Source: Azolla caroliniana
Lineage: Eukaryota > Plantae > Polypodiophyta
Length of the DNA stretch: 64,000 bases
Reading direction: 5' to 3'
Assembly: GCA_043228905.1 (NCBI GenBank)
Contig: JBHGNT010000010.1
Coordinates: 2,418,001-2,482,000, forward strand
The notes beneath the pieces were generated by a model. The model saw only the letters and a list, made by a program, of their open reading frames with translations, ran no database searches and had not been told where the DNA came from. Both the position numbers and the translations under genes were made by a program. This document shows, piece by piece, positions 1 through 64,000 of this stretch. Numbering within the stretch: the stretch's first letter is position 1; each line of letters begins with the position of its first letter.

Positions 1-40
1 GTTTTAGGTTTTATTATGGTTCCTTACATTTGATTTCCAG

Positions 41-3000
41 TCGATTTGACATTACCAAGATTCCTGATGTTTATGACTCTGCCAAGTAAGTTCTTCCCAT
101 TAAGTGTCTATATGATGTTTAACTTTTCCATATATGTTTATCGGTCTATTGTTGGTGGCAGGTATGACCTTGTACACAGCACTCATCTGAAACTTGATGG
201 ACTTGAAGAACTTTATACTGTTGCTAAGGTAGAGCTAATAACTTGGAATGGAAAGCTTTCTCTTTGCTGGTAGAATTGAAAGGTTCTTGTTTTCAATTCT
301 TAATCGAGAATCACTAGAACAAATACTCACTTGTTCTTGTCAAAGTCACTAGAGAGATGAATCTTTGCTGCGAATTGTTAGTGTCCAATACAAGCTACTA
401 ATATGAGTAATGTTAATTCGACTGATATGCGATCTGCTATGAAGATTGAATGGCCTTCCAGACATTATATCATGCCCATTTTTAATGTGTTTCCCAATCA
501 TGGGATATCTAAGGTTTGGTTCTCAATGATCTTATCCCTGAAGTGTAAGACTCACCACAAAGAATAACGTGAGTCTTAGTTCTTCCCTTGTACATGCAAG
601 GAAACTTTAAGACTCTGATACTTGTTGAAAGGAGGTGGAGAGCTTAGACAAACCAGCGGTAGATGAAAGAATGAAAGGAAGCTATATAAACGTCCCCAAG
701 AGGCCAAAATGGCCTATGAGTGTAAACCAGAGATCACCTAAACCAAAATAAATGTAAGATTCTCGTTATCAATACATGTAAGATTCTTAAGTCAGATAGA
801 TTGAGATTTTGTTTATGAAAGATCTCTAGCATAGGTTGATCCAAAATTGAGAGATCTCCGAAGCGAAGGAAGCATTTGCAATGATGAGAGATAAGGGTGG
901 TGTGATCATGGTCTTCAAGGCTAGGGCCTATGTGCATTACAAACAGCTATTGCCCAATGTATTGTAACCCATTTGCAATGTGCTGATTGGAAGGTCACAT
1001 GTGTAGCAATAATTGACTTGTATGAGGACTGATCAGGATAAAGAAAGTTGGTGACTATTCTTTGTTGATGAGCTGGTGATTGCATTTTTGTTCTTCAACA
1101 ACATCTGCCTGTATCTTGTTGTGTTCTAGCAAGAACAAGCCCAGGCATCGTTGGTCCTCATATCCCATTACCTTGCGTAGTGAGCCAAAGCTTTGCTAAG
1201 AGGTAATAGTGTCTGCCTCTTATTTCATAAAAAACAGTTCAGTGTTAGACATAGTGTTCTTCTGATTCCACTACTTGATGACACAATTAGCAAACTCTTT
1301 GAACTCCCAAAGCAGTTGGATACTGATCACTAATTGAAATAATGCCTCGATGATTAATGGGGTGGCCCCAATCTCTGCTCAGATTATATCATTGGGCACC
1401 AATGCTTTGCTCCTTATCATGGTGAGAAAGAAAGACTGGAAGATATATTGACGTCATTTAAGAGTTCACTATAAAACCAAAGAAGATATTACATTAAAAT
1501 ATTGTCTCCTCTTTGAGAACAACAAAGTAAATAATCTCATTAGCTATACATGTAAGATTCTCAAGGCAGATAGATTGTAATTTCTGTCTTTAAAAGATCT
1601 CTAGAATGTAAGATTCTCAAGGCAGAATGGAGAGATTTCTGAAGCGACGCTGTACATGCGATGGTGGGAGATAATGATGTTTATTTATCTTCAATGGGTC
1701 TTCAATATTCTAGCATGTCAATGTAACAATATATTTTATGTTTTCTGCCAATTTTTTCATGGTATTTTTTCTCCAAATCTGGCGCCTCTTTTGCAATGCT
1801 TGCCCTTTTTGTCTCTTTGCATCAGGTCAGTTCAGATAATGTTTTTGGGTATCTCTGACTCCATTAGGTATACATATGTGCTGTTTATCTTCCAATCTAG
1901 CACCTTTTGCAAAGGGCTTCGCCTTCTTGCTCGCTTCCCAACAGCCCAGTTCAGATAATTTATTTTGGGATCTCTAAAACCCATTCGGTATATAGATGTT
2001 TCTGTCTGACCCTTGCCAAGACTGAAACGTTTTAGTTGCAAAAATGAGTAGATGGCTGTTAAAATCCCTGCGGACAGAATACCAGGCAAGCTTCCCTCTT
2101 TCCAGAAGACAGGTTTTCACGCATCAAGGAATTCTGCATTATGCACTGAGGACATATTAGAAGATGAAAACTGGGCAGATACTATAGAGCTCAAAGTCGA
2201 TTGGATTGCTTTTAATAGTCATTAGAACTTGCATTATTTGCCACAAAGGCCCTATACGCTACATGATGTATAGCACGCTCCAGATGTTAAATATGGATGT
2301 GAGGGAAATATTTTGAAACCAGTGCTTGTCATACCAATATATTTGTAACATGCCATTTCTGAGTGTTCCAACTTGATGTTGTACTGTTATTGGCAGGATC
2401 TTGCAGATGGTGTAATACCCAATGAATATGGAATAAATCCCATCCACAAACTGAAAATAGGATCAAAGGTACATTGAGTAGTTTCAGAAGGCTTATACTG
2501 CCCTGATGATCTGCTATTTAGTAGCATATTACAACATATGCCAATAAAGTGTAATTTTTTATTTAAGGTGGAGGCTATATGATGTAGCAATCATTAGTTG
2601 TGCATGTGTCTACAAAGCTTCTGAAGCATTGGTATATGTATATCACTAAAAATTACTGTTGTCTTCTGTGTTATTAGATAGCACGAAAGCTTCTTGGAAA
2701 ACTTTTGATCGACCTTGACAATACACGAGAAGAGGCTGTCAACATTGCTGAACTGAAATCTGCACAGGATTGTGCACCATCACTGAAACTGTCCAAATTA
2801 ACTGATGATGATTGTACATCTGCAAAATCTAGGACTAAAATTGATAGTTCGAGAAGGTCAAGCACAAACAGTGATAAATCTGTAGATACTGAAGACGATG
2901 ATGATAAAGAGACACAATACCGACTAGACCCAAAGTAATGTGTCCTTGTACAATCCGTGTTAAATGCATAATTAGAGGGATGCTACTGGCAGTATCTCCC

Positions 3001-3857
3001 CTAGCATAGTCTGAGATTTTTTTTCTGAACAGTATCTATCTCATTTCCTTTCCAGATATGCAAATGTAAGAACTCCAGAACGCCATGTCCGAACTCGATT
3101 ATATTTTACATCGGTATGTTGAATACAAACTTAATTTCAATCCTAACTGGTATGATGTATGTAGGCAACTCCATGGTTTGAACGTTACCTGTCTTGACAG
3201 GAGTCACATATACACTCATTGATTAATGTTTTGAGGTATTGCAATTTGGATGATTCACAAGAAGAGGAAGGACTTATCCCTGATAAGGGAATGCATAGAA
3301 TTTTTGAAACCAAAGAGCTTGACTATCTTACCCATATTGTTATGAGGATGTATGAAAACACAGCTGTAAGTGGAATAAGCTGCTGTGTCATATTGGATAA
3401 TTTGGGATATATGTTTTCTGTTCATATTGTGTTTATTTGTCAGGTTTCACTGACTGACCCAAAAAGGTTCAGAATTGAGCTACTTTTCAGCTGTGGTGCA
3501 GCCGTGAATCCTCTTGAGGTAACAAAAAAATGCTCAGTACTGTCTACATTCATGAAATCAAGGAAAGGACATAAGGCTTACTTCTCATGCATTTCATTGC
3601 ATTTGCAGGCATCACCCCGGGATCAGGATCATACAATGCCTGTATTTCCTCCAGAGACATTACAAGGTGATTCACAATATCTTACCTTACATAAACTGGA
3701 AAGCATGATTCAGCCGTTTGCGATGCCAGCAGAAGACTTCCCTCCAGCAACAACACCTCAAGGTTTTTCTGGGCTATTCCCAAAAGGTGGGGGAGTTCTG
3801 GAGCGCCTAGCCAACTTATGGCCTTTCAACAATAAGAATGGCAACCAGAGGATCTGA
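41..3857 (+). CDS. VIP1: Inositol hexakisphosphate/diphosphoinositol-pentakisphosphate kinase (PPIP5K, VIP1/VIH family), 3' portion, 5'-partial, multi-exon
   Basis: GT-AG exons at about 41-85 ([15 protein letters not shown]), 162-228 ([22 protein letters not shown]), 2397-2468 ([24 protein letters not shown]), 2678-2934 ([13 protein letters not shown]...YRLDPK), 3056-3113 ([19 protein letters not shown]), 3201-3365 ([17 protein letters not shown]...ELDY), 3444-3518 and 3610-3857. These motifs match the histidine-acid-phosphatase-like half of PPIP5K. Confidence 0.93.
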
Positions 3858-5591
3858 CTCTTAACATGATTTAGGCTGTATAGATCCTTCTAGAGAGTTT
3901 GAATTCGGTTCTTAGCATAACTGCCCTCTGCAGTAAGCAGGAGTTGAGAGATGATATTCCTCTACAAGGGGTAAGAGGTTGAAAACTCTGAATTCTCCAT
4001 TCTGTAGCAGTGGTATGGGAAGCATCATTGGATAATATCAATACATTTTTGTCATCAAGGAACAGAGCCTTCGATTTCCATGTTCCAAAAGTCCATGGAG
4101 GTTCATACAGATGTACAACAAAATTTTAAGGCGTGCGAAGCTTTTTCAATAAGCTCTGATACACTCTTTATATGGATCAGAAGTTAATGATTCTAAGTAA
4201 TTGAAGGGTTCAAATTTCTGTGAAGACAACATTAATTTTACAATTCTTAACATAATCCTTCTATCAAGTTTTTCCAATGAAAGCGATAATACTGTTTGTT
4301 CAATCAGATACTTGACCACAAAAAAGATAACTACGTTATGATCTTCCTGTTGTAAAGGTCTCTACGATACTTCATTCTTTGCGCAGCATGACTATTTGTA
4401 TTGAAAAGAATGATGCTACAAGAGAATGCTACCAAAAGGCTTACCATGTCCTTTGCACTTCTTTGATGAATTCTACAGCAACACTTTCATGCAGCTATGT
4501 TTTTTTTACTACTAAATTCATGGGCCACCTTTTGCTGTTTGGTGAGTTGTATAAATGTGGAAATAATGTAAATTCTAGCCTGCACTCTTTAGCCTTTGAG
4601 GGAATTCTAACATCTTTAATTGTTGATGGGTAGCATAGCCTTTGAATGATAAAAAAGAAAATACAGCAATGCACCCAAAGGTCTTATACATAATCTAGCA
4701 TCAAGCAATAACTAAAGGGCTTAAACCCATCCAGCCAAAGTATAGCAAAGAACATAAAGAGATGCTGGTATGATTGTGGTGGTTGTAAATATGAGATGGT
4801 GATATAAACACACCGTGCATGTTGTGTCTTTACACTCCCCTTTTTCAACTTACGGAAGATTCTTTTGTTTTGCAAAAACAAAATGCTACATCATTGGTTA
4901 AGATTTCTAGATGTTACTATGTGAACATTGAGGTGGGATTCACAAATATATTTAAATGAATCAAGATTATCCAAGATCCGAAAGAGATCTGAAATTGTGG
5001 TTTATGCTATGCTGTATTATATATCTATACTAGCAGCACCATTTACTCATATTTCTTGTTAAATGCAACTCCTGACTTCTATGCAAGTTTAAATCATAAT
5101 TTTATTCAAACCTTTCCGGGGATCCAAAAAAGAGTATATGTATATAGAAGTAAAGACAATGGAATGGCATAAGGTAGATTATACAATTGGTGAGAGGTCC
5201 AATCTTATTAGTTCTCAAGATATTATCATACAGTTAAAGTATGGAGAGTTCGTATGGCTGATCAGATTTGTAGTGTGCAAGCTCAAAAGTCCGAGCAACC
5301 TTGTTCTGAACAAAAGTAACTTCTTCAAACCCATGGAGTTCAACCTGCAATGCTAGGATCAATGAAAGTTTGGAGAAACAATGCTCTTTTGCTTGGTTGA
5401 AGTTCCAACTATTCTTGTTGAACATGGCGCATAAGACTTGCAAAACTAACTACACTATTTTGTAGAGCTAGTTAAGGAATTAATTTCACACAGTTACAGG
5501 TAGCCTTCTGCTTTTGTCAGCCAATCAGAAGATGAAAACCGTTTCTCAGATATTCGCAACCTTACATGAAGGAGAAGCCTAATCAGATATT

Positions 5592-7376
5592 ATGTGCAGA
5601 TCTGTTTTCTCTTGGACTGCAATAATTTCTGCTCATTCAAGCTCTGGCCATGGCCATGAAGCTCTGAGGCTGCATAAATGCATGCTGCAAGATGGCGTTG
5701 AACCTAACAATTACACATATGTTGCCCTTTTCAAGGCGTGTGGATCTATGGAAGACGTTAGAGAAGGCATGAGATTTCATATGGAAGCATCAAAGAAAGG
5801 CTATACATCTGATGTCTATGTTGGAAGCAGTCTTGTGAGTATGTATGGAAAATGTGAAGCAACCATGGAAGCTGAGAATGTTTTTGAGAATATCCAAAAT
5901 CCTAATGTCGTTTCATGGAATGCAATGTTGTCTGTATACATCGAGAATGGGCAGGGAGAAGAAGCTTTATCATTGTATAGGCAGATGCAAGAGGAGAACG
6001 TAAGCTTTGATCAATTGACATTTGTTATTTCTCTTCAAGCATGTGGTATCATTGCAAATTGTGATGAAAAGGATGCCAAAAAGGGCCATTTAGCTATGGA
6101 AATTGGACAAGGTTTACATGTAGATGCGCATAGAAAAGGATATACATCTCTTAGTATAGTTGGAAACACTCTTGTTAGCATGTATGGGAAGTGTAACGCA
6201 CTTGTTGAAGCCGAATATGCATTTGACCGGCTATGTAATCGAACACTAGTGTCATGGAATGCTATGTTTTCTACATATGTTGAATGTGGGCATGGAAAAA
6301 GAGCTTTACAATTTCTCAAAAAGATGCAAGAAGATGGTATAATACCCGATGCTGTCACATTCTTGATTTGTTTCCGAGCTTGTAAAGCACTCCTTGAAGA
6401 AGAACCATTGATAAAGAAACAAGCAATCATTGTAATTGGACAAGCATTGCATAAGGATGCTAGTAGGATGGGTTATTTAACTAATGTCTTTGTAGCGAAT
6501 GCTCTTCTCGTATTTTATAGCAAATGTGGAGAAATTGTAGAGGCAGAGACAATCTTTCACTCATTAGCTTGGCATAGCAATATAGTGTCATGGGTAGCAA
6601 TGATTTCTATATATGTTGAACAAGGCGCAGGAGAGAAAGCTTTGCAATTGTATAAAAAAATGGAACACCAATCATTGGATCTTGATGAAATTATGCTTAT
6701 TTTGATACTCCGAGCATATTCTTTGACGGGAGACTTGGATGGTTGCAAACAGATACATTTCAAGGTTGTCTCTACAGGGATCAACCTCATGACCTATATG
6801 GCAAATACCTTAGTTTATGCATATGGAAGTTGTGGTAGCATGATAGATGGAGATGAAATCTTTCATGAGATTCCGGAGCCTTCAATAGTCTTTTGGAATT
6901 CACGCATCACCGGCCATGCAGCTGAAGGTGATGCCATTGAGATTTTTCTTATTTTTGAGGAACTAAAATTGGTGGGATTTGAACCAAATGATGTGAGCAT
7001 TTTGATGCTTCTTCTAGTTTGTAGTTATTCTGGCCTTATTGCCGAGGGGCTTGGTTACTTGGGACATATAAGTAAAAAACATGGTTTAACCCCCAACTCT
7101 AAACACTATGGCATTATTCTAGACCTTCTTGGACGGGCAGGGGATTTCAAGAGGATAGAAGACTTGTTAGAAAGGATGCCTACCTTCTCTAATCAGATTA
7201 TTTCTTCAGGGTTATTGAATGCATGCAAGATGCATGGTAACCTAGAGCTGGCAGTTGAGATTTTTGGTCATACATTATGCTTGAAATCTACAGTCGGCAA
7301 TCCTTACGTATTGATGTCAAACATATGTGCCTATGATGGCCTCTATGCAAGCAAGAAAGAAGATTTGAATACATAA
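5592..7376 (+). CDS. PLS-class pentatricopeptide repeat protein with partial E domain, no DYW
   Basis: Intronless 594-aa ORF with repeated P/L/S motifs (VFSWTAII, VGSSLVSMYGKC, VVSWNAML), then KHYGIILDLLGRAG and PYVLMSNI (E domain). Confidence 0.92.
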   Translation: MCRSVFSWTAIISAHSSSGHGHEALRLHKCMLQDGVEPNNYTYVALFKACGSMEDVREGMRFHMEASKKGYTSDVYVGSSLVSMYGKCEATMEAENVFENIQNPNVVSWNAMLSVYIENGQGEEALSLYRQMQEENVSFDQLTFVISLQACGIIANCDEKDAKKGHLAMEIGQGLHVDAHRKGYTSLSIVGNTLVSMYGKCNALVEAEYAFDRLCNRTLVSWNAMFSTYVECGHGKRALQFLKKMQEDGIIPDAVTFLICFRACKALLEEEPLIKKQAIIVIGQALHKDASRMGYLTNVFVANALLVFYSKCGEIVEAETIFHSLAWHSNIVSWVAMISIYVEQGAGEKALQLYKKMEHQSLDLDEIMLILILRAYSLTGDLDGCKQIHFKVVSTGINLMTYMANTLVYAYGSCGSMIDGDEIFHEIPEPSIVFWNSRITGHAAEGDAIEIFLIFEELKLVGFEPNDVSILMLLLVCSYSGLIAEGLGYLGHISKKHGLTPNSKHYGIILDLLGRAGDFKRIEDLLERMPTFSNQIISSGLLNACKMHGNLELAVEIFGHTLCLKSTVGNPYVLMSNICAYDGLYASKKEDLNT

Positions 7377-9139
7377 TTTATGACATTTCATATAACTTTG
7401 GAAACTCTTTTTTCACACAATCATTTATCTTGCCTCATCAGAAGTAGCAGTCACGTATATTCTCATGATATGTACATACATCATGATGTATAGCATCTCA
7501 CAAATCATAAGCAACATCAATTTGGAGTATTTCACAATCACAAAGAAATTATGAATATATGCTAGAGCCTCAAAATGCTTTTCATTTCTGTAATCATAAG
7601 AACACCAATCAATTGTCAGTCTGACTGAGTGTAAGTGATAATCCTACATATATATATATATATATATATTCTATCCATGATCACACATAAGTTTCTACAT
7701 ATGTTATTAGGACTTCACTTTGTATGTAGCTTAAATCCTTCCAGAATCATCAAATGTCTATTCTTTCAAACATTTACAAACTCTAGTTTTTGGAATGAAA
7801 GTATGTGGAGGAAGCAAATCAAGAAACATGGAATGAGTTAGAAAATATAAATTGATTTATATGTGATCACCATCTTAGAATAAAAGCACAATACCATGCT
7901 TTCTTGACAATAGGAAAAGCCCCATCAAGGTGATTGTTCAAGTCTATATTTATATAGGATGTAAAGTCAAAAAACAAATTGTTTCCATTCAAGCAATGCC
8001 AAGCCCATTCTAAGTAAGGTGCAAGTATTCATTTTGACACACAATCTTAGACGTTGGATTAGAAATAGGAGGTTGTGGATCCATATGAATTCTTAGACTA
8101 GGCTTCTTTGCATTTGGGTTCAGCCTATCACCTCCATATTAGTTTTTGTGATTTTATGTTTTCGTGACTTCATTTCTTGTTCAATTGTCTTGTACCTCTT
8201 GTTTCTTAACTTCCAAAGATTATCCTTTTTGCAAAGTTGTTCTTTCATGCCAATAAGTTGATTCATTCCAGGTTGCAAGCTACTTGGAAAAGCTTGGTTC
8301 AAATGGAATCATATTGTAGGACTGAGAGGGCCAATGTTAAAATTTCACAGCTTGAATTTCGCTTGGTAGAAGTTCCAAGCCCCCTAACAACTTAGAGCAT
8401 TGGTCAAAGGCATGTCTTCCATTTAGTGTCGATATTGTGCAAGATTGAATTCCTTGTTGAGGGGCTAGGCTATCTCGCTAAGCAAGCAGGTACAAATAAA
8501 AGTTAGTGGCATATAGTGAAGAACTACCCTTAACACTCTCCTTACATTTCCTACATTACATTAGGTTGCTGATGCAAACTATTAGCCCATCTAGGACATT
8601 AATTCCTCAACCACACACCTCTAGCAGCCATGGTCAAGGAGTGAATGGATATCCATCATGTGGGTGATCTAGTAAGGAAAAGGTCAAGCGTGGGGCATCT
8701 CCAAAGTCAATGTAGATATGACTTTTTCTCTTATTGATACGATGATATGTTCATCGTTCCATCTAGCATCTGGCAACTATTTCTGACAAAAATGAATGTG
8801 TGTGTGTGTGTGTGTGTAGTTGCGTGGGCGACTCCTCTCTCTCCATACATATTTAGCAGAGTCCAAAATATGAGAGAAGGGGGGAACGTTTGAGTTTTTG
8901 AAGGCTTAATTAAGGGGTATTTTGTGAGAATTTAATGAAAACGAAGAAAGAAGGGGCAGGGGCATTTCAGTAAATTTCCCATTTCCCTTACGATATCAGA
9001 AGGAATGCAGACAGAAGAAAAACAGGGAAGTCGCTACATAATACACAGACAGACAGATACATACATACATACATACATACATACGTGTGTGTATGATCGG
9101 GGCCAAAGAAAGCTGAGAGGAGCGAGGCGCGAGAGAACC

Positions 9140-12100
9140 ATGGATCAGGGCTATGGTGGGCACCCTCCTTATGCACCAGTTCCACAACAGCAGCAGCATC
9201 AATTTCCTCATCATCCCCTTCATTTCCCACCTCAAGGAGTAGGAGGAGTAGGAGGAGGAGGAGGAGGAGGAGGACCTCCCCCCTCCTCCTCCTTCTTCCC
9301 GCCCCCGCCGCCCCCGCCTGCCCCAATGGCAGCCTTCTCACCTTATGGCCCATCCCCAGGAGGAGGACCCGGCCCCGGACCAGGATCCGGTCCCTACCCT
9401 CCACCTCCCTTCCCTCAGATTCCCCAGCACCAGATCCCCCAACACCAGATTCCTCAACACCAGATTCCTCACCAGATTCCCCACCCGATACCGCACCCGC
9501 ACCCGCACCCTCTCCCACACCCTGTCCCCATCCCACACCCAATGCAAGGGTTCTTCAACCCTTGGGATCCACCCCCTCCCGTCTCACCTCCCCCTCCTGA
9601 CCCTGAGCTTCAGAAACGCATTGATAAGCTCGTCGAATACTCGGCCAAGAATGGCCCCGAGTTCGAGAAGATGCTCAGAGAGAAACAGAAAGAAAATCCT
9701 CTCTATGCCTTCCTCTTTGGAGCTGAAGGATTCAATTATTACAGGTATAAGCTATGGATCACAGTTAACCCACATCTTGCAAATCCCTATAGCATGTCGG
9801 CAGCTCCAAATCCAGTTCCTTTTAACATAAACCCTAATTTGGCACCTACCCAAGGTGTTTTGCCTCAATATTATGATAATCAACAACAACAACTTCTTCA
9901 TCAGCCTTACTTTGATCCATCTTATAATCAAGAAGCCCCCCCTATGTTATTTAAGGGTCTTTCAGGTCCTTTGCCTGGTGATGTCGCCATGGAGCTTCAG
10001 AATGTATTGGATAATCTTACAGGAACTAAAGAATCTATCAAAGGAGCTAAGAACTGGTTTATGCAAAGATTGCCTTTTGCTCCTGCTTTAGCAGAGGCTT
10101 TGAGAGAGAGGGTTCTCTCTCTTGATGATGACGTTCGTCAACTTCATATTATTTTCTTGGCAAACGATATCTTGTTTGACAGGTCAGTCATTACAGCATC
10201 AGTTTTCTTATCACATTGTTTACATGGAAAACGTCTTTTTAAAAACAATTGAAGTATACACTCCTTGAAACACAAAGATATGTCTTACATAACTTAGTTA
10301 TGGGATTTTAAATGGTTGTACTATCAAATAACTTGAGTAACTGTCTGTTTTTCTTGTTTGATTCACCCAAAACAACACTGTTAAAAACAATAAAATGCTG
10401 TTGCATTCATATTAGGAGTCAAAAAAATTTACATTTTTGCATATTTGTGAGAGATCAAGAGGCTCTTCCGAATTCTTATATGCATCCATTTCATGGAGGA
10501 TGCATACAATTGCTCCAATAAGGTTAAAGATACCATTCTTTTACTAGATGCTTGAGATTTGTGGCTCATGTCTGCTTTTTCTTGGTAGTTTATCCCTCTA
10601 ATTTGCATAGTCACAAGAAATAGAAATCATTTGTCCATATGGGAATACCCAAGATTGAATAGCGGTACTTATTTCCAACTAGAACTTCTACCTTTCAATC
10701 AGGTTTAGTCTCCTCCTGAATCATTTATGTCAATCAATCTTGTTGGGGCTCAATCAGTCTCGATGGGATGGAATTTCTCTGGTGAATGCCAGTTGAAACG
10801 TCAACTCCACACAAATCTGGCTGAAACTGCAATATCCTTGAAATAAAATATCCTGATCCTTTTTAAATACAATTCTTAACAGATATATTCCAGATTTAAA
10901 GTTAGACATACACTTTCAGCTTTTATTTTCTTGTTATATTGTTCACATGGCAAGCTTTAATAAACAGAAGAATTGTAAGCATTAGTACTCTTTGTTGAAC
11001 TTTCTACTAATGATACCCTAGAATATTTTATACGGTCACTTAAAGATTGTCTTTTTAAATTTTTGGAAGATAAATATCTTGAATATCTAGTTTGTCCCCA
11101 ATTGTATCAACCAACTACCACATATAATGTATACAAGTCCTTTATGATAGACAGAGAAGCAGGTTGTGGGATTGTTTTTTAGATTTCTGGATCACTTTTG
11201 AGGCTAATTCTGTCAGAAAGTTAAAACAATAGTTGCATTGCCTTATCAAACTGATTAGGTTCTGCATCCTGTAAGAACAAAGTACAAAACTCCCAATCTG
11301 CCTCCTGGAACATGCTTCTAACAAAGCATCTTGTGCCATTTTACCGCCTGAGTCCTGAGTATCCTGTGATCTCCTTCCTGTTGTTGAATTTTGATTTGGA
11401 CGCTTGTCCATTAAGGCCTCATCCCTGCCAGGTTTCCTTGCTCTGGGCTCTCTATTATAAAGTTGTCGATTGATCAAGACTGATGTCTGATCAATCTTCC
11501 ATATATTCAGCCAGCATTCAGTATTCCATATCTCCTACATTCAGTTTTCCAGTTTCTATTGCTTCAGGCAACCTGTCATGAAGTCTTCAATCAATCCTTT
11601 ATAGTACATGCTTCTATTGTATTTCCTCATCTGGGTCCATCTGTCCTGCAACATACATTTCCTGAGCCTCTGTAGTTTCATGAGCATTTTCCAGCATTTC
11701 TTCAGACATCCTTCTCTCATCCTGCTACTTCCTTCTTTTTGTCAACATGTCTTTATTTCTGTAGGTTTGCTCATCTTTTGAAGTGGACATTGTGTTTTTG
11801 CTTCTTATCATGATACATCACTAAAAATCTAAGCAAAAAACAGCATCTGTAATTTCAATGTGCTCTTTTTGTCTTTCTTATCATATTTTCCTGTTTTGAA
11901 TAATTGTAATTTGTAACCAAGTTTGGCTAACTGTCACTGCTATAAGAATATGACAAGGTGCATCATACCTTTGACATACTGAATACACACTTACGACTGC
12001 CATTGATTCTATCCTCATATGAAAGAGTTCTTTAAATCCATAAATATCAATTGAATGTCTAATGAGTTACATCATCATTTTTTTCAAACTTATGCTCAGT

Positions 12101-14305
12101 TATACTTGGTCCTTGCATAGGAGAGTGATTATCTATAATGGTTCTCAGAACCATTTAGGCATAATCTTACATTTTCCATTTCCTTAATGGGCATCCTTAT
12201 TATGATCATACACACTTTGTCTTTCAATTTGATATCATAAATGGATTGAGATTCACCTGCATCTCCACATTTTCATCAAGTATACATCTGGACTTGGAAA
12301 TCTGTTTTTGCCAGTTATATCCTTTTCTATCAGGTGCATTGCCAATTATAATCCCCACAATATCTGCATCCAGACACATGGAAATGCGATACATTATATA
12401 CTTCTATGTAACACATTATTATAAGGTGCCGTATCCTATCAAGTCGTCTGACTTTGTTCCTGGAGAAATACTTGGTTCATCATTATGATACAATTCATTT
12501 TCATCAATGTTAAGTGTCACAACATACTGCAATTTTCCAAGTGACAGAGGTAATGGTCAACCATATGTGTTAACAGAATCAAATGCATCTCTTCCATTTA
12601 CCTCTTTTATTTGGAAATGATAAGTTAGCAGCATTTTCTGCTGCCCTTCAAGGCAATTGAAGACCAAATTCATTGGTTGATACTCAATGAATGGGATTTG
12701 ATGGGAGCCTGCACAAGCAAAGATTTGTAGTTATAATGATGATTGAGGCCATAATGATTCTAGGGATGTGAACCATGCCCTCAGGTGTTTGGCTTTTGCT
12801 TGGGGATTGTTGTTACAAAAAAGGAAGGATCCACTCATCATTTGAACCACATTTTGAGTTGTGGTGGGAATTGTAATGTAGAACCAGTAAATAAATGTAA
12901 TGTGGTAGAAAAGGCGCCAATCTTCATTTGTGAAATAACCATGCAATGCTTCTGCAATTAATGCATTTAAAGAGCAATGTCACTTATCTTGATTTGAACT
13001 TTACTCAACCTTAGGTTTGTAAAGAGGTCTTATAATGGATTACTGTATTTTTGGAATATGAATATTGATTCGGATAGTATTTATAGTTTGCAGAGACGAA
13101 CGAATTTTAAGGAGCTTGACAACGAAGCACTGGCATTCCAACCTGTTTTAGGCTCTATGCTAGCTGCAATATACCACAATCCTCAGAACAAAGAAACAAA
13201 TCAGATACGATTGCAGAAGATAGTTCAGTTTTGGGGTTCTAAGGAGGTGTATGGTAAGGAAATAATATCTGCCTTCGAGAATGAGATGATTGCAGGACCG
13301 CCAACTGGCTATCGAATGCCAGCTTTACTTGCAAGGGGTCCACAAATGGAGAAGTCTCTGCATTTATCTGCCAATATTCCAGGTGTGCTATTCTCATGTA
13401 TGAAATATAGGGAAAATAAAGTGAGCTGTTTTTTATTGTCCTAAGCGATACTTCTTATCCTCATTATGTCAAGCAATATTATATTAACCACATTGTGCTA
13501 CTGAAGATTCTCAACCTCCTTTTGTCGTTGAAGATGTTTTGACCTTATTTCCTACATGATGTCAGGTGCTATTCATACAGAACCAACTGGAATCAAAGAA
13601 CATGCACATATTTTAACGCCTGACCATTCTCAAACCTTCCATTCACCTTCCAGGAAAGAGGAAAACCCATTGATTGCAGCACTTGCTGCAGCTCAGTATG
13701 CGCAAACAAGTGGCCCGGTTTCAGCATTAAATACACCCTTTGTTAGCTCTCTTACAAATCTCTCTCAGCTCTCAACTTCAGGGAAGACGACAGATCAATC
13801 TCCATATCCTCTTTTCCCACCTGGCCTTATCCCAGGCATGGTAAGGAAGATGCAAATAGGAACAGGAGTTCCTTATTCAGCGTTAAGTCCATTAGATATA
13901 CCTGCCGTGATTCCTCCTTCAACTGTCTCTGATTCATATGTCTTAGATAGAGTAGCGAAGTTCTTCAAAGACATTGGAGAAGTGGATCCTTTAGAAGGGA
14001 AAGTGAAAAGGTCGAGGTCTCATGATGATGATGATGATGATGAAATGGAAGAACGAGAAAGGAGTCGTATCGGAGGTAATTGTATACCTCCGCCGTCAAG
14101 CTTGATTGTTGACCCCGAGACTAATACACTTCCTGATGGAAGTATAGAACATAAGCCAGGATCTATAAACTCGGGGAGGCTTGGTCTTGGAGCTGTTGCT
14201 GACCCTAACGAGATTACCCAGTATGATGATGTTTATACTTCTTACCGAAAGCAACGTAGTACAAGCTACCATAGCTTCATGAGTGCAAGAGCAGCTGCCA
14301 GATAG
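9140..14305 (+). CDS. SWAP/surp + CID (RPR) domain protein, CHERP-like; 3 coding exons
   Basis: Exons 9140-10182, 13087-13382 and 13566-14305 join in frame. Pro/His/Gln-rich N-terminus, surp ([19 protein letters not shown]...YAFLF...YYRYK), CID ([14 protein letters not shown]...[12 protein letters not shown]) and the CHERP-like tail [15 protein letters not shown]. Confidence 0.9.
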
Positions 14306-15962
14306 GTGGTTGTTTTATTGATTGGTAAAAATCTGGCTGTTGTATGCTGATGATGGATGAACATGGAAAACTAATGTTTTAGAATCATTTTACTAAGGTT
14401 ACGTTAGTGTTTGCATAGGATTTATGTCTGCTCTTGATAATATAGATGTCTTCACAGCATGACCACATCGTGTACTTTCATGTCCTTGCATACCATTCTA
14501 GAATGCATCAGTTGACAGATTCCAAAGTATTCAAACATAGTAGTGTGTTATCTATTTTCCACTTGATGCCATGTCTTCTCAATAGAATCTATCAGTTGAG
14601 AGTGCTTGTTTGTGTGCATTTCCATAACCTTGGGTGTGTTTTCTTTATCATATTTATCTCTTGATGTGTCATAGTGCTGGTATATAGATACTTTTTCAAG
14701 AGCATAGCATTTTCCGATATCTGATTGTGCGAGTGTGGATTATTTATACTCTGACTTGATTCAAGTATGGTTGAGAATAAGTCTGCACAACGATACTCTA
14801 CGATTTCAGATATTTTTGTTATTAGATTTTGGGGCTCAAGGTGTGTTCACATAATTATGCTCGAGACCAGACTTCTGTGCTATCTGTGAGTTTCTGGTAC
14901 CAATATTGAGTCATCCAACATTAATATTCTATTTTAGCATGTAAACTTGATCTGTATTTGGCTCTATTGTCACAGCTATGTTTTAGTTGCATCAATAGTT
15001 TATGTCGTGCACATTAACTAGTGTCATCTGATAGCCTCTATTCTTTTGTCTTGTGAAAGCCATATGGTGAACATTTTAATGATTAATTCTGTATTGATTT
15101 TCTCTGTACATGTATTTTGAAGTTTTTATACCATGGGAAACGAATGAAATGGTTCAGACAGTTATTAGTAGGAATGTAATCTAGAAGATTCATGGTTTTT
15201 GTTTAAATATTCTCAAGGATCAACATTTCTAACGTAATAGAGAAGATTCATTCAAAACACTGACACATTTGAAATAAATTCAATATGTTAAGATTAATGC
15301 TCCATGTCAGATCCACTTCTGACTATTTCCAAATATGTACCATTTCTGCACTGCCCTTTCTGTAGTGCTGTCAATGAATCTGTGAAAGCTACTCAGCTCT
15401 CATTACATGAGCCACTAAGCAACACAGGCAACCAAACTCATAGCCAACAATTTGCTTATTTTTTTGGGATAGTAGGATCACTTACATATTTTGTTCTCTG
15501 TCAACGATAAATTTTTGTATTATATAAAACATATTTTCTTAATGTGGATATGAACTATGATTTAGGATGCATATTATAGTTTGAAATATATATATATATA
15601 TATGTGACTGATGGGCATGGGCATTGCTAACTAATGTAATATTGTGTGAACTTACCTAGTTTTGAGAAACCAAATTGAAAATTTATGCTAAACATGGCCT
15701 GATTTCACACCAACTCTCATTAAAACTACAAAGCTTGATACTTGAAATTAGAGTTTTTGAAGTAAAAGCTTGATACTCGAATTTACTTCGATTTTAATTT
15801 TGTCCGAGTCTTGGTTTTTTAAATGAATGTAGGTGTAGCACTACCAAATATGCGGACACAGAATGCAAAAGCTTGTTGGTCCAAAGCTCAATTGACCTCG
15901 GTTTCTTTGGATGCACCATGCCATTGAGAGAGAGAGAGAGAAGAGGAATTGATTGCTTCACC

Positions 15963-16078
15963 TAGTAGTAGGCAACGGCTCAGTTCAAGCCTAAACCGAG
16001 CCGTTAAACCGTTTTGACCAAAACCCCTAAACTGGTTTGGTTCAAGTTTGAAAACTTCCAAACCGTTGCCGATTCCTA
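15963..16078. mobile_element. Short MITE-like remnant related to the 56484-56980 element
   Basis: Imperfect TIRs (tagtagtaggcaacgg ... ccgttgccgattccta) and internal AAACCG motifs, as in the 56.5 kb MITE. No convincing TSD. Confidence 0.5.
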
Positions 16079-16261
16079 GAGCCTCCTAAAAAAACACTTG
16101 AGCCCCTCACTTTCAATATTTGAATACTATTGTGGTTTGTCGATCTCATGGTCCAATTTCATTCACTTATCTTATCTTGACTTTTAACGATTATTTTTAA
16201 CATATTGAAGCAACTCCCTACAAAAAGCAAACTTGGCAGAGCGATCTTCTGTTTTCATTGC

Positions 16262-16365
16262 ATTCAGGGTTTAGGATTCAGTGTTTAGTGTTTAGAGTGT
16301 TTTAGAGGTTGAGAGTTAAGGGTTTAGTGTTTTAGGGTTTAGAGTTTCAGGGTTCAGGGTTTAGG
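16262..16365 (+). repeat. Degenerate interstitial telomere-like tract (TTTAGGG/TTCAGGG/TTTAGAG variants)
   Basis: Run of about 14 heptamer-like units, e.g. gtttagggtttagagtttcagggttcagggtttagg. Confidence 0.7.
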
Positions 16366-16699
16366 TACAATAAGGATCAAAGTGGTTCAATTGCATATCA
16401 TGTCTCACGGGAAAATTGACATCCAACATTAGAACAAACGTATATCATCTTTATATAGAATGCCCTAATTTCGTCTCCACAGAAAACTTAACAAGTTTGT
16501 TGACATGGCAATCGAACAGGGTTTCGAGATGCATTAACAAAATACGTAGAAAGACATGATTTGAAAAATGATAGATATTGCAGGAAGCTTCTAAAAACTT
16601 TATGTAGGAAGTGGATTGAAACAGTTGAGGATGAATTACTTCAAATAGTGGTAAAACAAATATTTAGGATTAATAAGAGACCCAAATACATAAAACTGC

Positions 16700-17000
16700 A
16701 AAGGTGGTGGTGATGGCGATGGTCCATGCAGAGGATAGATCAAATACAAGAACCAGAAATGATGGTGATCCCTGCAGATGATTTGCCATTACAAAACTCA
16801 GATAGCTATCAATGTGGAGGATAGGATCATTACAAAACTCAGATCGACATCCATGATAGATGCAGAGAGGAATGACTATTTACAAAACTCGGAGATGGAT
16901 AATGGTGATCCATGTAGAGGATAGATCATTACACAACACAGATATATAAGGCCATTGTAATGGATGCAGAAAGTAAATTGGCCATTACAAAAACAGATAA
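16700..17000. repeat. Degenerate ~45-55 bp tandem repeat downstream of the LRR gene
   Basis: Recurrent gatccatgcagaggatagatc and cattacaaaactcagat segments. Confidence 0.55.
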
Positions 17001-17274
17001 TAGTAATGATGACGGATCAATCAATCACGAACCCTTCAGGATATAATCTGAACCCATCAAGAAGACAATCAAAACTCTCTGCGGATCGGAAAACCTGCAA
17101 TCTACTTACTTCACCTTTATTACTTGCCAGGAATTAGAGTAACAACATTCTGTGCTCTGTCCAGAACCTTTGCCACAATCATGTATTATAGTTTCATCAG
17201 AAAACCTGCTAAGTAGAGATGGATTTTCAGAAGTCGTGTTAAAACAAAATAATGTAAGTCAAATTAAACCAGGA

Positions 17275-18753
17275 TCAAGGAGGGGTAGAGGAATCACTGA
17301 GGTTCTGTTTCTCAATCTGATGCAAAGATGAAGAAGATGACGAAGAGACTACACATGGAGAGACGGGATCATCATCCTCTGCATTATGATAGATGATATG
17401 GTATTGGTGACGATGAGGAGAGAGATTAGAAATGGCGGACGCAGAATCAGGGTTACAACACAGACCTTCGTTGCTTCCAACACGCAGTTTTCTTCCCAAG
17501 CGTATCATGAAAGCTGCAGAGAATGGGATCTCTCCAGCGAGTTTATTTGAACTCAAATCAATCTCATAGATATGCGGGATCTGGCTTAAAGCCATGGGAA
17601 CTCCTCCTTCAAGCTTATTGCCCCTCAAATCTAAAGACCTCAGTGTCTTTACCTTCCCAATCTCTGCAGGTATTCTTCCTGTTAATCCTGATTCCGCCAT
17701 AGCCAAGCTTACAAGCTTTTCCATTTTCTCCCACATAGCTCTTGGTATCTCTGAGTTGAGGTTGTTATGGCTTAACTGAATCACCCTGAGTTGACTCAGA
17801 TTCGCCATAGCTACGTCTGGAATCTCTCCCCATAGCTGATTGGACGAAAGATCAAGAAGCCTCAGCTCCTGAGCTAAGCCTATTGTTTCAGGAATCGTAC
17901 CGGTAATGAGGTTATGACTGAGATCAAGCTTGATTAAGCTAAGCATCTCTCGCAAAAGGGACCATGGAATGGTTCCACGGATCTGGTTCGAACTCAGATC
18001 AAGGACTTTGAGCCTCTTCAGTTGGCTCAAGCTTTCTGGAATTTCACCATCGAATCGGTTATGGCTAAGCACGAGCTGTTGCAGGGACCCTAACTCGCCG
18101 ACCTCGGGGGGTATTTCTCCACCCAAACCATTCCCTGTGAGGACCAATCTCTGCAGCTTTCGAAGCTCGGATACCTGGGCAGGGAGATTGCCGACGAGTT
18201 TAGGGTTTCGGAGGAAAACGAGCTCTTCGAGGGAAGCCGACAGAGACCAAAGCACAGGCGGGAGCTCCATGGCCATAGTTGTGAAGCAGTTGTAAAAGAA
18301 GAGCTTCCGGAGGAAGGGGAATTTCTGCAGGGAAGGGCTAATGAAAGCATTCTTGCCACAGACAGGATTGTTGTCTGCGTTCGAGACCCATCCGAGGTTT
18401 ATCTCTACGATGTGATAGACATTGCTATCGTCCGGGGCACATACGAATCCATGGGGACCTTCCACGCACAGATTCCCTGCATACAGAGATCTCCATGGAA
18501 CCTCGTTGTTAATCGCCTCCAACACTTCGTAGACTGCAGTCGTTTCTTCTTCAGATACCACCATTTCCTGATCCATGGAGTAATCAGACGATGGCAAAGC
18601 ATCCACTCCAAATGGATTCATGGAAAGGTGCGTTTCTCCCATCATCATCATCATCATCATCATCATCTGAAATGCCAACAGAAGAAAATATAGCAGATTC
18701 ATAGCCTTCGATTGTTTTCTCCGCGTTGTTCGAATCACTGATGGTATTTCCAT
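17275..18753 (-). CDS. Extracellular LRR protein, PII-2/At4g28560-like receptor-like protein
   Basis: 492-aa ORF with a hydrophobic signal, a Cys-containing N-cap (VPWRSLY...LC...HGFVC...NNPVC...LRKLFFYNCFT) and about 10 plant-type LxxLxLxxNxLxGxIP repeats. Confidence 0.9.
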   Translation of the reverse strand: MEIPSVIRTTRRKQSKAMNLLYFLLLAFQMMMMMMMMMGETHLSMNPFGVDALPSSDYSMDQEMVVSEEETTAVYEVLEAINNEVPWRSLYAGNLCVEGPHGFVCAPDDSNVYHIVEINLGWVSNADNNPVCGKNAFISPSLQKFPFLRKLFFYNCFTTMAMELPPVLWSLSASLEELVFLRNPKLVGNLPAQVSELRKLQRLVLTGNGLGGEIPPEVGELGSLQQLVLSHNRFDGEIPESLSQLKRLKVLDLSSNQIRGTIPWSLLREMLSLIKLDLSHNLITGTIPETIGLAQELRLLDLSSNQLWGEIPDVAMANLSQLRVIQLSHNNLNSEIPRAMWEKMEKLVSLAMAESGLTGRIPAEIGKVKTLRSLDLRGNKLEGGVPMALSQIPHIYEIDLSSNKLAGEIPFSAAFMIRLGRKLRVGSNEGLCCNPDSASAISNLSPHRHQYHIIYHNAEDDDPVSPCVVSSSSSSSLHQIEKQNLSDSSTPP

Positions 18754-19392
18754 TGCTCTCTTGCTGCGAGCTTTACTGCAGCTCGATTGATTAATGCTAA
18801 CGAAAAATGGCCGGAGGGATGATAGGGATAGAAGAAATCGATGATGATGGATTAGAGTCGATATTGAAGAGAATTTAGATTAGACTCGGTTTATGGAGAT
18901 GGTATTCTATATCCGCTGTGGATATTTTAATTCATCCTTTCTATTTGCTCTGCTAGATATGATTTATCTGTGCAGATTTACGCATAGAAAAGAAGATGCA
19001 GATCAAGAAAGTATGTATCTCTTCAGAAAACAGGTAATAAAAAACAGATTTGAGAAGAAGAAAAAAGAAAAGTTAACGTGAAAAATAAGGGAGGAATGTT
19101 CTAGTATTATTTATTAATTGAAGCTTTTCTACGCAGTCCTGAGGAGTTATGACTGCACGCAACGAAGAAAGATGGAAATCATGGAAGGTGATGGAGACGG
19201 AGATAGAGATGGACATTGGAGATGGTGATAATGAAGGCGATGATGATGAATCATGATGATAATTATAAGTATGTAATGAAAGGGAGGAAAGAAGCAGCGC
19301 GAATATTGCAGGTAAGCTAAGCTATACGATGTGCGCATGTAGAGGGGTGGGTTAACTGTGAAGGAGGAGAACTGAGCAGAAAACGAGGGGGA

Positions 19393-19428
19393 GGGTTTAG
19401 GGGTTAGGGTTTAGGGTTAGGGTTAGGG
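19393..19428. promoter_or_regulatory. Telo-box/telomere-like tract (mixed TTTAGGG and TTAGGG) upstream of the LRR gene
   Basis: gggtttaggggttagggtttagggttagggttaggg, within a region that also carries (GT)n and (GGCTAT)n repeats. Confidence 0.6.
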
Positions 19429-20837
19429 TGGGTTTGTTTTCTGTCAGAGACAGAGATGGAGTGCAGGTTATGGCGTGGATGAAGAAGGCTGATGACGGTA
19501 TACACATACATGTGTGTGTGTGTGTGTGTGTGCTGTGTATGATGAAGAAAGCAAAGCAGAATGGGTCTCAGAGAACAGAGAAAGGAACAGGGAAGAGCAG
19601 AAAGGGGCTATGGCTATGGCTATGGCTATGGCACAGAGGCTATATAGCACTGTGCAGCTATGGCTATGGCTATGGCTATGGCGATGGTTATGGCCTATAT
19701 GACCTATGAGCCTCTCTGCACAGAGAACAGAGACACAGACAGAGACAGAGAAGTATTGAAGAAATCGAAGAAACTCATAATTCAGAAGAAGCAAAATTTT
19801 TAGTAAATAATTTATTTATTTATTTACGCTAATTTATTTATTCATTATTTTAAATTCATTTATTTATTTATTCATTTATTTATTTATTTATTTTAAATAA
19901 ATAAAAACATATATAACACTACATACACTTTATATGTTTTACTGTTGCGTATGTAGTTTACTCATTCGTTAAAATAAAAAGGTAATAATAATAATAAACT
20001 CTTTTCCGAATTTACATTTTGGGCCCCTTTTCTTTTATTTTTCTGGTGGCCGCCATTTTTCGGGCTTCGTAAGCTTTTGGGTTCGTTGTTTGTTCTAATT
20101 CGATTTTTCTTCTATAAAACTAGGAATTAAATTTCCGTTTTAATATTGGATGTAACGAATTTATATACATACATACTTCAAGCTGTGTACGTATTCACAC
20201 AAATAATTCGAGCAAATCTTATACGTACTCTATCTAAATACGGATCCAATCCCCATATACATTCATAATCGCATACGGATACGGATACGGATACATGAAG
20301 CGTATGTGTATGTATGTGTTCTGGAGAGAGGCACTCTTCTCGATGCTTTCAACCCTTTAATGATTATTTACAGAATAATATAATACGCCAGATATTAATT
20401 GTTTATTATTTGCTGTCAATTATGTGTGTATATGTGTTGAATTTCCCATTCCCTTCATTATTTATTAATACTCCCAATCAACATTATCGTTCAATTATTA
20501 ATACTCCAATTTTTTACATTATTGCTTAATTATGTTAACAGTCTCGTAATCCAATTGAATGGCCGACAAATTTTCATAAATACCTCCCCCCCCCCCCCCA
20601 AAAAACACACACACACACAATTTAGATCAAGAATATTAAGGAACGGATTTTTTTCGAAACTTTTTTGGGGTTTATTTACAACTAATTTATACTTGATTAC
20701 GATGTACAGTACGATAATCTGACTGTCAGTACACTCTACGTATACGTATACATATACGTATATACATATTATATTATGTGTATATGTATGCAGGAATTTA
20801 ACAGCCCGGGTTTCGTTCACGCAATCTTAATCAGATA

Positions 20838-21140
20838 AAGCCTCGGTAAAGTTAGACCCATGGTTTGATTAGCCCTTGGTTAAGGCGAACCCTGGTTTGG
20901 TTAGCCCTTGGTTGAGTTAACCCTGGTTTGGTTAGGCCTTGGTAAAGTTAGACCCAGAGACTGATTAGGCCTTGGTTAAGTTAACCTTGGTTTGATTAGG
21001 CCTTTGTAGGGTTAAACCATGGGTTTGTTGAAGCCTTGGTTAAGTTAACCCTGGTTTGATTAGGCCTTTGTAAAGTTAAACCATGGGTTTTTAAAGCCTG
21101 GTTTAAGCTAACCCTGGTTTGATTAGGCCTTGGTTAAGGT
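20838..21140. repeat. ~31-33 bp minisatellite, about 9 degenerate units
   Basis: Unit approximately gccttggttaagttaaccctggtttgattag. It follows a (TA/CA/TG)n tract. Confidence 0.8.
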
Positions 21141-22808
21141 TCTAGTCTATTCTTCTATCAACCAAAATTGCCTAATGGAATCAAACCATGGGCTTCAATG
21201 CACCTCTTTCCTTCTTTCACTTTCAGATGATGAATCATCTGTATCTATGTATCTATATCCCCGACCGACGTCTCTCAAATGTAGCGTCCATGGAGCAATA
21301 CATATAATGAGTGATGTGGCCAATTGGTCTATCAACACTCCCTGCCCTTCCCTCTTATTTCCCCTAGTTTCAATCTTTATCCAAGGTGACATTATGGCAT
21401 ATATATTACCTCCTACTTCAACAACCCTATAATTGTTTAGATGGCTAAGTTTTCTTGTATGCTTAAACTAAGCCTATATCATGTTACGATTTTCATTTCC
21501 CAAGTTTTGGATTGCCAGAAGTAAAATTAAAAGCACTATTATGGGTTTTGCATGAACCAAAGTACACACTTTTCATAAAACAGTGGTTAACGCAACTTAA
21601 CAACATCTATAAGAAAACTATGAGTAACTTTCATGAAGTGTACGAGCTCCCTAAACTCTGTTGAGAACTTTTTCAAGAATTGTTTGCAAAGACAATGCTA
21701 GAATCAACACAACTATGAAGTAAAGATTAAAGTTTGTGGTATGACACTAAGGAACCATCCTAGCAAAGTCTTTAAAAGTTATTTTGTGCTTTGTTTCTCT
21801 ATTGCAACTTTAGAAATGTGTAAAATGGATGCATCTAATAATAAGATAGTTGTTTTGGAGAAAAGAATTAGTTAGCTCTCAAGACAAAATGGGTTGCATT
21901 CACTAAGCTCTCGTTCCATCGAAAAAATGATTGCATTACCTTAATTATTGGCATTGCAATGAAATTGGTTTTTTCAAGTTCAACCACCTAGAGAAGGTTC
22001 CAAGTTATGATATGGATATTTGAATGGGGGGACAAATAATCCACATACATTTGAAAATTTTCATAAAAAAGTTTGTCTTCGAATTTGCATCACTTGTAAG
22101 TTTGCTCTAATATTCACGGTGCGCCTTTTAACTTACAACTCCTCGACTACAACCTTCTATGGCCATACAACGAGTTTGCCTTTGAGAAAGCATTTGCTAG
22201 AATAGCTATTGCCTCAATGAGACACGATATGGGCACACTTCTCAACAAAGATCTTATCTAATTTGGCTTTCTTCATTGATGTAAAGTAACTTATTCTATA
22301 ATTGAGCAAACACACATGTTCGAAGTCCACTTGGCACATAACTACTCTTGTCCCAATGAGTACCATCATTAGGTAACAAGAAACACCTAGCAAGGTGACC
22401 TGAGCATGTAGATAGACATACATGCCATATCTTTTCTGGCACAAACAACATACCAATTGCATAGTCGTGACATCAACACTCTCATGTACTTTCAAATGAA
22501 TGTGAGTTGGTAACCAAATTGTCTACATTGAGCATCAAGATTGCATTCTCATACACAAAATGATATTGTCGAACCATGAAAGTTGGTGATAAATGCATGA
22601 TTGTCATTGGGCTGAACTATAGTAGGTTATGCCACATGTCAAAGATGGTAATATATGATAAATCAAAGGCGACAATAGCCACAACATCTTCATCTAGTTG
22701 TATTCAACCAAGTTGTTCCTAACATAACATTGATCATGCTAACATTTCAATGTTAATGTCTCAAAGCATAGCAGTTTGGTGTTGGATTGAGGCTGGAAAG
22801 TCAGGCCC

Positions 22809-22923
22809 CCTTTGCCATAGTAAATAGTTGGCCTTTGGAAACAAATGTTTTTATGAGCCTTCTTAAGAACCTTTGCCATAGTAAATAGTTGGCCTTTGGA
22901 AACAAATGTTTTTATGAGCCTTC
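22809..22923. repeat. 61-bp period tandem duplication
   Basis: cctttgccatagtaaatagttggcctttggaaacaaatgtttttatgagccttc occurs at 22809 and 22870. Confidence 0.85.
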
Positions 22924-25900
22924 AATATTCTTAAGACACATTTAGATTCTATAACTAGTATTTTATTTTATTAAAGACCTGAATTGTGATTGGTAAAAAT
23001 GATTGGTGTTTTACATTACACTTAAAACGAAAATTTCCCAGTGTCTCAAAATCTTTCTAACTATATTGAACCAAAATGATTAGATGATTATTTAGGATTG
23101 CTTTAATTGTGAATAGTTATGGGATAGTCGAAAGTTGTCCAATGATTATTCAATATCGAAGTATGTTTTCATCGTTTTATTGAAGAATGTGTTAATTTGG
23201 AAGAATGTGTCATATCGGAATTCTATGCGTATGAGATGGAACTTCTCTTGAAGTGTTGTTTATTCCAAGGATTTACACAATCCATTGTCATCGTAATTTT
23301 CTTTTCGTGTAATCAGTTTCTCGCAGCTTTTTAGATCATGGATCATCAAGACCAAATAATGGAAGGCCTAACGATGTTATATTTCTGTCTAATCATGTTG
23401 AGAACTTTTCATAGTCAAAATAGCATTCATGTGTGAAATCGTTTGCATAAGAATCAAGGTTTTAAGGTCTATTAATTTACTAAAAAGATAAATGAGCAAT
23501 TAGCAAGGAACCGCACTATGGAAAATTGGAGAAACAATGGGACATTGTGTTAATTGCTCAACTACCAGCTTTCAAATGCATGAAATGTTTGAAAATTGGC
23601 ATATCTAAGATAGACTTCACCGGAAGCTCATTTAGGTAGGCAATGTGTGTTTGTGTGAAAATATGGCAATTTGGGTGTCTTACATGAGTTGGAAATTTAT
23701 GCTTGCAAATTTGACTTTGAAGTAAATTGCCCTCACACCTTGGCAACTCCGTGCCAATGGAGTGGGAGTTTCAAGAAAACTAACGAAATGGTGACATGTT
23801 TTACTTCTTGGTTGAAATCTTACTACAATTGTCACTCATCATGACGGTCGAGAGGACACTAGGGGGAAAGTGGAGAATTGAGGACCTTTTTGCCACCCAA
23901 AAAATCATAGCCCTCTCAACTTTTTCCGTTGGAAATTTGTAGCCAATGTAAACTACATGTGAACATTCATCACGGACTATTGAAAGGAAATAAAGTGTAG
24001 AACCACTTGTCTTGTCATGTAATGTGAGCTTAAAATCTTTTGGGTCTCAAAAACAAAATCTTTCAGAAGAGTTTGGAAAATTTGATAAAAACATGTCTTG
24101 AATTTCAAGAACACCTTATACAAGATTTGAGAACAAAACCAAGTTTAATGTACATTTCTCATTTCATCAACTTGCTCGATCTTTTCTAGCATTAACTGAG
24201 TTCCGTATTGTACTAGCCTTCCCCTTTCGACACAGTCTATGAATTTAAATTGTGCATACTTACACTATCAAAAGGTTTTCCATGCATGGGTGCTTCCGAA
24301 TTCCACATGGCACATACTATGCACCATGATAAACAATCCCTTTCAAACATGCTTTATTACTACATAATCTTTGTATTTATAAGAGAAGAGTATAAATCGA
24401 TCCAACATTAACTTAGAGCATGCATGTTTAAATATTGGAATTTATGGTGCTTGAGATGAGCTATAAAAAATGGTACTTTTCTCTTGAAGTGTTGTATATA
24501 CAATGTATATTGATTATCCATAGTTAGCAAGTTGAGAAAGATTTTTTATGTTGTGGAGACCACATAGTATATGTCCTAAAAATGCTACGTTTCTTGTTGT
24601 GAGCACTAATTATTGTAAATGTTTGCATATGCCCACATACATGAGACTCGAGAGCCTGAAATTAATCATTGGATGCCTAAAATATTTTGAGTTGTCTTAA
24701 TAAGTTGAGGACCACGTAATGATGACTCAATAAGTCCACTTCAATGCACTAGATATTGGATCTTCCAACCTGAAATGGGATATTACTATCAATATAGGCC
24801 AAGTTTTTGTTGAGTTCAAATGAAACATTACACCTTCATGATTGTACATGGAAATGGAAGGTTAACAACAAACATTGCATTACTTTCCTTCTCCTACCAT
24901 AATGCATGTGAAACGAATCTTTACATATTCCAAAAAAGTGAATGGATCTTCCGATGTACCTATTGAGTATGATTTTGGAAGCAATATGATGCAAGTTCAA
25001 CATTGGAAGGTCACAAGTGATGGGAAGTCATAATTGTTGCTAGTTGTGGTCATACGCTAGAATCAACATTGATCCTTGGTATGTAAACGCCCATTCATCC
25101 TATAATCCAATACTTGTGCACATAAAAGACTCGGCATCAAAGCAAACTTGTGATGTTTTTAATGCCTTTATCTTGATGTTGAAGTATCACTACAATGGTA
25201 AAAAAGCTCAATCAAGTTTGGTTGAGGAGAGAGGTGCACATGAAGGACTTGTATCCAATGGAAGAATTGGGGATTAACTTGTGCAATTGGAAGGACCAAA
25301 CCATGGATTAGTCATAAGTTGTGAGAACATCCAGTTGATGATCAATGACACCCCTTTAACTCAAACGACATAACCCATCTCAATGCAACAAAACTAATCA
25401 AGTAATATGTCAAACAATGTAATGTATTTGGATCATTACCATAAACCTACAACTATAGGTTGAAGTCAAAGAAAAAGTTGAAAGTTCAAGTGAACAAATT
25501 TATGGATCAAAACACAAGCTTCAAGGAAGAGGCGAAGGATACTAATTCAAATATCATAATTGTTGGAAGTAACTTAAAGCAAGATATCCAACATTAGCTA
25601 ATGCCTACCAAAGGGTATGCTTATAATGGTCAATGAAGAAGTACATCAAGGATTGGACAAGTGGAAGATGGTGACTAATCACTCATGTGATAGATAATAG
25701 AGGACCTACCATGATCCACAAGGAGCCTAATCTAATGTGGCAAATAGATTTTCCAAGACGACCAACATTCTGACAATCATGATCAATTTCATCATTCAAG
25801 ATATATACCAATTAACTATATCTAGATTAGAGCTACATAAAGTTGGATTGGATGTAGATTTGCCAACTCATGAGTATTGTTCAATGAATATCACTAACAT

Positions 25901-27039
25901 TTTGAAATCTAGAAATTTATGAATTCCATGAAAGGGATATTAGTAGGAAATTGGGATCCATACAAAGCCAAGATAAATCCGACTAACCAAATTGCTAAAA
26001 GAAGAAAACATCTATCCTAGAGGACATTCCAAAGATTTGCAAAAATGGTTGATGAGGTTGTTGATTGAATGGCTAGTGAAAGGAGAACAACCATGCCAAT
26101 GTTCATCGCATGGCATAAAAACAAGTTCCATTTGCATGGTACATTCCGAAGGGGATCTTTAATTTCCTATGAGTAACGAACAATGTCCAATTACAAACAC
26201 GCATATTTTGGGCCTTCATGCTTCACTATATCTCAATCAACATTAAGATAACAGAATGGGGAACTTAAACTAGTATTCGTTATTGAGATACTTGGTTTGT
26301 AAGACCAAGGTTGAAGGGGCACAAATTGTTGAGCTACTAAAAAACAAACAAATTTACCAATAGTTTTGAAGTAGCACATTAAAAGGAAGAAAAAAATGTC
26401 CTTTCAACGAAAATTTTAATGATCACGTAAATAAATACGATACCTATTGGTGGTGATAACATGCTCCGTGAGATTTGATCAAAGTTGTGAAGGGAGATAT
26501 TCCCAAAGGTAAAATAAAAATGTAAATTTACTATATTCTCCGAAGTGGTGATGCATTGGGTTTTTGGTACCAAATACAAAGGTTAGAGTCTAGACTATGC
26601 TTTGAGCGAAATGAAACAAAGGTGAAATTTTATGAAAAAATTATTTGAGGTTCAAGATTTCATAAGAGATGGCGTGAAATCTTTAAATTGAGAATAAACA
26701 TTTGTGTTTTACCCACATGAGCCATAATAGAACAAGGGAAGCAATTTCCTCAAAATTGTCCTCAACAATTTAAAACGACATAGGATGTTCTACATTGAAA
26801 TATAATAAGCTGATCAACTATCTTCACATTCAATAATGTTGCCTTTCTCCAAGTCTTCTTTAAAAATATCTACTCCAATCCAACCCTTCTTTCCCTTCTT
26901 TGTTTCACTAGCCCATCCTTTAAAAATTTCAAATCAAGATAAGAATCAAGTATCAAATTATCGCACAATCATGGTGAGCTCAACTATTGCTAATTCATAA
27001 CAAAACCATTATAGTGGAAGGCAAGTATCATGGAACAAG

Positions 27040-27540
27040 TACAATTTGTCCCAAGTTTTAAGTGTCTTGGTATCAATGTGCTCGCCACAAATAAATGGAG
27101 TGTATGTTTTGAGTGTAGACTTCAAGTTAGTTTTGAAAAGTTATTATATGTTGGAAAAAGAATGCAACCAAAGTGATACTCATGGATGGGAAGTGAAACT
27201 AATGTTGTTTAATACCATGGCAACACAAGTTTTGCTTTATGGAGTAAAAGTGTGAGGAGGAACCATCCCTCTTAATGCACGGAACAAGATTGAGAAAATT
27301 CAAAATATGTTTTTATGGAGACAATTGGTAGTTAGAATCACCACCTCCTATTAGGTTATGCTCTTGAAAACAAATGTTCGACCTATAGAGGTATTGATAC
27401 TACAAAGAGTACATAGATACATTACAAAAATCAAGGACATGCAAAATCATAGCTTACCACATCTTGCTTGTATAGTTGTATGTAAACTACAAAAGAATAA
27501 CAAGAGCAAAATTCTCCAATCTAGTTGGGTAGTTAACTTT
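27040..27540 (+). mobile_element. Decayed non-LTR retrotransposon (RTE/CR1-like LINE), 3' end of RT ORF
   Basis: Translation across stops and a frameshift gives VPSFKCLGINV (FKYLG-like) and KLMLFNTMATQVLLYGVKV*GG...KIEKIQNMFLWRQL...TTSY*VMLLKT, typical of the post-RT region. Confidence 0.75.
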
Positions 27541-28883
27541 TTCTATCCTTTAATTCGATTATCTACATTGTAGATAAAAATTTACAGTTCTCGTAGTAAC
27601 TTGGGCATTTGTGGAAGATCTCTTCAAGCTTTCAGGTGATGTTACGAAACAAGCAATTATTGTTTTTGGAAAAAAAAGAAGAAGAAACAAGCAATTATTG
27701 AGGAAGGTTAATGGAACCACCACTAAGGAAGAAACAAGAATGTACTAAAAGACAAATTTAAAATATTACATTGCAAACATCAATCATGAATGTTGGATTC
27801 AATATAAGGAAAGAGGGCCTATTAAGCATATTCAACCTTACCTTGTTACTAACATGAATATTAACATGAATATTGACACTCCTTCATACCTGATCACACA
27901 AGCTAGTTTTTGAATTATGGCATCAAAATCCATCAAATATAAAGGCATGTAAGTTGTGAGAGGAGGGGCTCGTAAACGCTGAATGTTGAGCTCATATGTG
28001 TATGCCTTATTCACACATCAAGATGACTTTGTGCTTTCAAAGCACAAATATCCTTTCTTAAGGAGGAGACACATCAAGAAAACTTGTGTACTACATCCCA
28101 TGGGTCAATATGGCCCATTCTATGGATGCATAAAAGTATCTGATCTAATCTAATCTCTTGTTAAAAAATGGATGAAAACTATACAAAGCATTACTAAGAA
28201 AGTATTGCAATAAACGTTTGCCATCACACCATATGAGAATCTTTCTGATGATATGCAATTACCATCATTAACAATGGTGTCAAGATAAACACAACATAAA
28301 TTGAAATATGAGTGACACATAACCAATGATGATATCAATGCAATGGATGACTGCCTATCAACTGTTGTCCTTCACCACCAATGCTTGTACACATAACATT
28401 CGTCCTGCAGTATCTCCAATGTCAGATATAGTGAGCGAAATTGCTATTCCCATATTATCTAATCATATTCAACTCGTGCATTACCTACACTAGCAAAGCT
28501 ACAATTAGTGCATAATCCCACGATAATGTATATGCTAAACTATCATCATCAAGGGTTTTTTATACAGTGGAAAGGAATTTAAGTCAAAGCAATTTATACG
28601 AACTAGGCCCACACACTTAAAGACATTACCAACCATTATGCCATTAAGTGAGTAAGCACAAGTCAATGTTCCCTTGCTAGAACAAGATGAGCACCCAAGA
28701 AAAAGATAGAGATCTACAAAAGTAAACCCATGCAAGTACATAATGACATAATACCCCTCATGGTCAATTGTATAAACATAATCATATGATGTTCCCAAAA
28801 TTCACAAAAAGGGTGTCAGTAATCATTAAACAGCTGTAGTATCTCTTTCTTACATATGGGCATATGACAGCACTGAATGGTTT

Positions 28884-31800
28884 CTAAGCAGTTACAGTGC
28901 GAGGATTTGCTGGGACCCGAACTAATGCGGCATTTTCTTCCACATGCATTACACTTCGCATACCAACAACACCAGCAGTCAGACCAGGTGTGGTTCGCAC
29001 AAACTGGAGTGCACATTGAGCATCAGTTCTTCTATCCCCAATCTCTGGAAACCACTCACGAACTTCAGGTTTGAAGCAATTGGAGAAGTTTGCCTACAAG
29101 GATTTGAACATTTGGTTATATTTAAGTAAACTCCAAATGCAATGTATCTATGTCAAATCACATGTCATGTAAAACTTTTGTTTTAAGTTAGATAAAATGC
29201 AATCAAATTTTATTTAGATATACATATTTAGATCAATATAGATTGAATCCAAATAGCATTAACTTAAATCCAGTTATATCTTAAGTTGAATTGGTTCTCA
29301 CTTAAATACTAGTCAATCTTAAATATGGTAATATCACTGTTAAATCCAATACAATAAGAGGCTTCTGTCAATTAAAATAGGAAAAGAAAACTAAGATCAA
29401 TGCACGTACTTGGTTAATGGCAGCTGTCCCTATGACTTGAACCCCAAGCTGATGTGCAGCATGAAGAGCAGGCATACGTTTCCCCTTGACAGATTGAACA
29501 GGTGATATGGCTGCATCCTTGTGTCTCAGACTGTATGGAAGCTGTACAACCTTGAAATGATGGTTCTCTCCCGCTAGACATGGAAATGGCACATTATGTT
29601 AGGAAATGTGGGTACTTACCAAATTGTAATATCTAAAGCCCGCTGTATTTCTAGATCCAAATCCTATTTCACAATATCAGAGCATATAATGTATGAAAAA
29701 TAATATGGTATCTACCCTACTGCCTCCATCCATTCCAAAAAGCACATGTACTTCTGTAGTCCAGAAATGATGTCACATGATCAGTGCATATCATAAATAC
29801 AGTGGATTATATGGACATCTCAAATATCGTATTCATTTCTAAACAGCACATGTATTTCTAGAGTCTAATGTATTCTTATCATCATCTAAATCTTCCATTT
29901 CTACTACTCATCAGTGCTTCATAATCAATCAATCTTGTTGTCATACTTCTCTACTACTTCTGAGTGTTTCTTCTAATAATCGATACATTCTATAAATGTA
30001 ACAATGTATATAAGAAGCTATCCATATCATTTCCCTCATCATTAAAAGCATCCTGGACTAAAGGCATACAATTAGGGATTAAATTAACAACATGAGACAT
30101 CATTCGTATAGATAGTCCTTCTGATTTAAAATTTCATACGCAGCATCAATGTCTTCCAAATTTCCAAAGCAAAGGACAAATCAAACTCTTATGTAACATA
30201 ATCACATCCAAAAAGAATTCTTCAAATAAAACGGGAAAGAGTGACAAATGTTTACCAACATCTTTCGCAAAATAAACCAATTCTTCCAAGCTTAAAGAAA
30301 GCTTGCCACTTGAAGCTATTCGAAATGCATTCCACGAGGCTACACCATACATCGAGATCTTTCCAGCTGCCACACATTCCTCCATAGCTTCAAATGCAGA
30401 TTTAATTCGAGAGAGCACAGTTTGTCGAGGAACAACATTCAGTTGAATTTCAGGATTATGAACAAAATAGATGTCAATTGTCTCTAGGTTCATGTTTCTC
30501 CTACTAATCTCGACCTGTTTGCACAAATAATAAGAAACTCTCTCCCTCCCTCTCTTACTCTCCCTCTCTTACTCTCCCTCTCTCTCTTACTATGCGCACT
30601 TTGCCCTAACCAAGTTCGAGAGTCTGAGCATCACACTTTGATACAATGCTCTGCCTTTAATCATATTCAACCATGCTTTCCACACATCTTCGACCAAGCC
30701 CAATCCTTGCACGAATTCCTCTTAAAACCACAATGTCCAATCTCGATTGCAATATTCATTGGTTAAGTTCTTGAACATTGAGAGTCACCACTCACTTTCA
30801 CATGTATCATGTGAAATGTAACATTTTTGGTCTCATAAGTCATATTTGACCTCCAAAGACGATAATAGAATCTATCTATCTATCCGGACATGTCAGAAGG
30901 TGCCCTTTTAATTATTTAGTATCAATATTTGTGTTTCTAATTTGGGACGAGGCATCAAAATAATATTACACAAGCACTAATATCTCCCACAAAATAATAC
31001 ATAAGGTTGGTGAACAAAAAGATGTTTATAGGTATTAGAACCATTGGTCAAAACTCACTTGGTTTTTAAGAAATGGCCCTGATAGGCAATGGCAACCTCC
31101 CACAAATTCGTTCAACTGAAAAAGTCCTGTTTTCACATATGTATCATCAATATATGTCCGTGGCTCAATATCCTCGCGGAAATCAAAGGATAAAAATCCT
31201 GCTTTCGAGCATACAATCACTTCATTCCTTTCAATCAGCTTCTGTTTGATTGCCCGATTTAATAGATGTCCAATGGCCACCTCACTTCGCATGTTTCTGA
31301 AGTTGCTTGCACTGTATCATCAAAAATATAATCCAAACATTATAGAATAACATAAGAACTACAAACTACCATGGATGAAAATGAATAATCCATAGCATAT
31401 TAGCATGCACATATGCATATCAATCATGTGCATATGTTTATATCAATTATATGTATTTTGATTAATGTAGGCGTATTTGAGCATAACAGATATGAAGGCA
31501 CTAGTAAGTCTCTAGTATGTATATACATATATATTAAATACATACATATATGTGTATGTATTTCATTAATATTGGAAGGTTCCCAGCACTGGATGTGAGA
31601 AGATGCCTACCAGTCAATGAAGTTGATGCCAAGAGTCATACTTCTTGTAACCGACTCTATATAGTCTCGGTCTTCTGCATCACTATCAGAACCTAGGTAA
31701 GTCCCATGTCCAAGTGAGGACACAACAAGATCTCCAGTTTTAGGGGTTCCTCTCAGTGTTCTGAAATGACCAGCAGCTGTCATACATGAAGAAAAGCTAC

Positions 31801-32907
31801 ATATCAATTCAAAGACACGGGAAAGATCTCGATTACTTTCAGATATACGCTTACACAAAGATAAAAAAGAGATGTATATCTAAATCTAGGTTTTCCAAAA
31901 CATGAATTTAATCTATCAGTACGAACCAACATGAAAAAGACCCATTGCTTTCATAAGTGTAGCTTCTCCAAAGAGCACAAAGAGAGGGAGGTTCAAAACA
32001 GGGTTTTTAAAACATGAATTTACACGTGACTTCTAGCAAACAGACATATCCATTAGCTACAGATATGCATGGCAATAAATGGCAAGGTGATGCTGCATTA
32101 ACCACTGTTTAGATAAAGCAGACATAGCCATTAGCGACAGATATGCATGATACAAGCACGATAGATGGATTTCAAAATCCCAAGAAAAGGATAAAAACAG
32201 GAACAAATGGCTAACATTGCTATCATCAATCAATAAACGGCAAGGTGAAGCTGCAGTAACCACTGCTTAGCTAAAACAGACGAAGAAAAAAGAAGAAGAA
32301 GAACGGAGGTCCAAAGCAACATTTGAAAACAGGAACCAAATGGCAACGTTACTAACGGCATCAAGCAGGGTAGGCGTCATTTAAACCACATCAGCCACTG
32401 TTTTAGATCATACGGAAGAAATGGAGATAGAATACTCAAAGCAAGGGTTTAAAAACGCGAGACGTTATAGGTCTACATCAGGCATTAAGCAGCACAGAGG
32501 AAATGCTAGGGCAGGTCGGACTCTCGTTAATGTGGCACCGAGGAGGAAGAAGAAGACGAGCTAGATCCATAGACGAGAAAGGGGTAGAGAGGTAGCGCAA
32601 ATTCAGATCAACAGCTATCAGAAGAGAATCAATCAAACAAAGCATAAACGAGGAAACGAGAGACACAGAGAGGGAGGGAGGAGGAAGAGGAAGAAGAAGA
32701 AATACCTGCTTGACCTGCAAATCGTTGTGCATAGCGGGTGGTACCGGCGGCGTCAGCGTGTCCAGGTATGTAGTTGGAAGAAGAAGACGGATATGTGGCG
32801 GCCACGGAGGAGAAGGAAGAAGGGAGGTGATGATACCTGGGAGAGGAAAGGGGGCGGCGACGCCATGGCTGGGCTCTGAGGAGCGCACGAGCGGCGGTGG
32901 TGGCCAT
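28884..32907 (-). CDS. Aldo/keto reductase-family protein of bacterial-type subfamily, probable organellar transit peptide; 6 exons
   Basis: Exons 32907-32706, 31776-31611, 31311-31059, 30514-30256, 29573-29410 and 29093-28884 join in frame at GT-AG sites. Motifs: VSSLGHGTYLG, GINFIDCASNF, VIVCSKAG, IDIYFVHNPE, GKISMYGVA, VVQLPYS, AQCALQFVR, VGMRSVMHVEEN. An in-frame upstream ATG at 33027 is an alternative start. Confidence 0.88.
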
Positions 32908-33070
32908 GGCTATGGCTATGGCTATGGATTCTCTGTACTGCGTTCTTCCCTTCTCTGTGTGTTTCCTGAGAAGAGCGAGAGAAGAAGAAGAAGAAGAAGA
33001 AGAAGAGGGTTTTGCTGCGATGGGCATGAAATGAGAAGAGTGGGGGGGGGTTTAAGGATTTGTCTTTGAC

Positions 33071-33199
33071 CCATACATACATACATACATACATACATAC
33101 ATACATACATTACATACATACATAGATAGGCGCACACATACATTACATACATACATACATAGGCGCACACATACATTACATAGATACATAGATAGGCAC
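33071..33199 (+). repeat. (CATA)n microsatellite grading into a ~33-bp minisatellite (left flank of MULE-1)
   Basis: About 9 CATA units, then units of ataggc(a/g)cacacatacattacatacatac. Confidence 0.9.
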
Positions 33200-33340
33200 G
33201 CTCGTTGCTATCCTGCACCAAATCATAAAGAGGGCTGGTGAGGGAATCGCGGCCACAGACGGTGCAGGTCGCCTAGAGGAAGGTGCGTGCGATCTGCACC
33301 GTCAGATTTCGATAAGGAAGAGCGCGCGGAAAAAAAAGTT

Positions 33341-33582
33341 GTCAGAGGTCGCCCAACTCTGAGTCGATGGTCACCCAACCCTGTCAGAGGTCACCCAACT
33401 CTGAGTCGATGGTCACCCAACCCTGTCAGAGGTCACCCAACTCTGAGTCGTTGGTCGCCCAACCGAAATTGGTCACCCAACTATGACTGTTGCAAGTTGC
33501 CCAACCGTTTTAGGTCACCCAACCCTGACAGTTACAGGTTGCCCAACCGATTGGTCTCCCAACCGTTGCAGGTCGCCCAACC
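33341..33582 (+). repeat. Left subterminal array of about 12 GGTC(A/G/T)CCCAAC motifs, including a 42-bp unit x3
   Basis: gtcagaggtc(a/g)cccaactctgagtcg at 33341, 33383 and 33425; further motif copies every ~18-24 bp. Confidence 0.88.
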
Positions 33583-33633
33583 AAATGTATCATTCCAACC
33601 AAAATCTTCAAATAAGCTTGTTAATTACCCTTA

Positions 33634-33906
33634 AAACTTACAATAACATATCAAATAGTCACAAAATTCAACCTTAAAATACTTAAAACCGACGATCTTT
33701 ACCATACTTATGTTAAAACAAATAATCATATTAAAACATAAAAGTTGAAAGTTAAAAAACATTTAAAACATAAAACGAAGAATGTAAACTTACAATAACA
33801 TATCAAATAGTCACAAAATTCAACCTTAAATTACTTAAAACCGACGATCTTTACCATACTTCTGTTAAAACAAATAATCCTGGCAAAACATAAAAGTTGA
33901 AAGTTA
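33634..33906. repeat. 152-bp period tandem duplication just 3' of the transposase stop
   Basis: aaacttacaataacatatcaaatagtcacaaaattcaaccttaaa occurs at 33634 and 33786. Confidence 0.85.
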
Positions 33907-33914
33907 CCAAACAT

Positions 33915-36839
33915 TTATGGCTCATCCGGAGATGATGGCAAGATGCGACCACAATTCTTGCAACAATCAACATTTGAGTCCCTTGATCTAAAGGTCAAGG
34001 CATCGCAATGCAAGCATCGCATTTTATCTGTCGCACATATTGGCAACCGCCTCCTAGCTCGACTTGCGCCTCTTTGCATTTTTCCTGTGTGTGCCTTGGA
34101 AGTGTTTGGGGAGCTGCCAATAAGATCTTGTGAAATGTTGATTGATGCTCCCCTTTTTGCACCAATTGCTTGCTTACGCCCTATGGATCCACGGTCTTCT
34201 TCGTTAGTTGGTTTCGGTGCACCTGTGTGATACACCAATGTCTCACTTGTTTCTTGAATGGACTCCATACATGCCAAAATTGTTGCACAGTCGAGGGATT
34301 GTAACCCTTGCTTAAAACATTGAATAGCCCCCTCAAGCGTTTGTAATTTCGACAAACATTCCTCCACTCGTGATGTTATAGGGTTTGTCTCCTCGACTGG
34401 TTCTACCTCTGTCTCCATTTCCGTCTCTGTGAAATGGTCATTGCGCATATAGGTTGCATGATCTATAAAAGGCAATGACCCACATAGATGTGGCATGTGC
34501 CTCTCAATAATCATCCTGATGCCAAGTATATGCTTACATTTACTCGCAGGGTCGTGGCAATCACAATATGAACATTGGAGCGATACATTATACCATACAT
34601 CCGGTTTTGTCAAGCTCAATATTTTAAACCAATATCGAGGCTCGTCCACAATATGCATTGTCGCATTATTAGTTTCATACCTCTCTAGTAGCCTTTCGGC
34701 CTCTTTAAGTCTAGTTGTTTGATCCCTACAATTTGCACGTGGTGCAAATCTACCACTCTCACATATTTCTTGTCGTTGCTTGTACCATTCAATAACAGTA
34801 CCCCCGATGCAAGTGCCAGTTTGACTGTCCCCGATTAAAACATGCACAAGATCGGTAATTGATCGGTTTATCCTCCCTCTTAAGGCAGTATATTTGATAA
34901 ACTGCCAATGTCTCTCCACAAGATTGGTAGTGTCAACATGTCCGTAGTTGAACATTCTACCAAATTTGGGCCACAGTTTCCTCCACACACATGTCAAGCC
35001 ACACCATCCTCCTTCTATATATTGCCAAACACCTGGCTTGTTTGCATATTCTACCTTTAAGTCCTCACATTGGGCATTGAATGTGGATTCCGTAATGCAT
35101 TGCATGAGTTGGCACATCCGATTATAAAGGTGGTTTCTCTCACTTGCACTTACCTTTGGCAACAAGTTGTCCAACCATGCTTTTTTTGCATGGAAGTGAC
35201 ACAACAAAAGTCGACAATGTGTTTGCGACCTTTGCCCATTTGTAACTATCCAAGATAATCGGTCTGTTGCAACCACATTACTTATGGCATTATACGATGT
35301 CCAACTTTTATCGATGACTATGGCATTTGGCCTCACATTGGGCATCCGTGCAAATATGACTCTCAAGCAAGTTTCTAAAGCTACTTGCTCATGGTTAGAC
35401 CCCTTATCAGAACTACATATCATGTACCATAATGGGATACCAACTCCCATGGCATTTGGAGCCACAGCTGCATATAATGGCAAGCCAAATTGGTTTGTTT
35501 TAAACGTGGAGTCGATTGCCCAAGAGTTGTTTATCGACAGTCGCTCACACATCTCTAACATCCATTCATCTTGGAGCACCAAGATGAACGGTTGCCTTGC
35601 GGGAGATCCATATTCACCAGGCAAGTAGGGTTGGACATGAGCCACCTTCCCAAGATCTCGGAGGGCATAGGCATCTTGCATCATCAAAGACCAATCAACC
35701 CCTGACATGGCACTCCCGATTTTTAACTTGTTGGCCATGTTATTGACCTCCTTTGGTATCATAAAGAACCTATAACTCACAAGGTCTAATGGACTAGCCT
35801 TGGACTTATGATATGCTTCCTTACGCATGCTCATCCGTGCCACGTGTCGTGCGCAACCAACATCAAAAAGGTCATCTCTACAACAACTTATAACATTTGG
35901 GGCCACTGGCAAATAGTATGCATCTGGTCTACTTCCCGGTACATGACCCGTATGAGGTCCATATATTGAAAGGGTCACTGTCCCATGGTCAACCCCGCCA
36001 TTCATTCGAGCGTTCACATGAAAAGTACACCCACATCGAGATGAATGCTTTCTACGTCGAGTGCATGGATATTGCTTGTTGGCCACACCGAATCGGTGAC
36101 AATTATACCTAGTCACATGTGCACCCCTTGTGACCCCTGTACGAAAGCGTGTGTGATACCTCAATTGAACATCTATCAACGTATCATCAACCCTATGTGC
36201 CTCTATCTTGATCACTTCTATGGGTCTAGACTTTTTATATTTCACGACACTTGTCCCCTCCATGTCAGATGGAGTTAACCTCGACACAACTTGACAACCG
36301 CATTGGTCAATCACTGCTTTCACATACGCACTAGGGATCCCATAGTCACGAAGGTCATTGGACCAATTTCTCTTTAATTCTGTCAGAGTACCTGTCAAAG
36401 AACGGTGCGATGCGCCACAATGTGACGCCAATACTATCTCCCTCCATTTCTCTACGTGCGTAATCTGAAGATGAGGCGATGCCTTAAGGTGTATTGCATT
36501 CTCACTCATAAGCGTGAGACGACTCTTCATGCGCCTCCATGCATGTAAATTAAGAGGTGCCCCCCTTGCGAGTGTGCTTAATATTTCAAATGTTACCTTA
36601 ACTTGACCTAATAAATCTTTAAGCATTAAATCGTACATACCTCTAGTGAACGCAATATACCTCGCCGAACAATACATGAAGGGATCAACCTCCTCCGCCT
36701 CTTCTTCGGATGAAGCCGACTCATAGTCTTCGGATGTAGACGAATCCAAGTCATCGTCGATGGTTGCGGAGTATGGTGATGCATAACCATCCTCAGAATC
36801 ATACAAGGACGTGATTAAATCTATTTCGTTGGGATTCAT
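33915..36839 (-). CDS. MULE/Mutator-family DDE transposase with SWIM zinc finger (974 aa)
   Basis: WAIDSTFKTN (first D), IVIDKS (second D), LLCHFH (CxxH), TTNLVERHW (E), SWIM-like CDCHDPASKCKH, FAR1/WRKY-GCM1-like YNCHR...RCGC...HTGH and C-terminal CLHC...CKNC. Uninterrupted ORF. Confidence 0.93.
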   Translation of the reverse strand: MNPNEIDLITSLYDSEDGYASPYSATIDDDLDSSTSEDYESASSEEEAEEVDPFMYCSARYIAFTRGMYDLMLKDLLGQVKVTFEILSTLARGAPLNLHAWRRMKSRLTLMSENAIHLKASPHLQITHVEKWREIVLASHCGASHRSLTGTLTELKRNWSNDLRDYGIPSAYVKAVIDQCGCQVVSRLTPSDMEGTSVVKYKKSRPIEVIKIEAHRVDDTLIDVQLRYHTRFRTGVTRGAHVTRYNCHRFGVANKQYPCTRRRKHSSRCGCTFHVNARMNGGVDHGTVTLSIYGPHTGHVPGSRPDAYYLPVAPNVISCCRDDLFDVGCARHVARMSMRKEAYHKSKASPLDLVSYRFFMIPKEVNNMANKLKIGSAMSGVDWSLMMQDAYALRDLGKVAHVQPYLPGEYGSPARQPFILVLQDEWMLEMCERLSINNSWAIDSTFKTNQFGLPLYAAVAPNAMGVGIPLWYMICSSDKGSNHEQVALETCLRVIFARMPNVRPNAIVIDKSWTSYNAISNVVATDRLSWIVTNGQRSQTHCRLLLCHFHAKKAWLDNLLPKVSASERNHLYNRMCQLMQCITESTFNAQCEDLKVEYANKPGVWQYIEGGWCGLTCVWRKLWPKFGRMFNYGHVDTTNLVERHWQFIKYTALRGRINRSITDLVHVLIGDSQTGTCIGGTVIEWYKQRQEICESGRFAPRANCRDQTTRLKEAERLLERYETNNATMHIVDEPRYWFKILSLTKPDVWYNVSLQCSYCDCHDPASKCKHILGIRMIIERHMPHLCGSLPFIDHATYMRNDHFTETEMETEVEPVEETNPITSRVEECLSKLQTLEGAIQCFKQGLQSLDCATILACMESIQETSETLVYHTGAPKPTNEEDRGSIGRKQAIGAKRGASINISQDLIGSSPNTSKAHTGKMQRGASRARRRLPICATDKMRCLHCDALTFRSRDSNVDCCKNCGRILPSSPDEP

Positions 36840-36845
36840 CTCGAA

Positions 36846-37310
36846 TGAATCTAACTAATCTGATTAAGAATCTAACTAATCTGGTTATAAGAATCTAACT
36901 AATCTGATTATACCTGATTAAGAATCCCCCTAATATGATTAAGACTCTAACTAATCTTATTAAGAATCTAACTAATGTGATTAAGAATCCCCCTAATCTG
37001 ATTAAGAATCTAACTAATCTTATTAAGAATCTACAAAATCTGATTATAATTGATTAAGAATCTAACTAAGATGATTAAGAATCTAACTAATCTGATTAAG
37101 AATCCCCCTAATCTGATTAAGAATCTAACTAATCTTATTAAGAATCTACAAAATCTGATTATAACTGATTAATAATCTAACTAAGATGATTAAGAATCTA
37201 ACTAATCTGATTAAGAATCCCCCTAATCTGATTAAGAATCTAACTAATCTTATTAAGAATCTAACTAATCTGATTATAACTGATTAAGAATATAACTAAT
37301 CCTGATTAGC
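36846..37310. repeat. AT-rich ~21-bp minisatellite immediately upstream of the transposase ATG
   Basis: About 20 units of aagaatctaactaatctgatt, with variants (aagaatccccctaatctgatt) in a higher-order pattern. Confidence 0.92.
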
Positions 37311-37541
37311 TTTTAGAGATTGTGCAAAATAAGAATGTGATTAAGACGCAGAATGTGATTATAAGACAGATATTGGAGATGCAATGAGCTATGATTAAAA
37401 TGACAGAGAATGGTTTAAAGTGACAGAGAATGTGATTAATTTACATGTTAAGATGACCGTTTTTCTGGCCGTTTACATAACAGGTTGGGCGACCTGGTTG
37501 GGTGACCAAAACAAAAGATAATTAATTTTAAAAGGTTTGGG

Positions 37542-37882
37542 CAATACCACAACTTGCGATTGGTTTAAAACCATACATTCAGAACATCCACAATAATTGT
37601 TGGGAACAACATTTCCATTAACAAGTAATCGCGTTTACAATACCACAACTTGCGATTGGTTTAAAACCATACATTCAGAACATCCACAATAATTGTTGGG
37701 AACAACATTTCCATTAACAAGTAATCGCGTTTACAATACCACAACTTGCGATTGGTTTAAAACCATACATTCAGAACATCCACAATAATTGTTGGGAACA
37801 ACATTTCCATTAACAAGTAATCGCGTTTACAATACCACAACTTCCGATTGGTTTAAAACCATACATTCAGATCATCCACAAT
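37542..37882. repeat. 96-bp tandem repeat, 3.5 near-identical copies, overlapping the stop codon of the accessory gene
   Basis: caataccacaactt(g/c)cgattggtttaaaaccatacattcaga starts at 37542, 37638, 37734 and 37830. Confidence 0.93.
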
Positions 37883-38509
37883 ATTCGGATATATTTTTGT
37901 CGATTTCTGTAGTACTTGATTTCCGGGTCCATGAATCTTTTGAGTGATCTTTGACGCTCATAACTGTTAAAGCATGCCCCCGGAATACCCTCCTCCTCCT
38001 CTATACGCATCCCTCGTGGTAGGACTACGTCTATTGCATGTTCTCTGCGTAAATGTGACTCCATGTCACTTTTTTTCCGATACCACCTTGGCGAGAGGCG
38101 GCAAAACTCAGTGTAGATACATGCACGAGCCTTGTTCCCATTTGCATCTCTTCCAACCTTATACAACAAGTCGGGACGAGGAGCAACTGTTCCTTCTGCA
38201 CATGTGTTACATATTTAAGATTGACATAAAGATTGGCATAAAGATTGAGATATTGCAACGACACCAAATCCACATACCATTTGGAGGAGCATCTTGGTCC
38301 ATTTTGTCCCCACTCGTACACATGTCGGCTCCTCGACTTCGCCAATGTCTTCTAACGAAGACCCTTTAACAAATCACGAGTCAACATACATGCATCAAAC
38401 CCTAAACCATTCTTGGGGGAGATTGGTTCGTGACATACCTCTCTTGAGTTGGATATATATCACTGTTATCGAAATCCCACCAATCTTTGTACTTGGAGTT
38501 GGAAGTCAT
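37867..38509 (-). CDS. Putative 3-exon transposon accessory gene, 161 aa, single C2H2-like zinc finger
   Basis: Exons 38509-38439, 38363-38278 and 38195-37867. Both introns (75 and 82 nt) begin GTATGT and end AG with compatible phases. Product: MTSNSKYKDWWDFDNSDIYPTQERVFVRRHWRSRGADMCTSGDKMDQDAPPNEGTVAPRPDLLYKVGRDANGNKARACIYTEFCRLSPRWYRKKSDMESHLRREH...ILWMI. Confidence 0.7.
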
Positions 38510-38816
38510 CTACCCCCATTCAAGTAATCAAACATTTTTTGATTTTAGTACTCAAACACACAAAATATCAAGTTTAAGCAAGCAAATCATTCAAAACCAA
38601 CAATCAAAATATAGATGATTAAATCAAGTTTAAGCAAGCAAATCTAGTGAACGCAAGATCATAATAAGTTTGATAGGCCTCACCTATAGTGTGGATAAGA
38701 GTGGTTACATCCTCTTCTAGATTATGCCTTCAAGATACTGGCTGGGATTAGAGTGGCTGGAAATCAACAAAGCCTTGCCTATTAGATCCTATTATACTTC
38801 ACTTATGGTTCGCTTA

Positions 38817-38958
38817 TCTTCTTGTCTATAGTGACTCTAAACCCTAAAGCTTAAACATGTCTATGCATCAATATGGTCCATACAATCTTCTTGTCTATAG
38901 TGACTCTAAACCCTAAAGCTTAAACATGTCTATGCATCAATATGGTCCATACAATCTT
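38817..38958. repeat. 69-bp tandem duplication containing a telo-box (aaaccctaa)
   Basis: cttgtctatagtgactctaaaccctaaagcttaaacatgtctatgcatcaatatggtccatacaatctt occurs at 38821 and 38890. Confidence 0.85.
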
Positions 38959-39181
38959 GCTTGTTTTCATTATTATTAAGAAGCGATGAATATAACATTG
39001 TGGAAGATATAATAACAAGGAGCATACCTGGGAATAGTGATGGAGGAGATCGATTTGTGATGGAGGAGATCGATTTGTGCAGCCACAGACGATTTGTGAT
39101 GGAGGAGCTCCCACCTCTTTCCCGGCAAACCCAACCTGTCAATCTCGTTTGAAAAAATGACAGATTATGACAGGTTTAGGG

Positions 39182-39189
39182 CTTTTATA
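39182..39189 (-). promoter_or_regulatory. Candidate TATA box for the accessory gene
   Basis: TATAAAAG on the minus strand, just inside the right subterminal array and pointing into the element. Confidence 0.4.
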
Positions 39190-39196
39190 GACATCC

Positions 39197-39580
39197 CTAA
39201 AGGAGTCTCCCAACCTGGATAAACAGGTCTCCCAACTGTTTTAAAAATCAACAGTTGGGTGACCTGCTTCTTTTATTGAGTTGGTTGGGTGACCAACTCA
39301 ATATAAACTCTAAAGGAGTCTCCCAACCTGGATAAACAGGTCGCCCAACTGTTTTAAAAATCAACAGTTGGGTGACCTGCTTCTTTTATTGAGTTGGTTG
39401 GGTGACCAACTCAATATAAACTCTAAAGGAGTCTCCCAACCTGGTTAAACAGGTCACCCAACCTAGTTAAAAATAAACAGTTGGGTGACCTGCTTTTTTT
39501 TTTGAGTTGGTTGGGTGACCAAATCAACCAAAAATTTAAAAAAAAAACGGTTGGGAGACCTCTGACAGGGTTGGGCGACC
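39197..39580. repeat. Right subterminal array: 113-bp unit x3 carrying GGTC(A/G/T)CCCAAC motifs in both orientations
   Basis: ctaaaggagtctcccaacctgg at 39197, 39310 and 39423. Each unit contains the inverted pair caggtcNcccaac...gttgggtgacctg. Confidence 0.88.
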
Positions 39581-39728
39581 GCCTGCGCAGCTTTTTTTTT
39601 GGCGCCTTCTTCCTCTTCCAAATCGGACGGTGCAGATCACACGCGCCTTCTCTGAGCGACCTGCACCGTCTGTGGCCGCGATTCCCTCACCAGGCCTCTT
39701 TATGATTTGTGTCATAATAGACACGTCG

Positions 39729-40075
39729 GATAGGCACACACATACATTACATACATACATAGATAGGCACACACATACATTACATACATACATAGATAGG
39801 CACACACATACATTACATACATACATAGATAGGCACACACATACATTACATACATACATAGATAGGCACACACATACATTACATACATACATACATAGGC
39901 ACACACATACATTACATACATACATACATAGGCACACACATACATTACATACATACATACATACATAGGCACACACATACATTACATACATACATACATA
40001 GGCACACACATACATTACATACATACATAGGCATAGGCACACACATACATTACATACATACCTAGGCACACACAT
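39729..40075 (+). repeat. 33-bp minisatellite (about 10 units) between MULE-1 and MULE-2
   Basis: Unit gataggcacacacatacattacatacatacata, with the same sequence and orientation as 33100-33199. Confidence 0.93.
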
Positions 40076-40579
40076 GCTCGTGACTTTAACAACTACCAAA
40101 AAAAATTTAAGAGGGCAAGTGAGGGAATCGCGAGTGCGGACGGTGCAGGTCGCACCGTTGATGGCGCGTGCGATCTCCACCGTCCAATGTGGATAAATAG
40201 CTGACAGTGACTATCACTAGGAGCCCCGACTTTGTCACAAGGAGGCTCTGCCACGAGGAGCCCGACCAACTTTGGGTAGGAGCCCGACTCTCAAAAAAAT
40301 AAAACTAATAAAGAATAAAACAATGATATATACAACAAAAGTGAATAGGGTCGTGGTTATAGTTTTGTCTAAGATATGTTAGGTCTATGGTTCAAATCCT
40401 TTCCTTCTTTGAATTCTTTCTTTTTGGTTTTCTTCTTCATTGATTTCTTTCTTTTTTAGGGTTTCGACATTTGGTTTAGGGTATGTAGTCACTTTACACT
40501 TCATTTACATTTAAGGGGTCGTAATAGTGGTATTGAATTCAACACCTTAATTACTAAATGTGTTCATGGTGCCATAATA

Positions 40580-41646
40580 CAGTAACCATTCGGTTATGTG
40601 CGCGCCCACTTAAGTGCACCATTCTATTAAGTGCGCTTTTTATAGAGGTTAAAATCCCGATCAAAAAAATTACATTGTTCATGATGAAACTACATCAAAC
40701 GAAATTAAAACTATGTTCCAAACATTCAAAAAACAATAAAAGAAAGGAGTTTCTAACAAAAATAATAATTTAAAGAATTTGTTACGTGATGGTGGGTGGG
40801 GTCTCCTGGAAATGCACAAAGAGAAATGCAAGGAAAAAGAGAACCAAATCTCAGAATTGGTCTCTCCCGTCGTAGCGTTTGTGTGCGTGTTATGTGTTGT
40901 ATGTGTGTGTGTGTAGAATTGTGAGTAGGTAATTTTGATTCTCGTTAAAGAAAATAAACTTTCCTACTTAACCCAATTATCCTTTTCCTTTTCCGTATTC
41001 ATTCAATCTTAATTATGTTTCTTTCTTTCTCTCCCTCCCTCACTTTCTTAATTTTGTTTCTTTCTCTCCATCTCTCCTCCTCCCGCCACCGCCGCCGCCA
41101 CCTCCTCCCGTCACCACCTTCGTTCATTCTTAATTTTCTCCTTCTTTCTTTCACTCCCTCACTCCCTCCTCCCTCTCTTTCTCTTTCTGTACATCTCGTT
41201 TATTTTCTTTCTGTTCCAACCTATGCTTTCTCAGTTGCTCCTCCTCTCTCTTTTTCGGTCTCCTCCATCTCCATCTCTACTACGATTCCTCAAACCTCCC
41301 ACCACTAGGAAGAGAATGCAAAGAAAAATCTAATCATATCCAAGGAAGTTCATTAGGTAGGCCTAGCAAAAAGGCAAAAACTCAAGGTAATATGGAATCG
41401 GGAAAAAGTGATATCCAACAAGAGTATGATGAAACCATAAACATTTCAGGTCAATTATATCACATTAATCGATCACTTTTCTAATGAAGAAATATATGAT
41501 ACAAACAGAGAAGGGGAAAATTTCAAGAAACTCTAAAATTTTTCAAAAAGGCCCAATTTTTTTTAGAAAACCCCTAAATGCGCAGCTCGGTTAAGTGCAC
41601 ACTTCACCCATGCGTTCAAAGTGCGAACTTAACCGAATGGTTACTG
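40580..41646. mobile_element. Tc1/mariner-type non-autonomous element nested in MULE-2
   Basis: Perfect 17-bp TIR cagtaaccattcggtta ... taaccgaatggttactg, flanked by TA on both sides (40578-79 and 41647-48). Confidence 0.88.
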
Positions 41647-44439
41647 TAGTCTAAAAGGTGTAAATTTGTCATCATCAAACACTTAACCATGTGTTGTTGA
41701 TCGTACCTTTGTGCCCAACTTTCAAGAGCTCATTTGCCAAATAAAAATAGAATGGCAAGCACCACTACTTCTCCCTAGATGGCCACTTAGCTTCCACAAT
41801 TATTATATGATAGTTTCGCATCAACAAGTTACAACATGATGAATTCTCATCTTTTGTAATTGTAAATCTTTTACCCTATGATCCTTCTAATCTGCATCGA
41901 GCCCTTAACACTTTTGTTCAAGTAAAGTTAGCTCGGCTATGTTTGATTGTCACTTTAATATGCAACTCACTCATGTTCCAAGTAAAGATAACTCTCATAA
42001 TTTGGGCTTTTTCTTTATTATTTGACTTTATACCATGGAATACTCTACCTATGGATCATGAGCCAACATAAGAAGATATGAGTCCACCAATAGTTGCTAA
42101 CACTATTACCACCACCATGTTAGAAGTGAACCTGAAAAGTTATATAGCTTTTAACTTCCAGCAAAAAGATAAACATGGATACAAAACCTTGAGACCTCCG
42201 ATACAAACGATGCATTGGACGACCATGATGTATCCTCCAATTCATCTTCCGACATGGCAAAGACACCATGATGCATTGTGCTCTCCATAGATGGTTGTGG
42301 TCTATTACTACGGTGATTGAAGTGAGTGAATACAATGTGATTGAGAATGCAGTGATTGAAGTGAATGTGAGCAATTATGCCAATGAATAAAGTGAATGAA
42401 TTCAAATGAATGCCAATGATTGAAGTTCGAATGAATTCCATGTGATTGATAATGCACATGAATGAAGTAGATGATTTCAGTTTCTTCAATGATCTAGTTC
42501 GAGAATAATTTCAACACTTCGAGAATGATTTCAACTCTTAGTGAATGATCGAGAATGCCAATTGTTCGTGAATGATTTATGTGGTTTGATTAATCACTAC
42601 GGTGAATGAAATCAGTGCGAGTGATTAATAGACAGTGAATGAAGTGAATGATTTCAGCTCTTAGTGAATGAGTTCACCTCTTAGTGCATGGTAGTGACTT
42701 TGGTGAATCAATTTAGTACGATTGTTAGTATGATCGTTGCAAGCCCATCATTTCACGTAGTTGGGAACCTGCCTATTAATGAGTAGGGCTCCTCATTAAT
42801 CAGTCGAGCTCCCTCTTTTGATATGAGCCGGGCTCCTCATTGGAAAAATTGGAATGTTGAAATCAATTAAGCTTCCACGTCATTCAATTAAGCTTCCTCA
42901 TGTTCGAGTCATTCATAGGCTTTTCAATAATGATGTTTTCACTATCCATATTATTGGATTTGGGGCACCTAGCACCCTTTCTTACAAAAACCCTAAACCA
43001 TCATTCAAGTTAGCACACAAACATCACTATTTATACACAATATATAGTTGAGAAATGATTCATGCCATATCTCCCTTCATAGGGTATTGTTTCACCCCAA
43101 TCCACATAAAAGTATGTGAAGGGCTTGGACCGACTAACCATCTGTACAAACCACATGCCATTTTCAATAACCACCAATATGTCAATTGCATTCAAGTTCA
43201 AATTTCACAATCCAAGCACACTAAGAAATCGTCAGATGCATGCAACAATTTTTATTGATATAGCTAAATAATTGGGTGGAAACAAGTCCATATATAATAA
43301 CATATGAAATATTCAATGGAGAAATGTGGAACATGCAGGTGTCTCCAATAGCATTTTGAATATGGCATACGAGAAGCAAGAAGAAAAAGGGATACAAAAG
43401 GAGCCCATGAAATCAGAGACACCACACAAACATGTTATTCATGGTGATTCAAATACATTGCATATTAAAATGTTTGAAATATATAAATTTTCAAATCCTA
43501 CTTTGATTACAAAGCCTATTGTATGTCTAGAACCATATTTGAGAACCTAGTCCTCTTAATAAGATACCGATGTAGAGTGGAAGACTTCAAACATTTAGAA
43601 TATGGCATATGAGAAACAAATGGTTCCATATTCAAACATGATTTCCATATTTCGAAGGATCACGTGGAAGAATTCAAACATTTAGAATATGCAGGCACAC
43701 ATACATACATGGTATTCATTGGCTATAATGACATGTCCTCATGGTGATTATATCTATGCTTACAATGCTTAACTAATCTCTGCTACATAATATTATCATT
43801 GTCGTCATCCAATAGGAAAATAACAAACCTATTATGTGTAACCACATCTGTGTGCTTGAAATAATTGCATTCCTACGTATGTAAACATGAATACATAAGT
43901 GCTCAAGATAATCGTACCTTGTGTTGTAACTAAGTACGTGAGATAATCAATGCTTGAACAAACATATTTTGTGTTTCTTTGAGCTTAGTTTCATTTGGTG
44001 GAAAACAATGAAAATGGGTTGAAAGAAAATACAAAAATGTTATTTCTAATTCAACATTTTTTCATATTGATGGTGAAATTATAACAATGCATTTATATGA
44101 TACATTTGAAAAATGAAACAACTAAGTCTCTCACCATGTTAGAATATGGAACCATGTGATCAAATGTAAATGAAAAGAAACCTTAAACGATGTAAAAAAT
44201 AAAAATAACCATGAAAATACATACCTGTTATTGCTTTCGTTTTGCGGATCGAATGTAGGTGGTTGGGAAGTGCTCGCTGGCGGAAAGTGGTGCTCCTCTC
44301 TGATTCTTCCCTCCAAATACCCTAAAACTCTCTTTTAAAAATAGATTCTAAATGAGCGATTCAGGGTTTTTATTTTTTATTTTTCCCCTAAAAAACTCCT
44401 TCCATTAGTTATAAAATTTTACAAATGAGACGATTATGT

Positions 44440-44900
44440 ACAAATCCCTGAAGGGCCACGATAGTTCCATCTTATGTGCATGCCCACTGACTCAAGAAAG
44501 GGAGAGGACGACCATTGTTGGATGAAGGCTATTCGTTGTCTTTCAACTCCCTTGGAGCCATCATTAAGGCCATCATATTGGCTCTTCAGAGTGGCTACAA
44601 TTTCACTCCATATCTCTAGCAGTAACCTTTGTTGGATGTGCGGTTTGGTTGGAGAAGACTTGCCTATATCGTTGTTTCCATAGAATCCAAAGAGTTATTG
44701 GGCTGACCAATTCCAACACCTCATGAGATTTGTCATTAAGAGGAGTGGAGTGGACATTGTCGCCGGAGGAGAAAAAGACCTCTTGTGCTTGTATCACCAA
44801 AGTCATCCCCTCCTCCCGATGCTCGTATTTGCCAATTGCGGCCTACCATGATAGCCAACATATATTTCCTCACTTGATTGAGCCTTGCACTTGACATAAT
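44440..44900 (-). mobile_element. L1-type LINE 3' fragment nested in MULE-2
   Basis: Minus-strand LVSPITLWILWKQRYRQVFS resembles the conserved W-x-I/L-W-K-x-R-N-x-x-V-F motif near the C-terminus of plant L1 ORF2. Confidence 0.55.
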
Positions 44901-45186
44901 TGCAACAAGCAGCCAACCTCATTAATAATGAGTGGGGCTCCTTTTGACAGAGTCGGGCTCCTATTGACAGAGGTTGTCAGACAGCGGGGCTCCTAGTCGG
45001 GTTCTTGTTTAGTAAGCGGGGCTCCTAGTCAGGCTCCCCAAGAAGTGACGATTTCTTCGCGCGTTTTTTTCCCCCCACATCGGACAGTGCAGGTCGCACA
45101 TGCCCTCGATTAAGCGACCTGCATCGTCCCTCTCCGCAATTCCCTCACGTGCCCTCTTCAATTTTTGGAGGTATTTAGACACGTCG

Positions 45187-45228
45187 ATGTATGTATGTAT
45201 GTATGTATGTATGTATGTATGTATGTAT
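45187..45228 (+). repeat. (ATGT)n microsatellite at the right flank of MULE-2
   Basis: About 10 perfect atgt units directly after ...acacgtcg, in opposite orientation to the (CATA)n arrays on the left. Confidence 0.92.
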
Positions 45229-46105
45229 GCATGCATGTTCATGCTTATTGCTATGAATGTAAATATGTATGTATCATGTATGTGTATGCAATATTGTATA
45301 TACATCATATAAGAAGTTTTGTTCATCCCTTGTTAGGGTTAGAGTTGAATTTAGGGTTTCCTTTCCATCTCAGAGCGAGCGGAGGTCCTCCATCGCAGAA
45401 CAAATCAAGCTCGTCAGCAAACAAGAAACCCTATTCTCCATCTCATCTGGTACCTCCATCCCCTTGTCTCTTTTGCTTCATTTGTTGTTCAATCCCTTGA
45501 CGAGAGAGCATGTTTCCACAACCGATATTCCTTACGATTTTCGGTTTGTTTTCTGTGCTTTCCAACGTCTTTGTCGGAGCTTTTTGTTTTTGAAGATGTT
45601 TCTTTCGATTTTCTGTTCATTTTCATTTTTGTTCTTCGCGTGGTTTGATCTCTTTACTGAAGACGGCTTTTTGGAGACCTTTTCCTTCAAATTTTCTACA
45701 TTTCCTTCAAATTCTGCGTGTTCTGCAATTCGGTATCTCCATTGGATTTATTTTTCACTGCAGAGATTCCTTCATTTTGTACATGCGTGGATTTTCTGAT
45801 AAAAATTCAGAGCTTTTGATGTCTGATAATCCGTCAGTATTACGTTTCCTGTTATAGCTCAGTCTCCTGACTCGATCTTTTTTTATAGGTCTTTTAGCAA
45901 ATTACAAATTCCTGTGGTCTCTGTGCTTCAAGCCCTTGCTTCGTTTTCTGCAGCAAGTTATTCAATCATTTGGTACGTTTTTAGAGTTTCTTATCAAAAT
46001 TCTGACTTCCCCATGACAGACAATGGTTCAGATTTCTTGAATCCATGTTGTTTTCACAGATTACAGTAAATTCCAGTGTTTTGTGACTTAAAATCTGTCA
46101 TTTTC

Positions 46106-48040
46106 ATGGCGGACAATGCTTCTCTTGATGACGAACTATTGGCAGCTGTTGGAAGAAGCAGTGGTGGAGGAGGAAGCAGAAAACCACCGTTTTCTCGTTC
46201 CTCTGTAAAACGAGGAAGAAGTGGAGAAAGCTCTGATGAAGATGATTATGAGGAAGGCCCTGGCGAGTTCAAAGCCGACACAGACGAGGAAGAAGAGGAG
46301 GAGGAGGAGGAAGAAGATTCAGAAACTGATAAACTGCAGGGAACTGGCAATAGAAAAGCTTCTGGATCTAAGATGCCTCTTAAAAAGAGAATAGATAAGG
46401 ATGAAGGATTGGATGATGGATATGCCTCTGATGATGCTCCTTCATATGGTAGTGATCTGTATAAAGATGAAGCAGACAAAGAAGAACTTGGTAAGATGAC
46501 AGAACTGGAAAGGGAGATGATCTTATTAGAGAGAGGAGAGAAGAGAGAAGATTACTTGGCTAGGAAGAAGGCTGGATCTCGACAACAGAAAGAGATTAGT
46601 ATTAATGGAGCCACTAGTAGGCAGAAAGACCTTCAAACTCCTCCTTCATCCTCTCGGATGAGATCATCGACCAGAGATTCTTCTCGGAGTGTTAACAAGA
46701 ATGCTCTCAATAAGCTTATCTCTGCAAGGCAACAGAAAGCACACGAGTCTGATCAGAGGAGGAATAGTTCAACTAGGAGGCCATCTCCCCCTAGCCACAG
46801 GAGGAGACCTGGTGGTGATGTTGAAGCTAGTGATGAATCACAAAATAGTGACGATGAGAGAGATCGAGACCATGACAGGCGAAGGTATTCTAGAAATACT
46901 AGTGTTAATGATGGTGGCCATAGTGACGATGATCAAGAGGATCATCATGCTGATATCACTCTAGAAGATGTGAATAGCATTACCATCAAAAGATCTAAGC
47001 TTGCAAAGTGGTTCCTTGAACCTTTCTTTGAAGAAATCATTGCTGGATGCTTTGTAAGGGTTGGTGTAGGGTCGAAAGATAATCATAATATGTATCGTCT
47101 ATGTCAAGTAAAGAATGTAGATGCAAGAGATCATGACAAACAATATAAATTTGAGAATAGGATGACTCATAAATGGCTGAATCTTGTATGGGGTGATTCC
47201 GAAGCAAGATGGCAAATGGCTCGGATTTCTGATCAAGCACCAACTGTAATAGAGTTTAATCAGTGGTGTAGAGAGGTTGAGAAATCACACTCTCGCAAGC
47301 CATCTTTGGTAGATATAACAGATAAAAAAGAAGCTATTGCCAAGCTAAATACTTTTGTTTATTCTGCCGATCTTGTTAAGAAAATGCTACACGAGAAGAA
47401 AATGTCTTTATCTAGGCCATCAAATGTGGCCGCGGAGAAGGACAGACTTCTAAAAGAGATGGCTATTGCTGAAAGTAAAAATGACCATGTTGATATTGAG
47501 AGAATCCAGGTGAGGCTGAAGGAGTTAGAAGCATATTCAATGCAGAATCAGAATAAGAATGCAAAGGCTATGGCATTAGCAGAGATGAACAAGCGGAACA
47601 GGTTTGAGAATTTCAAGAATGCTTCTGAATTGAAGCCAGCAAGCCATGCAAGGGCTGGTGAAGCAGGATATGATCCATTCTCTCGTAGATGGACACGTTC
47701 ACAGAACTATTATGATAAGACTTCTAATGGTGAGATTAATGAATCATTGAAAGAAGGTGAAGATGCCAGTGCCATTGCTGCTGATTCTGGCAAGCTTATA
47801 GATACGAAAGCTCCTTTCACTGAGGATAAAAAGCTATTTTCTCTACATGATTTCGATCTTCCAATAAGTTTAGCGGGAATACAGAAGTTTGGCGGTGCGC
47901 TTGGTGCTCATTTGGCCTTCATTGCGAGGAAGCAAAGAGTTGAAGCTACCTGTGGAGTTCCTGTTGAGAACAGCGATGGGAGAAGGCATATGCTTACGCT
48001 CACTGTTAATGACTACAAACGAAGAAGAGGTTTGCTGTGA
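46106..48040 (+). CDS. VIP5: RTF1 homolog / VERNALIZATION INDEPENDENCE 5 (Paf1 complex, Plus3 domain)
   Basis: Intronless CDS. GSDLYKDEADKEELGKMTELEREMIL, Plus3 (RSKLAKWFLEPFFEEIIAGCFVRVGVG...YRLCQV), GYDPFSRRWTRS and C-terminal LTLTVNDYKRRRGLL. Confidence 0.95.
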   Translation: MADNASLDDELLAAVGRSSGGGGSRKPPFSRSSVKRGRSGESSDEDDYEEGPGEFKADTDEEEEEEEEEEDSETDKLQGTGNRKASGSKMPLKKRIDKDEGLDDGYASDDAPSYGSDLYKDEADKEELGKMTELEREMILLERGEKREDYLARKKAGSRQQKEISINGATSRQKDLQTPPSSSRMRSSTRDSSRSVNKNALNKLISARQQKAHESDQRRNSSTRRPSPPSHRRRPGGDVEASDESQNSDDERDRDHDRRRYSRNTSVNDGGHSDDDQEDHHADITLEDVNSITIKRSKLAKWFLEPFFEEIIAGCFVRVGVGSKDNHNMYRLCQVKNVDARDHDKQYKFENRMTHKWLNLVWGDSEARWQMARISDQAPTVIEFNQWCREVEKSHSRKPSLVDITDKKEAIAKLNTFVYSADLVKKMLHEKKMSLSRPSNVAAEKDRLLKEMAIAESKNDHVDIERIQVRLKELEAYSMQNQNKNAKAMALAEMNKRNRFENFKNASELKPASHARAGEAGYDPFSRRWTRSQNYYDKTSNGEINESLKEGEDASAIAADSGKLIDTKAPFTEDKKLFSLHDFDLPISLAGIQKFGGALGAHLAFIARKQRVEATCGVPVENSDGRRHMLTLTVNDYKRRRGLL

Positions 48041-49379
48041 GAGATCTCACCAGAGTATTGGGTTGGTATATATGTATTGGTGATATGGTCTGTTTTGGAT
48101 TCTTGAATTCTTATTCTTACTCTGAATGATGTCTAAGGGGATGGCTACGAGATCTCACTAAAATTCTATGAAATTGTGGTTTCTAATGTGATTGATCATG
48201 ACTCTGCAACGTTTGGGCAACCTAAAAATGGAATTTATATTGCAGACGGTCGATCTGAATAGCTAGAGAATTGATTTCATAGAGGCACAAAAGCTTTCTA
48301 GTGATCTGTACCCTTTGAAGCATTTGTCGTGGTAGATTCTATCATTTGACAGCCTGTAAATGGAATTTATGCAGCAGAATCTTTGTCTAAGTAGCTAGAG
48401 AATTTATTTCATATGCTTTCTATTGATGTATAGCTTTCAAGCGTTCATGATGGTAGCTTGACATGTATGGAAGCTAAAAATGATACTTTGTAGCTTAAAT
48501 TTTACTCAGAAATTTCTGATTTCTATGGCCTAGAGCACATACTTGAGATAATTGATAAACATAAGAAAGAACATTAAAAACTATTGCAGGTTCTTTTAAA
48601 TAAGTCATTCAAACCCATGAGAACTTTTAAATGAGAATTTATTGTCTTGTCTTTGCTATATTGGAATGTGCTATTAAGGTTCCATTCAGTAATACATTTG
48701 GGCATATGGTTATAAGTTTTCTAACCTTACTGCTGTAATGTATAACTTGAGGTTGCTTCTCTAGACAGTAATTTGCAAAGATAGAAACAAATGCTTTTGA
48801 ACATTGTTAAATCAAGATTTTGCAATCTGGAACATTTTGTTATACAAATTGTCGACTTAAATTTTGTAGATAAATAACATACAAACTTATGTCCATCTCT
48901 TCATTTGCGCTTTCAAAGAGGACTGATTTGTCGAACAAGGGTTGAGTTGGCACAATCAGTCCTCTTTCAAAGCACAAAATTTGAGGTTTCAAGTCCTTGT
49001 TGGCAAAATCTTAGTGCCAAAGAAGGATGTCGATGTAATCTTAGTGGTGTCGAGTGTTTCTATGCCTAGTATATGGAGTAGTTGGGATATTAAATTGTGA
49101 ATGTTGTAATTAGATAAGCAATTTTAGTAAAACCTAAATTTGTGTGTCTCCTATTTGTATATATTCTATACCTCTTTAAATAAGCTAACCATGTTCAAAT
49201 GAGTACAAACTATTATGGTGTTATGGTAGTAATTAAATTGGAGTTTTAAAGCAACAATAATTGGAATTCAAACCTCTCGATAGAACCTAGTGTTTATCGT
49301 TTCTAAAAGACTGATTAGTTCAATGGTTTAGACCATTGGATAGTGAATATAGTAACTTGAGTTAGAATGTCACGATAAT

Positions 49380-49995
49380 TGTTGCCTCTTCTTCTTTTGA
49401 TTTTGAGCCTTCCACTAATTTGAGCCTAGTAGCTCTACTTGAATATTGATATGGCCTAACTATTATACTTGTTTGATAGGATTTCCTACTCTTTCTTTAA
49501 TATGGGATTTCCTACTCTTTGTTCAACATCCATAGAGGCAAATTTTGATGGAAGTGAATTATGGTTCTATGGTCAAGTGGTAGAAGAGTGGTGGCCATGG
49601 TGTGCAAGGAAACAAATGTTCACTCAAATGATGTATTGGATGGTTTCTCTACTTTCTTGGTATGGTGAGTGGTCATAGAGGATTGTGATATTTTCTCCCT
49701 TGCTTCTTGTTCTTTTGATTTTGAGCATCTTCCACTAAATTGAGCCTAGTAACTGGACTTGAACCTTGATATGGCCTAACAATTATGTTTGTTTGATATT
49801 AGTGGATTTCATAAACTTGTTTGATATCCTTTGAGGCAAATTTTGATGGAATCGAATTATGGTTTGATCTATTGGCAGAAGAGCAATGGCCATGGCATGT
49901 AGGGGAAACAAATATTCTCTTGAATGATGAGTATGGAGGGTTGGTCTACTTTCTTAGTATTATGAGTGGACATAGGGGGGGCTATGATATTTTCT
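49380..49995. repeat. Diverged ~320-bp tandem duplication
   Basis: ttcttttgattttgagc...ttccactaa.ttgagcctagta...ttgatatggcctaac and gaggcaaattttgatggaa each occur twice (copies start at ~49390 and ~49710). Confidence 0.75.
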
Positions 49996-52860
49996 CAACG
50001 GGATTTATGAGTAATTCATTGGGTGTCTGCAAACTTATAATTAAGTCCTCAAATTCTTAATTATCATGCACATATGGTTGAAGTTTTGGCATTGGCCAAC
50101 AATGACGAAAATTTGTAGGGTGGGATCATATAAATTGTGGATGAATTGATCCATAACTTTTTTCGTCAATCATCTTATGATTGTTGTCACACCTATTCTA
50201 TAGGCTTTATGTTTGGAGTTTGTACTCTCATTCAATTTCATTTGCTTATTGTTTGAGGAAGAAGAATTGGCTAATGAGATTCCGCTTTGAACCTCTCATT
50301 ATGTTCATAATTGTTGCCCACTTCTGTAAAATGAGATAGGAGCTTGCATATATGGGCTGATTTGCTATCTATAATTCATATTACCACTAGAGAGTGTGGA
50401 TCTCCTCTCTCATTCAACAAAGGTTAACCACGTTTGTTTGGCTTGGAGGGTGGTGAGTAGTTTGGGTTTGATGTGTTTTTTTTCAACACCATCATCTTTG
50501 TATGCTAGGTTGTTGGTGATTTGTGATTTTGAGATCCTACCAAGGGCTCCTCACGATCTATGAAGTACTAACAAAGTGAAAATAAGGCATGGTCGTGGTG
50601 TTTGTGAACATGGATACAAATTTGGTGTTCACGAGCCTTAGCTATTTTCATGTTCAACTATGTACACGCTCCTAAGATTGATTGAATCACATAGCATTTG
50701 TTTGACCAAAACTCAATTTCTACATTCAAGGCTTTTGGTGAAGGATTCTGTCTTCGTTGGTGCACATGAGTTTAATTAGGGTTAACTTAGGACAACCTTT
50801 CTTGGGAGAAGGGGATGCTGAGGTGTTACTATGATAATTGAGTTTTATATTCTTAAACCTACTCCCTAGTCCATTATTGGCTTTCTTAGGGCTAATTGAT
50901 ATATGGGATGTACACTTTTGTGGTGAACATCTATATAAAATACCATATATATATATATATATAATATGATAATTAGCATGCCATCACAAAAAGGTCATAA
51001 GGAGACTTGGACCCATGATGATTACAATATGAATGTTATAAACTTGATAATTTATGCTAATGTATGGTATAGACTTGATATTACGATATGCTACCACCTA
51101 TTATCGGCTAATGCATGAATGGCAAAATGGCATGCGTGCATGAAAATATCGAGTGGCCATCATGCATAGATATGACGTGGCAAGCATGCATGTGTCTAAT
51201 GATGTTATATAAACAAGTTCTCTAGTTATTGATGAATCTTTTCATTCAAACTCCTGAGAGCAAGAGAGAATGGATGAAAAGAATAGAAAAATAAGGGAAG
51301 AATGTAACTATATTAACAAGAAGAACAAGATTACACGAATACACCGAAAACTATAGTCAAGTACACATGTGTCTAACTATGCCTATATAGGCAAAGTTCT
51401 CGAGTTATTGATGAATTATTTTGGTTCATGCTAGTTTTCAACGTATTCTTGTAATCCTATCATTCTTGTTAACATAATTACATTCTTCTCTGATTTTCCC
51501 CACTCCTTTCTTCCATTCTATCTTATTTTTGGCCACTACACACTTTTGGTGCTTTTCAAGGGTGCTTAAGAACCTTGGAAACCAAATTGTCACAAAACTT
51601 TCTTTGTTGACATGTTTTCTTAGTATAAGCTCTATTTGGAGGACAGAATCACGGAGCTATACACGAGAAATACTCACAAGTTACTATATTTGCTCATAAG
51701 ATGAAGAACTACAATAGGGACACTTTTAATATGCCATTCCATTTAAATAAAGATATAGAAAACTAAGGTTGAGATATGAAGTCGGGTTATTAGATTCAAA
51801 GATCAATGTTCTAACATTTTACATCATGTGAGATAAACCTTAGCGGCATGGGATTATTCACATCGAAATTAGAGAAACAATATAGCAAGGTTCTATCATA
51901 ATTTGAAGATGGGAGAAGCAGAAAAGTAATGTGTTTCACAGCTTCAAAACTCAAGATAAACCCTTAAAACAAAACATTAAGGTTTTCTTGAGATGAGTAA
52001 TCAGGTTATTGGATTTAAAGTTCTATGTCCTAGGCACTAGATCATAGACCCATAATCATTTCCATCGAAATGCGCAATCTATAATGGGATGCGATTTAAG
52101 TTCTTCATCAAACTAGACGAAATAATTTTTATTCCTTCAAATTTTCCACTTGGGGTTGTAGCTAGTTTCTTAAGGATGGAAATGAGCTAATCAATGGACA
52201 ATCAAAAGGAAGTGCATGAATGGTGACCGGGCCTAGACAAGCCAAACAAACAACTAAAGTCTTTCCAGTAGACAAATTTTTGTGATTCAATGAGGTTGGG
52301 AAAGAAAAATTACCAATGGATGGCCATAGAAGTATACATGTCATAGGATTGAACGGATGCAAGCCCAACCAAAGAACTAACAGATTGCTACCCAATTGAG
52401 TGACTTGTTGAAGTAGGAAAATGACTTATCAACGAAGAATCAAGACATAAGGAAACCTCGATATAGAACTCTATTGGCATTTCACAATGCGTGAACTAAC
52501 ATGTTCTAAAGTTTTGTTACTTTTAGGTAAATACTAGACAACATATGGAATTTGTGAACTTAATATTCCTAAGTCTTATTTTCTACTTTTAGACTTTAGT
52601 AATGGATTTCATTGCAATGGATTTGTGTCCGGGGGTATGTATCATGTATGCATTAGCAGGATAAGATAAGTCCAAGATGATCACATTACATACTTAGAAC
52701 CCAAACATTGGGCGAGGAAGACAATGGAGGAGAGAGCATATAGATAGATCGACGAAAATCTCTGTATTTTGAATGATGGAGAAAGGTAGAAATATCATCA
52801 ATCTCTCCTGTTATTGCATCTGATTCTGTTACCATAGGTTATTTGTGAAGAAACCCTCGT

Positions 52861-54780
52861 ATGAACCTACAGAGGAAGTCTCCGTATGTAATGGATTTTG
52901 AAGCATATGCACCAGAAGGTATTTATTTTCCTGCTCTTTAACCCCCATGTGAGATAAATATAAAAGAAAGGTATGGAAGTTTTTATATTTCATGTATGCT
53001 GAGTATCAATATGTGCTCTGTATATATGTGTGGATATGGATATGGATAGGCTCCTACCCATATGTGGACCAGTATGTTGCATATCATCAATATATATCTT
53101 GATCAATTGATGATTGGATCCATGTATGGAACGGTATGATGCATATAATGATATGTTTTGATCAATTGATGCATGGATACATGTATGGATCAATGCGATG
53201 CATATCAATATGTCAATAGATTATATGTTATGGAGGTTTGTTCAGCTCCATGTATGCATTATGGATCAAATTTGTTTTTGCAAATTCATTCTGTTGAACT
53301 AAATTTGATGCATATTGTTATATGGTTTGCTAAATTTGATGCATGGAACTAGCCATGTGGAAGTTGATTCATATGGGGTTTACCCTGATATTTAGTGAAG
53401 ATTACTGAGCAAATGTTTGTGTAAAATTTTGCAAATCTTGGATCAAAAGAAATAACAGGAAGCCATCAAAACCTTCGATGGGGATAGAGATGTTCACTGC
53501 TGCAAAATAATAAAGGAGAATTTTGATAGAAAAAAGTGGACACAAATGAATTATATTTTACCTTTTTTAGGTTAAAAAAATCCAAGAGGGGGGAAAACAA
53601 TGGCACTGACTATGTATGGGAATTTCGATAAAAAGATTTCTTTGTCATGTCAGTGGTGAATTGAGATTATAACCAATATCTTATAGATGTGGAGTTTAGG
53701 ATGCTTATTCGTTATTACAGGTGGAACCTTTATTGATGATGATTTGAATAGTGATAAAAATGGAGGAGAGACTTCTAGTAATATACCTCCTGAGGTCCTC
53801 TTCTATGTGATCCCATACATGAACCTGCAAGACATCCTCAACATGGAATGTGTTTGTAAATATTTGAGACAATGGGTCAGAAACGATATCCTATTGTGGC
53901 GAAAATTGCATGTAGAACCTCCTTTGAGCAGAAAACTAAGAAATCGTGATCTTATCAAACTATTCAATCGGACAAAAGGAAAACTTGAATGTCTCATTTT
54001 GGTGGATTGCATGATGATTACTGAAGGTATTATTCGTCATATCATTCTATCAAGTCCAATGCTTTACAAGGTGAGGCTTCCGACCTTCTTATTTTTACCT
54101 TCCTTATGAGTCAAATTTAGGTCTAGGAATAGTTCCACTTCTTCTATGTGATTCCTATTTGCTAACTTTGGATGTAGTTTTAGAAAGATGACTAACCACA
54201 AGATCTTGACTTACAGATTTGTCTTCCCAATTGTACGATGGTAAATGCTGGATCAATGGTGCAAATGGTTAATGAACGCGATGATAGGGGAATGGCCCCT
54301 CTAAAGGAAATGAAACTACATAACATAAGTGGCCTAGAGAGAGAACACTTGGAAAGTTTGCTATCAATGATGAGTTCTTTACATACCACAATTAAGCCTC
54401 GATATTATCATGAACCACATGAGGTTTACTCTTCTGATGGGAGAGCGATTGATGTTGAAGTGTGTCCCAAATGTAGCAATGTGAGGCTCGTGTACGATTG
54501 CACTAGGGAAAGATGCCGACAAAAGCCGGAGTGCCGAGGGTGCATTTTGTGTGTGCTTAGGTGTGTGGAATGTGGTATATGCATGGAAGAAGATGAGTGT
54601 GAAGAAACATTATGCCACGATAACGTGTGCTTGAAGTGTTGGTTGAAACTGTCTAAATGTGGAGAATGTAACCGACCTGAGTGTGGTCGCCATGCTAATT
54701 GGATGTCAGACACTGTATTTGTTTGTGATGAATGCACCAATTCTTCGTGGGACGAAACCGGAGTGGAGTTTGACTTATAG
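52861..54780 (+). CDS. F-box protein, SKIP14/SKIP28-like, with Cys-rich C-terminus
   Basis: Exon 53721-54070 (F-box PPEVLFYVIPYMNLQDILNMECVCKYLRQWV..D.LLW) and exon 54217-54780 (RAIDVEVCPKCSNVRLVYDC...CRGCILC..RC.ECG). The putative first exon 52861-52918 is phase-compatible but less certain. Confidence 0.85.
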
Positions 54781-56483
54781 GTTGTGCATTGGTTGATTGT
54801 ATGAACAAAGCACATGGTAGATACTAGAAAGAGCATTTCAAATGCAAAGTATTCTTTATTGTTACATGAGATCATATTAATTGGGATTTGAGCTTTCTTG
54901 AGTGAGAAACATACGGAAGCAATTAGCTAGAACATATAATTGCTATCAATATTGTACTATAGAATTATGAACTTATGTAAGATTGTAATGTCAATTTGAT
55001 TGTTTTGGAGGATATCTAGATAATAATAGCTACAACCACATACATGCCCATCATTATAAGTTAATTCTTCAAGAGAAGGAACAAAAAAAATGGAGCAATT
55101 CCTTTTTACATGATGGACAAGCGTAAAGTAAATCATAGCATATACCAAGTGTTGTTTGGAATGAAAGTTTATGAAGGGGCTTTATAACTTTAAAATACTC
55201 GTTAACAAAATGCTAACTATGTCATGATGGCTCTATATCTACAAGGACACACATGACACGTTAGCTTAGCAAAAAGCTAGGGCAACAAATAGTAAAAGAA
55301 ACCCAAACAATGAAAAGTTTTCCTTGTGCAATAGATTATATGCATGCATGAGGTGGGTTTCCACAATTGTGTTACACTCGTGCAAGGTATTGTGGTAAAA
55401 TCATTCTTGGAGCTGTTTCTTTCGTATCACAATGCCTTGCATGTGAATTTGGCATGTTTTCAATGAAATTTTGACAAGATTTTACCACATTTCAAGAACT
55501 CCTAGCAAACATGAAACCATCACCAAAGACATAGGGCATGTTCTTCACTCTCAATTGCATGGTCTTTAGTAAAAATCTTGGACATGAAGAGTCCATCCAC
55601 ACACATTTGACCTCTGAGGAAGATAAGAAAACCTATCTATTTAACTCTATCTATTGAATTTTTCATACATAAATAGCTTGCTTCAAGCACTACATGGAGT
55701 GCTTGATCTTTAAACTTGGATCTAAGAAACACCAGAGACTCTTGTCACTTATGAATGTTCCCCATGGCAAATGTGTAGAATAAAACCATAAGTTCTTGAT
55801 TTTGTCTAGCTTGGTTACTCTTGGCACAAATTGTCTATTTTTTTCTTAAGGCAATGAATATATTACATTGTGGTATGCCAATGCCACATATGCTAAACAT
55901 GTCGTCCATTGTTTCCATTCACTCTAGATTGTGTCTTGCTTTGCCATAGTGAAAAGCAATTCCGTCTTTTTTGGTCGATCCGATTAACATGTACCATGCA
56001 TGTGGAGCCTATATTAAGAAAATAGGTTAACATTTCGCATCGTTTAGATGGCTAACTAACCACTTGAAGAAGCTTTTGACAATGAATTGGTCCTTCCTGG
56101 ATTCAACCCCACGTGGCATGTGTTTCATGCTTGTATGATAACTATTATATTTCAAATGCTATTGTCTCCTCATTTCTTGTGACCAATGACAACATACCAC
56201 AACAACATGGATTTTTGTTCTCCGTGTGGTGTGCTTTAATTGCTTATCCCCCAAAAGAATTTGGTATGCCCTATGTTGCTTGTGACCTACAAAAAATGAG
56301 CCACATCAACATGGAATTATACATCTCACATTTTGCCCAACTAATGAGAAGCTTCAACATGAGTGTGTATTATGGGGGCAACAAAGAAGTTGTTCGCTTC
56401 ACATTTTGTGTGATTAATGAGAAGCTACAACATCTATATGAATGTCGTTGTGACCAATGAGAAGCTTCAATATGAGTGTATGA

Positions 56484-56980
56484 TAACAATCGGCAACGGT
56501 TCGGTTTGAACCGAACTGAACCGCGGCTTAATGGTTTCATTGGTTCGGTTCAGGTTTAGGTTTTTTTTAACGGTTCGGTTCGGTTTCGGTTTGGTTTCAG
56601 CAGTCAAAAACTGCGGTTTAAACGGTTGAATGGTTTTTATTTTTAAATTTTAAAAAAAAATTTTAAAAAATTTAAAAAAATTCTAAAAAATTTTAAAAAT
56701 TGTTTTTAAACAATCTTTTCATTTTTACTCTTATTCTCACATTTTAGGAACATCTTAAAAATTTTAAAAATTCTAAATAATGAAATATTATAAATTTAAA
56801 AAAATAAAAAATAAAAAATTGACCTATGTGGAAAACCGAAACCGAACCACGAAACTGCGGTTTTTACGGTTTAAAGGTTTAACGCTTTGAAAAGGTTTAA
56901 CGGTTCGGTTCAGGTTTTTTTTTAGGTAAACGGTTCGGTTTGGACCCTCTCAAACCGAACCGAACCGTTGCCGATTGTTA
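56484..56980. mobile_element. hAT-type MITE about 410 bp upstream of the CDPK start
   Basis: Perfect 23-bp TIR taacaatcggcaacggttcggtt ... aaccgaaccgttgccgattgtta. The 8-bp flanks gtgtatga and atgtatga match at 7/8. Many subterminal AACCG/CGGTT motifs around an AT-rich core. Confidence 0.88.
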
Positions 56981-57160
56981 ATGTATGAATGGGTAGTAGT
57001 AGTAGTGGTAGTAGTCACATGGACCCATCCATCCATCCATCCATTCATGCATGCATCCATGGGCATGGCATCCCATGGAAGCCCAAACGACAACTAGCCC
57101 CGAGAATGGGAAGGGCGTGTGCCCCTTCTCCTCCCCACCGTATATTCCACAGACTGGTTT

Positions 57161-57196
57161 TTAGGGTTAGGGTTAGGGTTAGGGTTAGAATTAGGG
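57161..57196 (+). promoter_or_regulatory. (TTAGGG)n tract / telo-box in the CDPK promoter or 5' UTR
   Basis: ttaggg x4, then ttagaa and ttaggg, followed by a poly-C run. Confidence 0.65.
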
Positions 57197-57389
57197 TTCC
57201 CGCTCCCCACTTTCCCCCCCCCCCCCCCCCCCCCCCCCTTTTTCTCTCGCATCAGAAAGCTATGGTGATGGCCATGGCGGTTGAATCTCCGAGCATACTT
57301 GTAAATTGACCCTAAACATAGGAAAACCCCTGAAGCTTTCCCTGCATCCGTCTCGACTCTCCTCAAAGCAAAGCGAAGCAAGACAAATC

Positions 57390-61059
<3,670 letters not shown>

Positions 61060-63048
61060 ACGAGCCTAAAAATGACAAAAAAAAAGAGAATCCGAGAAAG
61101 AAATTTTATCTGCAATGGGGGGTTGAAGAGTTCAAAGCAAACAATTGCTACACATCCTTGAAACTTAACTTGGAGCACACGTTATTAGTAAAGAGTAAAG
61201 AAGGGATGCATACATACACACAATCTCTCTCTCTCTCACACACACACACACAACACAAAATTCACAAAAACAAGAAAGCAAAATGGAAACTTTTTACCAT
61301 GATTCAAGTGGTTTTGCCAAATATTAAAGCATCCGTGCACATTCCTTAACTTAAAAGAAGCATTAGTTGTGGCTGTCACAAACAGGTTGAGAATGAAAAC
61401 AATAATAAACACGAAATGCATTTGCCTAGTCAAGTTAGGTACAGACCAGTTGCAATTGCATCCATCTCCACTTCAGTTAACCACCAGAAATTGTCTTCAT
61501 AAACAAATGAACTCCTAACCAATCTGGTTAGACCAAATTTTATATCACCTTTTTGGATGGAAAGCATCAATCTTTAAATCGTATCAAAACTGTCCATGAC
61601 CAAGAGTGAATCTTCATGCATCACAGGATAGTGAACACCCCAAAAAGAGACTAGGTGGACATAGGGTTTGCCTTTAAATGATTTGCGTTTAAAACATTGC
61701 TTCTCCAAGAGAGTGTGTACTTTGTTGACCTTATGGGTTAACTAGAATTAACTGTTTGAAGGTGAGTTGTAATTTCTCTCCAGAAGGCACAATGAAGCAA
61801 AAAGTTTAATTCAAGTTACACAAAAATTCAACATACAATGAGGTTCTAGCTTCCTAGATGGACACACTTGCCCCTCAAACTAACATTGCCCAATTTCAAA
61901 ATACTAAGTTGATGTCTAAATCATTGTGTTAAATATCAAGATTTTAAGCCATTACATTTTAATGATAATGGATTTTGGCTTCTAATATATTGGGGGGTTG
62001 TCATAGTGGTGTAGATTCTTGATCAAAAGCCACCAATTCATCAATAGTAATGCCTAGTCAATGTGGCTAGTAAAGAAATCTTGAACACTATAATAACTTC
62101 ATGATGAAATCACCATATTTGTTCCCTAGACTTTGAACATGCAAAGGCTTTATATTCTTTGGAACATCCCTCCCAATCCAACACGTAAATGATTGATTTT
62201 AGATTTATGTACTTAGCTTCTTTAGTTTGTTAAATATATAAACACAATAATGAAGTAAAGATTATGCTTTGAAATGATACCCTTGTGTGTTGGGCGCTAA
62301 TAGTTTGGTCGGAATAATATATCTTTACAAATGAAATGGTTTCCACTAGGTGTCAAGTGTTGAGGCCAAAAACCATATTAAATAAGAAATACAATAGAGA
62401 AACAAAATTTTATTGTGGAAAAGAGCAAGACGCGCAAGGTTATGCCAAAGTTTGGCATTAAATCAAAATGTGTTGTCAACATAGAACCCTCATATATACT
62501 TATTGTTTGCTATCATGAGAATGGTTACACTACTTATTGTTACCATGCAGAAAGCTACGATGATAGTCACGAATACAAACAATTATCATAAATAATTATC
62601 ATGCCCCCAAACATATTACGCCCCCCCCCCCCCCCCTCTTCCTTTGGAGGATTAGTTACAATGCCACTTGTTGCCATCCCACATAATCAACATGCACCAA
62701 GTCATGCATGGTGTCAAGAGCACCGTCAAATGTAACACCAACACCCTTGTCCAAGAAGGTATTGTGTTATCTTGTATTTCCAACTTCCAAAGTTGCTTTA
62801 GTGAAGCTTCTTATCAAGGAGAGAGCTCCTATTCATATATTCATGTTCAATTTGTTAGGAATCAGATGAGGGATATGTGCAAAGCACACTGATGTTGGAA
62901 GCAACATTGTCATCTATTCTCGTAAGAGCAAAATGTAAGTACTCAACTCTTAAACATGATCCACATGGACGTACACCATGACATTTGGCAGATGTCCCTT
63001 TATAGATGACCAGTACTGCCAAACGTGGGTTTACCAACGTACGTTACC

Positions 63049-63295
63049 CCATGTAACGTTTGCCTCTCAAATGTTCTAGAATTTTACGAATGGTTTTTTT
63101 TGCAATCAAGAGTGCACATTATAATAGCACCAAGAGAAGTGTGATTTAAGGATGGGGCTATTCTGCAAGTGTTTAGCCATGTAGCGTTTGCCTCTCCAAT
63201 GTTCCAGATTTTTAAGAATGATTTTTTTGCAATTAAGAGCGCACATTGTAATAACACATAAGAGTAGTGTGTGTCAAGGATGGGGCTGTTCTTGA
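63049..63295. repeat. Diverged 128-bp period tandem duplication
   Basis: ccatgta(a/g)cgtttgcctctc.aatgttc.aga at 63049 and 63177; both copies end in aaggatggggct.ttct. Confidence 0.8.
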
Positions 63296-63440
63296 CAAGT
63301 GGAAGATTAAGCTTGAATGTGAGTGGATAAATGTCAGAAGGGAGAGTGAGTGTGACTCAATCCATTCATACATTCTATGATGGCATTCAGTGAAAGGAGA
63401 GAGAAACATTTATGACGTCCACAAGAGATCAATTGCAATT

Positions 63441-63704
63441 CTATGTGATGGGGCTTGGTTGCACATGGTGACGATCAAACTCGGGTTCTCCTAGTTTCAT
63501 GACTTTGATCCTATAGTGTAAACCACCATGCCAATAGGTGAGGCTCGAACGCAGGTTCGGTCATTGATGATCAAACTATGTGATGGGGCTTGGCTGCACG
63601 TGGTGACGATCAAACTTGTGTTTAACCGAGCTTCATGATTTTGATCCTACAGTGTAAACCACTATGCCAATAGGTGAGGTTCGAACGTAGGTTCGATCAT
63701 TGAC
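63441..63704. repeat. 135-bp period tandem duplication
   Basis: ctatgtgatggggcttgg.tgcac.tggtgacgatcaaact at 63441 and 63576. Confidence 0.82.
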
Positions 63705-64000
63705 GAACGAGTTCATCGTATGATCGATTCGAGTCGCCCACATGTGTCTGTCTGCCGGTGTGTGTCGGTTCATCCGAGATTTCTTCTCTTTCTCTTTTTT
63801 TTTTTCTTCTTCTTCTTCTTCTTCTGGTTGCTAGCTTAGTAAAAGCTTTCTTGGTGAAGAAGAAGAAGAAGAAGAAGAAGAAGAAGGAGGAGGAGGAAGA
63901 GAGGCTTTGTGTTGTGCTCTGCTATGCTCTACTAAAGTAAAAAATCAAAGGCAACCAGAAAACTGCATTTTACTTTCCCCACTTTTCTTCTTCTTCTTCT

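What the first reader, a model, noticed from the sequence alone, without database searches (positions are those of the whole stretch)
33200..45186. Two Mutator-like elements share identical asymmetric termini (GCTCGT...TAGACACGTCG) and dock in the same CATA-derived repeat
Seen: MULE-1 (33200-39728) and MULE-2 (40076-45186) have different interiors and subterminal motifs. Yet both begin 5'-GCTCGT and end TAGACACGTCG-3', and all four junctions abut CATA/TATG-type repeats. The outermost bases are not inverted repeats (left GCTCGTTGCTAT versus right read inward CGACGTGTCTAT), although both MULE-1 ends lie exactly 19 nt outside the true inverted repeat. Established: Mutator elements usually end in matching G...C TIRs, make 9-11 bp TSDs and show weak sequence preference; microsatellite targeting is known for only some DNA transposons. 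Inference: this is a MULE lineage with polarised left and right ends that targets (CATA)n-type repeats as a landing pad. I cannot tell from the sequence whether it is already catalogued.
Basis: partly seen in the sequence, partly recalled or inferred. Interest (0 to 1): 0.85.

Follow-up and report, generated by a model that had tools for sequence, protein, structure and literature searches.

The report
Lopsided-ended fern transposon favouring CATA repeats
Two related Mutator-type jumping genes, likely from a fern, sit side by side in a CATA repeat; in related copies the two ends differ in their outer three letters and half sit in such repeats, likely because the enzyme prefers this bendable DNA, a habit already known from flowering-plant elements that target TA repeats.

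Summary
MULE-2 is a transposase-less derivative of a sister family, in the same orientation, with no duplication. In 52 independent junctions from public contigs, 26 start GCT and 26 start CGA/CGT or a variant; nt 4-11 are shared. So the asymmetry is 3 nt, not 19. It tracks element side (26 of 29, p=2.4e-5) and persists across families whose TIR bodies have diverged. 23 of 46 flanks are CATA/TATG-rich against 28 of 811 controls, but 17 of 46 are not repeat-like and the repeat runs either way: a preference, not a polarised landing pad. Microsatellite-targeted MULEs that stack into non-nested arrays and often lack duplications are published (SaTar, MuTAnT, Ac-mMITE). What I did not find in print: this habit with a tetranucleotide target, in a transposase clade whose nearest relatives are in ferns, lycophytes and lancelet, and the conserved 3-nt end mismatch. 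Repbase and Dfam could not be checked. Verdict: new variant of a known kind.

The parts
33072..33199 (+). (CATA)9 followed by about 3 units of a 33-bp CATA-derived minisatellite; left flank of MULE-1
33191..33199 (+). left copy of the 9-bp TSD GATAGGCAC
33200..39728 (-). MULE-1, 6529 bp, family A; young; lacks about 1.55 kb that the 7724-bp relative L019 holds
   Evidence: 4 mismatches in 2925 nt to the L019 transposase ORF
33200..33380 (+). GCT-type end (3' of the transposase); TIR about 84% identical to the other end from nt 20
33340..33563 (.). subterminal CACCCAAC-motif tandem repeats (20-42 bp units), mirrored at 39197-39527
33915..36839 (-). intact 974-aa MULE transposase ORF: PF10551; D443, D510, E642; C547xxH550; W555; SWIM-like Cys/His cluster near aa 756-770 (read by eye)
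   Evidence: best fold match ISCth4 of the IS256 family
37867..38214 (-). truncated exon of a second gene (zinc-finger-like, read by eye); in L019 and L035 it continues and is followed by a Ulp1/Peptidase_C48 ORF that MULE-1 has lost
39549..39728 (-). CGA-type end (5' of the transposase)
39729..39737 (+). right copy of the 9-bp TSD GATAGGCAC
39729..40075 (+). 347-bp spacer: 10 copies of the 33-bp minisatellite, 95% alike, linking MULE-1 to MULE-2
40076..45186 (-). MULE-2, 5111 bp; non-autonomous deletion derivative of family B; same orientation as MULE-1; no TSD
   Evidence: no transposase hit; collinear with L004, L035, L059, L065
40076..40194 (+). GCT-type end of MULE-2
44371..44917 (-). about 550-bp insert absent from relative L065; broken reading frames and an A-rich tail, LINE-like by a recalled motif (unconfirmed)
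45075..45186 (-). CGA-type end of MULE-2
45187..45290 (+). (ATGT)10 and a degenerate TATG tract, inverted relative to the left-hand arrays; a TATG-rich tract lies here in organisms B and C too
46106..48040 (+). host Plus-3 (RTF1-like) gene, pointing away from the array
30146..32907 (-). host gene(s) pointing away on the left: aldo-keto reductase exon (30146-30568) and a likely start codon at 32907; splicing between them is not shown

Best explanation
These are two sister families of one Mutator-like lineage, likely from a fern, whose transposase would cut and paste with a 9-bp duplication and likely prefers purine-pyrimidine-alternating DNA such as CATA/TATG repeats, in either orientation, so that copies pile up next to each other. 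Shown: element bounds, intact transposase, one exact 9-bp TSD, side-specific first three bases (GCT against CGA/CGT), a shared CGTGTCTA motif behind them, and repeat enrichment that fades over about 100-200 bp. Inferred: target choice by DNA shape at strand transfer; MULE-2 arrived first and MULE-1 later landed 347 bp away in the neighbouring minisatellite; MULE-2 lost its TSD afterwards when one end was joined to a second, oppositely oriented repeat (adjacent deletion or inversion). The transposase likely binds nt 4-11 and the core further in at both ends. The 3-nt mismatch is then either tolerated and rarely erased because conversion between TIRs seldom reaches the tip, or selected for an ordered left/right reaction; I cannot separate these.
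For: TSD exact at 9 bp in MULE-1 and 7 of 9 in L039. DDE, CxxH and W residues conserved; top five fold hits are ISCth4. The scan pattern came from the TIR core only, so tips and flanks were not selected for. 23 of 46 flanks CATA/TATG-rich against 28 of 811 local control tiles and 8 of 1723 window tiles; 28 of 46 alternating against 46 of 811; cover 0.41 at 0-10 nt, 0.20 at 50-75 nt, 0.05 at 200-300 nt. TA, AT, AC and CA steps are enriched 1.6-1.9 fold, AG/GA/AA depleted; in the 23 non-CATA flanks CA and AC stay 1.5 fold enriched. Raw reads of another organism give loose-end consensus flanks of the same kind at both end types (73 and 41 reads, agreement 0.61 and 0.71). TIR nt 4-75 is 86% identical between opposite ends within a family and 73% between same-side ends of different families, while nt 1-3 follow side. 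L007 and L014 carry a CGA tip on a 3'-side end, so conversion of the tip does occur, rarely.
Against: Only 1 of 5 two-ended elements has an exact TSD; MULE-2, L019 and L054 have none. L019 and L054 are short-read contigs through near-identical multi-copy elements and may join flanks of different copies, but MULE-2 is in the window itself. No empty site was recovered, so insertion into a pre-existing repeat is not shown. 17 of 46 flanks are not repeat-like. Homopurine tracts are not significantly rarer at junctions (1 of 46 against 41 of 811). All 4 clear adjacent pairs are head-to-tail (window, L035, L052, L053), which random orientation gives 1 time in 16. The junctions come from several unnamed samples, not from the window's genome.
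Confidence: 0.68

Rival explanations
1. SaTar-type second pathway: excised or copied-out circles carry microsatellite filler between the joined ends and enter genomic repeats by recombination, without a TSD. The unlike tips would mark a donor and an acceptor end, as in the asymmetric first step of IS256-family transposition.
For: MULE-2 has mismatched repeat flanks and no TSD, as reported for many SaTars, whose authors propose such circles (PMC5907723). 4 of 4 adjacent pairs are head-to-tail, one with a 2-bp spacer (L053). The best fold match is ISCth4, a copy-out/paste-in enzyme.
Against: MULE-1 sits in a minisatellite and has an exact 9-bp TSD. The L053 junction joins two different families, not one element's own ends. 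The eukaryotic MULE tested in vitro (Muta1) cuts and pastes through flank hairpins (PMC5499845). The ISCth4 match is weak (E 3e-5, TM 0.33-0.39 on the target) and expected for any MULE. Simple recombination into one array does not explain flanks of opposite orientation.
Confidence: 0.12
2. No sequence reading: the element prefers open gene-proximal chromatin, CATA/TATG tracts mark such regions in this plant, and insertions in repeats survive selection better.
For: The array lies between two genes that point away from it. The TATG-rich tract upstream of the Plus-3 gene is present in organisms B and C. MULEs are known to insert near genes (PMC6446971; PMC10401008).
Against: Enrichment falls from 0.41 at the junction to 0.09 at 100-200 nt and 0.04 at 300-500 nt, sharper than a promoter-sized window. 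CA/AC steps are enriched even in non-CATA flanks. Young family-A copies also sit in pure repeats (L034/L041, L050).
Confidence: 0.1
3. The repeats are largely a product of insertion: short seeds expand by slippage during gap repair or after cycles of excision.
For: The 10 minisatellite copies right of MULE-1 begin at the TSD and are more uniform (95%) than those on the left (89%). Occupied sites carry longer repeats than empty ones in MuTAnT (PMC4486113) and TAFT (as cited in PMC5907723).
Against: Degenerate, old-looking tracts extend 50-100 nt from many junctions. Element tips hold no CATA seed. The tract by the Plus-3 gene is shared with related organisms. Expansion can add to targeting without replacing it.
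Confidence: 0.06
4. One reading: polarised ends dock in (CATA)n in a fixed orientation as an obligatory landing pad.
For: All four window junctions are in or beside such repeats.
Against: No orientation bias (3:6 and 7:7, Fisher p=0.67), 14 of 46 flanks without any tract, 3 of 29 side exceptions.
Confidence: 0.03

Closest known systems
SaTar elements of guayule, rice, sorghum and citrus (PMC5907723; parts 1-4 of 6 of the text read, supplements not seen)
   Same: MULEs flanked by microsatellites; unrelated families stacked in non-nested arrays linked by repeats; some copies with 9-10 bp TSDs, many with flanks inconsistent with a TSD; autonomous partners exist.
   Different: Mostly (TA)n; angiosperms; mostly short non-autonomous elements; 60-95% repeat-flanked in guayule against 50-61% here. 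I saw no side-specific terminal bases in the parts read.
MuTAnT of Medicago (PMC4486113; parts 1-2 of 4 read)
   Same: MULE family with an autonomous member, microsatellite preference, 9-bp TSD visible at non-repeat sites, gene-proximal.
   Different: Jittery-like transposase; (TA)n target in 204 of 218 copies; matching GGGG/CCCC tips.
Ac-mMITE of pineapple and rice Micron (PMC8449440, PMC12550479; passages; Micron's own paper not read)
   Same: Mutator-derived, repeat-flanked, clustered by adjacent insertion, a minority with 9/10-bp TSDs.
   Different: (TA)n target; matching GA...TC tips; no autonomous partner found in pineapple.
Heteromorphic Mu elements of maize (PMC10401008; passages)
   Same: Elements with dissimilar left and right TIRs transpose; conversion can make the ends alike again.
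   Different: There the outermost 20 nt are the most conserved part across groups and the TIR bodies differ; here the bodies evolve together and the outer 3 nt stay different.
ULP1-carrying MULEs such as Kaonashi (as described in PMC2528002; passages)
   Same: Full-length copies (L019, L035) carry a Ulp1/Peptidase_C48 ORF.
   Different: Here it lies upstream of the transposase on the same strand; in the grapevine families it is described as downstream. Different transposase clade.

Membership tests
Mutator/MULE superfamily | DDE transposase with MULE domain, CxxH and W | tested here: met
   PF10551 35.3 bits over cut-off 27.6; D443, D510, E642, C547xxH550, W555
Mutator/MULE superfamily | 8-11 bp TSD | tested here: met
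   exact 9 bp at MULE-1; 7 of 9 at L039; absent at MULE-2, L019, L054
Mutator/MULE superfamily | long TIRs | tested here: met
   about 180 bp at 84% in MULE-1, about 110 bp at 73-80% in MULE-2
Mutator/MULE superfamily | matching terminal bases at both ends (usual, recalled; not required, since non-TIR MULEs exist) | tested here: not met
   GCT against CGA/CGT at nt 1-3
MuDR / Jittery / FAR1 clades of seed plants | DBD_Tnp_Mut or FAR1 DNA-binding domain and close sequence kinship | tested here: inconclusive
   neither domain hit in 22 of 22 aligned proteins; named relatives are Adiantum, Selaginella, Diphasiastrum and Branchiostoma; only 10 representatives were looked up by name and no seed-plant reference was in the tree
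SaTar-type microsatellite-targeted MULEs (a behaviour, not a clade) | most copies flanked by microsatellites | tested here: met
   23 of 46 CATA/TATG-rich, 28 of 46 alternating, 26 of 46 with a tract of 12 nt or more within 100 nt against 10 of 237 controls; at the low end of the published range
SaTar-type microsatellite-targeted MULEs (a behaviour, not a clade) | non-nested arrays of different families linked by repeats | tested here: met
   window, L035, L052, L053; 6 of 52 unique locus junctions face another element
SaTar-type microsatellite-targeted MULEs (a behaviour, not a clade) | (TA)n as the main target | tested here: not met
   top flank 6-mers are CATA/TATG permutations, then (CA)n
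SaTar-type microsatellite-targeted MULEs (a behaviour, not a clade) | empty orthologous sites hold the microsatellite | tested here: inconclusive
   contigs stop at the repeat
A catalogued Repbase/Dfam MuDR family | sequence match to a library consensus | not testable with these tools
   no such library on hand

The most novel reading that the evidence does not exclude
A deep MULE clade shared by ferns, lycophytes and lancelet evolved microsatellite targeting on its own, for a tetranucleotide, and its GCT and CG tips are functionally different ends kept by selection: they order the reaction (possibly an IS256-like copy-out circle) and build head-to-tail transposon arrays in gene promoters. An intact, recently active transposase makes this testable.
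Probability: 0.15. Interest if true: 0.78.

Novelty: new variant of a known kind. Interest (0 to 1): 0.47.

Why it matters
How MULEs find microsatellites, and why those insertions often lack TSDs, is open: the SaTar paper calls its own model speculative. The published cases I read are angiosperm, mostly (TA)n and mostly non-autonomous. This family offers an intronless, intact, young transposase with a different repeat target in what appears to be a distant clade, so it is a clean substrate for a target-choice assay and a likely case of convergence. The 3-nt left/right mismatch that survives TIR homogenisation is unusual, since terminal bases matter most in Muta1 assays (PMC5499845), and it would likely defeat annotation tools that require matching ends. 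Locally, 12 kb of elements now separate two divergent host genes.

Tried and rejected
No genome is held for this window, so no genome-wide census. TSD pairing between single-ended contigs gave only pure-repeat matches besides MULE-1's own: uninformative. A parity test (a 9-bp TSD in alternating DNA predicts equal Y and R at -1) gave 16:9, p=0.23: no verdict. Laying contigs on the right junction did not reach an empty allele; the tool skipped the repeat. No PDB sequence match. ESM Atlas, run with a Selaginella homologue, gave only generic MULE/SWIM clusters at 0.90 or below: a lead only. A profile search returned only fern-like proteins because of its word limit, so absence of seed-plant hits there is weak. 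Tree against named MuDR families not built: no reference sequences came from a tool. Rejected: a 19-nt asymmetric cap; MULE-2 as a chimera of unrelated ends (its ends and interior are collinear with family B); the GCT/TCG mirror symmetry as meaningful (no test, no chemistry that I know of); a Muta1-like terminal palindrome (fits CGA ends at nt 2-9 only, by eye). Ten literature searches found no fern or CATA-targeting MULE and no MULE with fixed unlike tips; three returned nothing. Yu, Wright and Bureau 2000, the paper most likely to tabulate unusual MULE termini, is not held. Supplements of the papers were not opened and may hold non-TA examples.
Full report
1. What is in the window. Both elements exist at the stated coordinates. 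MULE-1 (33200-39728) carries one uninterrupted 974-aa ORF on the minus strand (36839-33915) with a MULE domain above Pfam's cut-off, the residues D443, D510, E642, C547xxH550 and W555, and a predicted fold (mean pLDDT 69) whose five best matches are the IS256-family transposase ISCth4. It is flanked by an exact 9-bp duplication, GATAGGCAC, which breaks the phase of the 33-bp minisatellite and so is a true TSD. MULE-2 (40076-45186) has no transposase and no 8-11 bp duplication; its right flank is (ATGT)10, the reverse orientation of the CATA arrays on its left. The pair lies between a gene pointing left (aldo-keto reductase exon; likely start at 32907) and a Plus-3 gene pointing right.

2. Host and clade. 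Named relatives of the transposase are in Adiantum (42-51% over the searched part), then Selaginella, Diphasiastrum and Branchiostoma. Unnamed assembly proteins P0001-P0004 are 67-92% identical over the whole protein and form a fully supported clade with MULE-1 inside a fern-like group (25 rows, midpoint root). None of 22 aligned proteins hits the MuDR or FAR1 DNA-binding families. I infer a fern host and a clade apart from seed-plant MuDR/Jittery, but no seed-plant reference was in the tree. A survey of MULE diversity does not mention ferns or Selaginella and reports finding no MULE transposase in the lancelet (PMC6446971, passages).

3. Other copies. No genome is held. A scan of metagenome contigs with a pattern from the TIR core, about 40 nt inside the tip, gave 69 loci. 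I dropped L001-L003, which have no TIR upstream. From the other 66 I read 60 junctions. Left out: ends cut by a contig edge (L005, L042, L047, L055), rearranged tips (L009, L015, L031, L038, L043, L063), duplicate records (L020, L054, L059) and a weak second hit in L028. Removing repeats of one junction left 52; removing 6 ends that face another element left 46 for the flank test. The window's four ends are not in these counts. These are short-read assemblies from several unnamed samples.

4. The ends. 26 of 52 start GCT; 26 start CGA (17), CGT (6), TGA, CAA or CCA (1 each); TGA and CAA look like CpG decay (inference). Behind the tip both types share CGTGTCTA at nt 4-11. For 29 junctions that I could orient by hand from transposase or interior matches, the transposase-3' side has 15 GCT and 2 CGA, the 5' side 1 GCT and 11 CG/TG (p=2.4e-5). 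The exceptions are L007 and L014 (CGA tip on a 3'-side end; the shared stretch at the switch is 10-15 nt, likely too short for an assembly mix-up, so likely conversion) and L012 (a third family, other end unknown). TIR nt 4-75 averages 86% between opposite ends in a family, 90% between same-side ends in a family and 73% between families (15 ends). The TIR bodies thus evolve in concert while nt 1-3 keep their side across families A and B. This is the most unusual feature. In maize Mu the outermost 20 nt are the conserved part (PMC10401008), and in Muta1 changes nearest the tip cost most (PMC5499845).

5. The flanks. 23 of 46 have at least 40% of the 30 nt next to the tip in perfect CATA/TATG tracts, against 28 of 811 tiles 200-1000 nt away in the same contigs (p=9e-19) and 8 of 1723 window tiles. 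28 of 46 alternate purine and pyrimidine at 75% or more of steps (46 of 811 controls). 14 of 46 hold no tract and 17 of 46 pass neither test. The signal halves by 50-75 nt and is at background by 200-300 nt. Among repeat-flanked ends, both orientations occur at both end types. Some flanks are (CA)n, (TG)n or mixed arrays, and CA/AC steps stay enriched in the non-CATA flanks. Raw Hi-C reads of organism B give the same picture as consensus loose ends. An earlier pass with a coarser de-duplication gave 25 of 49.

6. TSDs and arrays. Of 5 two-ended elements, MULE-1 has an exact TSD, L039 matches 7 of 9, and MULE-2, L019 and L054 have none. L019 and L054 may be assembly chimeras. Adjacent pairs occur in the window, L035 (29-nt spacer), L052 (about 54) and L053 (2), each a GCT end facing a CG-type end; 4 of 4 is suggestive only. 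The empty site was not recovered, but a degenerate TATG tract upstream of the Plus-3 gene is present in organisms B and C.

7. Element anatomy. The full-length relative L019 (7724 bp) differs from MULE-1 by 4 of 2925 nt in the transposase ORF and has about 1.55 kb more, holding a Ulp1 protease ORF; family B (L035) has one too. ULP1 cargo is known in MULEs (PMC2528002). MULE-2 is collinear with family-B elements (97% over 1323 nt to L065), has lost both genes, and holds a 550-bp insert absent from L065. It is therefore likely older than MULE-1.

8. Mechanism. Most likely (0.68): cut-and-paste with a 9-bp stagger and a shape-based preference for alternating CA/TA/AT/AC-rich DNA, giving stacking in repeats, with later rearrangement at MULE-2. 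That such steps bend easily is established knowledge, recalled and not tested here. Rivals: recombinational entry of circles (0.12), open chromatin plus survival (0.10), repeats made by insertion (0.06), strict polarised docking (0.03).

9. Known or new. Microsatellite-targeted MULEs with non-nested arrays and frequent lack of TSDs are described: SaTar, MuTAnT, Ac-mMITE. The locus works like these. It is a MULE by transposase, TIR and TSD. It fails the (TA)n feature and is not shown to belong to their clades. Ten searches of the held library found no fern or CATA-targeting case and no fixed unlike tips; Repbase, Dfam, Yu et al. 2000 and supplements were not seen, so prior cataloguing is possible. 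Earlier scan notes held nothing on this element. Verdict: new variant of a known kind, interest 0.47.

Noticed in passing
L019 2511-4182; L035 5832-7377; window 37867-38214 (-): Full-length elements carry a second gene upstream of the transposase: a zinc-finger-like exon with no Pfam family and a Ulp1 protease exon, 44-57% identical between families. A candidate accessory factor.
   Followed up: partly
window 44371-44917: About 550-bp insert in MULE-2 with a WxxWKxR-like stretch and an A-rich tail; looks like a 5'-truncated LINE (recalled motif); no TSD seen.
   Followed up: partly
P0031, P0033: Two Branchiostoma floridae proteins match the fern transposase core at 36-39% (E 1e-76, 1e-70), although a 2019 survey found no MULE transposase in that species. 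Patchy distribution: loss or horizontal transfer untested.
   Followed up: partly
L053 90-125 (also L054, L059): A family-B GCT-type end and a family-A CGA end separated by only the two bases AT, in two assemblies.
   Followed up: partly
L008 60-330 and 815-1050; L012 3840-4100: A third family (P0004) has its GCT end 5' of the transposase, and the same flank of about 150 nt follows it in three places; probably an insertion inside another repeat that was then duplicated.
   Followed up: partly
L037 870-923; L036 3432-3439: L037 has a 24-bp direct duplication around a short CATA tract just outside the tip; L036 has the terminal 7 nt duplicated.
   Followed up: no
L011, L014, L031, L057 flanks: Repeat tracts that switch from TATG to CATA at short palindromes; these could be footprints of hairpin opening after excision (speculation).
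   Followed up: no
window 9057-9084: An unoccupied (ATAC)7 tract in front of a Surp/CID-domain coding region (8939-10252 +).
   Followed up: no
window 51262-51524 and 63794-63886: Two self-complementary stretches (70-73% identity), possibly small foldback elements.
   Followed up: no
window 33634-38964: MULE-1's interior holds several long-period tandem expansions (152, 115, 96 and 69 bp units).
   Followed up: no

What the first reader, a model, noticed from the sequence alone, without database searches (positions are those of the whole stretch)
37867..38509. Hidden 3-exon C2H2 zinc-finger accessory gene inside the transposon
Seen: the ORF track shows only a TTG-start fragment. Two short introns with identical GTATGT donors (38438-38364, phase 2; 38277-38196, phase 1) join an ATG at 38509 into an uninterrupted 161-aa protein. 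It contains C-x5-C-x15-H-x4-H (CIYTEFCRLSPRWYRKKSDMESHLRREH) and a basic C-terminal segment, and lies upstream of and co-oriented with the transposase. Established: MULEs can carry second genes (maize mudrB, Arabidopsis VANDAL VANC anti-silencing proteins, ULP1-like cargo); this protein resembles none that I recognise. Inference: a candidate new accessory factor for target selection (binding CATA repeats), autoregulation or anti-silencing.
Basis: partly seen in the sequence, partly recalled or inferred. Interest (0 to 1): 0.82.

Follow-up and report, generated by a model that had tools for sequence, protein, structure and literature searches.

The report
Truncated transposon zinc-finger Ulp1-protease gene
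The small hidden gene is the cut-off front end of a longer, spliced gene that intact copies of this plant jumping element carry; the full gene encodes a predicted SUMO-type protease behind a likely zinc-binding domain of no known family, and likely helps the element escape silencing or move.

Summary
The three exons are real and give 161 aa. Both introns are spliced in RNA-type runs and not in the one DNA run laid; every read that can be assigned comes from a sister copy. The 161-aa protein is a stump. Sister elements 99% identical carry 1,560 more bases after window 37884. There the gene has six coding exons and 530-549 aa: a C-x5-C-x15-H-x4-H domain, a helical domain, a linker and an Ulp1/Peptidase C48 domain with His, Asp and Cys intact (PF02902, E 1.1e-7). 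The window's last residues and stop come from a tandem repeat beyond the break. Between two subfamilies dN/dS is 0.34. Ulp1-carrying Mutator elements are known (Kaonashi, melon, grape, rice), and this scan noted transposon-Ulp1 pairs in other genomes, not this family. New here: an N-terminal module with no Pfam or PDB match, in a TIR element with arrayed 11-bp motifs and CATA-rich flanks. A VANC-like anti-silencing role is plausible but untested. Verdict: new variant of a known kind; this copy is a deletion derivative.

The parts
33200..39728 (-). Whole Mutator-like element, 6,529 bp; an internal-deletion derivative of a full element (7,724 bp in L004)
   Evidence: Termini and 9-bp TSD; TIR arms; collinear with L001, L004, L008, L010
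33191..33199 (+). 9-bp target-site duplication, left copy
   Evidence: Same 9 bases at 39729-39737; lies in a repeat array, so less diagnostic than usual
39729..39737 (+). 9-bp target-site duplication, right copy
33203..33341 (.). Terminal inverted repeat at the 3' (transposase-distal) end
   Evidence: 83-87% complementary to 39588-39725
39588..39725 (.). Terminal inverted repeat at the 5' end
33347..33581 (+). Subterminal array of the 11-mer GGTC[AG]CCCAAC (11 copies)
   Evidence: 24 copies inside the element, 0 elsewhere in the window
39226..39580 (.). Subterminal array of the same 11-mer (11 copies, both strands) around the promoter of the accessory gene
37484..37507 (-). Two copies of the 11-mer between accessory gene and transposase (3 in L004, 11 in L008, 13 in L010)
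39028..39139 (-). Non-coding first exon (5' end not mapped; TATA-like box near 39190)
   Evidence: Joints to 39028/39031 in X16 and X17; TATA-like box read from sequence
38510..39027 (-). 5'-UTR intron, 518 nt, GT..AG, ending just before the ATG; contains an optional exon from 38756
   Evidence: X17 skip of 518 (register inferred, 3 nt from the listed joint); X16 skip 38757-39027 with GT..AG
38439..38509 (-). Coding exon 1
   Evidence: ATG kept in 13 of 14 aligned loci
38364..38438 (-). Intron 1, 75 nt, phase 2
   Evidence: Spliced in X23, X15, X17
38278..38363 (-). Coding exon 2 (86 nt; 146 nt, in frame, in subfamily B)
38196..38277 (-). Intron 2, 82 nt, phase 1
   Evidence: Spliced in X17
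37884..38195 (-). Kept part of coding exon 3 (312 of 488 nt): Cys/His domain and the start of the helical domain
   Evidence: 99% identical to L001-L004 up to 37884
38038..38121 (-). C-x5-C-x15-H-x4-H motif (C78, C84, H100, H105), likely zinc-binding
   Evidence: Kept in 21/28, 26/30, 35/41 and 36/43 homologues that have a residue there, of 46 aligned
37883..37884 (.). Deletion junction: 1,560 bp missing (L004 2842-4401), holding the rest of exon 3, exons 4-6 with the Ulp1 domain, and the true stop
   Evidence: short microhomology at the two breakpoints; junction in 0 of 18 loci
37867..37883 (-). Fortuitous last codons and stop of the 161-aa product, read from the 3' repeat region
37542..37883 (.). 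96-bp tandem repeat, 3.6 copies (marker seen 4 times here, 2 times in L001 and L004)
36847..37299 (.). 21/115-bp tandem array directly upstream of the transposase
33915..36839 (-). Intact single-exon MULE transposase, 974 aa
   Evidence: PF10551 E 1.6e-8; 4 nt differences from L004; dN/dS 0.26-0.27 between subfamilies
33072..33197 (+). CATA-type repeat array outside the left end
39729..40065 (+). 33-bp CATA-type array outside the right end

Best explanation
The window gene is the deletion-truncated 5' part of a six-coding-exon accessory gene of a Mutator-like transposon, whose intact form encodes a likely zinc-binding domain, a helical domain and an Ulp1-family protease domain predicted to remove SUMO or a related tag. 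Shown: the gene structure in sister copies, splicing of the first introns, purifying selection, the protease domain with its catalytic residues, and the 1,560-bp deletion here. Inferred (about 0.4): the N-terminal module would bring the protease to the element's own chromatin or transposase, possibly through the arrayed 11-bp motif, where removing the tag would relieve silencing or aid transposition. The window copy keeps an intact transposase, has lost the protease and most of the helical domain, and likely gets the accessory function in trans from intact copies; its 161-aa product is likely a non-functional stump.
For: L001-L004 are 99-100% identical to the window up to 37884 and then continue in frame; window junction in 0 of 18 loci. 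RNA-type contigs X18 record 9 (114 nt, 0 differences) and X17 record 3, and DNA contigs of X4, also run on at 37884-37889 into the conserved sequence. A six-exon model with five GT..AG introns gives one open frame of 530 aa in L001 and L004 and 549 aa in L007 and L010, with only in-frame length changes at about 88% DNA identity. Exon 5 hits PF02902 at 32.4 bits, cut-off 20.7, and yeast Ulp1 1euv at E 0.0045 with His, Asp, Gln and Cys aligned. These residues are kept in 26/28, 25/31, 23/26 and 22/25 homologues that have a residue there, of 33. Protease-region hits in 13 of 18 loci; the other 5 contigs end before it. All 4 loci that reach the transposase have the same order and orientation. dN/dS L010 vs L004: 0.34 overall (bootstrap 0.24-0.45), 0.20 Cys/His region, 0.21 helical, 0.37 protease, 0.27 transposase. 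Ulp1-bearing MULEs are in print.
Against: No read or contig that I could inspect shows introns 3-5 spliced or a single transcript from ATG to protease stop; exons 4-6 rest on ORF and splice-site conservation. The Trp-Leu-Asn-Asp stretch of yeast Ulp1 is not kept, so the substrate may not be SUMO. Zinc and DNA binding are untested: Pfam gives only weak zinc-finger leads (best E 0.0033) and the motif region folds at pLDDT 51-79. Exons 1-2 show no clear constraint (dN/dS 0.77, interval 0.25-2.51). The loci are metagenome contigs that may be collapsed copies: L001-L004 are 99.9% alike, L007/L009/L010 99.8-99.9%, and L004 has no TSD, so dN/dS rests on one subfamily pair. The 11-mer arrays could be transposase sites only.
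Confidence: 0.82

Rival explanations
1. The 161-aa product is a functional, protease-less regulator in its own right (a DNA-binding competitor or dominant negative).
For: Promoter, ATG, both introns and the whole Cys/His domain are intact. VANC genes occur with and without an Ulp1 domain (PMC13317346 passages).
Against: Junction in 0 of 18 loci. No listed read or contig crosses it. The window differs from L001-L003 at 1 of 626 positions, too young for selection to be seen. Other copies carry different, unrelated deletions (L008, L012, X17 record 4), as expected for decay.
Confidence: 0.07
2. The main job of the Cys/His domain in the intact protein is target-site selection: it would bind (CATA)n and tether the transpososome there.
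For: 6 of 11 distinct element ends have 5 or more CATA/TATG words in the 60 flanking bases, against 5 of 947 background windows. A related element at 40075-45186 is also CATA-flanked at both ends.
Against: 5 of 11 ends lack the repeat, and two of the six belong to one insertion. A single atypical finger would read few bases (recalled). The putative autonomous MuTAnT, which targets TA repeats, is described in its abstract with a mudrA-like ORF only, so the transposase may suffice. No binding test exists.
Confidence: 0.12
3. The gene is passively carried host cargo (Pack-MULE-like capture of a host ULP gene) with no role for the element.
For: Five introns and a C48 domain point to a host origin at some time; many copies are broken.
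Against: dN/dS 0.34, close to that of the transposase. Subfamilies only 29-50% identical to L004/L010 keep the motif, and the conceptual translations show the same exon-3 and exon-5 donor positions. No named host protein with this N-terminus was found in three searches, though annotated proteins of this host may be absent from those libraries.
Confidence: 0.05
4. The 1,560-bp gap is a mis-assembly of this window and the insertion is really intact. The gene would still be the Ulp1 gene.
For: The junction sits at the edge of a tandem repeat and was not seen elsewhere.
Against: Only a 7-base imperfect microhomology joins the ends, which fits abortive gap repair (recalled) better than repeat collapse; other internal deletions occur in sister copies.
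Confidence: 0.1

Closest known systems
Kaonashi (KIU) / Ulp1-carrying VANC genes of Arabidopsis VANDAL MULEs
   Same: Separate MULE gene with an N-terminal module and an Ulp1 domain of unknown role (PMC13317346, PMC6117582 passages). Short motifs arrayed in non-coding regions of the element, as VANC target motifs are (PMC5735166 passages).
   Different: KI-MULEs are non-TIR with the ULP gene in reverse orientation (PMC2528002 section 10); this element has about 140-bp TIRs and a co-oriented, upstream gene. No DUF1985, DUF287 or PMD hit in any N-terminal homologue. VANC is described as dicot-specific and MAIN-derived (PMC13547354 passages).
ULP1-containing TIR-MULEs and Jittery-like MULEs of melon, rice and grapevine
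   Same: TIR element, ULP gene in either orientation, thought to be captured several times (PMC2528002 section 10). Peptidase_C48 is a recurrent non-transposase domain of active plant TIR elements (PMC12973397 passage).
   Different: In grapevine the ULP sequence lies downstream of the transposase; here upstream. The passages read describe no Cys/His plus helical N-terminus. This transposase shows only PF10551 and a weak PF21056 hit, no other MuDR- or FAR1-type Pfam domain at E up to 10; Atlas look-alikes are all under 0.9, leads only.
Yeast Ulp1 / Peptidase C48 (PF02902, PDB 1euv)
   Same: His-Trp, Asp, Gln-x-Asn-x-x-Asp-Cys-Gly aligned.
   Different: The Trp-Leu-Asn-Asp stretch is replaced; substrate unknown.
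Maize mudrB
   Same: Spliced second gene of a TIR MULE; MURB binds the MURA N-terminus (PMC12973397 passages).
   Different: No protease domain is described for MURB in the passages read; no sequence comparison was made here.
MuTAnT (Medicago MULE that targets TA microsatellites)
   Same: Ends enriched next to a microsatellite (abstract).
   Different: CATA-type rather than TA repeats; the preference here is partial (6 of 11 ends).

Membership tests
Mutator-like elements (MULE) | MULE DDE transposase domain | tested here: met
   PF10551 35.4 bits, cut-off 27.6
Mutator-like elements (MULE) | 8-11-bp target-site duplication (PMC6446971 passage) | tested here: met
   9 bp at 33191-33199 and 39729-39737; inside a repeat array
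Mutator-like elements (MULE) | Long terminal inverted repeats | tested here: met
   About 140 bp, 83-87% complementary
Ulp1 / Peptidase C48 | PF02902 above the gathering score (intact sister copies; absent from the window copy) | tested here: met
   L004 exon 5: 32.4 bits vs 20.7; P0080 41.2 and P0078 43.0 bits; no protease remnant in the window
Ulp1 / Peptidase C48 | His-Asp-Cys triad and oxyanion Gln | tested here: met
   H397, D419, Q463, C469 of the 530-aa model, aligned to 1euv; kept in most of 33 homologues
SUMO-specific ULPs | Trp-Leu-Asn-Asp substrate-contact stretch as in yeast Ulp1 (its role is recalled) | tested here: not met
   Aligned to E-M-A-S in L004; the Trp is not seen at that place in the homologue alignment; weak local alignment
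SUMO-specific ULPs | Cleaves SUMO precursors or conjugates | not testable with these tools
   Needs an enzyme assay; also not studied for KIU as of PMC6117582
Kaonashi / VANC (VANDAL) | Non-TIR element, ULP gene reverse to the transposase | tested here: not met
   TIRs present; gene co-oriented in 4 of 4 loci that reach the transposase
Kaonashi / VANC (VANDAL) | DUF1985 / DUF287 or PMD (MAIN-like) domain by sequence | tested here: not met
   No such Pfam hit for 32 homologues at E up to 1, L004 exons 3-5, P0064 or P0019
Kaonashi / VANC (VANDAL) | VANC21-like fold | tested here: inconclusive
   Fold searches gave only generic helical matches; models pTM 0.54
Kaonashi / VANC (VANDAL) | Short motif arrayed in terminal and intergenic non-coding regions | tested here: met
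   11-mer in three non-coding clusters, 24 copies inside and 0 outside the element; may equally be transposase sites
Kaonashi / VANC (VANDAL) | Sequence-specific binding and demethylation of cognate copies | not testable with these tools
   Needs ChIP/EMSA and methylomes
Classical C2H2 zinc finger | C-x2-4-C spacing and C-x12-H (recalled consensus) | tested here: not met
   C-x5-C-x15-H here; C-x7-C in P0071
Classical C2H2 zinc finger | Aromatic-x5-hydrophobic-x2-H-x3-5-H helix (recalled consensus) | tested here: met
   Y-x5-M-x2-H-x4-H; helix predicted over both His positions
Classical C2H2 zinc finger | Pfam zinc-finger hit or beta-beta-alpha fold | tested here: inconclusive
   Only sub-threshold hits (Rua1_C E 0.0033 in 3 of 32; two C2H2 models E 0.034 and 0.047 in 1 of 32 each); second Cys predicted in a helix at pLDDT 51-79
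Pack-MULE | Non-autonomous, lacks transposase, carries host fragments | tested here: not met
   Intact 974-aa transposase ORF; cargo under purifying selection

The most novel reading that the evidence does not exclude
Intact copies of this family encode an independently evolved counterpart of the VANC/Kaonashi system: an undescribed zinc-and-helix DNA-binding module fused to an Ulp1 protease, which recognises the element's own arrayed 11-bp motif and strips SUMO from local chromatin to lift silencing, in a TIR-MULE lineage and host group outside the eudicot VANDALs. A neighbouring related element with the same termini but a different arrayed motif would mark the same protein-motif co-evolution.
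Probability: 0.22. Interest if true: 0.78.

Novelty: new variant of a known kind. Interest (0 to 1): 0.42.

Why it matters
Plant transposons have picked up Ulp1 domains many times, and the reviews read here say their function is unknown and their activity untested (PMC13317346, PMC6117582). This family gives a spliced, selected, near-identical multi-copy example with a different N-terminal module, candidate binding motifs and natural protease-less deletion copies, so the question can be tested directly. If the module binds the element's own motifs, sequence-specific anti-silencing with a SUMO-type protease arose more than once. For the window itself the lesson is plainer: the 161-aa protein should be annotated as a truncated copy, not as a new small zinc-finger factor.

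Full report
Observation. The gene lies on the minus strand upstream of a 974-aa MULE transposase (PF10551, E 1.6e-8), inside an element at 33200-39728 with about 140-bp TIRs and a 9-bp TSD. The host is a plant by its PPR and Plus-3 neighbours and run labels; its lineage was not established.

Splicing. Seven of 24 listed runs guessed or recorded as RNA, and one DNA run, were laid. Intron 1 is skipped with GT..AG ends in 2 raw poly(A) reads of X23 (one start, sense), one contig of X15 and two of X17. Intron 2 is skipped in X17 record 3; X17 record 4 joins exon 2 to the first 13 bases of exon 3; X15 skips 76 nt, which fits an acceptor 6 nt upstream that L001-L005 have and the window lacks. Two 5'-UTR introns appear as well (518 nt in X17, 271 nt in X16). 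None of these joints is listed for DNA run X4. X21 and X22 gave no listed joint, X18 gave no intron joint, and X16 holds an unspliced intron-2 piece. Depth is very low. Some X21 and X23 reads are unspliced and antisense, from a copy with a changed donor. Every read that can be assigned belongs to a sister copy; none was seen crossing the window's own 3' junction.

What it is. The first homologues already ran about 60 residues past the window's stop. A metagenome scan gave 18 loci. L001-L004 match the window at 99-100% up to 37884 and then hold 1,560 more bases. The window joins the two ends over a 7-base imperfect microhomology, and that junction is in 0 of 18 loci. X18 record 9 matches 37884-37997 without a difference and runs on into the missing sequence, as do X17 record 3 and X4 contigs. 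In L004 the full gene has six coding exons, five GT..AG introns and 530 codons. The same model is open in L001 (530 aa) and in L007 and L010 (549 aa, about 88% DNA identity, in-frame length changes only); L005 has one late stop, L008 has lost exon 1, and L006 and L011-L014 are broken. Exon 5 is an Ulp1/Peptidase C48 domain: PF02902 at 32.4 bits against a cut-off of 20.7, and yeast Ulp1 (1euv) at E 0.0045 with His397, Asp419, Gln463 and Cys469 aligned. The Trp-Leu-Asn-Asp stretch of yeast Ulp1 is not kept. Of 18 loci, 13 show the protease region and the other 5 end before it; all 4 that reach the transposase have TIR or subterminal sequence, gene and transposase in the window's order. L005, L011 and L013-L018 show neither TIR nor transposase, so their context is unknown.

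Selection and spread. Between L004 and L010, dN/dS (Nei-Gojobori, 500 bootstraps) is 0.34 (0.24-0.45) for the gene, 0.20 for the Cys/His region, 0.21 for the helical part, 0.37 for linker and protease, 0.77 (0.25-2.51) for exons 1-2 and 0.27 for the transposase. This is one subfamily pair of possibly collapsed contigs. The N-terminal domain has 41 cluster representatives at E up to 0.001. The four ligands are kept in 21/28, 26/30, 35/41 and 36/43 homologues with a residue there; three rank 10th, 15th and 21st of 104 columns and the first Cys is outside the top 25, so they are well but not uniquely conserved. The protease has 33 homologues down to 39% identity, several in clusters of 13-21 members, with the catalytic residues mostly kept. 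In a subfamily about 50% identical, N-terminal and protease clusters list the same longest-contig lengths (6,490, 9,382, 2,174), indirect evidence that they are linked there too. Every source shown was a metagenome collection (ENA, MGnify, once JGI/IMG); no named host gene appeared.

The N-terminal module. It has no Pfam family above threshold; the best leads are Rua1_C (E 0.0033, 3 of 32) and two C2H2 models (E 0.034, 0.047). AlphaFold gives a low-confidence hairpin and two short helices over the motif (pLDDT 51-79) and three long helices at pLDDT 93-98. The window copy ends inside the first long helix. Fold searches found nothing specific. The His half fits the C2H2 pattern, the Cys spacing does not; 'likely zinc-binding, atypical' is as far as the evidence goes.

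Non-coding features. An 11-mer occurs 24 times inside the element and never elsewhere in the window, in three clusters: both subtermini and just upstream of the transposase, where L004 has 3 copies, L008 11 and L010 13. A second element at about 40075-45186 has related TIRs, a different arrayed motif and no detectable coding remnant. Of 11 distinct element ends (one duplicate flank and two rows that are not ends of this family dropped), 6 have five or more CATA/TATG words in 60 flanking bases, against 5 of 947 background windows; two of the six are one insertion.

How it likely works. Shown: a selected, spliced accessory gene with an intact-looking C48 domain travels with the transposase; this copy has lost two thirds of it. 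Inferred: the N-terminal module targets the protease to the element's chromatin or transposase, and removal of SUMO or a related tag relieves silencing or aids transposition (about 0.4). CATA targeting by the same module (0.12), a functional 161-aa regulator (0.07), neutral cargo (0.05) and mis-assembly of the gap (0.10) are the rivals.

Known systems. MULEs with Ulp1 genes are described in Arabidopsis (Kaonashi, which a review equates with Ulp1-carrying VANC genes), melon, rice and grape, with and without TIRs and in both orientations; the domain's function is stated as unknown (PMC13317346, passages; PMC2528002, passages and section 10; PMC6117582, passages; PMC12973397, passages). VANC binds short motifs arrayed in non-coding regions (PMC5735166, passages) and is described as MAIN-derived and dicot-specific (PMC13547354, passages). 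PMC6446971 (passages) gave TSD length and second-ORF background; PMC4486113 (abstract and outline) gave the microsatellite-targeting precedent; of PMC10398659 I saw the search listing and one reference line. This gene works like, at most, a KIU; it fails KIU membership on TIRs, orientation and N-terminal domains. Six searches listed no description of this family, within the limits of that library.

Verdict. Observation confirmed; interpretation partly supported. The feature is a deletion stump of a MULE Ulp1-type accessory gene, a known kind, with an undescribed N-terminal module. Interest 0.42; the boldest reading left open, an independent VANC/KIU-like anti-silencing system, has probability about 0.22 and interest 0.78.

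Noticed in passing
window 40075-45186: A second, apparently non-autonomous element with related TIRs (arms 40091-40192 and 45075-45176, 75% complementary), the same terminal bases at 45186, a different arrayed subterminal motif (GGAGCCCGACT-like) and CATA-type arrays outside both ends; no tblastn remnant of the accessory gene or transposase.
   Followed up: partly
window 33072-33197, 39729-40065; L004, L007, L008, L009 flanks: Element ends are enriched next to CATA/TATG repeats: 6 of 11 distinct ends against 5 of 947 background windows. Possible microsatellite targeting, as for MuTAnT but with a tetranucleotide.
   Followed up: partly
window 32690-33070: The element's 3' end sits about 290 bp upstream of a likely host start codon near 32908 on the minus strand, with the CATA array and a (TCT)n tract between; transposase read-through could reach this gene.
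   Followed up: no
run X17 record 4; L004 2542 joined to 3653: A spliced contig identical to exons 1-2 jumps from 13 bases into exon 3 to the middle of the protease exon, out of frame: another transcribed internal-deletion derivative.
   Followed up: partly
window 38202; L004 2522-2523: Intact subfamily-A copies have a second, in-frame acceptor 6 nt upstream in intron 2, apparently used in X15; the window's one difference from L001-L003 removes it.
   Followed up: yes
L004 3018-3107: Predicted intron 3 (90 nt, phase 0) has no stop in subfamily A, so retention would add 30 residues in frame; it has stops in subfamily B.
   Followed up: no
L010 1-107: A TIR-like end related to window 40074-40185 abuts the 5' end of the L010 element, suggesting nesting or clustering of related elements.
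   Followed up: no
window 36847-37299: A 21/115-bp tandem array fills the region just upstream of the transposase ATG; the L008 and L010 alignments break over it.
   Followed up: no
window 5583-7376, 8939-14305, 17275-18879, 46070-48040: Host genes near the element: a PPR protein and a Plus-3 (RTF1-like) protein by Pfam; an LRR protein and a proline-rich, SWAP/CID-like protein named from the translation by recall only.
   Followed up: no
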